A DNA stretch of 48,628 nucleotides, taken from positions 9,384-58,011 of the forward strand of contig JAYOFY010000001.1 in assembly GCA_038117465.1 (NCBI GenBank), written 5' to 3'. The notes below the pieces were generated by a model that was not told the DNA's origin, did not search any database, and worked only from the letters and a program-made list of their open reading frames with translations. Positions 1 through 48,628 of this stretch are shown one piece after another. Source of the DNA: Acholeplasmataceae bacterium. Its GTDB lineage: Bacteria; Bacillota_I; Bacilli_A; Acholeplasmatales; Acholeplasmataceae. The translations under genes were made by a program, and so were the position numbers. How positions within the stretch are numbered: the first letter of the stretch is position 1; each line of letters starts with the position of its first letter.

Positions 1-4089
<4,089 letters not shown>

Positions 4090-4094
4090 TTATA

Positions 4095-5273
4095 TCATTT
4101 TATCGCTTTAAAAACTTGATTGTCACTGATTTCATCAATGAATTTTGATAGTTTAACATTTTTATTGTATTTATAATGGATGAAATAGAGTGCATGTCTT
4201 GCACGTGTTATTCCTACATAAAATAAGCGTCTTTCTTCCTCAACGGAAAGCTTATTTCCTGAAAACTTATAAGGGATATAATTGTTATCAACGCCTAAAA
4301 TAAATACGCAGTCAAACTCTAACCCTTTTGAAGCATGTAGTGTATATAAAGAAATTTTTTGTATTTTGAACATTGGAATATTTAGATCTATGGTTGATTT
4401 AATATCAAAAAGTTGTTTGTTTGTTCTTGTTATGATTGCATAGCTATTAAACCTGGTACTTAAAATAACATGATATATAAACTGTAAATAAGGATGGATG
4501 GAATTAAAAATATGTAAAGCAACCATACCATTATTTTCAGTTGTACATGATAATGTTTTCTCAATACGATTTGTATTGTTTGTGATCACTTTATTTGCAA
4601 CACTTAATATGTTATTGTCTGAACGATAATTCATATCTAGTGTAATCAAAGTCGCATTGAACTTATGAATGAAGTAGTCTGAAACTTCTTTCATAGCACC
4701 TCTAAATCCATAGATACTCTGATCAGGGTCTCCTACAACAAAGACATGCGTATTCTTATGAATAAGTTTGACTAAAACTCTCAATTGTAAAAAATTAGTG
4801 TCTTGAAATTCATCAATTAAAATATGTTTATATTGATATACGTCTTTAATACTAATAAAACCTATAAGCATATCGTCATAATCAATAAACTTATGTCTTT
4901 TTAAATAACTTATATAACGATGATAAAAGAATGGTTTTCGACCCATTTTGTTTTTATAAAGACTTACTTTTAATAAATAATCTTTGGAAAATGGTGCAGA
5001 CTTAGGGATAACATCAAAACCTTCTATAAACTGGTAACAAAAGCTGTGAAATGTCGATATATAAACATTTTCTATATTTAGACGTTCTTTCATTTGCGTT
5101 GCTGCTTCTTTTGAAAATGTTAATCCTAAAATGTCTTTTTCGGAAACACCTTCAAGTATCAATCTTTTGATTCTTTCAATCATGACTGTTGTTTTTCCAG
5201 AACCAGCACCTGCATTAACAAAAATAAAGCGATCCTTGCATGTGATCGCTTTTAACTGTTTATGATTGTACAT
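4095..5273 (-). CDS. Compact UvrD/PcrA-like SF1 helicase paralog (392 aa)
   Basis: SF1 motifs in order: GAGSGKTT, DEFQDTN, VGDPDQSIYGFRG, NYRS, LHASKGLEFD, YVGITRARH. RBS AAAGGTGA is 5 nt upstream of the ATG. It is about half the length of the neighbouring PcrA. Confidence 0.8.
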   Translation of the reverse strand: MYNHKQLKAITCKDRFIFVNAGAGSGKTTVMIERIKRLILEGVSEKDILGLTFSKEAATQMKERLNIENVYISTFHSFCYQFIEGFDVIPKSAPFSKDYLLKVSLYKNKMGRKPFFYHRYISYLKRHKFIDYDDMLIGFISIKDVYQYKHILIDEFQDTNFLQLRVLVKLIHKNTHVFVVGDPDQSIYGFRGAMKEVSDYFIHKFNATLITLDMNYRSDNNILSVANKVITNNTNRIEKTLSCTTENNGMVALHIFNSIHPYLQFIYHVILSTRFNSYAIITRTNKQLFDIKSTIDLNIPMFKIQKISLYTLHASKGLEFDCVFILGVDNNYIPYKFSGNKLSVEEERRLFYVGITRARHALYFIHYKYNKNVKLSKFIDEISDNQVFKAIK

Positions 5274-5315
5274 TGTATCACCTTTAATAATACTATATAT
5301 ACGAAATGATATTTA

Positions 5316-7389
5316 CTAACTTGTCAGTGCTTTTTTCTTTAAAGCTGGATGGCTTTCAACAATTTTTTTAATACCATAAGGTGCGGGAAAAGCGAGTGTT
5401 GCGACATGTAATAACAACACCATCACCAAATACTGTATGTGTTACTTTGTCCCCTTTAGATAAATATGTTTTCTGTTGCTGAACGCTTGATGATATTGAG
5501 TCTTCTAATTTTTTATCCTGTTTCATTTCTCTCAAGAACCTTGACGCAAAATTCATTTTGAACTGACCATATACCATGCGTCTTTGAGCATGAGAGATAT
5601 AAAGATTGCGTTTTGCGCGTGTGACACCTACATAACACACACGTCTTTCTTCTTCTAATTCTCTGGGATCAACGAGTGAAAAATCAGATGGGAATATTCC
5701 TTCCTCCATTACAACCATAAAGACTGCTTTAAATTCCAATCCTTTTACTTGATGAATGGTGCTTAAAATAATCGCCTCATCATCACTTGACTTATCTAAA
5801 CTTGTGTAAAGCGCAATTTGATCAAGTAATTGTTGTACTTTTTGTTTCGTATTTCCCTCATAATATCCTTCACTCCGTTTAAAAACAGTCACAAGTTCTT
5901 TCAAGTTTGAAATACGATCTTCAGACATTTCATCATGATCTGCCTTAAGCATGTCCATATATCCGGAAATATCAAGGACACTTGCTAAAAACTCATCTAA
6001 GTGCGTAATATCTTGAATGGATGTTTGAATGGATTCGATGATTTCTTTAAATTCTAAAAGTGCTTGCTTTGATTTTCCATTGATATTAACTGTATCTATG
6101 GCATCAAACATAGACAATCCTTCTTCTCGTGCGTGCGCTTCTAATTTTGCAATTGTTGTTTGGCCAATACCCCTTCTAGGAACGTTAATGATACGTTTCA
6201 AATAAAAGTTTTCTATTGGATCTAATATGACGTGAATATATGCAATGGCATCTTTAATTTCTTTTCTTTCATAAAAACTTATGCCACCATATATCTTATA
6301 TGGCAAGCCTTCTTTAATAAGTGCATCTTCAAAAATACGTGATAGGGCATTGTTTCGATATAAAATCGCAATGTCACTGTAATTTGCACCTTCTCTTTTT
6401 AATTTTCTTATTTCATCAATAACAAAATAGGTTTCTTGATAGTCATTTTGTGCGGTATAAAAATGCACTTGTTTTCCTTGTCCTAAATCACTTTTTAATG
6501 ATTTTCCAAGAATTCTATTTTGGTTATGATTAATAAGAAGATTTGCAGCATGCAAAATATCATTTGTGGATCTATAGTTTTGATCTAAAATAATTTGATT
6601 GGCTGAAAATTCTTTTAAGAATTTTTGATTATTTGCATAGTGTGAGCCTCTAAATGCATAAATACTTTGATCAGGATCTCCAACAACAAAAACATTTTTA
6701 TGAGAGATTCCGAGCATTTTTATGATGTCATATTGAATGACATCGGTATCTTGAAACTCATCGATAAGTATATGTTCAAAATATTGTTGATAATAGGTTC
6801 TAATGTCTTCATTCGTTTTAAGTAATTCTTGTGTATATAGTATCAAATCATCAAAGTCTACAAATTGATGTTCACGTAAATATCTAACATACCCTAAATA
6901 TATGTTTTCCTCATCGTTAAATTCAAATGCATCTAAACGTCTCGTTTTATAAAGAGAGATGATGTGTCTTAGGTGCTTCATAGAATAATCTTTCGGTTCT
7001 AAATTTAGAGATTTAATCACCTCTTTAATGATTACTTTGACATCTTCTTCATCAATGATATTAAAATTCAATAAGTATCCATAAGGTAGTAAATGGATAT
7101 GTTTTCTAAGAATTTGGAGTCCAAATGCATGAAACGTATACATCCATACTTGTGATGCAGATGGTCCAACCATATCAATTACACGTGATTTCATTTCTTT
7201 TGCTGCTTTATTTGTAAAGGTTACCGCCAAAATACGGCTTGGATCATATCCTTGAGCAATCAAGTACGCAATGCGCATTGTGAGTGTTCGTGTTTTACCA
7301 GTGCCTGCACCTGCAATGACAAAAACGGAACCCACATCGTGAGTTACCGCTTCAAATTGTTGTTTGTTTAAATCTTTTAAAAACTCCAT
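5316..7389 (-). CDS. pcrA: ATP-dependent DNA helicase PcrA; C-terminal tail apparently frameshifted near 5405-5412
   Basis: The 673-aa track ORF (5368-7389) has AGAGTGKTRT, DEFQDTD, VGDPDQSIYAFRG, NYRS, IHQVKGLEFK and YVGVTRAK. Its last residues (CRNTRFSRTLWY) look out of frame. The adjacent frame reads HVATLAFPAPYGIKKIVESHPALKKKALTS and stops at 5316-5318, matching the usual PcrA tail. Confidence 0.9.
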
Positions 7390-8836
7390 TATTTACTGCT
7401 CTTTAAGGTTACGATTTCGTTTATAAAGATCTCTTTGTCATTGGTTTCTTTATCAATGGAATAAAACCCTAGTCTTTTAAATTGACATTTATCTTCAATT
7501 TTAAGCGATGAGATGTAAGGTTCCGCATATCCATTGTAAGTTTCCCACGAATCTTCTTTAAATCGTGAAATAATATCGCCTTCTTCTTCATCTAAAACCA
7601 TTGGACCAAAAATCTACCTTCTCCACCTAACTACAGTCTTTTATATTTTTTATTTGGTTTTTCAATTTCAAAATCTTCTTTTTCAATATAGATTTCTCTT
7701 GAAAAGGGAATCGTTCTTGTACCAAGTGTTTCTAAATCTGGATGTAATTCCACTTCTAAATCTTCCACTTGATGTTCTGGATAGTTAGTGATGATAACTT
7801 TTAAAGGATCTTTCACCGCCATTAATCTTGGTGCTTTCAAATTAAGATCGTCTCTTAATGCTGCATCTAACATGGATGAATCAATTGTTGAATTAATTTT
7901 AGAAAGTCCTGATTCTAAGATAAATCTCCGAATCGCATCTGGTGTATAACCTCTACGGCGTAACCCTTTTAATGTTGGCATTCTTGGATCATCCCATCCA
8001 ACAACTTTGTTTTCTTCAACCAATTGTCTTAAATATCTTTTAGACATAACAGTATTTTCAATTGTAAGTCTACCAAATTCAATTTGTCTTGGAACTTTTG
8101 GCATTTCTGTCTCGCGAACGACCCAATCATAAAGCGGACGGTGATCTTCAAACTCTAAACTACAAAGTGAGTGGGTGATGCCTTCAATCGCATCTTCAAT
8201 TGGATGTGCAAAATCATACATAGGATAAATTACCCAGTCATTTCCTCTGTGGTGATGATGGTCAAAAGAAATCCGGTATATAACTGGATCTCTCATGTTC
8301 ATGTTTGGACTTGTCATATCTATTTTTGCACGTAAAACACATGATCCTTCTTCTTTTTTTCCATCTTTCATTGCTTGAAAAAGGGTCATGTTCTCTTCAA
8401 TTGGTCGATTTCTGTAGGGTGATTCTACACCTTTTGTCCCAGTAGTACCACGCATATTTTTAATATCTTCCGGGCTTGATTCATCTACATAAGCAAGTCC
8501 TTTTTTAATAAGAATACACGCACGTGCATACATTTCTTCAAAGTAATCTGAAGCATAGTAGATGCCATCAGGCTCGTACCCTAACCAGCGTATATCCGAA
8601 ATGATATTTTGAACAAAAATATCATCTTCTTTAGAAGGATTGGTGTCGTCAAATCGAAGGTTAGTTTTTCCTCCAAAAGATTTTGCGAGTTCAAAATTCG
8701 TGACAATCGCACGAGCATGACCAATATGTAAAAAACCATTCGGTTCAGGCGGAAACCTTGTGATAATTTCGGAATGTTTTTTTGTTTCTAAATCTGTTTC
8801 CATGATAGATTTAATAAAGTTTGATTGTATACTCAT
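7389..8836 (-). pseudogene. glnS: Glutaminyl-tRNA synthetase, disrupted (in-frame TAG, frameshift, shortened anticodon-binding region)
   Basis: 7631-8836 encodes 401 aa with HIGH (LHIGHAR) and KMSKS-like (VMSKR) motifs and ends ...KKYKRL at TAG 7631-7633. The same frame continues LGGEGRFLVQWF to a second TAG. 7389-7601, in another frame, encodes a GlnRS-type C-terminus (CQFKRLGFYSIDKE...IFINEIVTLK). Its stop overlaps the pcrA ATG (TAATG). Confidence 0.75.
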
Positions 8837-8855
8837 AGGCTTTCTACTTTCATCA

Positions 8856-10484
8856 TTAATTTAATATGGATTCAAGAATTGTTGTATCACCGATATAATC
8901 AAAGATAATACTTTCTATCTCACTTCTCATTGTATCATCTAACGCATCATAGATTTCTGAAAAATCTTCAAATGCATCACTTATTGCATCGACATCATCT
9001 GTCTGAAACGCTGTAACAATCTCATCTAAAGATGCTTGAATATCATCTGGCAAGGCATCGATGTCTGATAACGCCTCTACGATCACCTCGATATCATCGA
9101 GTTGTGTTTCTATTGGACTTAGTAAAGATGCTTCAACTGCTATTATAAGATTTGAGTCTTGTGTTGATATGGTTTCAATAGGTAGTTGATTCGTAACGTC
9201 TGACATAATTTCAGAAATATCAATTGTGTTGTTTTCAATTGGAATTTGAGCTATTGTAAGCATTTGATTAATAAATGCTTGATCAAAATTACTATCTCCT
9301 ATTGATAAACGATTTAGCGTGATCATGGATTGATTATTCTCAAATGTAAGGTCTGTTTCTAATTGAATGATAGTTTGAAATACAACTGTATTATTTGAAT
9401 CAAAGAGTTTTACAGGTACGTTTAATAAAATCTCACCATCTATCTCTAAATAAGGATACATCAGTTCTATATTATATCCGCTTATATCAAATGAAATCGG
9501 AAAAAGATTGTTTGTTGCAACAAATAATAACGGATTTAAATCATTTGCTTCAAGTGCAATGTCATATGTACGATCATTTTCTTCTCGAGTCACAACCTCT
9601 TGAAATAACGCAACATAGTTAATGGATTCATAGATGTTTGTGGTTGCTTGATCAAAAGATTGAATGTTACTAAATTGCGTCATATCGAATGGATCTGTTT
9701 GATCCGAAAGTTTTTCTAAATGAATGAGAAATGACAACTCTGATGCTTCTGATTTAATTTCAAATAAGTCATTTTGTTGCAGATTACTCAGTAATACAGT
9801 AATAAATTCTGAAGTTTCCTCATCATTCATTTGTTGACTCAAAATAGTGGAGATACTCAATGAAAGTGATTTTTCTTCGTGATCATATGTCCCAAATTGA
9901 TTAAGCAAATCAGAAATTTCTTCAACTAAATCAATGCCTGCTAAGTTGAGACCAAATACAGCGACATCTAACATCCATAATATCGGAAGATTTCCAATAT
10001 AAATATTTTCTATTTGAAGTGTGATGATATCACCATCAAAATCAACATCAAAAATGATTCTAAGCGATGTTTGATATGTAAAATTTGGAATAACAAAAAT
10101 ATCAAGCTTAGAAACCAGTTCAATAGCATCTTCTTCAAAAACAAACCAACTTCCAGCATAACCAAACTGTGTTTCTTCAATCACATAGGTGCTACTCGTA
10201 TCAAATGAAGCATTAGAAGTTTTTAATACGTCAAGCATGTATTGATTGACTTGATTCTCATTGATTGAAAAGAATAAAGGTGTCTCTAATTCGTTAACTT
10301 GTGCATACATTTCAAACCCATCAGATATAACTTCTTCAAAAACAAGTGTTTCTAATTGATCATTATCTTTATAATAAGGATCTATTGGTTGGTACATCGC
10401 AATGAGAAAAATAACCGGAATGATTAAAGAAATCAAGATTGGTAAAAGAATGTACTTAAATAAAATTTTCATTAAAAAGAACAT
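8856..10484 (-). CDS. Hypothetical N-terminally membrane-anchored, very acidic protein (542 aa)
   Basis: Long ORF with RBS AAGGAG 6 nt upstream. Has one N-terminal hydrophobic helix ([25 protein letters not shown]), then a D/E/S/T-rich body. No motif recognised. Confidence 0.7.
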
Positions 10485-10496
10485 AACGACTCCTTT

Positions 10497-11480
10497 TTAT
10501 AGTGATAAGTTTGCCTGACCACCGAGTATATATGTGTTAGGTTGTTTTTGATGTTTGAGTTGATGATACGCAGCAGCAGCAATCATAATCGCGTTGTCTG
10601 TACAAATATTTAGTGGTGGAATCACAATATCTTTATGAGCGTATTTGTCATGTAACATTTGCCTTAATCCTTTGTTTGCCGCAACACCACCAACAACAAT
10701 AAGTTGTTTTACATCGTAAAGATCAAACGTTTTTTCTAATTTATAATCCATCACATCTAAAACCGCTGCTTGAAATGATGCACACATATTATCGATTTGA
10801 ATGTTTTCTTTTTCTTTGCCTACGATATTCGCAACCGAACTTTTTAACCCTGAAAAACTAAAGTTCAACCCTTGGCTTTCTAGTTTAGGTCTAGGTAAAT
10901 GATACGTATCTTTCCCCAGACTTGCTTTTTGATCAATTAATGGTCCACCTGGATATCCAAGCCCTAACATTTTAGCGACTTTGTCATAAGCTTCACCAAC
11001 AGCATCATCAAGCGTTTCTCCGATAATTTCAAATTGCATGTGATCTTTCATATATATGAGTTCAGTGTGACCACCTGATACAAGTAATGCAACTAACGGA
11101 AATGTAAATGGTGTGACGACATTGGCAGAATAAATATGTCCTACTAAATGATTGATGCCAATGAGTGGTATGTTGTGCGCATAAGCAAATGCGGTTGCCG
11201 CATTAATACCAACAAGGAGTGATCCAATTAATCCAGGCCCTTTAGTAACTGCAACAGCATTGATATCTTTAATGTCGATATTTGCATCGTTCATTGCCTT
11301 TTCTATGAGCCTAGTAATCACCGGAACATGGTTTCTCGATGCCATTTCAGGAACAACACCACCAAAAGATTTGAATATGTCAATTTGAGAAACAAGTGCA
11401 TGTGATAATACGTTGCGTTCGTTTTCTAAAATCGCAACACTCGTTTCATCACAACTACTTTCAATGGCTAATATAATCAT
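10497..11480 (-). CDS. tsaD: tRNA N6-adenosine threonylcarbamoyltransferase TsaD
   Basis: 327 aa. Has N-terminus MIILAIESSCDETSVAILE and NHLVGHIYS, placing it in the Kae1/TsaD family. Last gene of a tsaE-tsaB-rimI-tsaD block. Confidence 0.95.
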   Translation of the reverse strand: MIILAIESSCDETSVAILENERNVLSHALVSQIDIFKSFGGVVPEMASRNHVPVITRLIEKAMNDANIDIKDINAVAVTKGPGLIGSLLVGINAATAFAYAHNIPLIGINHLVGHIYSANVVTPFTFPLVALLVSGGHTELIYMKDHMQFEIIGETLDDAVGEAYDKVAKMLGLGYPGGPLIDQKASLGKDTYHLPRPKLESQGLNFSFSGLKSSVANIVGKEKENIQIDNMCASFQAAVLDVMDYKLEKTFDLYDVKQLIVVGGVAANKGLRQMLHDKYAHKDIVIPPLNICTDNAIMIAAAAYHQLKHQKQPNTYILGGQANLSL

Positions 11481-11913
11481 CTTTAAATTCCTTTATATAA
11501 ACAACTGCATCTTCGTTTTGATAATAATTGGGTCTTAAATAGGATTCAACAAATCCGTATTGCTGATAAAATCCTATTGCAACCTGATTTGATTTGCGTA
11601 CTTCAAGCGACATACTCATAACACCTAAAGAAAGCATCTCTTTTAGTACATACTCAAATAAATATTTTCCGTATCCTTGTCTTTGTTTTTCTTTATACAC
11701 AGCAAAATTAAGTATTTCACCGTGATCATCTACAACTCTTATACCAATATAGCCAATACCAACACCTTGATCCTCTACTAAGTAGTAATTTGCAAAAGGA
11801 TTTGTTAAAAATTCTTGTCTAAAAAATGGCATGCCTAAAGATGTTTGAAGTGCGCTTTCTTCTATGGATACAATTGTCTCTATATCCTCGAGTCTTGCTT
11901 TTCTAACTTGCAT
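11461..11913 (-). CDS. rimI: Ribosomal-protein-alanine N-acetyltransferase (GNAT) RimI
   Basis: 150-aa GNAT fold (QRQGYGKYLFEYVL). Sits in the classical position between tsaB and tsaD and overlaps both neighbours. Confidence 0.85.
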   Translation of the reverse strand: MQVRKARLEDIETIVSIEESALQTSLGMPFFRQEFLTNPFANYYLVEDQGVGIGYIGIRVVDDHGEILNFAVYKEKQRQGYGKYLFEYVLKEMLSLGVMSMSLEVRKSNQVAIGFYQQYGFVESYLRPNYYQNEDAVVYIKEFKDDYISH

Positions 11914-12487
11914 TGATTTCTGCCTCTGTTATTCTCGCATAGTTTGGTTCAAACATATGTATGTCTTTTATGTCATATTTATGTTGATCAATGATTTCAA
12001 TATCGATTTTCCCTTGGTCTTCATGGATGTAAACCGGTATTGTATCCTTGTAAAGAGTATGCTTGATCACATTTTCTAAAAGGATGTACTGACTCTTCAT
12101 ATAAACTTGGTTGCCTTCATAAATGCAGGCAAAAACATATCCTCTTCTTGCATCGTGAAATGCTGATATTTTTCCTTTATATCCTGATGTTAAAAATATC
12201 AAACTAGATACCGCAAAAAGTGGTATGTTTTTTGCATAACATAATGTTTTACTTACGGTTGCTGCAACTCTAATACCCGTATATGAACCTGGTCCTTCAC
12301 CTACGATAATTTCTGAAAGATCATCTAATTTAAGATGATGTTTACTTAACATTTGATCGATACGATCTACTAAGAATGTTGCATGATCGCGTTTTCCCAA
12401 GTATTTAGCGGTGTCAATTAGTTCGTTTTTATCAGCCAAAACGATATACATGACATCTGTAGAGGTATCTATGTATAGTTTTTTCAT
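11903..12487 (-). CDS. tsaB: t6A biosynthesis protein TsaB
   Basis: Start moved to ATG 12487 (MKKLYIDTSTD). It has RBS GGAGGAA 5 nt upstream and forms an ATGA overlap with the tsaE stop. The longer track start 12526 lies inside tsaE. Confidence 0.85.
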   Translation of the reverse strand: MKKLYIDTSTDVMYIVLADKNELIDTAKYLGKRDHATFLVDRIDQMLSKHHLKLDDLSEIIVGEGPGSYTGIRVAATVSKTLCYAKNIPLFAVSSLIFLTSGYKGKISAFHDARRGYVFACIYEGNQVYMKSQYILLENVIKHTLYKDTIPVYIHEDQGKIDIEIIDQHKYDIKDIHMFEPNYARITEAEINAS

Positions 12488-12942
12488 CGTAGTTCCTCCA
12501 AATGCATACAGTGAGATGCATGACAAGAAATTTCTATTTGTCTTTTATGTTCAGAGATGGAAGTAAACTTTACTTTGATATACTGTTCTGGGAGAATATT
12601 TGGAACTTTCAAAGGCCATTCAATTACTTTAAATCCTTCAGAATACATATATTCTTCTAAATCATAATCCTGATTGTTTTCTTCTAAGCGGTATAAATCG
12701 AAATGATACAAATATTGATTTGATGATTTAGAGTGATATTCTTTCATAATGGTATAGCTTGGACTATTGATGACGCGTGTAATCTCTAATGCCTTACCAA
12801 TACCTTTTGTAAACGTTGTTTTTCCTGCAGCTAGTGGGCCTTCTAATAAAATCACTGGTGCATCTTCATAACGCAAAAAAGAGGCAAGTCTATAGCCTAA
12901 AGCTTCTGTTTCTTGCTCGTTCTGCGTGATGAAAGTAGGCAT
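12484..12942 (-). CDS. tsaE: t6A biosynthesis ATPase TsaE
   Basis: 152 aa with P-loop GPLAAGKTTFTKG. First gene of the tsa block. Confidence 0.9.
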   Translation of the reverse strand: MPTFITQNEQETEALGYRLASFLRYEDAPVILLEGPLAAGKTTFTKGIGKALEITRVINSPSYTIMKEYHSKSSNQYLYHFDLYRLEENNQDYDLEEYMYSEGFKVIEWPLKVPNILPEQYIKVKFTSISEHKRQIEISCHASHCMHLEELR

Positions 12943-12945
12943 ATA

Positions 12946-14223
12946 TTAATATCCAGGCTTACCGAGTAATTGAAACATATGTTTTTTATATGACTCAACA
13001 CCTGGTTGATCAAATGGATTAATATCAATTAAATATGCAGACATTGCACATGCAATTTCAAAGAAATACATCATATATCCAAAGGATGCTTCACTCACAT
13101 TTTCTAAATGAAGCACGATGTTAGGCACTTGTCCTTCTTGATGTGCTAAAAGCGTTCCCTCTTCAGCCTTCGTATTAACATATGATAGTGTTTTTCCTGC
13201 TAAATAATTTAAACCATCTAAATCATTATCTTGCTTTTGAATTTCGATATCTTTTGTTGGTGTATCAATATGGATGATGGTTTCAAAGAGATGTCTTTCC
13301 CCTTCTTGAATATACTGTCCTAGAGAATGTAGATCTGTTGAAAACAACGCACTAGAAATAAATAATCCTTTATTTTCTTTTCCCTCAGATTCTCCAAAGA
13401 GTTGTTTCCACCATTCGTTTACATACTGCATATTCGGTTCATAACTTGCAAGCATCTCAATCTTTTTACCTTGTTGATAAAGCATATATCTTAACACGGC
13501 ATATTGATAGCTCACATTTTTAGATAGGTCACTTGTTGATGCATCTTGATATGCTTTTTGTGCACCTTGTATCATTTTATTGATATCATATCCTGCAACA
13601 GCCAAAGGCAATAAGCCCACTGGGGATAACACACTATATCTTCCACCAACATCATCAGGAATGACAAATTGATCATATCCTTCAGCTTTAGATAGTTGAT
13701 ATAAAGCACCTCTCGCCTGATCTGTAGTCGCAACAATTCTAGATTGAAGCTCTTCTTTAGAATATCTTTCTTTTAATTGGTCCATAATAAGTCTAAAGGC
13801 AATGGCAGGTTCCGTTGTTGTTCCAGATTTAGAAATGACATTTACTGCAACATTTTTATCTTTAATGTAATTTAATAACTCAACCATATAAGTACTTGAC
13901 ATGTTATGTCCAGCAAAAAGAATCTCAGGTTTTGTTTGTTTAAAAGGGGTTTCTAAAAAATGAAGTCCTGCTTTAGTACCTAAGTAAGACCCACCAATAC
14001 CAATGACGATTAAAACATCATATTGTTTTAATCTATTCGCAATTTGTTGAATTCTAGGCAATTGCGCCGTGATTGTATTTGGTAATTCTACCCAACCTAA
14101 AAAATCAGCACCTTTTCCTGTTTTATTGCGGATCATGTGATGAATATTATCAACAACAGGTTGAAAATCACCGATGTTTCCTTTTAAAAATGATTTGATG
14201 TAGGTATCATTTAGTTGAATCAT
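12946..14223 (-). CDS. pgi: Glucose-6-phosphate isomerase
   Basis: 425 aa, Firmicute-type PGI with strings IGIGGSYLG and VGGRYSVLSPVGLLP. Confidence 0.95.
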   Translation of the reverse strand: MIQLNDTYIKSFLKGNIGDFQPVVDNIHHMIRNKTGKGADFLGWVELPNTITAQLPRIQQIANRLKQYDVLIVIGIGGSYLGTKAGLHFLETPFKQTKPEILFAGHNMSSTYMVELLNYIKDKNVAVNVISKSGTTTEPAIAFRLIMDQLKERYSKEELQSRIVATTDQARGALYQLSKAEGYDQFVIPDDVGGRYSVLSPVGLLPLAVAGYDINKMIQGAQKAYQDASTSDLSKNVSYQYAVLRYMLYQQGKKIEMLASYEPNMQYVNEWWKQLFGESEGKENKGLFISSALFSTDLHSLGQYIQEGERHLFETIIHIDTPTKDIEIQKQDNDLDGLNYLAGKTLSYVNTKAEEGTLLAHQEGQVPNIVLHLENVSEASFGYMMYFFEIACAMSAYLIDINPFDQPGVESYKKHMFQLLGKPGY

Positions 14224-14557
14224 GTTTTTCTCCTTTAATATGCTTCATTGCTTTTTCTATGAAATGAGGAATTACTCTTTCTAAGCTTATAAATCCTGAA
14301 ATAATTTTTATGTGTTTTGAAACACTTGATGGAATATCGTATGCTCTTTTTAAACTCAGTTTGAGTTTATTATTGTGTTCTTCTAATACATAACAATCCA
14401 TTTCATCGTGTACTTGTAAAATATCTTCTATGTTGGCAACATAAAAATTTGAGAGCTCAGAAATATGAATTAAGCCTTTTTTTTGACCGCACTCAACAAA
14501 TGCGCCATACGATTGAATACCTGTTACTTTGCACCTAATAATACGATTTGATTCCAT
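14207..14557 (-). CDS. S1 RNA-binding domain protein (YugI/GSP13-like)
   Basis: 116 aa with an S1 fold string VTGIQSYGAFVECGQKKGLIHISELS. GAGG RBS present. Overlaps pgi by 17 nt. Confidence 0.8.
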   Translation of the reverse strand: MESNRIIRCKVTGIQSYGAFVECGQKKGLIHISELSNFYVANIEDILQVHDEMDCYVLEEHNNKLKLSLKRAYDIPSSVSKHIKIISGFISLERVIPHFIEKAMKHIKGEKHDSTK

Positions 14558-14573
14558 AGAAAAACCTCATTTT

Positions 14574-14582
14574 ATTATATCA
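14574..14582 (-). promoter_or_regulatory. Extended -10 promoter element TGATATAAT upstream of the S1-domain gene
   Basis: The minus strand reads TGATATAAT, followed by AAAATGAGG (RBS) and ATG 14557. It lies immediately downstream of the degV terminator. Confidence 0.55.
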
Positions 14583-14583
14583 T

Positions 14584-14609
14584 AAAAAAGGATACCCTAA
14601 GGTATCCTT
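14584..14609 (-). terminator. Rho-independent terminator after degV
   Basis: The minus strand reads AAGGATACC-TTAG-GGTATCCTT followed by TTTT. 9-bp stem, 4-nt loop, 8 nt after the degV stop. Confidence 0.8.
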
Positions 14610-14616
14610 AATTGTA

Positions 14617-15465
14617 TTATTCAGTGACCAAATAGATGCCTAATGCGCCAAGTCCAACATGTGCCGACACGACAGGACTCACAAGTCCAACAATTTGAAT
14701 TTTAACATCTTTTCCGAGTTCAGATAATTTTTCTTTGAGCGATTGTGCACGCTCAATATCATTGACATAATTGATGTATACTTTAAGTTTTTTCTTAGTT
14801 GATTCAATTAAGTGTTTGGATTGTTCAAAAATATACTCTTTAACACCAATGAAACTACGTACGGTTTGATCTAAACCTAAATTACCATCTTTAAATTTTA
14901 ATACTGGTTTTTTCTTTAGTAAATTCCCGATAAATGCTTTAGTTTTTGTAATTCTACCACCTTTAATGAGATATTTAAGATCATCGACAGTAATAAAGAA
15001 GAAGCCTCTTGTTTTAATATCTTCACATAAAGCAACTAACTCATTCATTGTTGGTTCTTTTGCAAGTAAATCAAGTACGGATTCTACAAAATATAACCCG
15101 CCAGCACCTGTAGATTCTGTATCTACAATGGTGACTCGCTCTGGTTGATCTAGTGTATCTCTTGCAAGCGTTGCCGAATTGTATGTTCCACTTAAATTTT
15201 TTGCAAGTGTTAATACGAGAATTTCATCATATTTTTTAAGTTTTTCTTCATACGCTTTTACATAACTCTCAGGTGTAGGTTGACTTGTTTTAAAATCTTT
15301 ATCTTCTAAAAATGCTTGCTCAAGTTGTTTAATTGTGATCGTTCCATCTAAATGTGGTTGTCCATCAACAAAAACAGTTAGGGGAATGATAGAAATATCA
15401 TGTTTTTTTGCGAGTGCTTCATCTATGGTGAACGTTGAATCAACAATAAGTCCAATTTTTGACAT
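14617..15465 (-). CDS. DegV family fatty-acid-binding protein
   Basis: 282 aa with N-terminus KIGLIVDSTFTIDE. Overall DegV-like layout. Confidence 0.88.
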   Translation of the reverse strand: MSKIGLIVDSTFTIDEALAKKHDISIIPLTVFVDGQPHLDGTITIKQLEQAFLEDKDFKTSQPTPESYVKAYEEKLKKYDEILVLTLAKNLSGTYNSATLARDTLDQPERVTIVDTESTGAGGLYFVESVLDLLAKEPTMNELVALCEDIKTRGFFFITVDDLKYLIKGGRITKTKAFIGNLLKKKPVLKFKDGNLGLDQTVRSFIGVKEYIFEQSKHLIESTKKKLKVYINYVNDIERAQSLKEKLSELGKDVKIQIVGLVSPVVSAHVGLGALGIYLVTE

Positions 15466-15492
15466 GTACTACTCCTTTTTTTAGTTTCCTAT

Positions 15493-15501
15493 ATTATATC
15501 A
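15493..15501 (-). promoter_or_regulatory. Extended -10 promoter element TGATATAAT upstream of degV
   Basis: The minus strand reads TGATATAAT, then AGGAG RBS, then ATG 15465. It follows the nifU-like terminator. Confidence 0.55.
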
Positions 15502-15504
15502 AAT

Positions 15505-15531
15505 AAAAAAGGTCAAATACAATATTTGACC
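15505..15531 (-). terminator. Rho-independent terminator after the NifU-like gene
   Basis: The minus strand reads GGTCAAATA-TTG-TATTTGACC followed by TTTTTT. 9-bp stem starting 2 nt after the stop codon. Confidence 0.8.
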
Positions 15532-15532
15532 T

Positions 15533-15772
15533 TTATTCTTCCACCATCACAACACCAATAATCCCTGGTACATTTTCAAGCAACATGGTTTCAATACCTT
15601 GTTTTAGAGTAATATCAATGGCCATGCAACCGTCACAAGCACCGAGCATTTTAACATAAACAATGCCATCTTCAATTGAAATGATTTCGATATCTCCGCC
15701 ATCTCTTTGTAAGTATGGTCTCACTTTAGTAATGAGTGTATTCACTTGACTTTCCATTGATTGAATATCCAT
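15533..15772 (-). CDS. NifU C-terminal-domain-like Fe-S cluster protein (YutI-like)
   Basis: 79 aa with RPYLQRDGGDIEII and GACDGC motifs. Confidence 0.85.
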   Translation of the reverse strand: MDIQSMESQVNTLITKVRPYLQRDGGDIEIISIEDGIVYVKMLGACDGCMAIDITLKQGIETMLLENVPGIIGVVMVEE

Positions 15773-15775
15773 AAA

Positions 15776-16102
15776 TTACTCCTTTTCTTCATTATAAGAT
15801 GGATCTAATTCTTTTTCAAGTAATGCTTCTTCTTGGTGTTCTCCTCTTTTTAAAATGAAATATGCCGAATTCATATTACAACTTTCATTTAAATAATCAG
15901 GAATTTTTTTATAGCTATGAACCCCTTTATCCTCTTCTAAAAATCCTTTTAATCTTAAAATTGTTGCGGATACGTCCCCAACAATATACATGTATTTATC
16001 AAATAATTCATTGATATATTTTTCATTAAATTTTACGATGTCAAAGGCGTCTTTATGGTTTTTAATCAGTGTGAATACGCCGTGTTCTGTTTCAATAATC
16101 AT
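15776..16102 (-). CDS. YutD-like protein (DUF1027)
   Basis: 108 aa. The string KYMYIVGDVSATILRLKGF resembles the YutD family core. Confidence 0.6.
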   Translation of the reverse strand: MIIETEHGVFTLIKNHKDAFDIVKFNEKYINELFDKYMYIVGDVSATILRLKGFLEEDKGVHSYKKIPDYLNESCNMNSAYFILKRGEHQEEALLEKELDPSYNEEKE

Positions 16103-16581
16103 ATGTGTCTCCTACAATGATAATTTGATCAATCTTTTGATCGTGTAACATTTGGGGTAATGTTTTGATGACTTGAAAGTCAATGACAACAGATAATGTT
16201 TTGATTGTTTTATGATGTTCTATAAATCGATCGAAAAAGCCTTTTCCATAACCTAATCGATCACCCTCGAGAGTGACTGCCAACGCAGGTACAATCAATA
16301 AATCGAGTGTATCATCAACAATTTTATCTACTGCAGGTTCTTGAATGTTCAGGGCACTTTCAACAAGATCAGCTCCGAGTTGATACGGATGATAGTGCAT
16401 GAAATCGTCATGTACCACTGGTAAAGCAAAATGTTTTTTATCTTTAGTTAAACTTAATATGTTTAATTCATTTTTTATCGGATGATAGATACCGATATAA
16501 TTGGCTTGAATATAAAAGGGGTGTTTTTGTATTTTTTTGACAGCTTCTTTTGAATAAAACTCTAAGTTCAGTTTTCGTCAT
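16092..16581 (-). CDS. 5-formyltetrahydrofolate cyclo-ligase; frame interrupted at an A7 run (T7 on + strand, 16532-16538)
   Basis: The track ORF 16092-16418 (GTG start) carries ALAVTLEGDRLGYGKGFFDRF. Its frame stays open upstream to 16577 and reads ...IQKHPFYIQANYIGIYHPIKNELN. A different frame starts at ATG 16581 with MTKTELRVLFKRS, the family's K..LR.....R N-terminus. Removing one A from the A7 run joins them into a 162-aa protein. Confidence 0.7.
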
Positions 16582-18148
16582 ATAACCTTAAAGTGGAACG
16601 TTTCTGCATACCAACACGTAGTGTTAATAGTCTCTCTTCTAAAAGTTTTAATGTCTCGTGAATGTGTTTGACATAAGTACTTTCCATCATTACCGCGTTC
16701 ACTTCTAATTGATCCCTAATATTCCCGTATTGCATGGAGACATCCATAAAATGTGTGCCAGATGCTAACCCTTTTTCAAGCAGTTCAACACGTCTTGGAT
16801 CTGTTATTAGGATAATAAAACGACTCCCACTCATACGATAAATATCCCCAGATTCAGAAATAAATGTTTTTCTCATTTGTTTAATATATTCGCTTAAAAA
16901 CATATTTCCAACATCTCTACCATATTTTAAATTGAGTGCATTTAAATTATGAATCGACACATATAATATGTCAAAAAATTGTTGATTGTTTATTTTTTTG
17001 CTCAAATCGAGTTCTATTTCGTGATACGATTTTAATGCATCTAATGAGTCCATGTTAGATGCTTGAAAATGTTTGGTTTGAACAGCTTGAATAGTACCCA
17101 TGATGATTCCTTTTTCGTGGTGCTCGAACAAATATTTCCCTTTTTCAACAACCCAAACTGTTTGATTGTCTCTTAAAATACGATATTTAAATTCATATGT
17201 AGGCGCATCTACACTTAATCTTTGAATGATGTTGTCACGTTTTTCTTGGTCTTCTTTTACCATTCGATGCAAAAATGTTTCATACGATGTATTTTCTGAT
17301 GCAAATTGAAATAATTGACATGCTTGATCATTCATCCAAATTTCTTTTTTGTTTAAGTCTATTGAAAAAAGTCCTTCTTTCGTAAGTTCTAATACCGCGA
17401 TGAATTTATGTCGTATACTTTCAAGTTCTAAATTACTTTGTTCCAGTTCTTTTTCAACAGCAATGAGTTCCATATCGGTTTTTTTCTCACCTACTGCAAC
17501 AAGCCCTCGAAATTTTGCAAATACAAAGACTGGTTGAATCATAAACCGTATTAAAGATCTTTCTCCAAGAGCATTTAAAAATATAATTTCTAAAACATCT
17601 GTTTGATTAGGTTGAACGGTCTTTTTATATTTATTAAAAAATGTTTGGATGTCTTTTGCGGTTGCGTCTTCGTTGTTAAGCTGTTGAATTCGAATAGATT
17701 TTGCAAGTGTTTGATTTAATTTTTTACCAATAACATCCTCTTTATCTAGACCTAATTCTTGTAAAAATCCAACTGAAATATCTTTCACTTTCTCTTTTTG
17801 ATCTAAAACATAGTACATATTGAACTTCGACGTTTTCATTGCTTTAACAAAAATTGAATAATGATTTGATTTCAACGTAGATGCTCTGAATAAACTATAA
17901 ATAAAAGACATCAATAATATAAAAACGAGAATCGTATAGACTAAATAAAGTTGTTGCCACTCTGCTGATAACGTCTCTAATACAATTGTGTTATTGACAG
18001 TTAAATAGGTTAATGTTGCATTGCCAAACACAAAGACAAAAACAAAAATAAGTCTTACAACATATACTTTTTCTTGTTGAAGACTTTGAAGTATGACCAT
18101 AACAAGCATAAGGATTGAAAAAACAAGTAAAAAAATAGGATGTATCAT
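16568..18148 (-). CDS. Membrane sensor protein: 3 TM helices, two PAS-like segments, degenerate GGDEF domain
   Basis: 526 aa with GAGGG RBS. Has hydrophobic helices in residues 1-88 and PAS-like blocks (~105-225 and ~250-355). The C-terminal domain aligns to GGDEF, but the signature reads RMSGSRF (nt 16817-16831) and upstream Asp positions read VSIH. Confidence 0.72.
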   Translation of the reverse strand: MIHPIFLLVFSILMLVMVILQSLQQEKVYVVRLIFVFVFVFGNATLTYLTVNNTIVLETLSAEWQQLYLVYTILVFILLMSFIYSLFRASTLKSNHYSIFVKAMKTSKFNMYYVLDQKEKVKDISVGFLQELGLDKEDVIGKKLNQTLAKSIRIQQLNNEDATAKDIQTFFNKYKKTVQPNQTDVLEIIFLNALGERSLIRFMIQPVFVFAKFRGLVAVGEKKTDMELIAVEKELEQSNLELESIRHKFIAVLELTKEGLFSIDLNKKEIWMNDQACQLFQFASENTSYETFLHRMVKEDQEKRDNIIQRLSVDAPTYEFKYRILRDNQTVWVVEKGKYLFEHHEKGIIMGTIQAVQTKHFQASNMDSLDALKSYHEIELDLSKKINNQQFFDILYVSIHNLNALNLKYGRDVGNMFLSEYIKQMRKTFISESGDIYRMSGSRFIILITDPRRVELLEKGLASGTHFMDVSMQYGNIRDQLEVNAVMMESTYVKHIHETLKLLEERLLTLRVGMQKRSTLRLYDEN

Positions 18149-18160
18149 GTGTCCCTCATC

Positions 18161-18310
18161 TTATAATAAAACAACAACGAAAGCAATGATTAATGCCAAT
18201 ACAATCGTTAACCAATTGAATCTTTTAAATGTATTAAATAGAAATCCAGACACTCTGTTTCCGGCTAATACACGAAAAGGTAAAAATACAATCAATAATA
18301 TCGATTTCAT
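18161..18310 (-). CDS. Small membrane peptide (49 aa), not in ORF track
   Basis: Own translation: MKSILLIVFLPFRVLAGNRVSGFLFNTFKRFNWLTIVLALIIAFVVVLL, stop TAA 18161-18163. GTGAGG RBS is 5 nt upstream. It fills the gap between cdaA and the PAS/GGDEF-like gene. Confidence 0.45.
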   Translation of the reverse strand: MKSILLIVFLPFRVLAGNRVSGFLFNTFKRFNWLTIVLALIIAFVVVLL

Positions 18311-18317
18311 ATGTGCC

Positions 18318-19058
18318 TCACTTCATAAACGTGTTTAAGTATTCCATGAGTTTTTCTTTTTCGTTTAGTCTCACTAAAATACCTTCAATCGCAATCGAAA
18401 TATTTCCTGTTTCCTCAGAAACAACGACTGTTAAACTGTCTGTCACTTCACTTATCCCAAGTCCAGCACGGTGTCTTGATCCCATGGTAGATTCAACTTT
18501 TTCGTTTTCAGATAATACATAATAAGCCCCCGCACAAACAATCTCATCTCCACGAATGATCACTGCGCCATCGTGTAATGGTGTTAGCGGTGTAAATATA
18601 TTTACAAGCAATTCTTTACTTACTTTTGAATGAAGTAATACCGCACGTTCACTATACTGATCTAAGGTGTTATGTTTTTCAATTGTAATGAGTGCCCCTG
18701 TTTTTTGAGCAGATAAGTGCTGAACTGCATCATATATTTCTAATTTAGTAATGTCACTACCCATTTCAAAATCATCTTTTTTAGATTGTTTTTTCCAAGC
18801 TAAGTCAATCGCAAGTCTCATATCTGGAACAATCACGATAATATATACGAGTGGCAACCAATAAATAAGATAATCAAAAAGTGGCATTAATATTGGCAAT
18901 TGTAACCAATATACAAGTGCCGAAAGTGCATATATGAATGCAAAGACTGTGGATATCGCAACAAGCCTTTTACTTGAAGTGATGAATCTTAAAATAAATA
19001 AAGAAAAAATAAATATTAAATAAAATTCAATCACTAGGTTTAGTGTAATATTAGGCAT
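18318..19058 (-). CDS. cdaA: Diadenylate cyclase CdaA (DacA)
   Basis: 246 aa with three N-terminal TM helices and a DAC domain (HDGAVIIRG and GSRHRAGLGISE motifs). RBS AAGGAG. Confidence 0.9.
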   Translation of the reverse strand: MPNITLNLVIEFYLIFIFSLFILRFITSSKRLVAISTVFAFIYALSALVYWLQLPILMPLFDYLIYWLPLVYIIVIVPDMRLAIDLAWKKQSKKDDFEMGSDITKLEIYDAVQHLSAQKTGALITIEKHNTLDQYSERAVLLHSKVSKELLVNIFTPLTPLHDGAVIIRGDEIVCAGAYYVLSENEKVESTMGSRHRAGLGISEVTDSLTVVVSEETGNISIAIEGILVRLNEKEKLMEYLNTFMK

Positions 19059-19065
19059 ATAAACT

Positions 19066-19113
19066 CCTTAAAATAACACCTATATTATAGCATAATTGTG
19101 TGTTATTTTAAGG
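19066..19113. promoter_or_regulatory. Perfect 14-bp inverted repeat (ccttaaaataacac / gtgttattttaagg) flanking the cdaA -10 box; operator-like
   Basis: Arms lie at 19066-19079 and 19100-19113 with a 20-nt spacer that contains the -10 box. One arm overlaps the -35 region and the other overlaps +1 and the RBS. Confidence 0.6.
19084..19112 (-). promoter_or_regulatory. cdaA promoter: extended -10 TGCTATAAT with weak -35 CTTAAA
   Basis: Minus strand: CTTAAA (19107-19112), 17-nt spacer ending in TGC, TATAAT (19084-19089). AAGGAG RBS at 19064-19069. Confidence 0.55.
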
Positions 19114-19151
19114 TTTATCATGTTTATTTAGCAAATCTTTAAAATTTCAAT

Positions 19152-19157
19152 TATAAT
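19152..19157 (+). promoter_or_regulatory. -10 box TATAAT exactly 6 nt upstream of the hflX ATG (leaderless-type geometry)
   Basis: tataat-caactt-ATG(19164). No Shine-Dalgarno sequence lies between them. Confidence 0.5.
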
Positions 19158-19163
19158 CAACTT

Positions 19164-20423
19164 ATGATTCAAACTCAACAAAAAATAGATCATGCCATCC
19201 TCGTAGCATTTTCTACTCAACTGAATACCAATGATATGCAGCGCTCACTTGATGAGCTTGAACGGCTTGCTGAAACTGTCTACATAAAAACAGTACATAA
19301 ACTCTTACAACATGGAAAAGTTGCTTCAGCAAGGACACTTATCGGAGATGGAAAAGTTAAAGAAATCAAACATTTGATTCAAAAAGATGACATTGATGTG
19401 GTCATTTTTGATGATGAGCTTTCACCAGCACAACTAAGAAATTTAGAATCTGATTTAGATGTACAAGTATTTGATCGAAGCTTTTTAATTTTGTCTATAT
19501 TTGCAGAACGTGCACAAACAAAAGAAGCGGTACTAGAAGTCGCTTTGGCTCAAAAACGCTATATGATTTCTAGACTCATTGGGATGCGCGCATCTTTATC
19601 TAGACAAGGTGGTGGGTCTTATAACGCAAAAGGTCCTGGTGAAACAAAACTTGAACTCGATCGACGTAAAGTATTAGAAGATATTTCTATTATCAAAACA
19701 CAGTTAAAGAAAATAAAAACCGAAAAAGAAACTTCTAGAAAACAACGAAAATATACACAAACAAAGACCGTTGCGCTCGTTGGATATACCAATGCTGGAA
19801 AATCTTCTTTAATGAATGCCTTAGTGAAACAATACGGTTTAAAAGATCACGAAACCCTTGAAAAAGATATGCTTTTCTCTACGATTGAAACAAAATCTAA
19901 ACGTCTTCATTTTGATAATCAAAGAGATTTTTTACTAATAGATACTGTTGGATTTATTTCTAAACTCCCAACGGAACTCATCAATTCCTTTGAAACAACG
20001 CTTGAAGATGTTAAACAAGCAGATTTAATTCTACATTTAATTGATGGTACAGATATATCTCTTTCTCACATACAAACAACGCATGATATACTTAAAAAAA
20101 TTGGTGCAAACCATATTCCAGTACAATATGTCGTAACAAAATCAGATATGCTTACTGATTTTCCAATGATTGATATTGATTATGTCTTAATCTCTTCTCA
20201 TACATTAACAGGTATTACTCAACTCATGCATGTCATCTTTGAAAAACTGTATCAATCGTTTAAAAATGTCTCTATGTCCATTGGCTTTGATGATATGTCT
20301 GTCTATCATAAATTAAAATCACGTTATAAAATCATCTCTGAAAATTACCATGAGACCGGAATTGACATTAAAGTTTCAATTGATCCTAACCACTTAAAAC
20401 CTTATCAAAGATTTATAAAATAA
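19164..20423 (+). CDS. hflX: GTPase HflX
   Basis: 419 aa with GYTNAGKSSLMNAL (G1), DTVGF (G3), TKSD (G4) and an HflX-type N-domain. Confidence 0.93.
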   Translation: MIQTQQKIDHAILVAFSTQLNTNDMQRSLDELERLAETVYIKTVHKLLQHGKVASARTLIGDGKVKEIKHLIQKDDIDVVIFDDELSPAQLRNLESDLDVQVFDRSFLILSIFAERAQTKEAVLEVALAQKRYMISRLIGMRASLSRQGGGSYNAKGPGETKLELDRRKVLEDISIIKTQLKKIKTEKETSRKQRKYTQTKTVALVGYTNAGKSSLMNALVKQYGLKDHETLEKDMLFSTIETKSKRLHFDNQRDFLLIDTVGFISKLPTELINSFETTLEDVKQADLILHLIDGTDISLSHIQTTHDILKKIGANHIPVQYVVTKSDMLTDFPMIDIDYVLISSHTLTGITQLMHVIFEKLYQSFKNVSMSIGFDDMSVYHKLKSRYKIISENYHETGIDIKVSIDPNHLKPYQRFIK

Positions 20424-20449
20424 AAAGATTGTCTTTTGACAATCTTTTT
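20422..20449. terminator. Bidirectional terminator between convergent hflX and dusB
   Basis: aaaaagattgtc-tttt-gacaatcttttt: 12-bp perfect stem with A/T runs on both sides. Confidence 0.8.
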
Positions 20450-21412
20450 TTAAAATCTTCTTACTGCATCTTCAAATTCTTGTACTGTGGTTGCTCTTAC
20501 TAATTCTTTTCTTAAAGAGGTAGCATTTTCAATACCTTTTAAATACCATGGTCCATGACTACGCATTTCTAACACCCCTAATTTTTCACCTTTTAATTTC
20601 ACAAGATCATAAAGATGTTCAATCATAAGTGTTTTGATTTCATCAACAGTTGGTCTAATGACGGTTGGTTCGCCTTTCAAATAAGCATCAATTTCTCTAA
20701 AAATCCAAGGATTTCCAAGTGCTGCTCTACCAATCATAACAGCATCACACCCAGTGTATTCTAGCATTCTTTTTGCTGAGGGACCATCTACGATATCGCC
20801 ATTTCCAATGACTGGTATTGAAACTGCTTCTTTCACTGCTTTAATAACATCTAAATCCGCTTTTCCTGAATATCCCTGTGCACGTGTCCTTGCATGTACA
20901 GTAATTGCACTCGCGCCAGCACGCTCAATTTCTTTCGCAACTTCAACAGCATTCACAGAGTCATCATCCCAACCCGAACGTATTTTAACTGTGAGCGGTT
21001 TAGAAACACGTCTTGAAATTTCATAAACAATATCATAAATGCGTGTCGGATGTTTCATGAGTGCTGCACCCGCTTGTGCTTTGATTGCAACCTTTGGCAC
21101 AGGACATCCCATGTTAATATCAATAGCATCACAATTACTGTGTTTATCCACATAAATTGCTGCTTCTACCATGGTTTCTAAATCTGAACCGAAGATTTGT
21201 TGAATCATTGGTTTTTCATCATCTGTCATGAATAACATCTGGATCGTTTTTTCATTTTTATAAATGAGTCCTTTGTCTGAAATCATTTCTGCATAAACCA
21301 TACCTGCACCATGATTTCTGGCAAGCAATCTAAACGGGCTGTTTGAAACACCTGCCATAGGGGCAAGTACAAGTTGATTATTTACTTCGATATTGCCTAT
21401 TTTAAATCCCAT
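20450..21412 (-). CDS. dusB: tRNA-dihydrouridine synthase (DusB-like)
   Basis: 320 aa with LAPMAGVSNSPFRLL and INMGCPVPKV. Confidence 0.92.
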   Translation of the reverse strand: MGFKIGNIEVNNQLVLAPMAGVSNSPFRLLARNHGAGMVYAEMISDKGLIYKNEKTIQMLFMTDDEKPMIQQIFGSDLETMVEAAIYVDKHSNCDAIDINMGCPVPKVAIKAQAGAALMKHPTRIYDIVYEISRRVSKPLTVKIRSGWDDDSVNAVEVAKEIERAGASAITVHARTRAQGYSGKADLDVIKAVKEAVSIPVIGNGDIVDGPSAKRMLEYTGCDAVMIGRAALGNPWIFREIDAYLKGEPTVIRPTVDEIKTLMIEHLYDLVKLKGEKLGVLEMRSHGPWYLKGIENATSLRKELVRATTVQEFEDAVRRF

Positions 21413-21483
21413 ATTTTCACCGACTTGATTGTATCATACCATATGTTAACATTCAATTATGCTACAATACCATTGGTGATAAG

Positions 21484-22368
21484 ATGGAAGATTATGTATT
21501 AATTGGACACGCATACAATAAAACAGTAAGAATATACACTGCTGTTACAACAACGCTTGTTGAAACAGCACATACATTGCACGGTACATGGCCAACAGCA
21601 AGTGCTGCACTCGGTCGATTTTTAACTGCATCTGCGATGATGGGACTTATGTACAAAGATGGTGAGCGTATCACATTAAGAATTAAAGGTGATGGTCCTG
21701 TAGGCTCGATGACTGTTGAAGCCAACGGATTAGGTGATGTACGTGGTGACATTATGAATCCAGAAGTGTATATGACCTATCACGATGGTCCAAAAAAAGG
21801 GAAACTCGCCGTTGGAAAAGCTGTTGGTAAAGGTTTTTTATTTGTAACAAAAGATTTACTTATGAAAGATTATTATACTTCTTCTTCTGAACTTCAAACT
21901 GGAGAAATTGCAGATGACTTTACATATTACTTTACTGCTTCTGAACAAACAAACTCAAGTGTCGGACTTGGGGTACTTGTAAATCCAGATCAAAGCATTC
22001 AAACAAGTGGTGGCTTTATTTTACAACTAATGCCAGGTGTCACAGAAGAAACGATTGACCATATAGAGCAAGTCATTTCATCTTTACCCCCAGTTACAAC
22101 ACTTTATGAATCCGGAGACACGCCAGAAACTTTATTTGAGCGTTTATCAGTTGGTACGGGTGTGGTTTTGGATAAAAAATCTGTCCGTTATCATTGCACA
22201 TGTTCACATGATGGCTTCTTGAAATCATTACAATCACTTTCAATCGATGCACTCACACCACTTGCAGATGAAGATCATGGTGCACATATTACATGTCATT
22301 TTTGTAAAAAAGAATATCACATTTCTGAAGCATCTATAAGAGAAATCATTAAAATAAAAACATCCTAA
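21484..22368 (+). CDS. hslO: Redox-regulated chaperone Hsp33
   Basis: 294 aa with C-terminal Zn centre CTCS...CHFC. Confidence 0.92.
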   Translation: MEDYVLIGHAYNKTVRIYTAVTTTLVETAHTLHGTWPTASAALGRFLTASAMMGLMYKDGERITLRIKGDGPVGSMTVEANGLGDVRGDIMNPEVYMTYHDGPKKGKLAVGKAVGKGFLFVTKDLLMKDYYTSSSELQTGEIADDFTYYFTASEQTNSSVGLGVLVNPDQSIQTSGGFILQLMPGVTEETIDHIEQVISSLPPVTTLYESGDTPETLFERLSVGTGVVLDKKSVRYHCTCSHDGFLKSLQSLSIDALTPLADEDHGAHITCHFCKKEYHISEASIREIIKIKTS

Positions 22369-22387
22369 ATTAGGATGTTTTTATTTT
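22351..22387. terminator. 37-bp perfect palindrome spanning both stop codons of convergent hslO and maf
   Basis: aaaataaaaacatcctaa-a-ttaggatgtttttatttt: 18-bp arms around a single central base. Confidence 0.7.
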
Positions 22388-22939
22388 TGACAATACTTTT
22401 AATACTTCTTTAATGGGTAATCCCATAATCGTGAAAAAATCTCCATCATATGTATCAATTAGTTGATGACCTTCGCCTTGAATCGCATAAGATCCTGCCT
22501 TATCAAATGGCTCTTTTGTTTCTATATACCAATGGATATCTTCTTCTTTGAGTGCTTTGAACTTAACATTAGAAACCGTATAAAAACTTTCTTGGAAACC
22601 ATTTGATAAAACAGTGACCCCAGTTAAAACTTGGTGTGTATTTCCTGATAACATACGTAACATGCGTTTCGCATCATCTTCATCTTCTGGTTTTCCCAAA
22701 TAATGTTCTATTTTATCTTTAAAATATACGATAGTATCCGCGCCAATAACAACTGCATCTTGATGTTTGAGAAACACTTCTTTTGCTTTCTCCAAAGACA
22801 ATGTCATCACATACGCTTCTTTTGAGGTTGGTTGAATACGTGATTCATCAAATTGGCTAGGAATGGTTTCAAAATTGATACCAGCATCTTCAAGAATAGA
22901 CTTTCTTCTTGGAGATTGACTTGCTAAAATAATACGCAT
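22370..22939 (-). CDS. maf: Maf-like nucleoside triphosphate pyrophosphatase
   Basis: 189 aa with IILASQSPRRKSIL. RBS GGAGG. Confidence 0.9.
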   Translation of the reverse strand: MRIILASQSPRRKSILEDAGINFETIPSQFDESRIQPTSKEAYVMTLSLEKAKEVFLKHQDAVVIGADTIVYFKDKIEHYLGKPEDEDDAKRMLRMLSGNTHQVLTGVTVLSNGFQESFYTVSNVKFKALKEEDIHWYIETKEPFDKAGSYAIQGEGHQLIDTYDGDFFTIMGLPIKEVLKVLSKIKTS

Positions 22940-22957
22940 ATGATTGCCTCCTTTGGT

Positions 22958-22966
22958 ATTATATCA
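22958..22966 (-). promoter_or_regulatory. Extended -10 element TGATATAAT upstream of maf
   Basis: The minus strand reads TGATATAAT, then GGAGG RBS, then ATG 22939. Back-to-back with the tilS promoter. Confidence 0.5.
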
Positions 22967-22990
22967 TAGCACGAATTCATCACCATATCG

Positions 22991-22999
22991 TGTTATAAT
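22991..22999 (+). promoter_or_regulatory. Extended -10 element TGTTATAAT exactly 6 nt upstream of the tilS ATG (leaderless-type geometry)
   Basis: tgttataat-atacct-ATG(23006). No Shine-Dalgarno sequence. Confidence 0.55.
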
Positions 23000-23005
23000 A
23001 TACCT

Positions 23006-24286
23006 ATGCATTTAGAATCTTTATTGTCTCAATTACGCGAAGAATTAAATCAAAAACCATTTTTAATTTCTGTGAGTGGTGGCGTTGATTCAATGGTGTT
23101 ATTACACGCACTTAAAGAATTAAAGCCAGTTGTTGTTCACTTCAATCACCACAAAAGAAAAGCATCTATCAAAGACGAACAATTTGTGTCTTCTTTTTGT
23201 TTAAATGAAAGGCTTACTTTAATAACAGAAGATATCCATGTTACACATGGTAATTTTCAATCAGAAGCCCATCATCAAAGGCAAAATAAACTCATTCATA
23301 TCGCAAAGAAACATCAACTCACTCACGTACTTACAGCACATCACCTTGATGATCATGTAGAAACACTCTTGATGCAAATTCAACTACACGGCAATAAAAG
23401 ACTGAACCTTGGACTAAAAGAAAAAAACATCATTAAAGACATTATCTTTTATAAGCCGTTGCTTACAATCAAAAAAAAATATCTTTATGAATATGCTAAA
23501 AAACATCAATTAAATCATATAGAAGACGTCTCAAATCAAAAAAACATTTACACCAGAAATACAATAAGAAACACATTGTTGCCTAAGTTATATCAATCAG
23601 ATCCTGATATCAAAGAAAAAATCATTGCATATTTACAAAGAGTTCATAAGATTTATCCAAATATTCAGCATGAAGCATCGACTTATGTCAAAGACATTCT
23701 CTCGAAGCATGTTCTTTCTCAATGTCAACATTTACTTCTAAGAGAAATCATTTATCAATGGTTGTTGAGACATCATGTTACACCAAAAACATCTTATATG
23801 GATGATGTTATCAAAGGGATACATAATGAGAAACCTAATTTTTCGATTTTATTAGAAAAAAATCAACAAGTTCTTTTCTCATATGATGCAATTTCAATTC
23901 AATCTCTATCTCATCTAAACACTTTAATTCAAGATGTTCTTAAAGAAAATGTTTTATTTGATAATAAACACGTTTCCATATTTTTCGATAATAAACCAAA
24001 CAACATTCAAGCAAGTACCGAAATATGTTATAATAAATTGATTTTCCCGCTTACTGTAAGGTACCGAAAAGCGGGAGATGTTTTATCCTTTCATTATGGT
24101 CATAAAAAACTTAAAAATCACTTAATCGATATCAAATATCCAAAACATTTAAGAGATTCGTTGCTCGTGATAGCAGATCAACAGCAAACAATCATTTTTG
24201 TTGAAAATGTTTATATAAACAAAACGTTAGGAGATAGCCATACATTGTATTTGGCTTTGGAACCACATGATGACACACGATATTGA
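23006..24286 (+). CDS. tilS: tRNA(Ile)-lysidine synthase
   Basis: 426 aa with PP-loop SVSGGVDSMVLLH ~25 residues from the start. tilS-hpt-ftsH synteny. Confidence 0.9.
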   Translation: MHLESLLSQLREELNQKPFLISVSGGVDSMVLLHALKELKPVVVHFNHHKRKASIKDEQFVSSFCLNERLTLITEDIHVTHGNFQSEAHHQRQNKLIHIAKKHQLTHVLTAHHLDDHVETLLMQIQLHGNKRLNLGLKEKNIIKDIIFYKPLLTIKKKYLYEYAKKHQLNHIEDVSNQKNIYTRNTIRNTLLPKLYQSDPDIKEKIIAYLQRVHKIYPNIQHEASTYVKDILSKHVLSQCQHLLLREIIYQWLLRHHVTPKTSYMDDVIKGIHNEKPNFSILLEKNQQVLFSYDAISIQSLSHLNTLIQDVLKENVLFDNKHVSIFFDNKPNNIQASTEICYNKLIFPLTVRYRKAGDVLSFHYGHKKLKNHLIDIKYPKHLRDSLLVIADQQQTIIFVENVYINKTLGDSHTLYLALEPHDDTRY

Positions 24287-24818
24287 AGAAATTCTTGTTT
24301 CTAAAGATGAAATTGAAACCATTTGTAAATCCCTTGGTAATCAAATTACAAATGATTATAAACATAAAAAACCACTACTTATAGGTTTATTAAAAGGATG
24401 CATTCCTTTTATGTCTGATTTGGTAAAACATATCGATTTATATGTCGACATGGAGTATTTATCTGTCAGTAGCTATCACGGTGGTATTGCATCCACTGGA
24501 GATGTCAAAATAAAAAAAGATTCTGATATATCTTTTAAAGATCGAGATATTATTATCGTTGAAGATATTGTGGATACTGCGAACACAATTACAACGATGT
24601 TGGAGTTATTTAAAAACCGTGGTGCATCCTCAGTGAAGGTTGTCACACTGTTAGACAAACCAGGTGGGCGCTTAAAACCTTACACACCTGATTATATAGG
24701 TACCACTATCCCAAATAAATTTGTTGTTGGATATGGGTTAGATTACAACGAATTATATCGAAACTTGCCTTACGTAGGCATATTAAAAAAATCTGTTTAT
24801 TCTAATAAGGAGTCTTAA
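24267..24818 (+). CDS. hpt: Hypoxanthine-guanine phosphoribosyltransferase
   Basis: 183 aa with PRPP motif IIIVEDIVDTANT. Overlaps tilS by 20 nt. Confidence 0.93.
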   Translation: MMTHDIEEILVSKDEIETICKSLGNQITNDYKHKKPLLIGLLKGCIPFMSDLVKHIDLYVDMEYLSVSSYHGGIASTGDVKIKKDSDISFKDRDIIIVEDIVDTANTITTMLELFKNRGASSVKVVTLLDKPGGRLKPYTPDYIGTTIPNKFVVGYGLDYNELYRNLPYVGILKKSVYSNKES

Positions 24819-24822
24819 TTAA

Positions 24823-26745
24823 ATGACAAAAAAACCGAACACACCATTAAAGAAAAAGCCTGATTATTTAGTCATTATATTCACCCTAATTATTGTACTG
24901 GGGGTTTTTCTATTTTTAAGAAGTGCTTTAGAAGAACCTACTCAAGCACTATCTACATTAGAAATTACTGAAGCTGCAAACCAACAAGACATTGAGTATT
25001 TTTCTTATACGCTTGTCGGTGGTGATAACTTTGATTTAGTAAATGTTTCTGGTGTCATTAAAGCTGCGAGTGCATCTAATTATGGAGATATACGTCAATT
25101 TACTGGAATTATGCGCATTGATGAAGCAGACACAATTGCTTCACAAGTTGAATTATCTGGTGGTACAACTGAGATTGTACCCTTATCAGGTGTTACATTT
25201 TGGACCGTTCTCATTAACATTTTACCGATTGGTTTATTTTTAATTGTTTTATTTATTATTTTTAGAAATGCCAATAATCAAAATAACCGTGCCTTTGATT
25301 TCTCTAAAAATCGTGCAAAATTAAATCGTGAAAAAACAGTGACATTTAAAGATGTTGCTGGTGTTGACGAAGAAAAAGAGGAATTAGAAGAAATCATTGA
25401 TTTCCTTAAAACACCTAAAAAGTATGCCGATATGGGTGCAAGAATTCCTAAAGGTGTCTTGCTCGTTGGGGCACCTGGTACTGGTAAAACATTACTTGCA
25501 AAAGCAGTTGCAGGTGAAGCAAACGTACCCTTCTTTTCAATTTCAGGTTCTGATTTTGTTGAAATGTTTGTCGGTGTAGGAGCTTCTCGTGTCCGTGATT
25601 TATTTAAGGTTGCGAAAGAAAACTCGCCTTGTATTATCTTTATTGATGAAATTGATGCGGTTGGACGTCAACGTGGTGCTGGTTTAGGTGGTGGTCACGA
25701 TGAACGTGAACAAACATTAAACCAACTTCTTGTTGAAATGGATGGATTTACTGGTAACTTAGGTATTATTATTATGGCTGCAACAAACAGACCAGATGTA
25801 TTAGATCCAGCATTATTACGTCCAGGTCGTTTTGATCGTCAAATTACAATCGATTTACCAGACGTTAAAGGTCGTGAAGCCATTTTAAGAGTACATGGGC
25901 GAAACAAAAAAATTGATCCAAACATTGATTTTAAAGGATTAGCATTAAGAATCCCTGGCTTTAGTGGTGCAGATATCGAAAACTTGCTCAATGAATCTGC
26001 CTTACTTGCTGCCAGAGAAAACCGCACCATGGTCATTGAAAAAGATTTAGATGAGGCAATGGACCGCGTACGTATGGGTCCTGCAAAAAAATCTCGTAAA
26101 TTTACACCAACTGAAAAGAAAACCGTTGCATTTCATGAAGCGGGCCATGCCGTTATTGGTATTAAAGTGCCCCATGCAAACGTTGTTCAAAAAGTTACCA
26201 TCATTCCTAGAGGGCGTGCAGGTGGTTATAACTTAATGACGCCAGCCGAAGAAACCTTCTTAGAAACAAAACAATCACTTCTTGCGATGATCACAAGTTA
26301 TTTAGGTGGACGCGTTGCCGAAGAAATTAAGTTTGATACCGTGACAACAGGGGCTTACAATGATTTTCAAATGGCTACAAAAATTGCGCGTTCAATGGTC
26401 ACTGAATATGGTATGAGTCCACTAGGACCCATTCAATATGAAAATCAAGGTGGAAGCGTCTTTTTAGGTAGAGATTACTATAAAGAGAAAAATTTCTCAG
26501 ATCAAGTCGCACACGAAATCGATAAAGAAGTAAGAGATATCATTACTGAATGTTATGAAACCGCTAGAAAAATATTAACTGAGAATATGACATTGTTAGA
26601 TTCAATTGCAGAATATTTACTAAATATCGAAACCTTAACAAAAGCAGATATTGATGAAATTGTTGAAACAGGAAAACTTTCTTGGTGGGAAAAACAAGAA
26701 AAAGAAACTTCTAACCCTGTAGAAGAACCTAAAGATGAGGCTTGA
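24823..26745 (+). CDS. ftsH: ATP-dependent zinc metalloprotease FtsH
   Basis: 640 aa with two TM helices, [18 protein letters not shown] and HEAGHA. RBS AAGGAG. Confidence 0.97.
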
Positions 26746-26968
26746 TAAATATTTAAAAGTATCACGTCTCATGAAAAGGCGTACAGTTGCAAAAGATGTT
26801 GCTCAAAAATCTAAAATAGATGTAAATGGGAAACCAGCAAAGCCGGGTTATCAATTAAAGCTTGGTGATACCATTGCCATTCATTACGCTGCAAAAACAA
26901 TTATTGTTAAAGTAACATCACTTCAAATGATCAAAGATCAAACGATGTATGATGTGATTCAAGCATAA
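26735..26968 (+). CDS. S4-domain RNA-binding protein (YabO/RqcP-like)
   Basis: 77 aa beginning [21 protein letters not shown] (S4 fold). Overlaps the ftsH stop by 11 nt. Confidence 0.8.
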
Positions 26969-27015
26969 CACTTTTGGCCATTTTATGGCCGTTTGTTATC
27001 ACTTAAGGAGTAGTC

Positions 27016-28494
27016 ATGGAAGACTTAGAACAAACGAGAATTCGAAAAGAAAAACTTGAATATTTAAAAGAAAAAGGCATAGATCCTTTTGGCTCTAAAT
27101 TTTTACGTACACATCATGCTAAAAGCATCAAAGACGCCTATGATTCGTTAACAAAAGAGGATCTAGAATCTCAAAAAATTGAAGTTTCTGTTGCCGGTCG
27201 TATCATGTTAAAACGTGGCCAAGGTAAAGCAGGATTTATGCACCTTAAAGATCGTAGCGGAACGATACAAATTTATGTGCGTTTAGATGATTTAGGGGAA
27301 GATCAATATGATGTTGTCTCTCACAGTGATTTAGGAGATATCGTTGGGGTTAATGGTTTTCTTTTTAGGACGAGAACCAATGAACTTACAATTCATGTAA
27401 CAAATTACACCCATTTAACAAAAGCATTACGTCCTTTGCCAGATAAATTTCACGGGCTTCAAGATAAAGAAATTGCAAGACGTAAACGCTATTTAGATTT
27501 ACTTACAAGTGATGATGCCTTGCGCGTTGCGATCTTACGTCCAAAAATAATACGTTCGATTCAATCTTTTTTTGATAATAAGGGTTTTATCGAAGTCGAA
27601 ACACCCGTACTTCAAAAAACACTGGGTGGCGCATCAGCAAGACCCTTTAGAACACATCATAATACATTGGATATGGATTTCAATTTAAGAATTGCAACAG
27701 AACTTCCTTTGAAAAAATTGCTTGTTGGTGGTTTGGAAGCTGTTTATGAAATTGGTAGACTTTTTAGAAATGAAGGCATGGATGCAAAACACAATCCAGA
27801 ATTTACAACCGTTGAAGCTTATCTTGCGTATTCTGATATGGAAGGCATGATGGATTTAGTTGAAGATGTCTTCAATCAAGTTGCTACAGAAGTATTAGGT
27901 ACAACAGAAGTTTTCTATCAAGAAGAAACAATACATTTTACAAAACCGTTTAAACGCATCCATATGGTAGATGCGATCCAAGAAAAAACGGGTATTAACT
28001 TCTTTGAAATCGTGTCATTAGATGATGCAAAATCGCTTGCTAAAAAACACAACATACATGTTGAAAAACACTTTGAATATGGTCATATTGTAGAAGCTTT
28101 CTTTGAACAATTTGTAGAAGAAACACTCATTCAACCAACGTTTGTCTACGGACATCCAATAGAAATTAGTCCACTGGCTAAGAAAAATATAGATGATCCA
28201 AGATTTACAGAACGTTTTGAATTATTCATTGTAAAAAGTGAGTTTGCGAATGCGTTTTCTGAACTTAATGACCCAATCGATCAAAAAGAACGTTTCGATG
28301 CACAACAAGCACAAAAAGCACTTGGTAACGATGAAGCAAATGATGTTGATCATGACTTTTTAGAAGCATTAGAATATGGTATGCCACCTGCTGGAGGTCT
28401 CGGTATCGGTATCGATAGACTGATTATGTTGCTTACCAATACACCAAATATTCGTGATGTCATCTTATTTCCTCATTTAAAAACAAAAGAATAA
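27016..28494 (+). CDS. lysS: Lysyl-tRNA synthetase (class II)
   Basis: 492 aa with an OB N-domain, FRNEG and GGLGIGIDRL. RBS AAGGAG. Confidence 0.97.
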   Translation: MEDLEQTRIRKEKLEYLKEKGIDPFGSKFLRTHHAKSIKDAYDSLTKEDLESQKIEVSVAGRIMLKRGQGKAGFMHLKDRSGTIQIYVRLDDLGEDQYDVVSHSDLGDIVGVNGFLFRTRTNELTIHVTNYTHLTKALRPLPDKFHGLQDKEIARRKRYLDLLTSDDALRVAILRPKIIRSIQSFFDNKGFIEVETPVLQKTLGGASARPFRTHHNTLDMDFNLRIATELPLKKLLVGGLEAVYEIGRLFRNEGMDAKHNPEFTTVEAYLAYSDMEGMMDLVEDVFNQVATEVLGTTEVFYQEETIHFTKPFKRIHMVDAIQEKTGINFFEIVSLDDAKSLAKKHNIHVEKHFEYGHIVEAFFEQFVEETLIQPTFVYGHPIEISPLAKKNIDDPRFTERFELFIVKSEFANAFSELNDPIDQKERFDAQQAQKALGNDEANDVDHDFLEALEYGMPPAGGLGIGIDRLIMLLTNTPNIRDVILFPHLKTKE

Positions 28495-28500
28495 AAATAA

Positions 28501-28525
28501 AGCCACTCTTGTGAGTGGCTTTTTT
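28501..28525. terminator. Bidirectional terminator between convergent lysS and the 184-aa ORF
   Basis: agccactc-ttgt-gagtggct followed by ttttt. On the other strand the stem is followed by TTTATTTTTATT. Confidence 0.8.
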
Positions 28526-28530
28526 AATGT

Positions 28531-29085
28531 TTATTCAATAATGCCTAATTCATCAGCAATTTCTAAATAAATATCATCGATTGGATAGAAATCTACTTTT
28601 AATCTTTTAAACATTGTATATGTTAGTTCATCTAAATCTTTAAACATTTGAATAGGTATCGGTTCTTGATTAGACATTTTTTCAATGAGTTGTTTTTCAA
28701 AATCCATCAATTGATCTAAATCTTCTTGTTCAAACTCTTCTAATCCTAATATTTCTTGCTGAAATTCGATAGTCGATAATAACAAGTTCACTTCTTTGGC
28801 ATTTTTTTCTAACAACTGTACATCTTGTTGAAAATACTTTTTTAATATTGTTTCGATTTCATCAATTTGATCAGCCAAATAATAAAAACCTGTTTGGAAA
28901 ATATTCAATTCATCCTCAGTATAGGATAAAGAGTCTACCATCTTTGTATATAAGTGCTCAACTACATGAAACACGTGTTTAAAACGCAACATTAAAGAAG
29001 ACTCTAGATGAATGAGTGTTTGAAGAAAATCATGTTTATCTAATTTCCAACTCGCATATTCATGATATACGTGTTCTTCGTTCAT
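28531..29085 (-). CDS. Hypothetical acidic, helix-rich protein (184 aa)
   Basis: ORF only; no motif recognised. It has no obvious signal peptide. Confidence 0.55.
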   Translation of the reverse strand: MNEEHVYHEYASWKLDKHDFLQTLIHLESSLMLRFKHVFHVVEHLYTKMVDSLSYTEDELNIFQTGFYYLADQIDEIETILKKYFQQDVQLLEKNAKEVNLLLSTIEFQQEILGLEEFEQEDLDQLMDFEKQLIEKMSNQEPIPIQMFKDLDELTYTMFKRLKVDFYPIDDIYLEIADELGIIE

Positions 29086-29097
29086 TTTAACCTCAAA

Positions 29098-29964
29098 TTA
29101 TGCTTTATTGACTGAACCAAACAACGTAAGTTTCGTTTTAATCACTTCTTTAATTGCTTCTGTTCCTGGTTTTAATAGTTTTCTCGGGTCGAATCCTTTA
29201 CCTTGTTGATCCAGACCTTGTTCAATATATTCACGTGTAGCTTTTGCAAATGCAAGTTGGCATTCCGTGTTTACATTAATTTTAGAAACTCCTAAAGAGA
29301 TCGCTTTTTTTACCATGTCATCAGGAATACCAGAACCACCGTGTAATACAAGTGGCACACCACCTGTTACATCTTGAACTTCTTTTAAAACATCAAAGTT
29401 AAGTCCTGTCCATGATGGTGGATACATACCGTGAATATTTCCAATTCCTGCTGCAAACATATCCACACCAGTTGCTGCAATTTGACGGCATTCTTCTGGA
29501 TCTGCGATTTCACCACCACCAATAACGCCATCTTCTTCACCACCAATAGATCCTACTTCTGCTTCTACAGAAACACCTTTTGCGTGACACATTGTGACAA
29601 CTTCTTTTGTTTTTGCTAAGTTTTCGTCAAATGGATAGTGAGATCCATCAAACATAATAGATGTAAATCCTGCATCAAGTGCTTTTTTTGCACCATCATA
29701 TGAACCATGATCTAAATGGACTGCAACCGGTACTGTAACCCCTAAGAAATCATGAACTTCTTTTACCATACCCATCACGTTTTTATAGCCACCCATATAT
29801 TTTGCTGCACCTTCAGAAACACCTAAAATTACTGGTGATTGAAGCGCTTCTACTTCTTCAAGCGTGGCTTTTATCCACTCCAAGTTATTAATGTTAATCT
29901 GGGCAATACCATACCCCTCTTTGTGTGCTTTTAAAAGCATATCACGTGCTGAAACTAATGCCAT
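29098..29964 (-). CDS. fba: Class II fructose-1,6-bisphosphate aldolase
   Basis: 288 aa with VAVHLDHG and LVLHGGSGIP. Confidence 0.95.
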   Translation of the reverse strand: MALVSARDMLLKAHKEGYGIAQININNLEWIKATLEEVEALQSPVILGVSEGAAKYMGGYKNVMGMVKEVHDFLGVTVPVAVHLDHGSYDGAKKALDAGFTSIMFDGSHYPFDENLAKTKEVVTMCHAKGVSVEAEVGSIGGEEDGVIGGGEIADPEECRQIAATGVDMFAAGIGNIHGMYPPSWTGLNFDVLKEVQDVTGGVPLVLHGGSGIPDDMVKKAISLGVSKINVNTECQLAFAKATREYIEQGLDQQGKGFDPRKLLKPGTEAIKEVIKTKLTLFGSVNKA

Positions 29965-30030
29965 ACGTTTAAATCTCCTTTTATCTTTTCATCTTTATTA
30001 TACATTTTTTAATCCATTTTAATACAAGAA

Positions 30031-30051
30031 AAAAGTCTCTTAGAGACTTTT
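30031..30051 (-). terminator. Rho-independent terminator after rpoE
   Basis: The minus strand reads AAAAGTCTC-TAA-GAGACTTTT followed by TTCTTG. It overlaps the rpoE stop codon. Confidence 0.75.
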
Positions 30052-30643
30052 AATCTTCGTCATACATATCTTCGTAATCATCCATGATTTCGTTATAATC
30101 ATCGTCATCGAAATCATCATCAAAATCAAGATCGACATCATCACCGTCATCTTCATCTGTTGATTTCATAGAAATTTCTACATCTATGTATTCTTTTTCT
30201 TCTTTTATTGCTTCAATCTCTTCTTCATCTTCAATAATTTCAACATCTTCTTCGTCGTCTTCATCATCTTCTAGGACAAGCTCTTCCTCTTCTTCTTCTG
30301 AAGGCAAGGTAATATCGTCAATATTGAAGTCTGTGAATTCAATGTCTTCTTCTATTTCTTCTTCACTTGTATCTGCGTCTCCGACATATGCGAAGCTTTC
30401 TTTATCCCACAAGTCTAAGTTGTTTTCTTTTAAATTCCATTGGTTATCACCACAAAATACAAACTTTGCACTGTGTGTTAAGTCTAAATAAAAAGCATTT
30501 AGCTTTTGAAAATCATTAGAATCAAAGCCTTTTACTTCAAAAATATAATTAATAATATCTTGAAGTGGTGTGTCTTCATTTCTTTCTCTAATGTAGAGTT
30601 CTGCAAGCTCTAGCATAGATAATGTGTTGTTGGTTTTATTCAT
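30050..30643 (-). CDS. rpoE: RNA polymerase delta subunit
   Basis: 197 aa with an N-terminal delta-type domain (SMLELAELYIRE...), then a ~100-aa Asp/Glu tail. RBS AGGAGG. Confidence 0.85.
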   Translation of the reverse strand: MNKTNNTLSMLELAELYIRERNEDTPLQDIINYIFEVKGFDSNDFQKLNAFYLDLTHSAKFVFCGDNQWNLKENNLDLWDKESFAYVGDADTSEEEIEEDIEFTDFNIDDITLPSEEEEEELVLEDDEDDEEDVEIIEDEEEIEAIKEEKEYIDVEISMKSTDEDDGDDVDLDFDDDFDDDDYNEIMDDYEDMYDED

Positions 30644-30666
30644 TCACGCCTCCTAAAAACGTACCT

Positions 30667-30695
30667 ATTGTACAGTAAAGTATGTGCATTTGCAA
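30667..30695 (-). promoter_or_regulatory. rpoE promoter TTGCAA-17 nt-TACAAT
   Basis: Minus strand: TTGCAA (30690-30695), 17-nt spacer, TACAAT (30667-30672). ~24 nt upstream of the ATG. Confidence 0.6.
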
Positions 30696-30699
30696 GTGT

Positions 30700-30966
30700 T
30701 TATGCTGACATCGCAAGTACAATGACTAAGATGACTGCAATGACAATAAAAAGCTTAAGCATTTTCTTAACAAATTGAATGGTGCCTAAAACAATAATAA
30801 CAAGCAATAATATCGCACCTGGAATTTTAATTAGTTCAGGTAATGGCCGAATCACTTGGTCATAAAAATCAAGAATTAAACCATCAAAACCAATTAAATT
30901 TTGAAGAAATCCATTGATGTCTCCAAAAATATTATTGATAACATTTAAAATACCACTTGATTCCAT
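30700..30966 (-). CDS. Small hypothetical membrane protein (88 aa)
   Basis: ORF with two C-terminal hydrophobic helices (IPGAILLLVIIVLGTIQF, LFIVIAVILVIVLAMS). Lies between recR and rpoE. Confidence 0.55.
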   Translation of the reverse strand: MESSGILNVINNIFGDINGFLQNLIGFDGLILDFYDQVIRPLPELIKIPGAILLLVIIVLGTIQFVKKMLKLFIVIAVILVIVLAMSA

Positions 30967-30978
30967 AATACCCCCTTG

Positions 30979-31563
30979 TTAAAAGCCCTTCCTATTTTCC
31001 ACTGCTTTCGCAAGTGTTTGACTATCTGCATATTTAAAGTCGGTGCCTACAGGTAACCCGTATGCAAGTCTTGTGGTTTTGATAGAATCATTAAAAAGAG
31101 AATGAAGATATCTTGCGGTGAGTTCTCCTTCAACTGTACTGTTGGTTGCAATAATCATTTCTTCAAATTGAGATAAACGTTGTTGAAGTGTTTCTATATT
31201 TAAGTCTTCATTTGTGATCCCTCTAGAAAAATCAATCAAGTTACCTAATACATGATAATACCCACGGTAGGTTTGCATCTTTTCTAACACGATCACATCT
31301 TTTGCTTCCGCAACAACCATCAAAATAGGTTCTCTATTCGTATCTTTACACACAAAACATGATGAATCGTCAGTAATCATATGACATGTTTCACATGTTT
31401 TAATGGTTGTATACGCCTCTTCAAGATCTTTTGAAAATGATAATACATCTTCTTTTGGTTGAGAAGTGATTAAATGAAGTGCGAGTCTTTCGGCTGTTTT
31501 TTCACCAATACCTGGTAATTTTTGAAAATCTTCAATGAGCTTTTCTAAACTTTTCGGATACAT
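30979..31563 (-). CDS. recR: Recombination protein RecR
   Basis: 194 aa with C4 finger CETCHMITDDSSCFVC and a Toprim region. TAATG overlap with ybaB. Confidence 0.95.
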   Translation of the reverse strand: MYPKSLEKLIEDFQKLPGIGEKTAERLALHLITSQPKEDVLSFSKDLEEAYTTIKTCETCHMITDDSSCFVCKDTNREPILMVVAEAKDVIVLEKMQTYRGYYHVLGNLIDFSRGITNEDLNIETLQQRLSQFEEMIIATNSTVEGELTARYLHSLFNDSIKTTRLAYGLPVGTDFKYADSQTLAKAVENRKGF

Positions 31564-31853
31564 TAGAATCCAAATCCACCCATGCCACCAGTAAATTGTC
31601 CCATGGTTTCTTCAGTTTCTTTTTCAATTTGTTTTAAAGCGTCATTGGTTGCCATAACGATGGCATCTTGAAGTAATTCTACTTCTGATAACAAATCTGG
31701 GTTAATTTCAACATCAAGAAGTTGTTTGGTCCCTTGAACAATCACGGTTACACCGCTTGCTTTTCCATAAAATTCTTTCGATTCTAACTTTTCTTGAGCT
31801 TCTAGCATTTGTTTTTGCATTTTTTTAAGTTTATTAAGCATATTTGGATTCAT
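31563..31853 (-). CDS. ybaB: Nucleoid-associated protein YbaB/EbfC
   Basis: Start moved to ATG 31853 (MNPNMLNKLKKMQKQMLEAQ...), which has an AAGGAA RBS. The longer track ORF start would overlap dnaX by >100 nt. C-terminus GGMGGFGF. Confidence 0.9.
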   Translation of the reverse strand: MNPNMLNKLKKMQKQMLEAQEKLESKEFYGKASGVTVIVQGTKQLLDVEINPDLLSEVELLQDAIVMATNDALKQIEKETEETMGQFTGGMGGFGF

Positions 31854-31854
31854 G

Positions 31855-33534
31855 TTATTTTCCTTTCTTAACCGCTTTATCACCAAAGTACTCTTTGGCA
31901 AGATCAAAAGCTTCATCTTTTTTAACTTGTTTTTCTGTCTTATATAATTGTAAGTCACGAGACGTCAATTTTGGTGTTTTATGCCCTTGTTTCCACAATG
32001 TGACATATTCCGCCTTAATTGCAAGCCAATCATTTTTTAATATGACATAATAGTCTTCGATGACTTTGGATTTAGCGTTTAAAATATCTAATACATCTTT
32101 TTTAATATCGTCTTCATACATTTTTAAGGCTGTATTTAAGTCATCATATACCAATAACATATGTGTTTCAGTAACAGCCTCAAGCGATCCTTCAAATAGG
32201 AGATGTGCAGAAAACTCTTTTCCGGGTTCGTCATAGTGTTCGAGTTTATGCCATGCTGATAACAATAATTCTTTTTTATTTTTGTCACTTGCATTTAAGA
32301 TATGTTCAACATCTGATACTGTAACAAGTGCTTCTCTATCATGTTGAGGTGGTTCAATCTGATGGTTGGTAGATTCAACATGTTCAAATTTGGAATGGGT
32401 TTCCACTTGTTTTGATTGTTTTAATTGCTCGATTTCTTGCCTTAGTGATTGTATCTCTGATTGAACATCAACAATTCTAATCACTTGGTGCTCAATCATT
32501 TTAACAACAGCAAGTTCAAGATACGTTTCTTTTTGTGTTGTGTATTTAATATCATAGGACAAATCATTAATGACATCTAAAAAATGATATAGTTTTTCAT
32601 AAGGTATATATTCTGCAATATCTTGATAAGAACCTTTTTTATTGGTTGCTTTTTCTTTTAGTATTTGTGATAAAGCTTCTGTAAGATCCGCAAGAATGCG
32701 TGTTACTTCTTTACCTTGATTCAGTTGTGTTTTAATCATATCTAAAGCTTTTGATGTTTCTTTATTAATGATCGCCTTTAATACGTTTTCCAAGTCTTTA
32801 TTTGATACTGCACCCGTGACTTGATAGACGATGCTTTCAGTGATTGCATCTGAAGCATATGCGCGTACTTGATCGAGCAAAGAAATGGAATCTCGTACAG
32901 ATCCACCACCTAAAGAAGCAATGGCTGATATTGCATCTGAAGTAATATTGATGGTTTCTTTTTCGCATATATCTTTAATTTTAGTTGCAATTTTGTCTTT
33001 TGCAACAAGTGTAAAATCAAAACGCTGACAACGTGATAAAATCGTTTGTGGAATTTTGTGAATCTCTGTTGTTGCAAGAATAAAAATAACGTGCTGAGGT
33101 GGTTCTTCAAGTGTTTTAAGTAGTGCATTAAATGCGCCTGTTGTAAGCATGTGCACTTCATCGATGATATATATTTTATACTTACCCAAACTCGGCATGA
33201 ATTTTACTTTATCTCTAATATCACGAATTTCATCAACACCGTTATTAGATGCAGCATCAAGTTCTATAATATCTGACATATCCGATGATTTGAGTGTATG
33301 TAAGACTTCACAATGATCGTATGTTTCGTTTTCTTCTTGAAAACAATTAATTGCTTTTGCAAATATTTTTGCAATCGATGTTTTCCCAGTTCCACGAGGT
33401 CCACTAAACAAATATGCATGGGACGTTTGATTAAATTTAAGTGCATTCGATAATGTCTGAATAACTGCTTCTTGACCAATCACATCATCAAATGTTTTTG
33501 GACGATAAGCACGATATAATGCGATATATGCCAT
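31855..33534 (-). CDS. dnaX: DNA polymerase III subunit gamma/tau
   Basis: 559 aa with GPRGTGKTS, IIDEVHMLT and LSRCQRFDF. RBS AAGGAGG. Confidence 0.95.
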   Translation of the reverse strand: MAYIALYRAYRPKTFDDVIGQEAVIQTLSNALKFNQTSHAYLFSGPRGTGKTSIAKIFAKAINCFQEENETYDHCEVLHTLKSSDMSDIIELDAASNNGVDEIRDIRDKVKFMPSLGKYKIYIIDEVHMLTTGAFNALLKTLEEPPQHVIFILATTEIHKIPQTILSRCQRFDFTLVAKDKIATKIKDICEKETINITSDAISAIASLGGGSVRDSISLLDQVRAYASDAITESIVYQVTGAVSNKDLENVLKAIINKETSKALDMIKTQLNQGKEVTRILADLTEALSQILKEKATNKKGSYQDIAEYIPYEKLYHFLDVINDLSYDIKYTTQKETYLELAVVKMIEHQVIRIVDVQSEIQSLRQEIEQLKQSKQVETHSKFEHVESTNHQIEPPQHDREALVTVSDVEHILNASDKNKKELLLSAWHKLEHYDEPGKEFSAHLLFEGSLEAVTETHMLLVYDDLNTALKMYEDDIKKDVLDILNAKSKVIEDYYVILKNDWLAIKAEYVTLWKQGHKTPKLTSRDLQLYKTEKQVKKDEAFDLAKEYFGDKAVKKGK

Positions 33535-33551
33535 GTGTTCCTCCTTTAAAT

Positions 33552-33560
33552 ATTATAACA
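33552..33560 (-). promoter_or_regulatory. Extended -10 element TGTTATAAT upstream of dnaX
   Basis: The minus strand reads TGTTATAAT-ATTTAAAGGAGG-AACAC-ATG, implying a very short leader. Confidence 0.5.
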
Positions 33561-33572
33561 CGACTTTGAGGA

Positions 33573-34916
33573 TTATTTACCTAAACAAAAGCGTCTAAAC
33601 ATATCATCTACAAGTGATTCATGATATGTATCCCCCGTGATTTCTGAGAGTGCTTCCCAAGCATCTCTTAAATCTAGTTGAATCATATCAATGGGTGTTT
33701 CCGTTAATGTTGATTGTAATGCTTTTTCTAGATGTTCATAACTTTTTTCTAATAATGAAATTTGTCTTTCATTCGATAAATACTTTAAGTCAGTTGTTTG
33801 TATGTGTGCGATATCAAACAATTCATTTATTTTAGATTCTAATTGATCTAGATGTGTACTATTTTTTGCAGAAATAGAGATGACATCTAATCCTGTTTGA
33901 TTTTCACCTAAATCTTCTTTATTTCCTACAAGAATATACGGTTTATTTTTTAATGATTTTAATAATGTTGTTTCTTCTTGATCTAAAGGCTTTGTTTGAT
34001 CAATAACAAATATCACAAGTTCTGCTTGATCCATCATCTTTTTCGATTTATCGATACCGATACGCTCAATCGTATCTTCACTATGTCTTATACCTGCGGT
34101 ATCTATTAAGTGAAGTTTGATCCCACCTATATATAAAGATCCTTCAACGATATCTCGTGTTGTCCCTGGAATATCAGTTACGATTGCTTTATCTTCTTTA
34201 ATGAGTGCATTTAATAAGCTACTTTTCCCAACATTAGGTTTTCCAATGATTGCAGTTTTGATTCCGTGACTAATGATGTTGTTTCTTTTCGAAGCAATAA
34301 TTGCTTTTTTCACTTCTTCTAAAAATGCTTGTATTTTAGGTTTTAAAAAAGATTGCGTTACTTGATTTTCTGATTCATATTCAGGATAGTCGATATTCAC
34401 TTCAATATGAGTAATCCAACCCATAATGGTTTTTTTATATTCACTGATTGTTTTTGAGATTTGAGATTGAAGACCGGCTTGTGCAATTTGAATTTGAAGA
34501 TCATTTTCGGCTTCAATAATGTCCATGACAGACTCAGCTTGTATCAAGTCTATTTTTTTATTTAAATACGCGCGTTCGGTAAATTCTCCCGGTTTGGCGA
34601 GATCAATACCACACCTTAGAACTACTTGTAGAACATTTTGGGTGACACGTATACCACCATGCGTAAATATTTCAATCATATCTTCACCGGTGTACGATTT
34701 AGGTGCAAGATATTTAACTACCATGACATCGTCAATAAGTTGATCATGCTCTATAACTTGTGCACGCTTCATTGCATTTGGTGGCATGTTATTTAATGTA
34801 ACATTAGGAAAAATCCCTTCAATAAGGGAAATGGCATTTTCACCACTTATTCTAATGATTGATATTGCACCTTTTCCATAAGGTGTGGCAATCGCTGCAA
34901 TGGGTTTTTGCATCAT
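33573..34916 (-). CDS. mnmE: tRNA modification GTPase MnmE
   Basis: 447 aa with GKPNVGKSSLLNAL, DTAGIR and C-terminal FCLGK. Confidence 0.95.
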   Translation of the reverse strand: MMQKPIAAIATPYGKGAISIIRISGENAISLIEGIFPNVTLNNMPPNAMKRAQVIEHDQLIDDVMVVKYLAPKSYTGEDMIEIFTHGGIRVTQNVLQVVLRCGIDLAKPGEFTERAYLNKKIDLIQAESVMDIIEAENDLQIQIAQAGLQSQISKTISEYKKTIMGWITHIEVNIDYPEYESENQVTQSFLKPKIQAFLEEVKKAIIASKRNNIISHGIKTAIIGKPNVGKSSLLNALIKEDKAIVTDIPGTTRDIVEGSLYIGGIKLHLIDTAGIRHSEDTIERIGIDKSKKMMDQAELVIFVIDQTKPLDQEETTLLKSLKNKPYILVGNKEDLGENQTGLDVISISAKNSTHLDQLESKINELFDIAHIQTTDLKYLSNERQISLLEKSYEHLEKALQSTLTETPIDMIQLDLRDAWEALSEITGDTYHESLVDDMFRRFCLGK

Positions 34917-35422
34917 AAATGATCTTCTAAATCCTTATCAACATGTTCTTTTTTAAACGGATTAAAGCCTCTTACTAAATCTCTAGAAAAAATAAAAACA
35001 ACAATAAATAGTCCAACAACAGAACCAAGTACTAAAAAGCCACTACCAAATATTAATCCAATAATTGCTGATGACCATATTGTTGTTGCGGTGGTAATTC
35101 CTTTAATAGAACCTTTTTCTTTTAAAATTACACCTGCACCAATAAACCCAATTCCTGTCAGTACTTGTGCAATGATACGCTGTGTTTGAACTTCTTGCAT
35201 ACCTAATGTATGTATTTCATACTCATAAAGTAATCGTTGCATAATTGCAATCGCTGCACTTGCAAAAGCAACAAGCATGTGAGATGAGATTCCGGCTGCT
35301 TTCCCAATTTTTTGTCTCTCATATCCAATAAAGTACGCGACCAAAGATGTTAATATAAGTGGTAAAAGTACCACGTAAAACAACTGATCTAAATTTATAT
35401 TTGAATCTAAAATATAACGCAT
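34913..35422 (-). CDS. MgtC/SapB family membrane protein
   Basis: 169 aa, multi-TM, MgtC-like core (GYERQ...GISSHMLV...GIGFIGAGVIL). Confidence 0.82.
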   Translation of the reverse strand: MRYILDSNINLDQLFYVVLLPLILTSLVAYFIGYERQKIGKAAGISSHMLVAFASAAIAIMQRLLYEYEIHTLGMQEVQTQRIIAQVLTGIGFIGAGVILKEKGSIKGITTATTIWSSAIIGLIFGSGFLVLGSVVGLFIVVFIFSRDLVRGFNPFKKEHVDKDLEDHL

Positions 35423-35429
35423 ATGTTTC

Positions 35430-36362
35430 TTACTCCTTTAACGCTTTTATGTGTTGAATAACATCGCCAACGAATTGATCTAAGTGATCCCAGGAAGGAA
35501 GTCTTGCACCGGATGCTTTCGCATGGCCACCACCTTCGTATTTCTCAGCAAGTGTATTAATAACAGGGCCCGATGACCTTAGTCTAATTCTAATTTCATT
35601 TTCATATTCAATCATAAGTGCCCAAACTGGGTATCCTTCTAATCCCCCAATCAAATTCACAACAGACGCTGCTTCTTCATCTGTCACACCATATTGATTG
35701 ATAATGTCTCTAGGCATTTTTAAATAAATAAATCCACCTTCAACTGTAACAAAATTAGAATAAACATATCCTTTTAGTGCAAATGTTTTGAGTGATTCTT
35801 GTGTAAGTTTTGAATCAATAAACTCAACATCTACACCTGCATTAATAAGTGCGCCAGCCATACAATGTGTTCTATCGGAAACCCCTCTATAACGGAATCT
35901 TCCGGTATCTGTTATAAGTCCTGTATATAATGCAATTGCAGATGATAAAGGAATTTTTAAATCGTGTTGTATTGCAAAATCTGTGATCATTTCAGATACT
36001 GCAGGATAACTCGTATCCACCCAGTTCATATCACCGTATGCGTCCACATCAATATGATGATCAATTTTTATGACTTTTTTACCCTTGATATATCTTGGAT
36101 CACTAATACGCTCTTTTGTTGCGGTATCTACAACAATTGATAACGCATCTTGATAAGCATCGTCGTTGATAACATCAGGTGATCCTACATATTTAACATA
36201 GTCACTTTCTTCACCGACAACATAAATGTTTTTGTTAGGAAAAGCTTCTTTAAGTATTCCTTTTAAACCGTATTGTCCTCCATAGCAATCTCCATCAGGT
36301 CTTTTATGTCCGTGAATAATAATGGTGTCGTAAGTTTTAATTTCATTTAATATGTTTTTCAT
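35430..36362 (-). CDS. DHH/DHHA1 phosphoesterase (NrnA-like), copy 2
   Basis: 310 aa with HKRPDGDCYGG, VVDTA, KIDHHID and GGGHAKASGA. Confidence 0.85.
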   Translation of the reverse strand: MKNILNEIKTYDTIIIHGHKRPDGDCYGGQYGLKGILKEAFPNKNIYVVGEESDYVKYVGSPDVINDDAYQDALSIVVDTATKERISDPRYIKGKKVIKIDHHIDVDAYGDMNWVDTSYPAVSEMITDFAIQHDLKIPLSSAIALYTGLITDTGRFRYRGVSDRTHCMAGALINAGVDVEFIDSKLTQESLKTFALKGYVYSNFVTVEGGFIYLKMPRDIINQYGVTDEEAASVVNLIGGLEGYPVWALMIEYENEIRIRLRSSGPVINTLAEKYEGGGHAKASGARLPSWDHLDQFVGDVIQHIKALKE

Positions 36363-37293
36363 TGTTTCTCACCTTTTCATTTAAATCATCTAGTAGTTTG
36401 TGTACATCTTCTAAGGTTTCAAGTGTTGCACCACATGCATGAAGATGTCCTCCACCACAGTATTTTTTCGCAACATCCACAATCGGAATATCTCGAGACC
36501 TTAATTCTGCAATATATTTGCCATTAGCATCTTCAGAAAAGCTACCCCATATCAACACTTCTTGAATACCCGCCATTAAATTGACCATCCCTCTACTAAT
36601 GGATTGAAAATCTTCTCCTGTTGATTGTATGAGTGCTTGAGAATTAATGCGATAGGCAACATTTTCTTTTGTTAGTTCAAATGATGAAAATTGATTTCTA
36701 ATTTGTTTTCTTCTAAGAGGTTCCGTATATAAATAGTCATATAAAGCTTTTATATCAGGTTCAAACTTAGAAACGTAACTTGCAAGCAAAAATGTTCTTT
36801 CAGGTTCCTTTAAATATAAAAACCTTCCTGAATCTGTCACCATACCTCCGTATAAATACGTTGCTGCCTCATTGGGTATATCAAGATTAAAACGCATTGC
36901 TATATCTATGATCATTTCACATGCTGAATTAAAACTTGTGTCTTTATAATAATGCGTCACATTTTCTATTGTTGTATTATTATCATGATGATCAATAATG
37001 ATTCTTTCTTTTGCTAATGTGTATCTGTCATCACTTACCATATGTGCAACAGCAACGTCTGTAATGATCACAAGTGCGTCTTGATAACAGGCATCATCAA
37101 TATCATCCATTTTTGCATGAAAACTCATGGTATTTAAATCACCAACTGCATAAATTGTTTTATCTGGATAAAGATGTTCTAATAATTTTTTCAACCCTAC
37201 TTGACTTCCGATTGCATCAAGATCGGGTCTTGCATGTCTATGGATAATTATGGTTTGAAAAGACGCGATGCGTTCAATGATTTCTTTAAACAT
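36343..37293 (-). CDS. DHH/DHHA1 phosphoesterase (NrnA-like), copy 1
   Basis: HARPDLDAIGS, ITDVA, IIDHHDN and GGGHLHACGA. Start placed at ATG 37293 (MFKEII), 5 nt after AGAGG. The track start 37299 is a GTG inside the RBS. Overlaps copy 2 by 20 nt. Confidence 0.85.
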   Translation of the reverse strand: MFKEIIERIASFQTIIIHRHARPDLDAIGSQVGLKKLLEHLYPDKTIYAVGDLNTMSFHAKMDDIDDACYQDALVIITDVAVAHMVSDDRYTLAKERIIIDHHDNNTTIENVTHYYKDTSFNSACEMIIDIAMRFNLDIPNEAATYLYGGMVTDSGRFLYLKEPERTFLLASYVSKFEPDIKALYDYLYTEPLRRKQIRNQFSSFELTKENVAYRINSQALIQSTGEDFQSISRGMVNLMAGIQEVLIWGSFSEDANGKYIAELRSRDIPIVDVAKKYCGGGHLHACGATLETLEDVHKLLDDLNEKVRNNEKHIK

Positions 37294-37340
37294 ATACACC
37301 TCTTGTAAAAAGATTATAATAGAATAACATATTTGATAAT

Positions 37341-37364
37341 AAAAAGCGAGTCGCCTCGCTTTTT
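37341..37364 (-). terminator. Rho-independent terminator ending the nuclease/ABC cluster
   Basis: The minus strand reads AAAAAGCGAG-GCGA-CTCGCTTTTT: 10-bp stem, 4-nt loop. It overlaps the stop codon of the 402-aa gene. Confidence 0.8.
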
Positions 37365-38571
37365 ATATCCAAGGTAATGGAAGATGTGGTGTCCATACTG
37401 GATTTTGCGTTGTATTTCTTCTTGTATCATAATTCCAATCAGGAGATTTTTCTCCATCTGGGTTATTTGGAAATCCTTTTGTTCCCCATCCGTTAACTTC
37501 AGCTCGATGCTGAGCAAATCTTAAAAATGTTAAATAGGGAACATTTTTATATGTAAGCAAATAATCATAGCTTTGATATTGAGATCCTACATCTTCAGAT
37601 AGACCTTCTGCAACAATCCAAAATTGTGACAGTGCGCCATTCACCCAAACAAGTCCTAAGTTTCTGCCATATCCTTCCTGAAGACTATTCCCTGGAATCG
37701 ATTGAACGCGAATGGTTTTGGTTGTTGGATCATTGAGTAAATATTCTTTATTATATTTACTTGCAACATATCCCCAAGGCTCTGCTGAAACATTCGCACC
37801 ATCAACTTCTGGTGTGTTAAGATAAAAATATCTCATCGAGCCACCTGGATACCCGTTCATTGCTTGAAAATATGCCGTATCCCCGTCTGCAACCCCCGTA
37901 TTATTCACAATGACTGCACCACCGAATCCTAATTCATCATTATTGGGGTCAACATATGGCATGTCTAAATATCTTTGTTCTAACTGTGGTCCTTGATATA
38001 GCTGTTCTAATGTTTTGATGTCATGATCATCGTTTTTAAGATAGTTAAACATATCTGGCAAATAGGCAATGAAATTATATTGATCATATTCTAATGATGC
38101 AACATAGTCTTCCTTGTAGCCTAGACGTATCATTGTCAGATCTACAGAGAAATTTATATCATACCCTAATAATCCAAATTGATCTATTTTTTGATTGTTA
38201 TAAAATAGTTCAATGACATCATTCCCATTAAACGGTAGGTTGCTATCAAATGAGAAATCAGTGTTTTCTAATAACAACGATTCTGTTGCATTGTTTCCAG
38301 AAATAACATAATAATTCGCTGGTTCTATTATGCCATTAAGTGTCATCGCGTGATCGCCACCCTCTGTTGTTGATCCATTATTATAAATTCTTATTTCGAC
38401 ATCATCAAGAGAAATTGCTTCATTAGTTGGATTATATAGTTCTATGGCATTATTAGACATAGATGTTGCATCAAATACTTTAGAAATAACCAAATTAGGG
38501 GTTTCTGTTTGACAGGCTTGAATCGTGATAAGACTCACGAATATGATAAACATTGTAATGACTTTTTTCAT
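37363..38571 (-). CDS. Surface lipoprotein: LTD-like domain + staphylococcal (thermo)nuclease domain
   Basis: 402 aa. Signal peptide with lipobox ITIQAC. LTD-like string NNAIELYNPTNEAISLDDVEIRIYNNGS. SNase strings VADGDTAYF, MRYFYLNTPE, EPWGYVASKY and YGRNLGLVWVNG. ATGA overlap with the upstream gene. Confidence 0.85.
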   Translation of the reverse strand: MKKVITMFIIFVSLITIQACQTETPNLVISKVFDATSMSNNAIELYNPTNEAISLDDVEIRIYNNGSTTEGGDHAMTLNGIIEPANYYVISGNNATESLLLENTDFSFDSNLPFNGNDVIELFYNNQKIDQFGLLGYDINFSVDLTMIRLGYKEDYVASLEYDQYNFIAYLPDMFNYLKNDDHDIKTLEQLYQGPQLEQRYLDMPYVDPNNDELGFGGAVIVNNTGVADGDTAYFQAMNGYPGGSMRYFYLNTPEVDGANVSAEPWGYVASKYNKEYLLNDPTTKTIRVQSIPGNSLQEGYGRNLGLVWVNGALSQFWIVAEGLSEDVGSQYQSYDYLLTYKNVPYLTFLRFAQHRAEVNGWGTKGFPNNPDGEKSPDWNYDTRRNTTQNPVWTPHLPLPWI

Positions 38572-39419
38572 GATTGCTCCTTTTTTACTTTGCGTATACG
38601 TTGCATGTTTTTGTGAAAAAATATGAAGTATGTGATGGGTATAACAATGATTATTTCAATCCCGATATATAGATATGTCATATAGGTATAGTCTGAAAAT
38701 GCCTCTATAATGAAATCATTGCTATATAAAGACGCCCTATCTGATACATTAGGTAATTGAAGTCTTTCTATGTTGACTATAGATAAATCCGCAACATTAT
38801 TTGGAGGAATCTCTAGATTTTTATCTACAAAAACATCTTCATGTATCATGGTCGTTGTTACCACATCATCGATGGTTGTTGGATAAGAAATAGCGATACG
38901 TTGAACCCTTGCTTTATTATCTACAACGTATCGTTGATCAAGTGCATACATGTGCATACTATCATCATATAGTTGAATTAATGATTCATTGAACACACTT
39001 TGAGTAAATCCTTCTGGCGTGGTTTCAAATGTAATCTCAATGTTTAAAGAAAGTGCGTCTTCATCAACGAATGCAGTCTCATCTGTGTTTTCATATTGTG
39101 TGACAATAAAAACAAGTTCATATTTATAATCAGAACTATTTTTGTATAATAAAACAGAATATATTTCTAAATCATAGCTCACATTTGAATGATTGACTGA
39201 ATGCGTGATTAATGGTGATTCTTGAATATAAATGTGGTATTCTCCTTGTGTATTAGCAATAAGTGTTGCAGATACCAAGTCTTTTGAATCATCATAAATG
39301 TTTTCTTTTAAATCATCTAAATACGTCACGGTTTGGTTCGCTCTTGCATACCCCGAAACAATAAACGTAACAAGACCAATAAATAATATATATGATGTAA
39401 TTCCAAAGATTTTACCCAT
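38568..39419 (-). CDS. Hypothetical bitopic membrane protein (283 aa), translationally coupled to the nuclease gene
   Basis: N-terminal TM (ITSYILFIGLVTFIVSGYA) and C-terminal TM (YLYIGIEIIIVIPITYFIFF), followed by a basic tail. No motif recognised. Confidence 0.65.
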   Translation of the reverse strand: MGKIFGITSYILFIGLVTFIVSGYARANQTVTYLDDLKENIYDDSKDLVSATLIANTQGEYHIYIQESPLITHSVNHSNVSYDLEIYSVLLYKNSSDYKYELVFIVTQYENTDETAFVDEDALSLNIEITFETTPEGFTQSVFNESLIQLYDDSMHMYALDQRYVVDNKARVQRIAISYPTTIDDVVTTTMIHEDVFVDKNLEIPPNNVADLSIVNIERLQLPNVSDRASLYSNDFIIEAFSDYTYMTYLYIGIEIIIVIPITYFIFFHKNMQRIRKVKKEQS

Positions 39420-39446
39420 CTTTATTCCTCGTTTTTGTGTATGTTT

Positions 39447-39476
39447 ATTATACGTTTTTTTAGCCTATATTACAAA
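39447..39476 (-). promoter_or_regulatory. Candidate internal promoter TTTGTA-18 nt-TATAAT for the 283-aa and nuclease genes
   Basis: Minus strand: TTTGTA (39471-39476), an 18-nt spacer containing an A7 run, TATAAT (39447-39452). GAGGAA RBS before ATG 39419. Confidence 0.4.
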
Positions 39477-39477
39477 T

Positions 39478-39510
39478 AAAAAAAGGATAGAGTTGTTCTA
39501 TACTTTTTTT
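39478..39510 (-). terminator. Weak AT-rich hairpin after the 1207-aa gene (possible partial terminator)
   Basis: An A7 / T7 run flanks a 5-bp core ataga-gttgt-tctat with one mismatch. Low predicted stability. Confidence 0.35.
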
Positions 39511-39525
39511 TACTAATTTATATTC

Positions 39526-42500
39526 TTATACAGTATGTGAACCTAGGTTGTCAAAAGTATTTTGTGGATATACAATCCATTCTGTTGGATCCCAAACTGT
39601 TGAACCGGATGTAACTCCTGGTTTTCTAACAAGTGTATATTCATTTGTAAAACCATCTCCGACTGACCAGTTAGAACCTGGATCTTCTCCAATTATACCA
39701 AATACATCAATGATTTCACCATTTTTGGTTATTGCCAATGCATCGTCGCCATTAAAGAATACAACAGCGTCTCCATCTGCATAAGCTTGTACTTCATCAT
39801 ATGTTCCGGTACCTTCAAACGTATCAGTAACAATGACAAAAGTTTCTCCGGCACCTAAAGTTATACCTGTTAAATCAAAAGATTTTGAGGCCGTTGGAGA
39901 ACCGTTTGAATATATGTGGACCATATATCCAGTGAGATCTAAAGCAGCATCTGTTGGATTGTATAATTCAATGGCTTTATTGTTTGAGGAACCCTCAACA
40001 TATTCAGAAATGAAAAGGTCTGGTGTTGAATTAGATATGACAACTTTTTCAATCGCATCTGCACTTGCAATACGTAATCTTAAAGAGTTAGACCAGTATG
40101 CACCTGCAACAACATTAATAATGTCTCCAGCTTCAAGTTCAGTTGGTAATCCTACCGGATCCCCTGTTCTTGAATCCCAACGAATAAAGAATGTTGCGGT
40201 TCCGTTTGTTACTTCAATATCTAGGTTACCGTAGTTGTCATATGCAATGCTTACGACTTCTAATTCTTTAAACTCGACTAATTGTGCTGTATATGCACTT
40301 AAATCTGTCACATCCATAGCTGTTACATCTACCGGTGTTGGGAAGTCAAATCCTGGTACTGATATGATGTTAACAAACGCGACGTTTGAAACTTGTTCTA
40401 ATCCGTTATACGCACCACGTTTTGCTTGAATTTCAATCGCATATCCACCTAAATATGCAGCTAAAATTGCATCTTTTTCTGCACTTGCCCCGCTACCTAA
40501 GTAAATGTCTACAGCACCTGTATCATCTTGTAGCAAGAAATTGTTGCCATCAATATTCATTGTGACAAAACCTCTTACTGTAACAATTGTATCTGCAGCC
40601 TCAGAAAGTGCTGCAGAAATAGTCATTAGAGGAACCGTGAAATCTCCTTCTGCATCCACTCTTAATCTTGCACCATTTGACCAATATACACCTACAACAG
40701 CATCAACCACATCGCCAACTTCTAGTGTTAGTGGGAATCCTACAGGGTCTCCAGTTCTTGAGTCCCAACGAATGTCAACGGTTTCGCTACCTAAAGTAAA
40801 TTCAAAATCAACATTTCCATAACTATCTGTTGCTTGGCTTACATAAACAAGTCCTTCTAAGCGAATTTGTTGTGCTATGTAATCAGATAAATCAGCAACA
40901 CTTGTGACAACGGTAGGCATAGGGAATGGAGTTCCAATGCTATCTAACAATTCAATTGCTGAAATACTAGATAATTGTTCTAATCCGTTGTAAGCACCGC
41001 GTTCTGCAGTAATTTGAACAGCATAACGTCCATGGTATGCACGTAATAATGCATCTTTTGTTGGACTTGCGCCACCACCTGCATAAATATCAATTGCACC
41101 AGTACCATCTTGAATGAAGAAGTTATTACCATCAACATTCATTGTGATGTACCCTTCAACAGTAACCACAGTGTCTGCTGCTTCAAGTAATGCGTTTGCA
41201 ATCGTCATTGGAGGTACTGAAACATCATCTGCTGAATCAATTCTTAATCTTGGTGAATTACTATAGTAAACACCTGCAACAACATTAATGATATCACCGG
41301 CTTCTAGTTCTGTAGGGAATCCAGCTGGATCTCCTGTTCTTGAATCCCAACGAATTTCAACGGTTTCGCTACCCATCGTAGCAGTAATGTCTAAGTTTCC
41401 ATATGAATCATATGCTATACTTACGACTTCTAAGTTTCTAAATCTTACAAGTTGTGCAACTAAACCTTCAAGTTCAGAAAGTTCAGTAACATCAACAATA
41501 ACAGGGAATTCAATTTCTGGTTCTGGAACAACTGAAACACTTGTAATGTTAGATAATTGTTCTAATCCCCTAAATGCCCCTCTTTCACCAACAACTTCAA
41601 CAAGTTCACCGCTTGCTAATGCTGCTAAAATTGCTGTTTTTTCATCACTATCACCAGGCATATATAAATCTAATGCGCCAGTTTCATCTTGTAATAAGAA
41701 GTTGCTTCCATCAACATTCATTGTGACATATCCTTGAACTACAGCAAGTTCACCATCAGCAATTAATAATGCTTCAGAAATTGAAACCACTGGTGAAACA
41801 CCAACTTTGACAGTAAATGTTTTCACAACTGCAGTTGCGGATCCTAACGAAACAGTTGCAGTAAGTTCTACGGTGACTTGTCCATCTGTTGGTACTGTAA
41901 CAGCACCTGTTGTAGGATTAATCACAGCTTCATTGTCAGATGTCCATGCAATCGTTGTGCCGTTCGTACCAGTTGTTGGTAATGTGAGTGTTGTATCTTC
42001 TAAAATATTGAAAGGAACTGATAATGCATTACTGTCTACTTCAATCGCTTCTTCATCAGAAAGGCTCGCAACGATACCATCTGCACCACCTACATAATAG
42101 AAAGCGAATGCTTTATTATTTGATCTAAATGTATAAATTAAAATATCAATAGTAATAACTTTTCCATCATATGCTTTAATTTCAGCCATATTAAACGTAT
42201 TGTAATACAACATTAAACCAACTGTTGGGTCATCGGTAGTGCCTGGGACCCATGTTTGTGTTGTATCATAATTCGTTGGCATTAAATACGTATTATAGTT
42301 AGATGTATCGCCAGGAATGACATAAACACGACCAGTCACTGTTGCGTATACTGTTTCAAACGCACCACTAGATGCGTCACCATAAGCATATTGATCTTCT
42401 TCTGCATCTAATAATCCATTAACATATGCTGCAATGTCAGTAATTGTTTCTTTTGTTGGCATTTCTGGTGTTGCAGTTGTATCTTCTTCAGCTGTCCAAG

Positions 42501-43149
42501 AGGTAATTTCCCAAATACCAAAATACCATTCTGTTGTTCCTGAAACATCATATACTTTTCCAACTTCTAAAGATGATACATCACCACCATACATTTGGAT
42601 AATACCTGAACCGTCATATGCAAACGCTGAATCAGATCCTTTACCAACAATGGTTAAGTTTTCAAGTGATACTTGATATGTACCATCATATGCCACATCA
42701 TTTAACGCAAGTACGTCTGCGATGTTTTCAATTGTGACTTCTTCAACTTCACTTGCTTTAACAGTAAGCTCAACATCCCATGAAAGCGTAAGTTCTTGGG
42801 TTGCATCGAGTTCTGATGCGATCGTAAGCGTTGCTGTTAGTGTAACTTCTGCATCCGGTTCACCAAATGCAGGACGGTTTACAGTCACCACTGCTAAGTT
42901 ATTTGCTGGTTGTCCAACTGTGACAACCCCAGGATTATCTGAAGACCATGTTGCTTCAACACCACCAACAAGTAATGTGGGTACGGTAAAGTTACCGGTG
43001 ATGTTTGAAGGGTCTGAAATTAATCCATTTAAAGTATCATACGCACCTTGGAGTGTTGCTTGTGCTGGATCTACCGTTTCGGTATCTTCACACGCAACTA
43101 AACCAAATACGAGTGCAAATGATGCTACTAATAAAAGTAATTTTTTCAT
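39526..43149 (-). CDS. Large surface lipoprotein: two Ig-like segments, three tandem OB-fold-like repeats, C-terminal LTD-like domain
   Basis: 1207 aa. Signal peptide with lipobox FGLVAC. Ig-like strings (TVPTLLVGGVEATWSSDNPGVVTV...VTLTATL; LTLPTTGTNGTTIAWTSDNEAVINP...VELTATV). Repeats at residues 455-1037. C-terminal NNKAIELYNPTDAALDLTGYMVHIYSNGS. GGGAGA RBS. Confidence 0.85.
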   Translation of the reverse strand: MKKLLLLVASFALVFGLVACEDTETVDPAQATLQGAYDTLNGLISDPSNITGNFTVPTLLVGGVEATWSSDNPGVVTVGQPANNLAVVTVNRPAFGEPDAEVTLTATLTIASELDATQELTLSWDVELTVKASEVEEVTIENIADVLALNDVAYDGTYQVSLENLTIVGKGSDSAFAYDGSGIIQMYGGDVSSLEVGKVYDVSGTTEWYFGIWEITSWTAEEDTTATPEMPTKETITDIAAYVNGLLDAEEDQYAYGDASSGAFETVYATVTGRVYVIPGDTSNYNTYLMPTNYDTTQTWVPGTTDDPTVGLMLYYNTFNMAEIKAYDGKVITIDILIYTFRSNNKAFAFYYVGGADGIVASLSDEEAIEVDSNALSVPFNILEDTTLTLPTTGTNGTTIAWTSDNEAVINPTTGAVTVPTDGQVTVELTATVSLGSATAVVKTFTVKVGVSPVVSISEALLIADGELAVVQGYVTMNVDGSNFLLQDETGALDLYMPGDSDEKTAILAALASGELVEVVGERGAFRGLEQLSNITSVSVVPEPEIEFPVIVDVTELSELEGLVAQLVRFRNLEVVSIAYDSYGNLDITATMGSETVEIRWDSRTGDPAGFPTELEAGDIINVVAGVYYSNSPRLRIDSADDVSVPPMTIANALLEAADTVVTVEGYITMNVDGNNFFIQDGTGAIDIYAGGGASPTKDALLRAYHGRYAVQITAERGAYNGLEQLSSISAIELLDSIGTPFPMPTVVTSVADLSDYIAQQIRLEGLVYVSQATDSYGNVDFEFTLGSETVDIRWDSRTGDPVGFPLTLEVGDVVDAVVGVYWSNGARLRVDAEGDFTVPLMTISAALSEAADTIVTVRGFVTMNIDGNNFLLQDDTGAVDIYLGSGASAEKDAILAAYLGGYAIEIQAKRGAYNGLEQVSNVAFVNIISVPGFDFPTPVDVTAMDVTDLSAYTAQLVEFKELEVVSIAYDNYGNLDIEVTNGTATFFIRWDSRTGDPVGLPTELEAGDIINVVAGAYWSNSLRLRIASADAIEKVVISNSTPDLFISEYVEGSSNNKAIELYNPTDAALDLTGYMVHIYSNGSPTASKSFDLTGITLGAGETFVIVTDTFEGTGTYDEVQAYADGDAVVFFNGDDALAITKNGEIIDVFGIIGEDPGSNWSVGDGFTNEYTLVRKPGVTSGSTVWDPTEWIVYPQNTFDNLGSHTV
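40039..40626 (-). repeat. Intragenic tandem repeat copy 3 (residues 842-1037)
   Basis: 196 aa beginning MTISAALSEAADTIVTVRGFVTMNIDGNNFLLQDDTGAVDIY and containing IRWDSRTGDPVGLPTELEAGDIINVVAG. Confidence 0.9.
40627..41208 (-). repeat. Intragenic tandem repeat copy 2 (residues 648-841)
   Basis: 194 aa beginning MTIANALLEAADTVVTVEGYITMNVDGNNFFIQDGTGAIDIY and containing IRWDSRTGDPVGFPLTLEVGDVVDAVVG. Confidence 0.9.
41209..41787 (-). repeat. Intragenic tandem repeat copy 1 (residues 455-647)
   Basis: 193 aa beginning VSISEALLIADGELAVVQGYVTMNVDGSNFLLQDETGALDLY and containing IRWDSRTGDPAGFPTELEAGDIINVVAG. Confidence 0.9.
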
Positions 43150-43174
43150 TCATTTCTCCCTTTTTCTTTTTTTA

Positions 43175-44614
43175 TTAATTCGTTATAAAATCGAATGATT
43201 CTTGATATTGTTGATCAATATAAGCATCTAAATCTTCATCATTGAGTGCATCATACGCTAAAATCTTAACGAGCAGTGCACCAACTTCTGAACGTGTTTT
43301 AGAGCTTTGATTAAATACTGCTGATGTAAAGAAAATATCTTCATTTTCTAAGAAAATTTCAATCGCTTCTTTGACAAGTTTTGCAACCGCTTCATCTATA
43401 GTTGTTGGATTTTCTTTAATACCAGCAACATAGTTTGTCCATAGTTCTGTTTCATATGCTGAATAGCGAATCGGTGCATATCCTGAAGGAATACTAAATT
43501 CAGCTGTTTTTTCTGGTTGTAACATGAACTTGGCAAATAACCATGCAGCAATCATGCGTTGTTCATCATTAGATTTGAATAAATTAATGTTTGGTCCTTG
43601 TTGAATTTGGAAACGTGATTCTGCTGTAAATCCAGGAAGTGGTGCAACGCCTACACGATATCCTGCATCAAATACATCTTGAGGCATACCGACATATGCA
43701 TAACGGGTACCACCTGTAGAGCCGACATACATATATGTTTTAGGGTTCGCAACTTTCATAGAGTCTGAATTATATGCATCACCATTAAGTGCACGTGTAA
43801 TCATGAGTCCTTTATCTACTTTATCTTTAAAGTAACGGACCATATCTTTCGATAAATCATTGTTGAATTGAACTTCTCCGCGTCCAGTTTCAGCATTGTA
43901 TCCTGTATAAGGAGCGTTAAATTGCTTAGATCCCGTTATAAAAAGGTTATCTTCTGAATCATAGCCAAACGGAAATGATTCTGGTTCTCTAGCTTTAATA
44001 TCTTCAGCAATTGCAAACACTTCATCCCAAGTTGTAGGCACTTCATAGTTGTGTTCTTCAAAGTATGTTTCATTGTAGAAGAATGCTTCTGAAGATTTTG
44101 TAAACGGTAACGATAGAATCGTGCCTTCATTATCATAACTTTGACCTTCGGCCCATAGTCCAGGTAAGAAATCGGCAATTTCTTCTTCTGTAAACCCAAT
44201 ATTAGGGTTATTGATAAAGTTATTGAGTGCAAGCGGTGCTTTTGCAGCAGCATATCTTGCAATATGATCTGGATAACTTTCAGCAATATCTGGTTGGTTT
44301 CCTGCTGGAATTGCAAGCGCAATCTTATCAGACAACGCTGTATAGTCACCTGCCGCTTTTTCTTCAATCACTGTAATATTTGGGTAGATTGTTTCAAATT
44401 CTTCAATCCAACCTTGAACAAGTGCTTGAGATTGTGCACCCATTCGGTGCCAAAATGTGATCGTGATGTTTTGTGTTGTATCAAGATCAGCATCTTCAGA
44501 TAACTCATACCACTCTACTAAACGCGCAGCTTCAGTACCTGTACGTTCACCACCACATGCAGCAAGCGACACTGCCGCAGTGAGTGCTAAAAATAATAAA
44601 AATATTTTTTTCAT
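43175..44614 (-). CDS. ABC transporter solute-binding lipoprotein (sugar/CUT1-type by size and context)
   Basis: 479 aa with signal peptide and lipobox VSLAACGG. Directly downstream of two MalFG-type permeases. Confidence 0.8.
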   Translation of the reverse strand: MKKIFLLFLALTAAVSLAACGGERTGTEAARLVEWYELSEDADLDTTQNITITFWHRMGAQSQALVQGWIEEFETIYPNITVIEEKAAGDYTALSDKIALAIPAGNQPDIAESYPDHIARYAAAKAPLALNNFINNPNIGFTEEEIADFLPGLWAEGQSYDNEGTILSLPFTKSSEAFFYNETYFEEHNYEVPTTWDEVFAIAEDIKAREPESFPFGYDSEDNLFITGSKQFNAPYTGYNAETGRGEVQFNNDLSKDMVRYFKDKVDKGLMITRALNGDAYNSDSMKVANPKTYMYVGSTGGTRYAYVGMPQDVFDAGYRVGVAPLPGFTAESRFQIQQGPNINLFKSNDEQRMIAAWLFAKFMLQPEKTAEFSIPSGYAPIRYSAYETELWTNYVAGIKENPTTIDEAVAKLVKEAIEIFLENEDIFFTSAVFNQSSKTRSEVGALLVKILAYDALNDEDLDAYIDQQYQESFDFITN

Positions 44615-44639
44615 TCCCTTTCTCCTTTTAATTTAAATA

Positions 44640-45581
44640 TTATCCTTTTACACCACTTCTAGAAATTCCAGACATGATGTATTTTCTAAAAAAGATAAAC
44701 ATAAGTAATAATGGCACAGTCACAATCACAGTTGCTGCCATTTGATAGTTGATCAAGACTCTACCAACACCGGTAGCATTTTGATCAGTAAATGATGATC
44801 TAAGCCATGTTGTTACAAGTTTATATTTTTCGTTTGCAACAATATCTGGCCAGATATAGGCATTCCAGGCACCCATAAGTTTTAATATCACGATGGTAAT
44901 GATAGAGCTTTTCGCCATTGGAACCATAACGGTTCTCAAGTACTTAAAGTCTTTACATCCATCTACTTTGGCTGCATAATAAAGTTCATTAGGAATTTGT
45001 TTAAATGTTTGTCTTAATAAATAAATATGAAAAATAGAAATAAAGAACGGGATGATCATCGCCAAATAAGATCCAACACCGTCATCATTGACCCATCCCA
45101 ATCTAGATACGGTAATATAATTAGAAATAATCAACATTTCGCCCGGAATCATCATCGTTGCAAGCAATATCGTAAAAATGAGTTCTCTTCCTTTAAAGTT
45201 GAGTCTTGCAAGTGCAAAAGCAACCAATATTGAGAAAAATGTTCCACCAACAGTTGAAAAAACGGCAACAACTAGTGTATTCGTTAAGTATCTTGTAAAT
45301 GTGATACCACCTTGTTGTGCTGAAGAATATAAGAATGTGGATACATAGTTTTGTGGGCTAAATTGTTTTGGAAACAAACTTGTATTCAACGAGTTAAGAA
45401 CTTCGTTACTGGATTGAAAAGAAACATTAAGCATCCAGTAAAATGGCACAATAACAACAAATGCCATAACAAATAAGAAAAAATATGTCATCGATTTGTT
45501 GACAACAAATAGTGCGCGTTGTTCTTTTAATTTTCTGTTTTCACGGTAATGACCGTTTGGATTCATGTACTGTATCATCAT
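44640..45581 (-). CDS. ABC transporter permease (MalG/UgpE-like)
   Basis: Multi-TM with EAA-like loop LYYAAKVDGCKDFKYLRTVMVPM. Start placed at ATG 45581 or 45578 (MMIQYMNPNG), just after AAGGAG. The track start 45617 overlaps the upstream gene. Confidence 0.85.
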   Translation of the reverse strand: MMIQYMNPNGHYRENRKLKEQRALFVVNKSMTYFFLFVMAFVVIVPFYWMLNVSFQSSNEVLNSLNTSLFPKQFSPQNYVSTFLYSSAQQGGITFTRYLTNTLVVAVFSTVGGTFFSILVAFALARLNFKGRELIFTILLATMMIPGEMLIISNYITVSRLGWVNDDGVGSYLAMIIPFFISIFHIYLLRQTFKQIPNELYYAAKVDGCKDFKYLRTVMVPMAKSSIITIVILKLMGAWNAYIWPDIVANEKYKLVTTWLRSSFTDQNATGVGRVLINYQMAATVIVTVPLLLMFIFFRKYIMSGISRSGVKG

Positions 45582-45588
45582 AATCTCC

Positions 45589-46515
45589 TTAGTAGTGAAC
45601 CCGTTTTTTAGATACATTTAAATTAATAAATGTGAAGATAAGAATAATGATAAATAGAATCACTGCAGAAGCAGCACCTCTTGAATAATACGATATAAAG
45701 TTACCATCCAACCCTACGTTCCCAATTTTGTCGTACACGTAGGCAACAGCGGTCCAACGGTTTCTATCTAATAATCTTCCTGTTGTTCCTGCAACTGCAA
45801 GTACACTCTCGTATGCTTTAAAAGCACCAATAAACGATGTAATTAAAATATAACTTATGAGTGGAGATAGTAGTGGAATGGTGATGTGTCTTAAAATTCT
45901 TCTTTTTGGTGTGGAATCAATTTTTGCTGCATCATAATATTGTTTTGATATATTTTGAAGACCGCCTATAAATACTAAAATTTTAAATGGTAACCCGTTC
46001 CATATCGAATAAATTAGAACAACAAACATCCAACTAGAACGTTCTGCAGTCACACCTACCCAGTCTCTACTGATGCCAAAGAGTGTATTAATTAACCCTT
46101 CTGCCATTAATCCTTCTGTAAGCGGGTGAGAAAACATAACGCTAAAAACCATCCCAATGGCAAGGCCGTTTGTTACATAGGGTAAAAAGAAAATGGTTTG
46201 AAATATTTTTTGAAGTGGTTTGATCGAATTCAACGCTACTGCAATTAATAACGCTAACCCAGTTGATATTGGTACAGAAATAAATACTAAAATCATCGTG
46301 TTACCGATAGCGGTAATAAAATACGGATCATTAAAAATTGCGCCATATGCGGCTAAGTCTAAATACGACCCGAATGTATCGGTCATAGGGTTATATTGAG
46401 AAAAGATTGAAATTAAAATCGTTTTTACTAGCGGATAAAAGGTAAATATCGTTAGTAAAAGTAACGGAAACGCAAGATAAAACCACGCTTTCCTGTCAAT
46501 TTTGTTTTCTAACAT
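45589..46515 (-). CDS. ABC transporter permease (MalF/UgpA-like)
   Basis: 308 aa, multi-TM, with EAA-like loop YYDAAKIDSTPKRRILRHITIPLL. TAATG overlap with the ATPase gene. Confidence 0.87.
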   Translation of the reverse strand: MLENKIDRKAWFYLAFPLLLLTIFTFYPLVKTILISIFSQYNPMTDTFGSYLDLAAYGAIFNDPYFITAIGNTMILVFISVPISTGLALLIAVALNSIKPLQKIFQTIFFLPYVTNGLAIGMVFSVMFSHPLTEGLMAEGLINTLFGISRDWVGVTAERSSWMFVVLIYSIWNGLPFKILVFIGGLQNISKQYYDAAKIDSTPKRRILRHITIPLLSPLISYILITSFIGAFKAYESVLAVAGTTGRLLDRNRWTAVAYVYDKIGNVGLDGNFISYYSRGAASAVILFIIILIFTFINLNVSKKRVHY

Positions 46516-48062
46516 TAAGCAATTCTCCTACCTTCTGCTTCATCAAACACGAAAGTTTTGTTTTCTTTTAATTTAAAAGATACCTTTCCTTTTAAATCTT
46601 TTACATTCACATCATCATTTAATATGATTCTAAATGTTGGTGCAGTAGATGCTTTGTGTGAAGACACAAGTGCAAAATCACGACCGATGGTTTCAACAAA
46701 TTGTGCATCAACCGTTAGAGGGCCGTTTTTATCTAAAATATACCCTTCTGGTCTCACACCAAGAATGACATTTGTATCTTTTTCTTTCGCAAGTTTAGAA
46801 GATTCAAATACAACTTGATCATCAATGAGCACTTGTCCTTTTTTAAGTTTTGCTTGGTAAAGGCCAATAGGCGGCGTTCCTAAGAATTTAGCTGAAAATA
46901 AATTAGCTGGTTGGTCATAAACTGCTTGAGGTTGACCTTTTTGTTGTTCTTCACCAAAATTCATAAGCACAATCTCATCTGAAATTGACATTGCCTCTTC
47001 TTGATCGTGTGTAACAAAAATCGTAGTAATGCCCGTCTCTCTTTGAATACGTTTGATTTCTTCTCTTGTTTGTAGTCGCAAACGCGCATCTAAATTAGAT
47101 AGTGGTTCGTCTAAAAGCAACACTTGTGGTTTTTTCACAAGCGCTCTTGCAATTGCAACACGTTGTTGTTGTCCACCAGAAAGTTGTGCTGGTTTTTTAT
47201 CAAGTTGATCTTCAATCCCAACAAGTTGCGCCATTTCTAGCATACTTGCTTCCATTTGTGCTTTATAATTTGTTTTTTTCGCTTTTAAAACCCCTGCTAC
47301 ACTTTCGGGAGCAACTGCATTAGGGTTCGTTTTTAACGATTCTTTATATACTTTTTCTTTTTCTAAATATGTCTTTTTTAAGTTAGAAAAGAGTGTTTTA
47401 ACATCTTCTTGAACAATTTCTGAACGTTCTTTTTCATATTGGTCAGAAAGTTCTTCGCGTTTGTTTTTCAGTTCTAATTTAAGTGCGTTTATTTTTTCTT
47501 TATTCGCATCCTTTAGTGTTTTATCTTGCTTATATTCTACTTTTAAACTTTGAATGGCATTATTAATCTCATTGGATGCATCGTTGTCTAATCGTTTATA
47601 TTTGTTTTGAAGACTTTCTAGTGCGTCTACAAAATCAAAGTAGCGCTTTGCCTCTTCAGGAGATTCAATGAAAAACGCTTCTCTGTAAGCTTTTTCAATA
47701 GACACTTTTCTTAAATTCATATTTTCTAAAGGAAACAGAATGTTTTTTCTTACGGTCATATGTGGATACAATGCGTAGTTTTGAAACACAAGACCAATGC
47801 CTCTTTTTTCAGCATCAAGCTCTGTCACTTCAGTTTCACCGAAAAAGATCTTACCTTTTGTAGGTGCTAATAATCCTGCAATCATGTAAAGTGTTGTTGA
47901 TTTTCCACAACCAGAAGGACCTAGAAGTCCAACAAGTTTTCCTGATGGGATTTCAACGTCAAAATCATAGACCGCATGTGTAATTTTACCTGTTTTTTTA
48001 TCAACAAAATCTTTGTGTAGGTTTTCTAATTTAATCGATAAACTTTTATGTGTTGTTTGCAT
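46515..48062 (-). CDS. ABC transporter ATP-binding protein (MalK/UgpC-like) with large internal coiled-coil insertion
   Basis: 515 aa with Walker [11 protein letters not shown]-loop [14 protein letters not shown], signature [15 protein letters not shown] and Walker [12 protein letters not shown]. Has a C-terminal MalK-type regulatory domain. ~145 extra K/E-rich residues lie between the Q-loop region and the signature. GGAG RBS. Confidence 0.92.
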
Positions 48063-48081
48063 GTTTTATCTCCATTTTTTT

Positions 48082-48120
48082 AAAAAAATAAAGAGCACTT
48101 AACATTTTGTTATGCGCTCT
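48082..48120 (-). terminator. Terminator-like hairpin + U tract immediately upstream of the ABC ATPase RBS
   Basis: The minus strand reads AGAGCGC...GTGCTCT (7 bp including one G-U) extended by 4 inner bp, followed by TTATTTTTTT. The GGAG RBS lies 10 nt further on. Confidence 0.45.
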
Positions 48121-48228
48121 AAAAAATATTTAAATCAATTTAATATTAAAAAATTGCCAAGTAGTTTTCGTTGTTGAAGTTTTTTTAAAATTGTACACAC
48201 TTTTCAATTTAAAATTCCTCGCAACTCC

Positions 48229-48256
48229 ATTATATATCAAATCAAACTTTAATCAA
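48229..48256 (-). promoter_or_regulatory. Candidate promoter of the ABC/lipoprotein cluster TTGATT-16 nt-TATAAT
   Basis: Minus strand: TTGATT (48251-48256), 16-nt spacer, TATAAT (48229-48234). This implies a ~160-nt leader. Confidence 0.5.
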
Positions 48257-48288
48257 AAGAAATTCTTAATTTTTTTGTAAATTTTACG

Positions 48289-48628
48289 TTAAAATTCGCA
48301 GTTGTTGGGTGTTCTAGGAAACGGCAAAACATCTCGTATATTTTCAACACCTGTGAGATACATAATAAGTCTTTCAAATCCCATACCAAATCCACTGTGA
48401 ATGGTACCGCCATACTTTCTTAAATCTAAGTACCAATCAAAGGCCTCAAGTGGTACATGCATATCTTTCATGCGCTTCTCTAAGTAGTCTAATCTTTCTT
48501 CTCTTTGTGAACCACCAATGAGTTCACCACTACCAGGAACAAGAAGATCCATTGCTGCCACAGTTTCTTTGTCATCATTTAATCTCATATAAAACGCTTT
48601 AATATCTTTTGGCCAATCTGTTATAAAC
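48289..48628 (-). CDS. asnS: Asparaginyl-tRNA synthetase, C-terminal ~112 codons; 5' end beyond the window
   Basis: The frame is open to the window edge ([19 protein letters not shown]...). Also has GGSQREER and [15 protein letters not shown], with C-terminal [11 protein letters not shown]. Confidence 0.9.

What the first reader, a model, noticed from the sequence alone, without database searches (positions are those of the whole stretch)
37363..48062. ABC importer linked in one cluster to an OB/LTD lipoprotein and an LTD-SNase lipoprotein: candidate surface DNA capture, degradation and uptake system
Seen in sequence: eight co-directional minus-strand genes. Spacings range from 1-4-nt overlaps (TAATG, ATGA) to 25 nt, apart from one 106-nt gap (39420-39525). 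In order they are an ABC ATPase, two MalFG-type permeases, a 479-aa solute-binding lipoprotein, and a 1207-aa lipoprotein. Then comes a 283-aa bitopic membrane protein whose stop overlaps the start of a 402-aa lipoprotein, followed by a strong terminator (37341-37364). The 402-aa protein joins an LTD-like segment (NNAIELYNPTNEAISLDDVEIRIYNNGS) to a staphylococcal-nuclease fold (DGDT, RYFYLNTPE, EPWG, YGRNLG). The 1207-aa protein has the same LTD signature (NNKAIELYNPTDAALDLTGYMVHIYSNGS). It follows three repeats whose first lobe (VTVEGYITMNVDGNNFFIQDGTGAIDIY) resembles the OB folds attached to secreted nucleases of the YhcR/ExeM type. No catalytic motif is visible in that protein. Established knowledge: LTD and OB modules accompany extracellular bacterial nucleases. 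As far as I recall, several Mycoplasma species have an SNase-like membrane nuclease gene next to a sugar-type ABC transporter with an insertion-bearing ATPase. That arrangement has been proposed to link nuclease action to precursor import. Inference: here the arrangement appears expanded into a division-of-labour system, with a non-catalytic DNA-binding lipoprotein, a nuclease lipoprotein, a membrane adaptor and an importer. It would scavenge nucleic-acid building blocks. I do not know of a described system with this triple-OB + LTD partner.
Basis: partly seen in the sequence, partly recalled or inferred. Interest (0 to 1): 0.75.

Follow-up and report, generated by a model that had tools for sequence, protein, structure and literature searches.

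The report
Acholeplasma DNA-scavenging and import gene cluster
This is a real, strongly conserved gene cluster in a wall-less bacterium (Acholeplasmataceae) that most likely captures DNA at the cell surface, cuts it and imports the fragments, but the same kind of locus has already been described in Candidatus Izemoplasmatales and in Mycoplasma.

Summary
There are seven (not eight) co-directional minus-strand genes at 37363-48062. They encode a Ugp/MalK-type ABC importer with a 147-aa insertion in the ATPase, a lipoprotein binding protein and a 1207-aa non-catalytic lipoprotein (two Ig-like domains, three OB-OB repeats, LTD). They also encode a small membrane protein with two TM helices (not bitopic), translationally coupled to an LTD-SNase lipoprotein whose catalytic residues are intact.

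The linkage survives four gene-order variants in more than 30 Acholeplasmatales and Izemoplasmatales loci. The cluster is orthologous to the published 'DNA-degradation loci' of Ca. Izemoplasmatales (Wasmund 2021). That paper already proposed that the large OB/LTD protein holds DNA at the cell. The cluster also parallels the Mycoplasma MslA/P80-SNase-ABC operon.

New here:
- The binding protein belongs to the phosphodiester-ligand branch. Its closest solved relative binds a dinucleotide, and the UgpB glycerol clamp is absent.
- Two NrnA nanoRNase genes usually follow the cluster. This suggests import of di- or oligonucleotides.
- The repeats resemble HIN-200/RPA tandem OB DNA binders.
- A conserved leader (small ORF, U-run, terminator) resembles pyrBI-type UTP-sensing attenuation.

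All functions are inferred.

The parts
48229..48256 (-). Promoter-like site (TTGATT-16-TATAAT) of the ABC operon, just downstream of the asnS stop
   Evidence: 10 of 12 matches. The equivalent TTGAAA-17-TATAAT is seen in L009 and L012.
48130..48207 (-). Leader small ORF. RBS GCGAGGAA, TTG start, 25 codons (MKSVYNFKKTSTTKTTWQFFNIKLI). It contains a T6 run at 48148-48153.
   Evidence: A comparable small ORF lies next to a terminator in 17 related leaders. A T-run of 6 or more sits 12-27 nt before the terminator in 15 of the 17, against about 4% expected by chance.
48083..48120 (-). Terminator/attenuator hairpin plus T-tract. It lies between the leader ORF stop and the ATPase RBS.
   Evidence: -13.3 kcal/mol, z -3.8; its position is conserved. 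No Rfam family matches.
46515..48062 (-). ABC ATPase, UgpC/MalK type, 515 aa. A 147-aa charged insertion (residues 120-266, window 47265-47705) sits in the helical subdomain.
   Evidence: ABC_tran in two stretches. (UgpC 327 bits). (alignment with the 350-aa L005 ATPase defines the insertion).
45589..46515 (-). Permease 1 (UgpA/MalF type)
44640..45617 (-). Permease 2 (UgpE/MalG type). The real start is probably at about 45578, giving 312 aa as in homologs.
43175..44614 (-). Solute-binding lipoprotein, 479 aa, CUT1 family, in the phosphodiester-ligand branch
   Evidence: 7C0F dinucleotide binder 109 bits, UgpB 100 bits, sugar binders 65 bits or less; 7C0F binds U3G; the phosphate-binding Tyr and Ser are conserved and the Trp clamp is absent; 31% identity, E 8e-58, to the Izemoplasma locus SBP.
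39526..43149 (-). 1207-aa non-catalytic lipoprotein. Order: aBig_2, two OB-like domains, aBig_2, three OB-OB repeats, then a C-terminal LTD. Repeat coordinates: 41209-41796, 40624-41208, 40030-40623. LTD coordinates: 39529-40029.
   Evidence: AF2 pLDDT 89.7. HIN-200, LEF-3, RADX and Teb1 matches; relatives of the repeat unit.
39447..39510 (-). Intergenic weak A/T hairpin (39478-39510) and promoter-like site (39447-39475) upstream of the last two genes
   Evidence: z -1.6, which is weak.
38568..39419 (-). 283-aa membrane protein with an N-terminal and a C-terminal TM helix, a beta-sandwich ectodomain and a basic cytoplasmic tail. Its stop overlaps the SNase start. It belongs to no known family.
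   Evidence: no Pfam hit; pLDDT 82; no significant fold match. It is always adjacent to the SNase gene.
37363..38571 (-). 402-aa lipoprotein: LTD (residues 22-133), a conserved linker, the SNase domain (about 215-366) and a conserved Trp/Pro-rich C-terminal tail
   Evidence: catalytic residues invariant; invariant tail residues.
37341..37364 (-). Strong intrinsic terminator ending the cluster
35430..37299 (-). Two tandem NrnA-like DHH/DHHA1 genes (36343-37299 and 35430-36362) with their own promoter. They are the proposed cytoplasmic finishing step. The link to the cluster is weaker than for the other parts.
   Evidence: B. subtilis NrnA, E 1e-74; one-to-one orthologs, in the same order, in the Izemoplasma locus; adjacency is lost in some genomes.

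Best explanation
The cluster is a cell-surface machine for foraging nucleic acids. It is the Acholeplasmataceae ortholog of the Izemoplasmatales 'DNA-degradation locus' and a counterpart of the Mycoplasma MslA/P80-SNase-ABC operon.

Proposed steps:
1. The 1207-aa lipoprotein uses its array of tandem OB folds and its LTD to hold extracellular DNA or RNA at the membrane. This step is inferred.
2. The LTD-SNase lipoprotein cuts the nucleic acid into 3'-phospho mono-, di- and oligonucleotides. It is made together with its two-TM membrane partner and probably positioned by it. The active site is shown to be conserved. Activity and the partner's role are inferred.
3. The UgpB/DnBP-like lipoprotein binds a phosphodiester-containing product, most likely dinucleotides or very short oligonucleotides. 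It delivers the product to the Ugp/MalFGK-type importer. The ligand class is inferred from homology and binding-site residues.
4. In the cytoplasm, the two NrnA nanoRNases encoded just downstream reduce the imported fragments to mononucleotides. This step is inferred.
5. Expression of the importer and capture genes appears to be controlled by a translation-coupled leader terminator with a conserved U-run. By analogy with pyrBI, this would raise expression when UTP is low. This step is inferred.
For: Domains and folds:
- Pfam and NCBIfam calls.
- SNase catalytic residues D21, R35, E43 and R87 are invariant in 125 homologs.
- The AF2 model of the large protein has pLDDT 89.7 and no catalytic domain.
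- Its best PDB matches are HIN-200 dsDNA binders (E 2e-12) and the ssDNA binders LEF-3, RADX and Teb1.
- Relatives of the repeat unit co-occur with LTD, nucleic-acid OB domains, PLD nuclease domains and one PnrA nucleoside-binding protein. None co-occurs with a glycoside hydrolase.

Linkage:
- The genes are linked in all informative loci, across four arrangements.

Homology to the published Izemoplasma locus:
- SBP, E 8e-58.
- The two NrnA, E 2e-86 and 2e-89, in the same order.
- SNase, E 6e-10.
- Large protein, E 4e-5.
- Ca. Izemoplasma incorporated 13C from DNA in stable-isotope probing (PMC8289736).

Binding protein:
- 7C0F, the U3G dinucleotide binder, is the top PDB hit.
- The phosphate-contacting Tyr and Ser residues are invariant. 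The UgpB Trp clamp and Glu66 are replaced.

Other:
- Mycoplasma precedent (PMC3585158, PMC4045577, PMC9740415).
- Leader statistics.
Against: - No experiment exists for any protein of this family.
- The capture protein is extremely acidic (net -128, pI 4.05; each repeat has 9-10 K+R against 27-34 D+E). This is unlike HIN or RPA DNA-binding surfaces.
- BOF-family OB folds have no proven nucleic-acid ligand.
- LTD function is unknown, and the LTD is dispensable for ExeM activity in vivo (PMC6085458).
- The SNase Ca2+ ligand D40 is Asn in most members.
- The SBP profile scores UgpB almost as high as the dinucleotide binder (100 vs 109 bits).
- The Mycoplasma homologs are annotated as a glycerol-3-phosphate system (PMC3178575).
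- Wasmund et al. predicted nucleosides or nucleobases as the cargo.
- NrnA adjacency is lost in several genomes. It may reflect general synteny or housekeeping turnover of nanoRNA and c-di-AMP, since a DAC cyclase lies at 18318-19058.
- Orthology to Mycoplasma P80/MslA was not tested by sequence.
Confidence: 0.72

Rival explanations
1. The same foraging machine, but the importer carries nucleosides, nucleobases or mononucleotides rather than di- or oligonucleotides. The NrnA genes are only syntenic housekeeping neighbours.
For: - Wasmund et al. called the homologous transporters 'probable nucleoside or nucleobase transporters' (PMC8289736).
- The Mycoplasma model has single nucleotides being transported (PMC4045577).
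- The NrnA pair is separated from the cluster, or absent within 10 kb, in at least nine loci.
- NrnA has its own promoter behind a strong terminator.
- A DAC c-di-AMP cyclase in the window gives the DHH enzymes another job.
Against: - No nucleotidase or phosphatase is encoded in the cluster to make nucleosides.
- The SBP is not of the PnrA/Bmp nucleoside-binding type. It sits with phosphodiester binders and keeps the phosphate-contacting residues.
- The NrnA pair is retained next to the locus across two orders, in the same order.
Confidence: 0.15
2. The ABC system is a Ugp-type importer of glycerol-3-phosphate or glycerophosphodiesters (phospholipid head groups, or phosphorus scavenging). Its neighbours are surface proteins with a separate role.
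For: - The best NCBIfam matches are UgpC, UgpA, UgpE and UgpB.
- UgpB scores 100 bits against the SBP profile.
- M. pneumoniae MPN134-136, next to the nuclease Mpn133, are annotated UgpCAE (PMC3178575).
Against: - All scores lie far below the equivalog cut-offs.
- The UgpB Trp169/Trp172 glycerol clamp and Glu66 are replaced by D, F and P, within the invariant YPDH and YDS..F motifs.
- No GlpQ gene is in the cluster.
- The SNase and the OB/LTD protein stay linked to the importer through four rearrangements.
Confidence: 0.07
3. The 1207-aa protein is an adhesin or a binder of a matrix or other non-nucleic-acid polymer. It may also be a nuclease-independent surface shield. It is co-located with the importer only because surface-protein genes are co-regulated. 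In that case the 'capture' role is wrong, although nuclease plus importer may still work together.
For: - The protein is extremely acidic.
- aBig_2 domains also occur in glycanases such as AbnA.
- Relatives of the repeat unit are mostly large non-catalytic surface proteins, some with T9SS tails, SdrD_B or SpaA adhesin-type domains, and one lectin.
- Close Acholeplasma homologs show no Pfam LTD or BOF hits.
Against: - The top fold matches are all nucleic-acid-binding tandem OB proteins.
- The LTD is shared with the adjacent nuclease and with ExeM.
- The protein is conserved immediately after the SBP in every locus.
- The SNase domain itself is acidic too (pI 5.0). Acidity is therefore a trait of all exported proteins here and not evidence against DNA contact.
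Confidence: 0.06

Closest known systems
'DNA-degradation loci' of Candidatus Izemoplasmatales (Wasmund et al. 2021, Nat Microbiol, PMC8289736)
   Same: - Homologous SBP (31% identity, E 8e-58).
- Two NrnA genes in the same order (42-44% identity).
- An SNase lipoprotein.
- A large secreted OB-fold + LTD protein placed after the SBP.
- The same hypothesis: the large protein holds DNA at the cell while nucleases digest it and the ABC system imports the products.
   Different: - The Izemoplasma large protein is reported to carry a C-terminal endonuclease I domain. The window protein has no catalytic domain and has three OB-OB repeats.
- In the window, the LTD is fused to the SNase.
- A two-TM partner gene is coupled to the SNase. 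This was not discussed for Izemoplasma.
- The ATPase has a 147-aa insertion.
- No phosphate transporter is adjacent.
- There is one SNase here rather than several.
Mycoplasma nuclease-ABC 'nucleotide transporter' operon. It comprises the P80/P81/MslA lipoprotein, an SNase lipoprotein (MAG_5040, MbovNase, Mhp379, Mpn133, MG_186, MHO_0730) and an ATPase plus two permeases.
   Same: - An SNase-type lipoprotein lies next to a sugar/Ugp-type ABC importer.
- The ATPase is unusually long and split (MBOVPG45_0309 is 2103 nt).
- The SBP-like lipoprotein, in the case of MslA, binds ss and ds DNA.
- The bind-cut-import model has been published (PMC4045577, PMC3585158, PMC9740415).
- The gene order SN-ATPase-permeases is seen in L039 and L047.
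   Different: - Mycoplasma has no OB/LTD giant lipoprotein, no LTD on the nuclease and no two-TM partner.
- Sequence-level orthology to P80/MslA was not tested here.
Thermus thermophilus dinucleotide-binding protein of an ABC transporter (PDB 7C0F; Chandravanshi et al. 2021, FEBS J)
   Same: - It is the closest solved relative of the window SBP (E 2e-17 with the single sequence, 2e-30 with the family profile).
- Both belong to the CUT1 branch with phosphate-containing ligands.
- The phosphate-contacting Tyr and Ser are conserved.
   Different: - Similarity is distant. The alignment covers about 350 residues and identity was not computed.
- The window protein is a lipoprotein with a longer C-terminal part.
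- Its ligand is unknown.
ExeM/NucH and YhcR extracellular nucleases
   Same: - LTD and OB modules occur on a surface-exposed nucleic-acid-degrading system.
- The LTD regions of both window proteins match ExeM residues 22-175.
- In ExeM, the OB region is essential for activity (PMC6085458).
   Different: In ExeM, the binding and catalytic (EEP) modules are on one polypeptide. Here they are split between a non-catalytic lipoprotein and an SNase lipoprotein. No EEP domain is present.
HIN-200 domains (AIM2, IFI16, p202, p204) and RPA-like tandem OB arrays
   Same: Each ~195-aa repeat is a pair of OB folds. These proteins are the top Foldseek matches (E down to 2e-12, probability 1.0).
   Different: - There is no detectable sequence relationship.
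- TM-scores are low (0.2-0.45) because the domain orientations differ.
- The window repeats are strongly acidic, whereas HIN DNA-binding surfaces are basic.
E. coli pyrBI UTP-sensitive leader-peptide attenuator
   Same: A leader ORF runs up to a terminator placed just before the first structural gene. A U-rich tract lies about 12-27 nt upstream of the hairpin.
   Different: There is no sequence homology, and the operon is a salvage/import operon rather than a biosynthetic one. UTP dependence is untested, and Phe-codon sensing cannot be excluded.

Membership tests
CUT1-type (MalFGK/Ugp) ABC importer | MalK/UgpC-type ATPase with Walker A, Q-loop, signature motif and a C-terminal regulatory domain | tested here: met
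   ABC_tran E 5e-37. UgpC NF008653 scores 327 bits. OB_MalK gives a weak hit. The flanks of the insertion are 57-74% identical to an insertion-free homolog.
CUT1-type (MalFGK/Ugp) ABC importer | Two MalF/MalG-type permeases and a cluster-D/family-1 solute-binding protein | tested here: met
   BPD_transp_1 twice. The best equivalogs are UgpA and UgpE. SBP_bac_8 E 5e-38.
UgpB (sn-glycerol-3-phosphate binding protein) | Trp169/Trp172 clamp and Glu66 that hold the glycerol moiety (E. coli numbering) | tested here: not met
   In the family profile alignment, W169 aligns with D, W172 with the invariant F225, and E66 with the invariant P115. The UgpB sequence was recalled from memory. It scored 98.7 bits, against 97.9 for PDB 4AQ4. 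The NCBIfam UgpB score of 50.8 is far below the cut-off of 411.
Phosphate/phosphodiester-ligand branch of CUT1 SBPs (UgpB, GPC-binding protein, dinucleotide-binding protein) | Two Tyr and two Ser that coordinate the phosphate (PMC12718374) | tested here: met
   Y91, S174, S299 and Y379 are invariant in 7 cluster SBPs. They align with the corresponding UgpB and 7C0Y residues. Profile scores are 100-109 bits for this branch and 65 bits or less for sugar binders. Equating these positions with the residues named in the paper is my own inference.
Staphylococcal nuclease (SNase/thermonuclease) family | Catalytic Arg35, Glu43 and Arg87, and Ca2+ ligands Asp21 and Asp40 | tested here: met
   R247, E255, R303 and D231 are invariant in 125 homologs. 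The D40 position is N in 105 and D in 20. PDB SNase hits reach E 1e-4.
Staphylococcal nuclease (SNase/thermonuclease) family | Pfam PF00565 gathering score | tested here: not met
   18.9 bits against a cut-off of 21 for the window protein. Some close homologs and the Izemoplasmatales-type versions do pass.
Staphylococcal nuclease (SNase/thermonuclease) family | Ca2+-dependent nuclease activity | not testable with these tools
   This needs an enzyme assay.
Izemoplasmatales 'DNA-degradation locus' (PMC8289736) | Homologous SBP, SNase, large OB + LTD protein and two NrnA genes, all co-located | tested here: met
   blastp against the published sequences: SBP 8e-58, NrnA 2e-86 and 2e-89, SNase 6e-10, large protein 4e-5. 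Intermediate loci L004, L005 and L007 bridge the two.
Izemoplasmatales 'DNA-degradation locus' (PMC8289736) | Endonuclease I domain on the large protein, and an adjacent phosphate transporter | tested here: not met
   The 1207-aa protein has no nuclease domain. The downstream genes are NrnA x2, MgtC and MnmE.
Mycoplasma MslA/P80-SNase-ABC operon | An SNase lipoprotein gene adjacent to a Ugp/sugar-type ABC importer whose ATPase is long and split | tested here: met
   compared with PMC3585158 and PMC4045577.
Mycoplasma MslA/P80-SNase-ABC operon | Sequence homology of the SBP or the large lipoprotein to MslA/P80 | not tested
Pfam at E<=10 gave only SBP_bac_8 for the SBP.
ExeM/NucH extracellular nuclease | EEP (endonuclease/exonuclease/phosphatase) catalytic domain | tested here: not met
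   NF033680 and NF033681 match only the LTD and OB parts. Their scores are far below the cut-offs.
HIN-200 domain | Sequence-family membership (Pfam HIN) | tested here: not met
   There is no Pfam HIN hit. The resemblance is structural only.
pyrBI-type UTP-sensitive attenuator | Leader ORF ending at a terminator, with a U-rich pause region upstream | tested here: met
pyrBI-type UTP-sensitive attenuator | Read-through depends on low UTP and on leader translation | not testable with these tools
   This needs in vitro transcription or reporter assays.

The most novel reading that the evidence does not exclude
The Ugp-like ABC system of this conserved module may be the long-sought importer of phosphorylated nucleic-acid fragments in Mollicutes. 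The module spans Izemoplasmatales and Acholeplasmatales, and possibly Mycoplasma. The proposed features are:
- Its lipoprotein SBP binds dinucleotides or very short oligonucleotides produced by the surface SNase.
- Two dedicated NrnA nanoRNases finish digestion inside the cell.
- The operon is switched on by a previously undescribed pyrBI-like attenuator, in which a leader peptide, a U-run and a terminator sense low UTP.
- The HIN-like OB-OB array, although highly acidic, is a cation-bridged extracellular DNA tether.
Probability: 0.3. Interest if true: 0.7.

Novelty: new member of a known kind. Interest (0 to 1): 0.45.

Why it matters
Wall-less bacteria with small genomes depend on outside sources for nucleotides. 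How phosphorylated nucleic-acid fragments cross their single membrane is still unproven. This cluster shows that one module is conserved from free-living Izemoplasmatales through Acholeplasma, with a clear parallel in pathogenic Mycoplasma. The module consists of a capture protein, an SNase, a Ugp-like importer and NrnA.

Acholeplasma laidlawii is cultivable and carries the locus (L029), so the model can be tested directly. Two results go beyond the literature:
- The binding protein groups with the only known dinucleotide-binding SBP and lacks the glycerol clamp. This gives a specific prediction for the ligand.
- A conserved leader suggests nucleotide-responsive attenuation.

Both results matter for eDNA turnover in the environment and for understanding the Mycoplasma nuclease operons linked to virulence.

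Tried and rejected
- Rfam, at gathering and at permissive thresholds, found no riboswitch or other known RNA in the window or in the leader.
- The 283-aa protein has no Pfam or NCBIfam family. Its good AF2 model gave no significant PDB match (best E 0.017, TM below 0.25). Its function therefore rests on gene linkage alone. phmmer did not connect it to the 264-274-aa two-TM proteins of L005 and L007, which share only topology and position.
- The papers on MslA, Mhp379 and the M. pneumoniae lipoprotein families (PMC3754236, PMC1855908, PMC1540031) are not held in the library. The Mycoplasma comparison therefore rests on secondary citations.
- A self-BLAST of the whole 1207-aa protein returned no off-diagonal hits. 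Segment-wise BLAST was needed to find the repeats.
- Pfam on isolated segments gave nothing useful. The segments were one repeat, the N-terminal OB-like region, the SNase linker and the SNase tail. DUF5689 was only marginal (E 0.18), although 12 of 45 relatives of the repeat carry it.
- The carbohydrate-binding reading was rejected. The only glycanase hit (AbnA) aligns to the aBig_2 Ig-like domain.
- A DNA-uptake-for-transformation reading was set aside without a dedicated search. No competence-type family appeared among the Pfam or NCBIfam hits of the cluster genes or of the 23 other window ORFs that were scanned. Eleven ORFs of at least 100 aa, mostly small, were not scanned.
- The extreme acidity of the capture protein was considered as a refutation of DNA binding. 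It was not accepted as decisive, because the SNase and the SBP of the whole family are acidic too.

Full report
**Observation**

The region 37363-48062 carries seven minus-strand ORFs, not eight:
- ABC ATPase, 46515-48062, 515 aa
- Permease 1, 45589-46515
- Permease 2, 44640-45617 (the real start is probably near 45578, giving 312 aa as in homologs)
- Solute-binding lipoprotein, 43175-44614, 479 aa
- A 1207-aa lipoprotein, 39526-43149
- A 283-aa membrane protein, 38568-39419
- A 402-aa lipoprotein, 37363-38571

There is a 1-nt overlap, a 4-nt overlap, two 25-nt gaps and one 106-nt gap. The terminator at 37341-37364 is strong (-16.3 kcal/mol, z -6.7). The 106-nt gap holds only a weak A/T hairpin (z -1.6). 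That hairpin is followed by a promoter-like TTGTAA-17-TATAAT. The last two genes may therefore also be transcribed on their own.

The window uses the standard genetic code. Its closest relatives are Acholeplasmataceae genomes and MAGs.

**Domain content**

- The 402-aa protein has an LTD (E 1.4e-11) and an SNase domain. The SNase domain scores below the Pfam threshold (18.9 vs 21 bits). It still aligns with S. aureus nuclease structures (E 1e-4).
- In an alignment of 125 family members, the catalytic residues D21, R35, E43 and R87 are invariant. The Ca2+ ligand D40 is Asn in 105 members and Asp in 20. The active site is therefore under selection.
- The 1207-aa protein has two aBig_2 Ig-like domains, BOF/OB hits and a C-terminal LTD (2.6e-17). 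This LTD, like the one on the nuclease, matches the N-terminal part of the ExeM nuclease.
- It contains three tandem ~195-aa repeats at 49-59% identity (residues 452-647, 648-842 and 843-1040).
- An AlphaFold2 model of the mature protein is confident (pLDDT 89.7). It consists only of small beta domains, with no room for a catalytic domain.
- Foldseek against the PDB returns tandem-OB nucleic-acid binders at the top: p204 HINab bound to dsDNA (E 2e-12), other HIN-200 domains, baculovirus LEF-3, RADX and Teb1. The only glycanase hit (AbnA) aligns to the aBig_2 domain.
- Each repeat is thus a pair of OB folds, not one OB plus an unknown lobe.
- A profile of the repeat finds 597 representative proteins at E<=0.001. 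In a sample of 45, the accompanying domains are aBig_2 (27), DUF5689 (12), nucleic-acid OB (11), LTD (9), T9SS tails (6), PLD-type nuclease domains (2) and one PnrA nucleoside-binding protein. No glycoside hydrolase appears.

The 283-aa protein is not bitopic. It has an N-terminal and a C-terminal TM helix around a beta-sandwich ectodomain, plus a basic cytoplasmic tail. It matches no known family or fold.

The ATPase carries a 147-aa charged insertion (residues 120-266) in its helical subdomain. This was defined by alignment to an insertion-free homolog.

**Conservation of linkage**

Gene-context look-ups and a scan of one genome per species gave more than 50 related loci. I searched their ORFs with the window proteins. 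Wherever at least about 5 kb of flank is available, the LTD-SNase gene lies next to the ABC genes and the large lipoprotein gene. No counter-example was found. Species with the locus include A. laidlawii, A. oculi, A. hippikon and Haploplasma modicum.

Four arrangements occur:
- the canonical order, as in the window
- a divergent form, with the ABC-to-large-protein block facing the two-TM/SNase pair (L006, L024, L033, L045)
- the SNase placed in front of the ATPase (L039, L047), which is the order seen in Mycoplasma
- the SNase followed by the two-TM gene (L005, L007)

The small two-TM gene stays adjacent to the SNase gene in all of them. This argues for a functional pair.

Two NrnA-like DHH/DHHA1 genes follow the cluster in the window (36343-37299 and 35430-36362; best PDB match B. 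subtilis NrnA, E 1e-74) and in most loci. They are displaced or absent within 10 kb in at least nine loci.

**Comparison with what is known**

Two bodies of literature already describe this kind of system.

*Mycoplasma.* An SNase lipoprotein gene (MAG_5040, MbovNase, Mhp379, Mpn133, MG_186, MHO_0730) sits in an operon with an unusually long ABC ATPase, two permeases and the lipoprotein P80/P81/MslA.
- P80 is modelled as the solute-binding protein.
- MslA binds ss and ds DNA.
- The published model has it delivering oligonucleotides to the nuclease, with the products imported by the ABC system (PMC3585158, PMC4045577, PMC9740415).

*Ca. Izemoplasmatales.* Wasmund et al. 2021 (PMC8289736) described 'DNA-degradation loci' containing SNase-type nucleases, an ABC system, two 'oligoribonuclease A' genes and a large secreted protein with OB-fold, LTD and endonuclease I domains.
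- The ABC system's binding protein is annotated as glycerol-3-phosphate-binding.
- The authors proposed that the large protein holds DNA close to the cell during digestion.
- Ca. Izemoplasma took up 13C from DNA in stable-isotope probing.

I compared their published sequences with the window proteins:
- SBP: 31% identity, E 8e-58
- The two NrnA: 44% and 42% identity (E 2e-86 and 2e-89), pairing one-to-one in the same order
- SNase: E 6e-10
- Large protein: E 4e-5

Loci L004, L005 and L007 are intermediate forms. The window cluster is therefore the Acholeplasmataceae ortholog of a published locus type.

**What this analysis adds**

1. *Ligand class.* The SBP's best solved relative is PDB 7C0F and its variants (E 2e-17 with the single sequence, 2e-30 with a family profile).
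- 7C0F is the Thermus thermophilus protein that binds the dinucleotide uridylyl-3'-5'-phosphoguanosine (SI Table S5 of PMC12718374).
- UgpB follows closely (100 vs 109 bits). Sugar binders trail at 65 bits or less.
- In the profile alignment, Y91, S174, S299 and Y379 are invariant in the cluster SBPs. By my reading, these correspond to the phosphate-coordinating Tyr and Ser residues.
- The UgpB glycerol clamp is not kept: W169 aligns with D, W172 with F, and E66 with P. The UgpB sequence was recalled from memory and validated by its score.
- This points to a phosphodiester ligand that is not G3P.

2. *A finishing step.* SNase chemistry yields 3'-phospho mono- and dinucleotides (established knowledge). 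Two NrnA genes lie nearby. Together these suggest that di- or short oligonucleotides are imported and then finished in the cytoplasm.

3. *A conserved leader.* It consists of a promoter (48229-48256), a 25-codon ORF with a strong RBS (48130-48207) containing a T6 run, and a terminator hairpin (48083-48120; -13.3 kcal/mol, z -3.8) directly before the ATPase RBS.
- Seventeen related leaders show such a small ORF next to a terminator.
- The ORF stop lies within -12 to +9 nt of the stem in 14 of the 17.
- A T-run of 6 or more ends 12-27 nt before the stem in 15 of the 17, against about 4% expected by chance.
- The run falls in different reading frames, so it looks like a nucleotide-level feature.
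- This resembles the pyrBI UTP-sensitive attenuator. If real, it would tie expression to nucleotide supply. Rfam has no matching family.

**Caveats**

- Nothing here is experimentally shown.
- The capture protein is extremely acidic (net -128, pI 4.05), unlike known DNA-binding OB surfaces. All exported proteins of the family are acidic too, including the SNase. Cation-bridged binding therefore remains possible.
- BOF-type OB folds and LTDs have no proven ligand, and the LTD is dispensable for ExeM in vivo (PMC6085458).
- The M. pneumoniae homologs are annotated as a G3P system (PMC3178575).
- Wasmund et al. predicted nucleosides or nucleobases as the cargo.
- The NrnA link could be plain synteny, or housekeeping turnover of nanoRNA and c-di-AMP. 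A DAC cyclase lies at 18318-19058.
- Homology to MslA/P80 was not tested.

**Verdict**

The cluster is real and conserved, and it is coherent with surface nucleic-acid capture, degradation and import (confidence about 0.7 for the overall function). It is a new member of a known kind of system.

Interest is moderate (0.45), for three reasons:
- The concept is already published.
- The ligand prediction and the putative attenuator are specific and testable.
- A. laidlawii offers a cultivable host in which to test them.

Noticed in passing
window 48083-48256 (minus strand); equivalent leaders in L002, L004, L007, L009, L012-L014, L018, L020, L022, L023, L026, L029, L030, L048, L052: A conserved leader precedes the ABC operon. 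It consists of a promoter, a 23-41-codon ORF with a strong RBS and a terminator hairpin just before the ATPase RBS. The ORF stop abuts or enters the hairpin. In 15 of the 17 leaders a T6-T8 run lies 12-27 nt before the hairpin, against about 4% expected by chance. The run falls in varying reading frames. The layout looks like pyrBI-type translation-coupled, possibly UTP-sensing, attenuation. No Rfam family matches.
   Followed up: partly
window 35430-37299 (minus strand): Two tandem NrnA-like DHH/DHHA1 paralogs lie directly after the cluster's terminator. Each pairs one-to-one, in the same order, with the two 'oligoribonuclease A' genes of the Izemoplasma DNA-degradation locus. The adjacency is lost in some Acholeplasma genomes.
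   Followed up: partly
window 47265-47705 (ATPase residues 120-266): A 147-aa Lys/Glu-rich insertion, probably helical, sits in the helical subdomain of the ABC ATPase. It is present in Acholeplasma-type loci (ATPases of 488-550 aa) and absent from the Izemoplasmatales-type loci L004, L005 and L007 (about 350 aa). In those loci the SBP is instead about 160-185 aa longer and, in L004 and L005, carries a Bact_surface_Ig-like domain. Its function is unknown.
   Followed up: partly
window 37366-37470 (SNase residues ~366-402): The nuclease ends in a tail with many invariant Trp, Pro and Gly residues (P368, G373, E374, P377, D378, W379, T388, P391, W393, P395, P400, W401). It matches no known domain. 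It is a candidate docking peptide for the two-TM partner or for the large lipoprotein.
   Followed up: no
window 18318-19058 and 16568-18148 (minus strand): A diadenylate cyclase (DAC domain) gene and a PAS-GGDEF protein gene are present. The organism therefore has cyclic-dinucleotide signalling. This gives the NrnA-like DHH enzymes an alternative housekeeping role in pApA or c-di-AMP turnover.
   Followed up: no
window 4095-5273 next to 5368-7389 (minus strand): A short (392-aa) UvrD/PcrA-like helicase ORF lies directly beside a full-length 673-aa UvrD/PcrA gene. Its helicase N- and C-domain matches are partial. It may be a truncated paralog or a remnant.
   Followed up: no
window 8856-10484 (minus strand): A 542-aa ORF lies between gltX and tsaD and has no Pfam match at E<=1e-5.
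   Followed up: no
L036, L037, L042 (GTDB records): Three contigs that carry the Acholeplasma-type cluster are titled 'Staphylococcus' MAGs in the public records. This looks like mislabelling or mis-binning.
   Followed up: no
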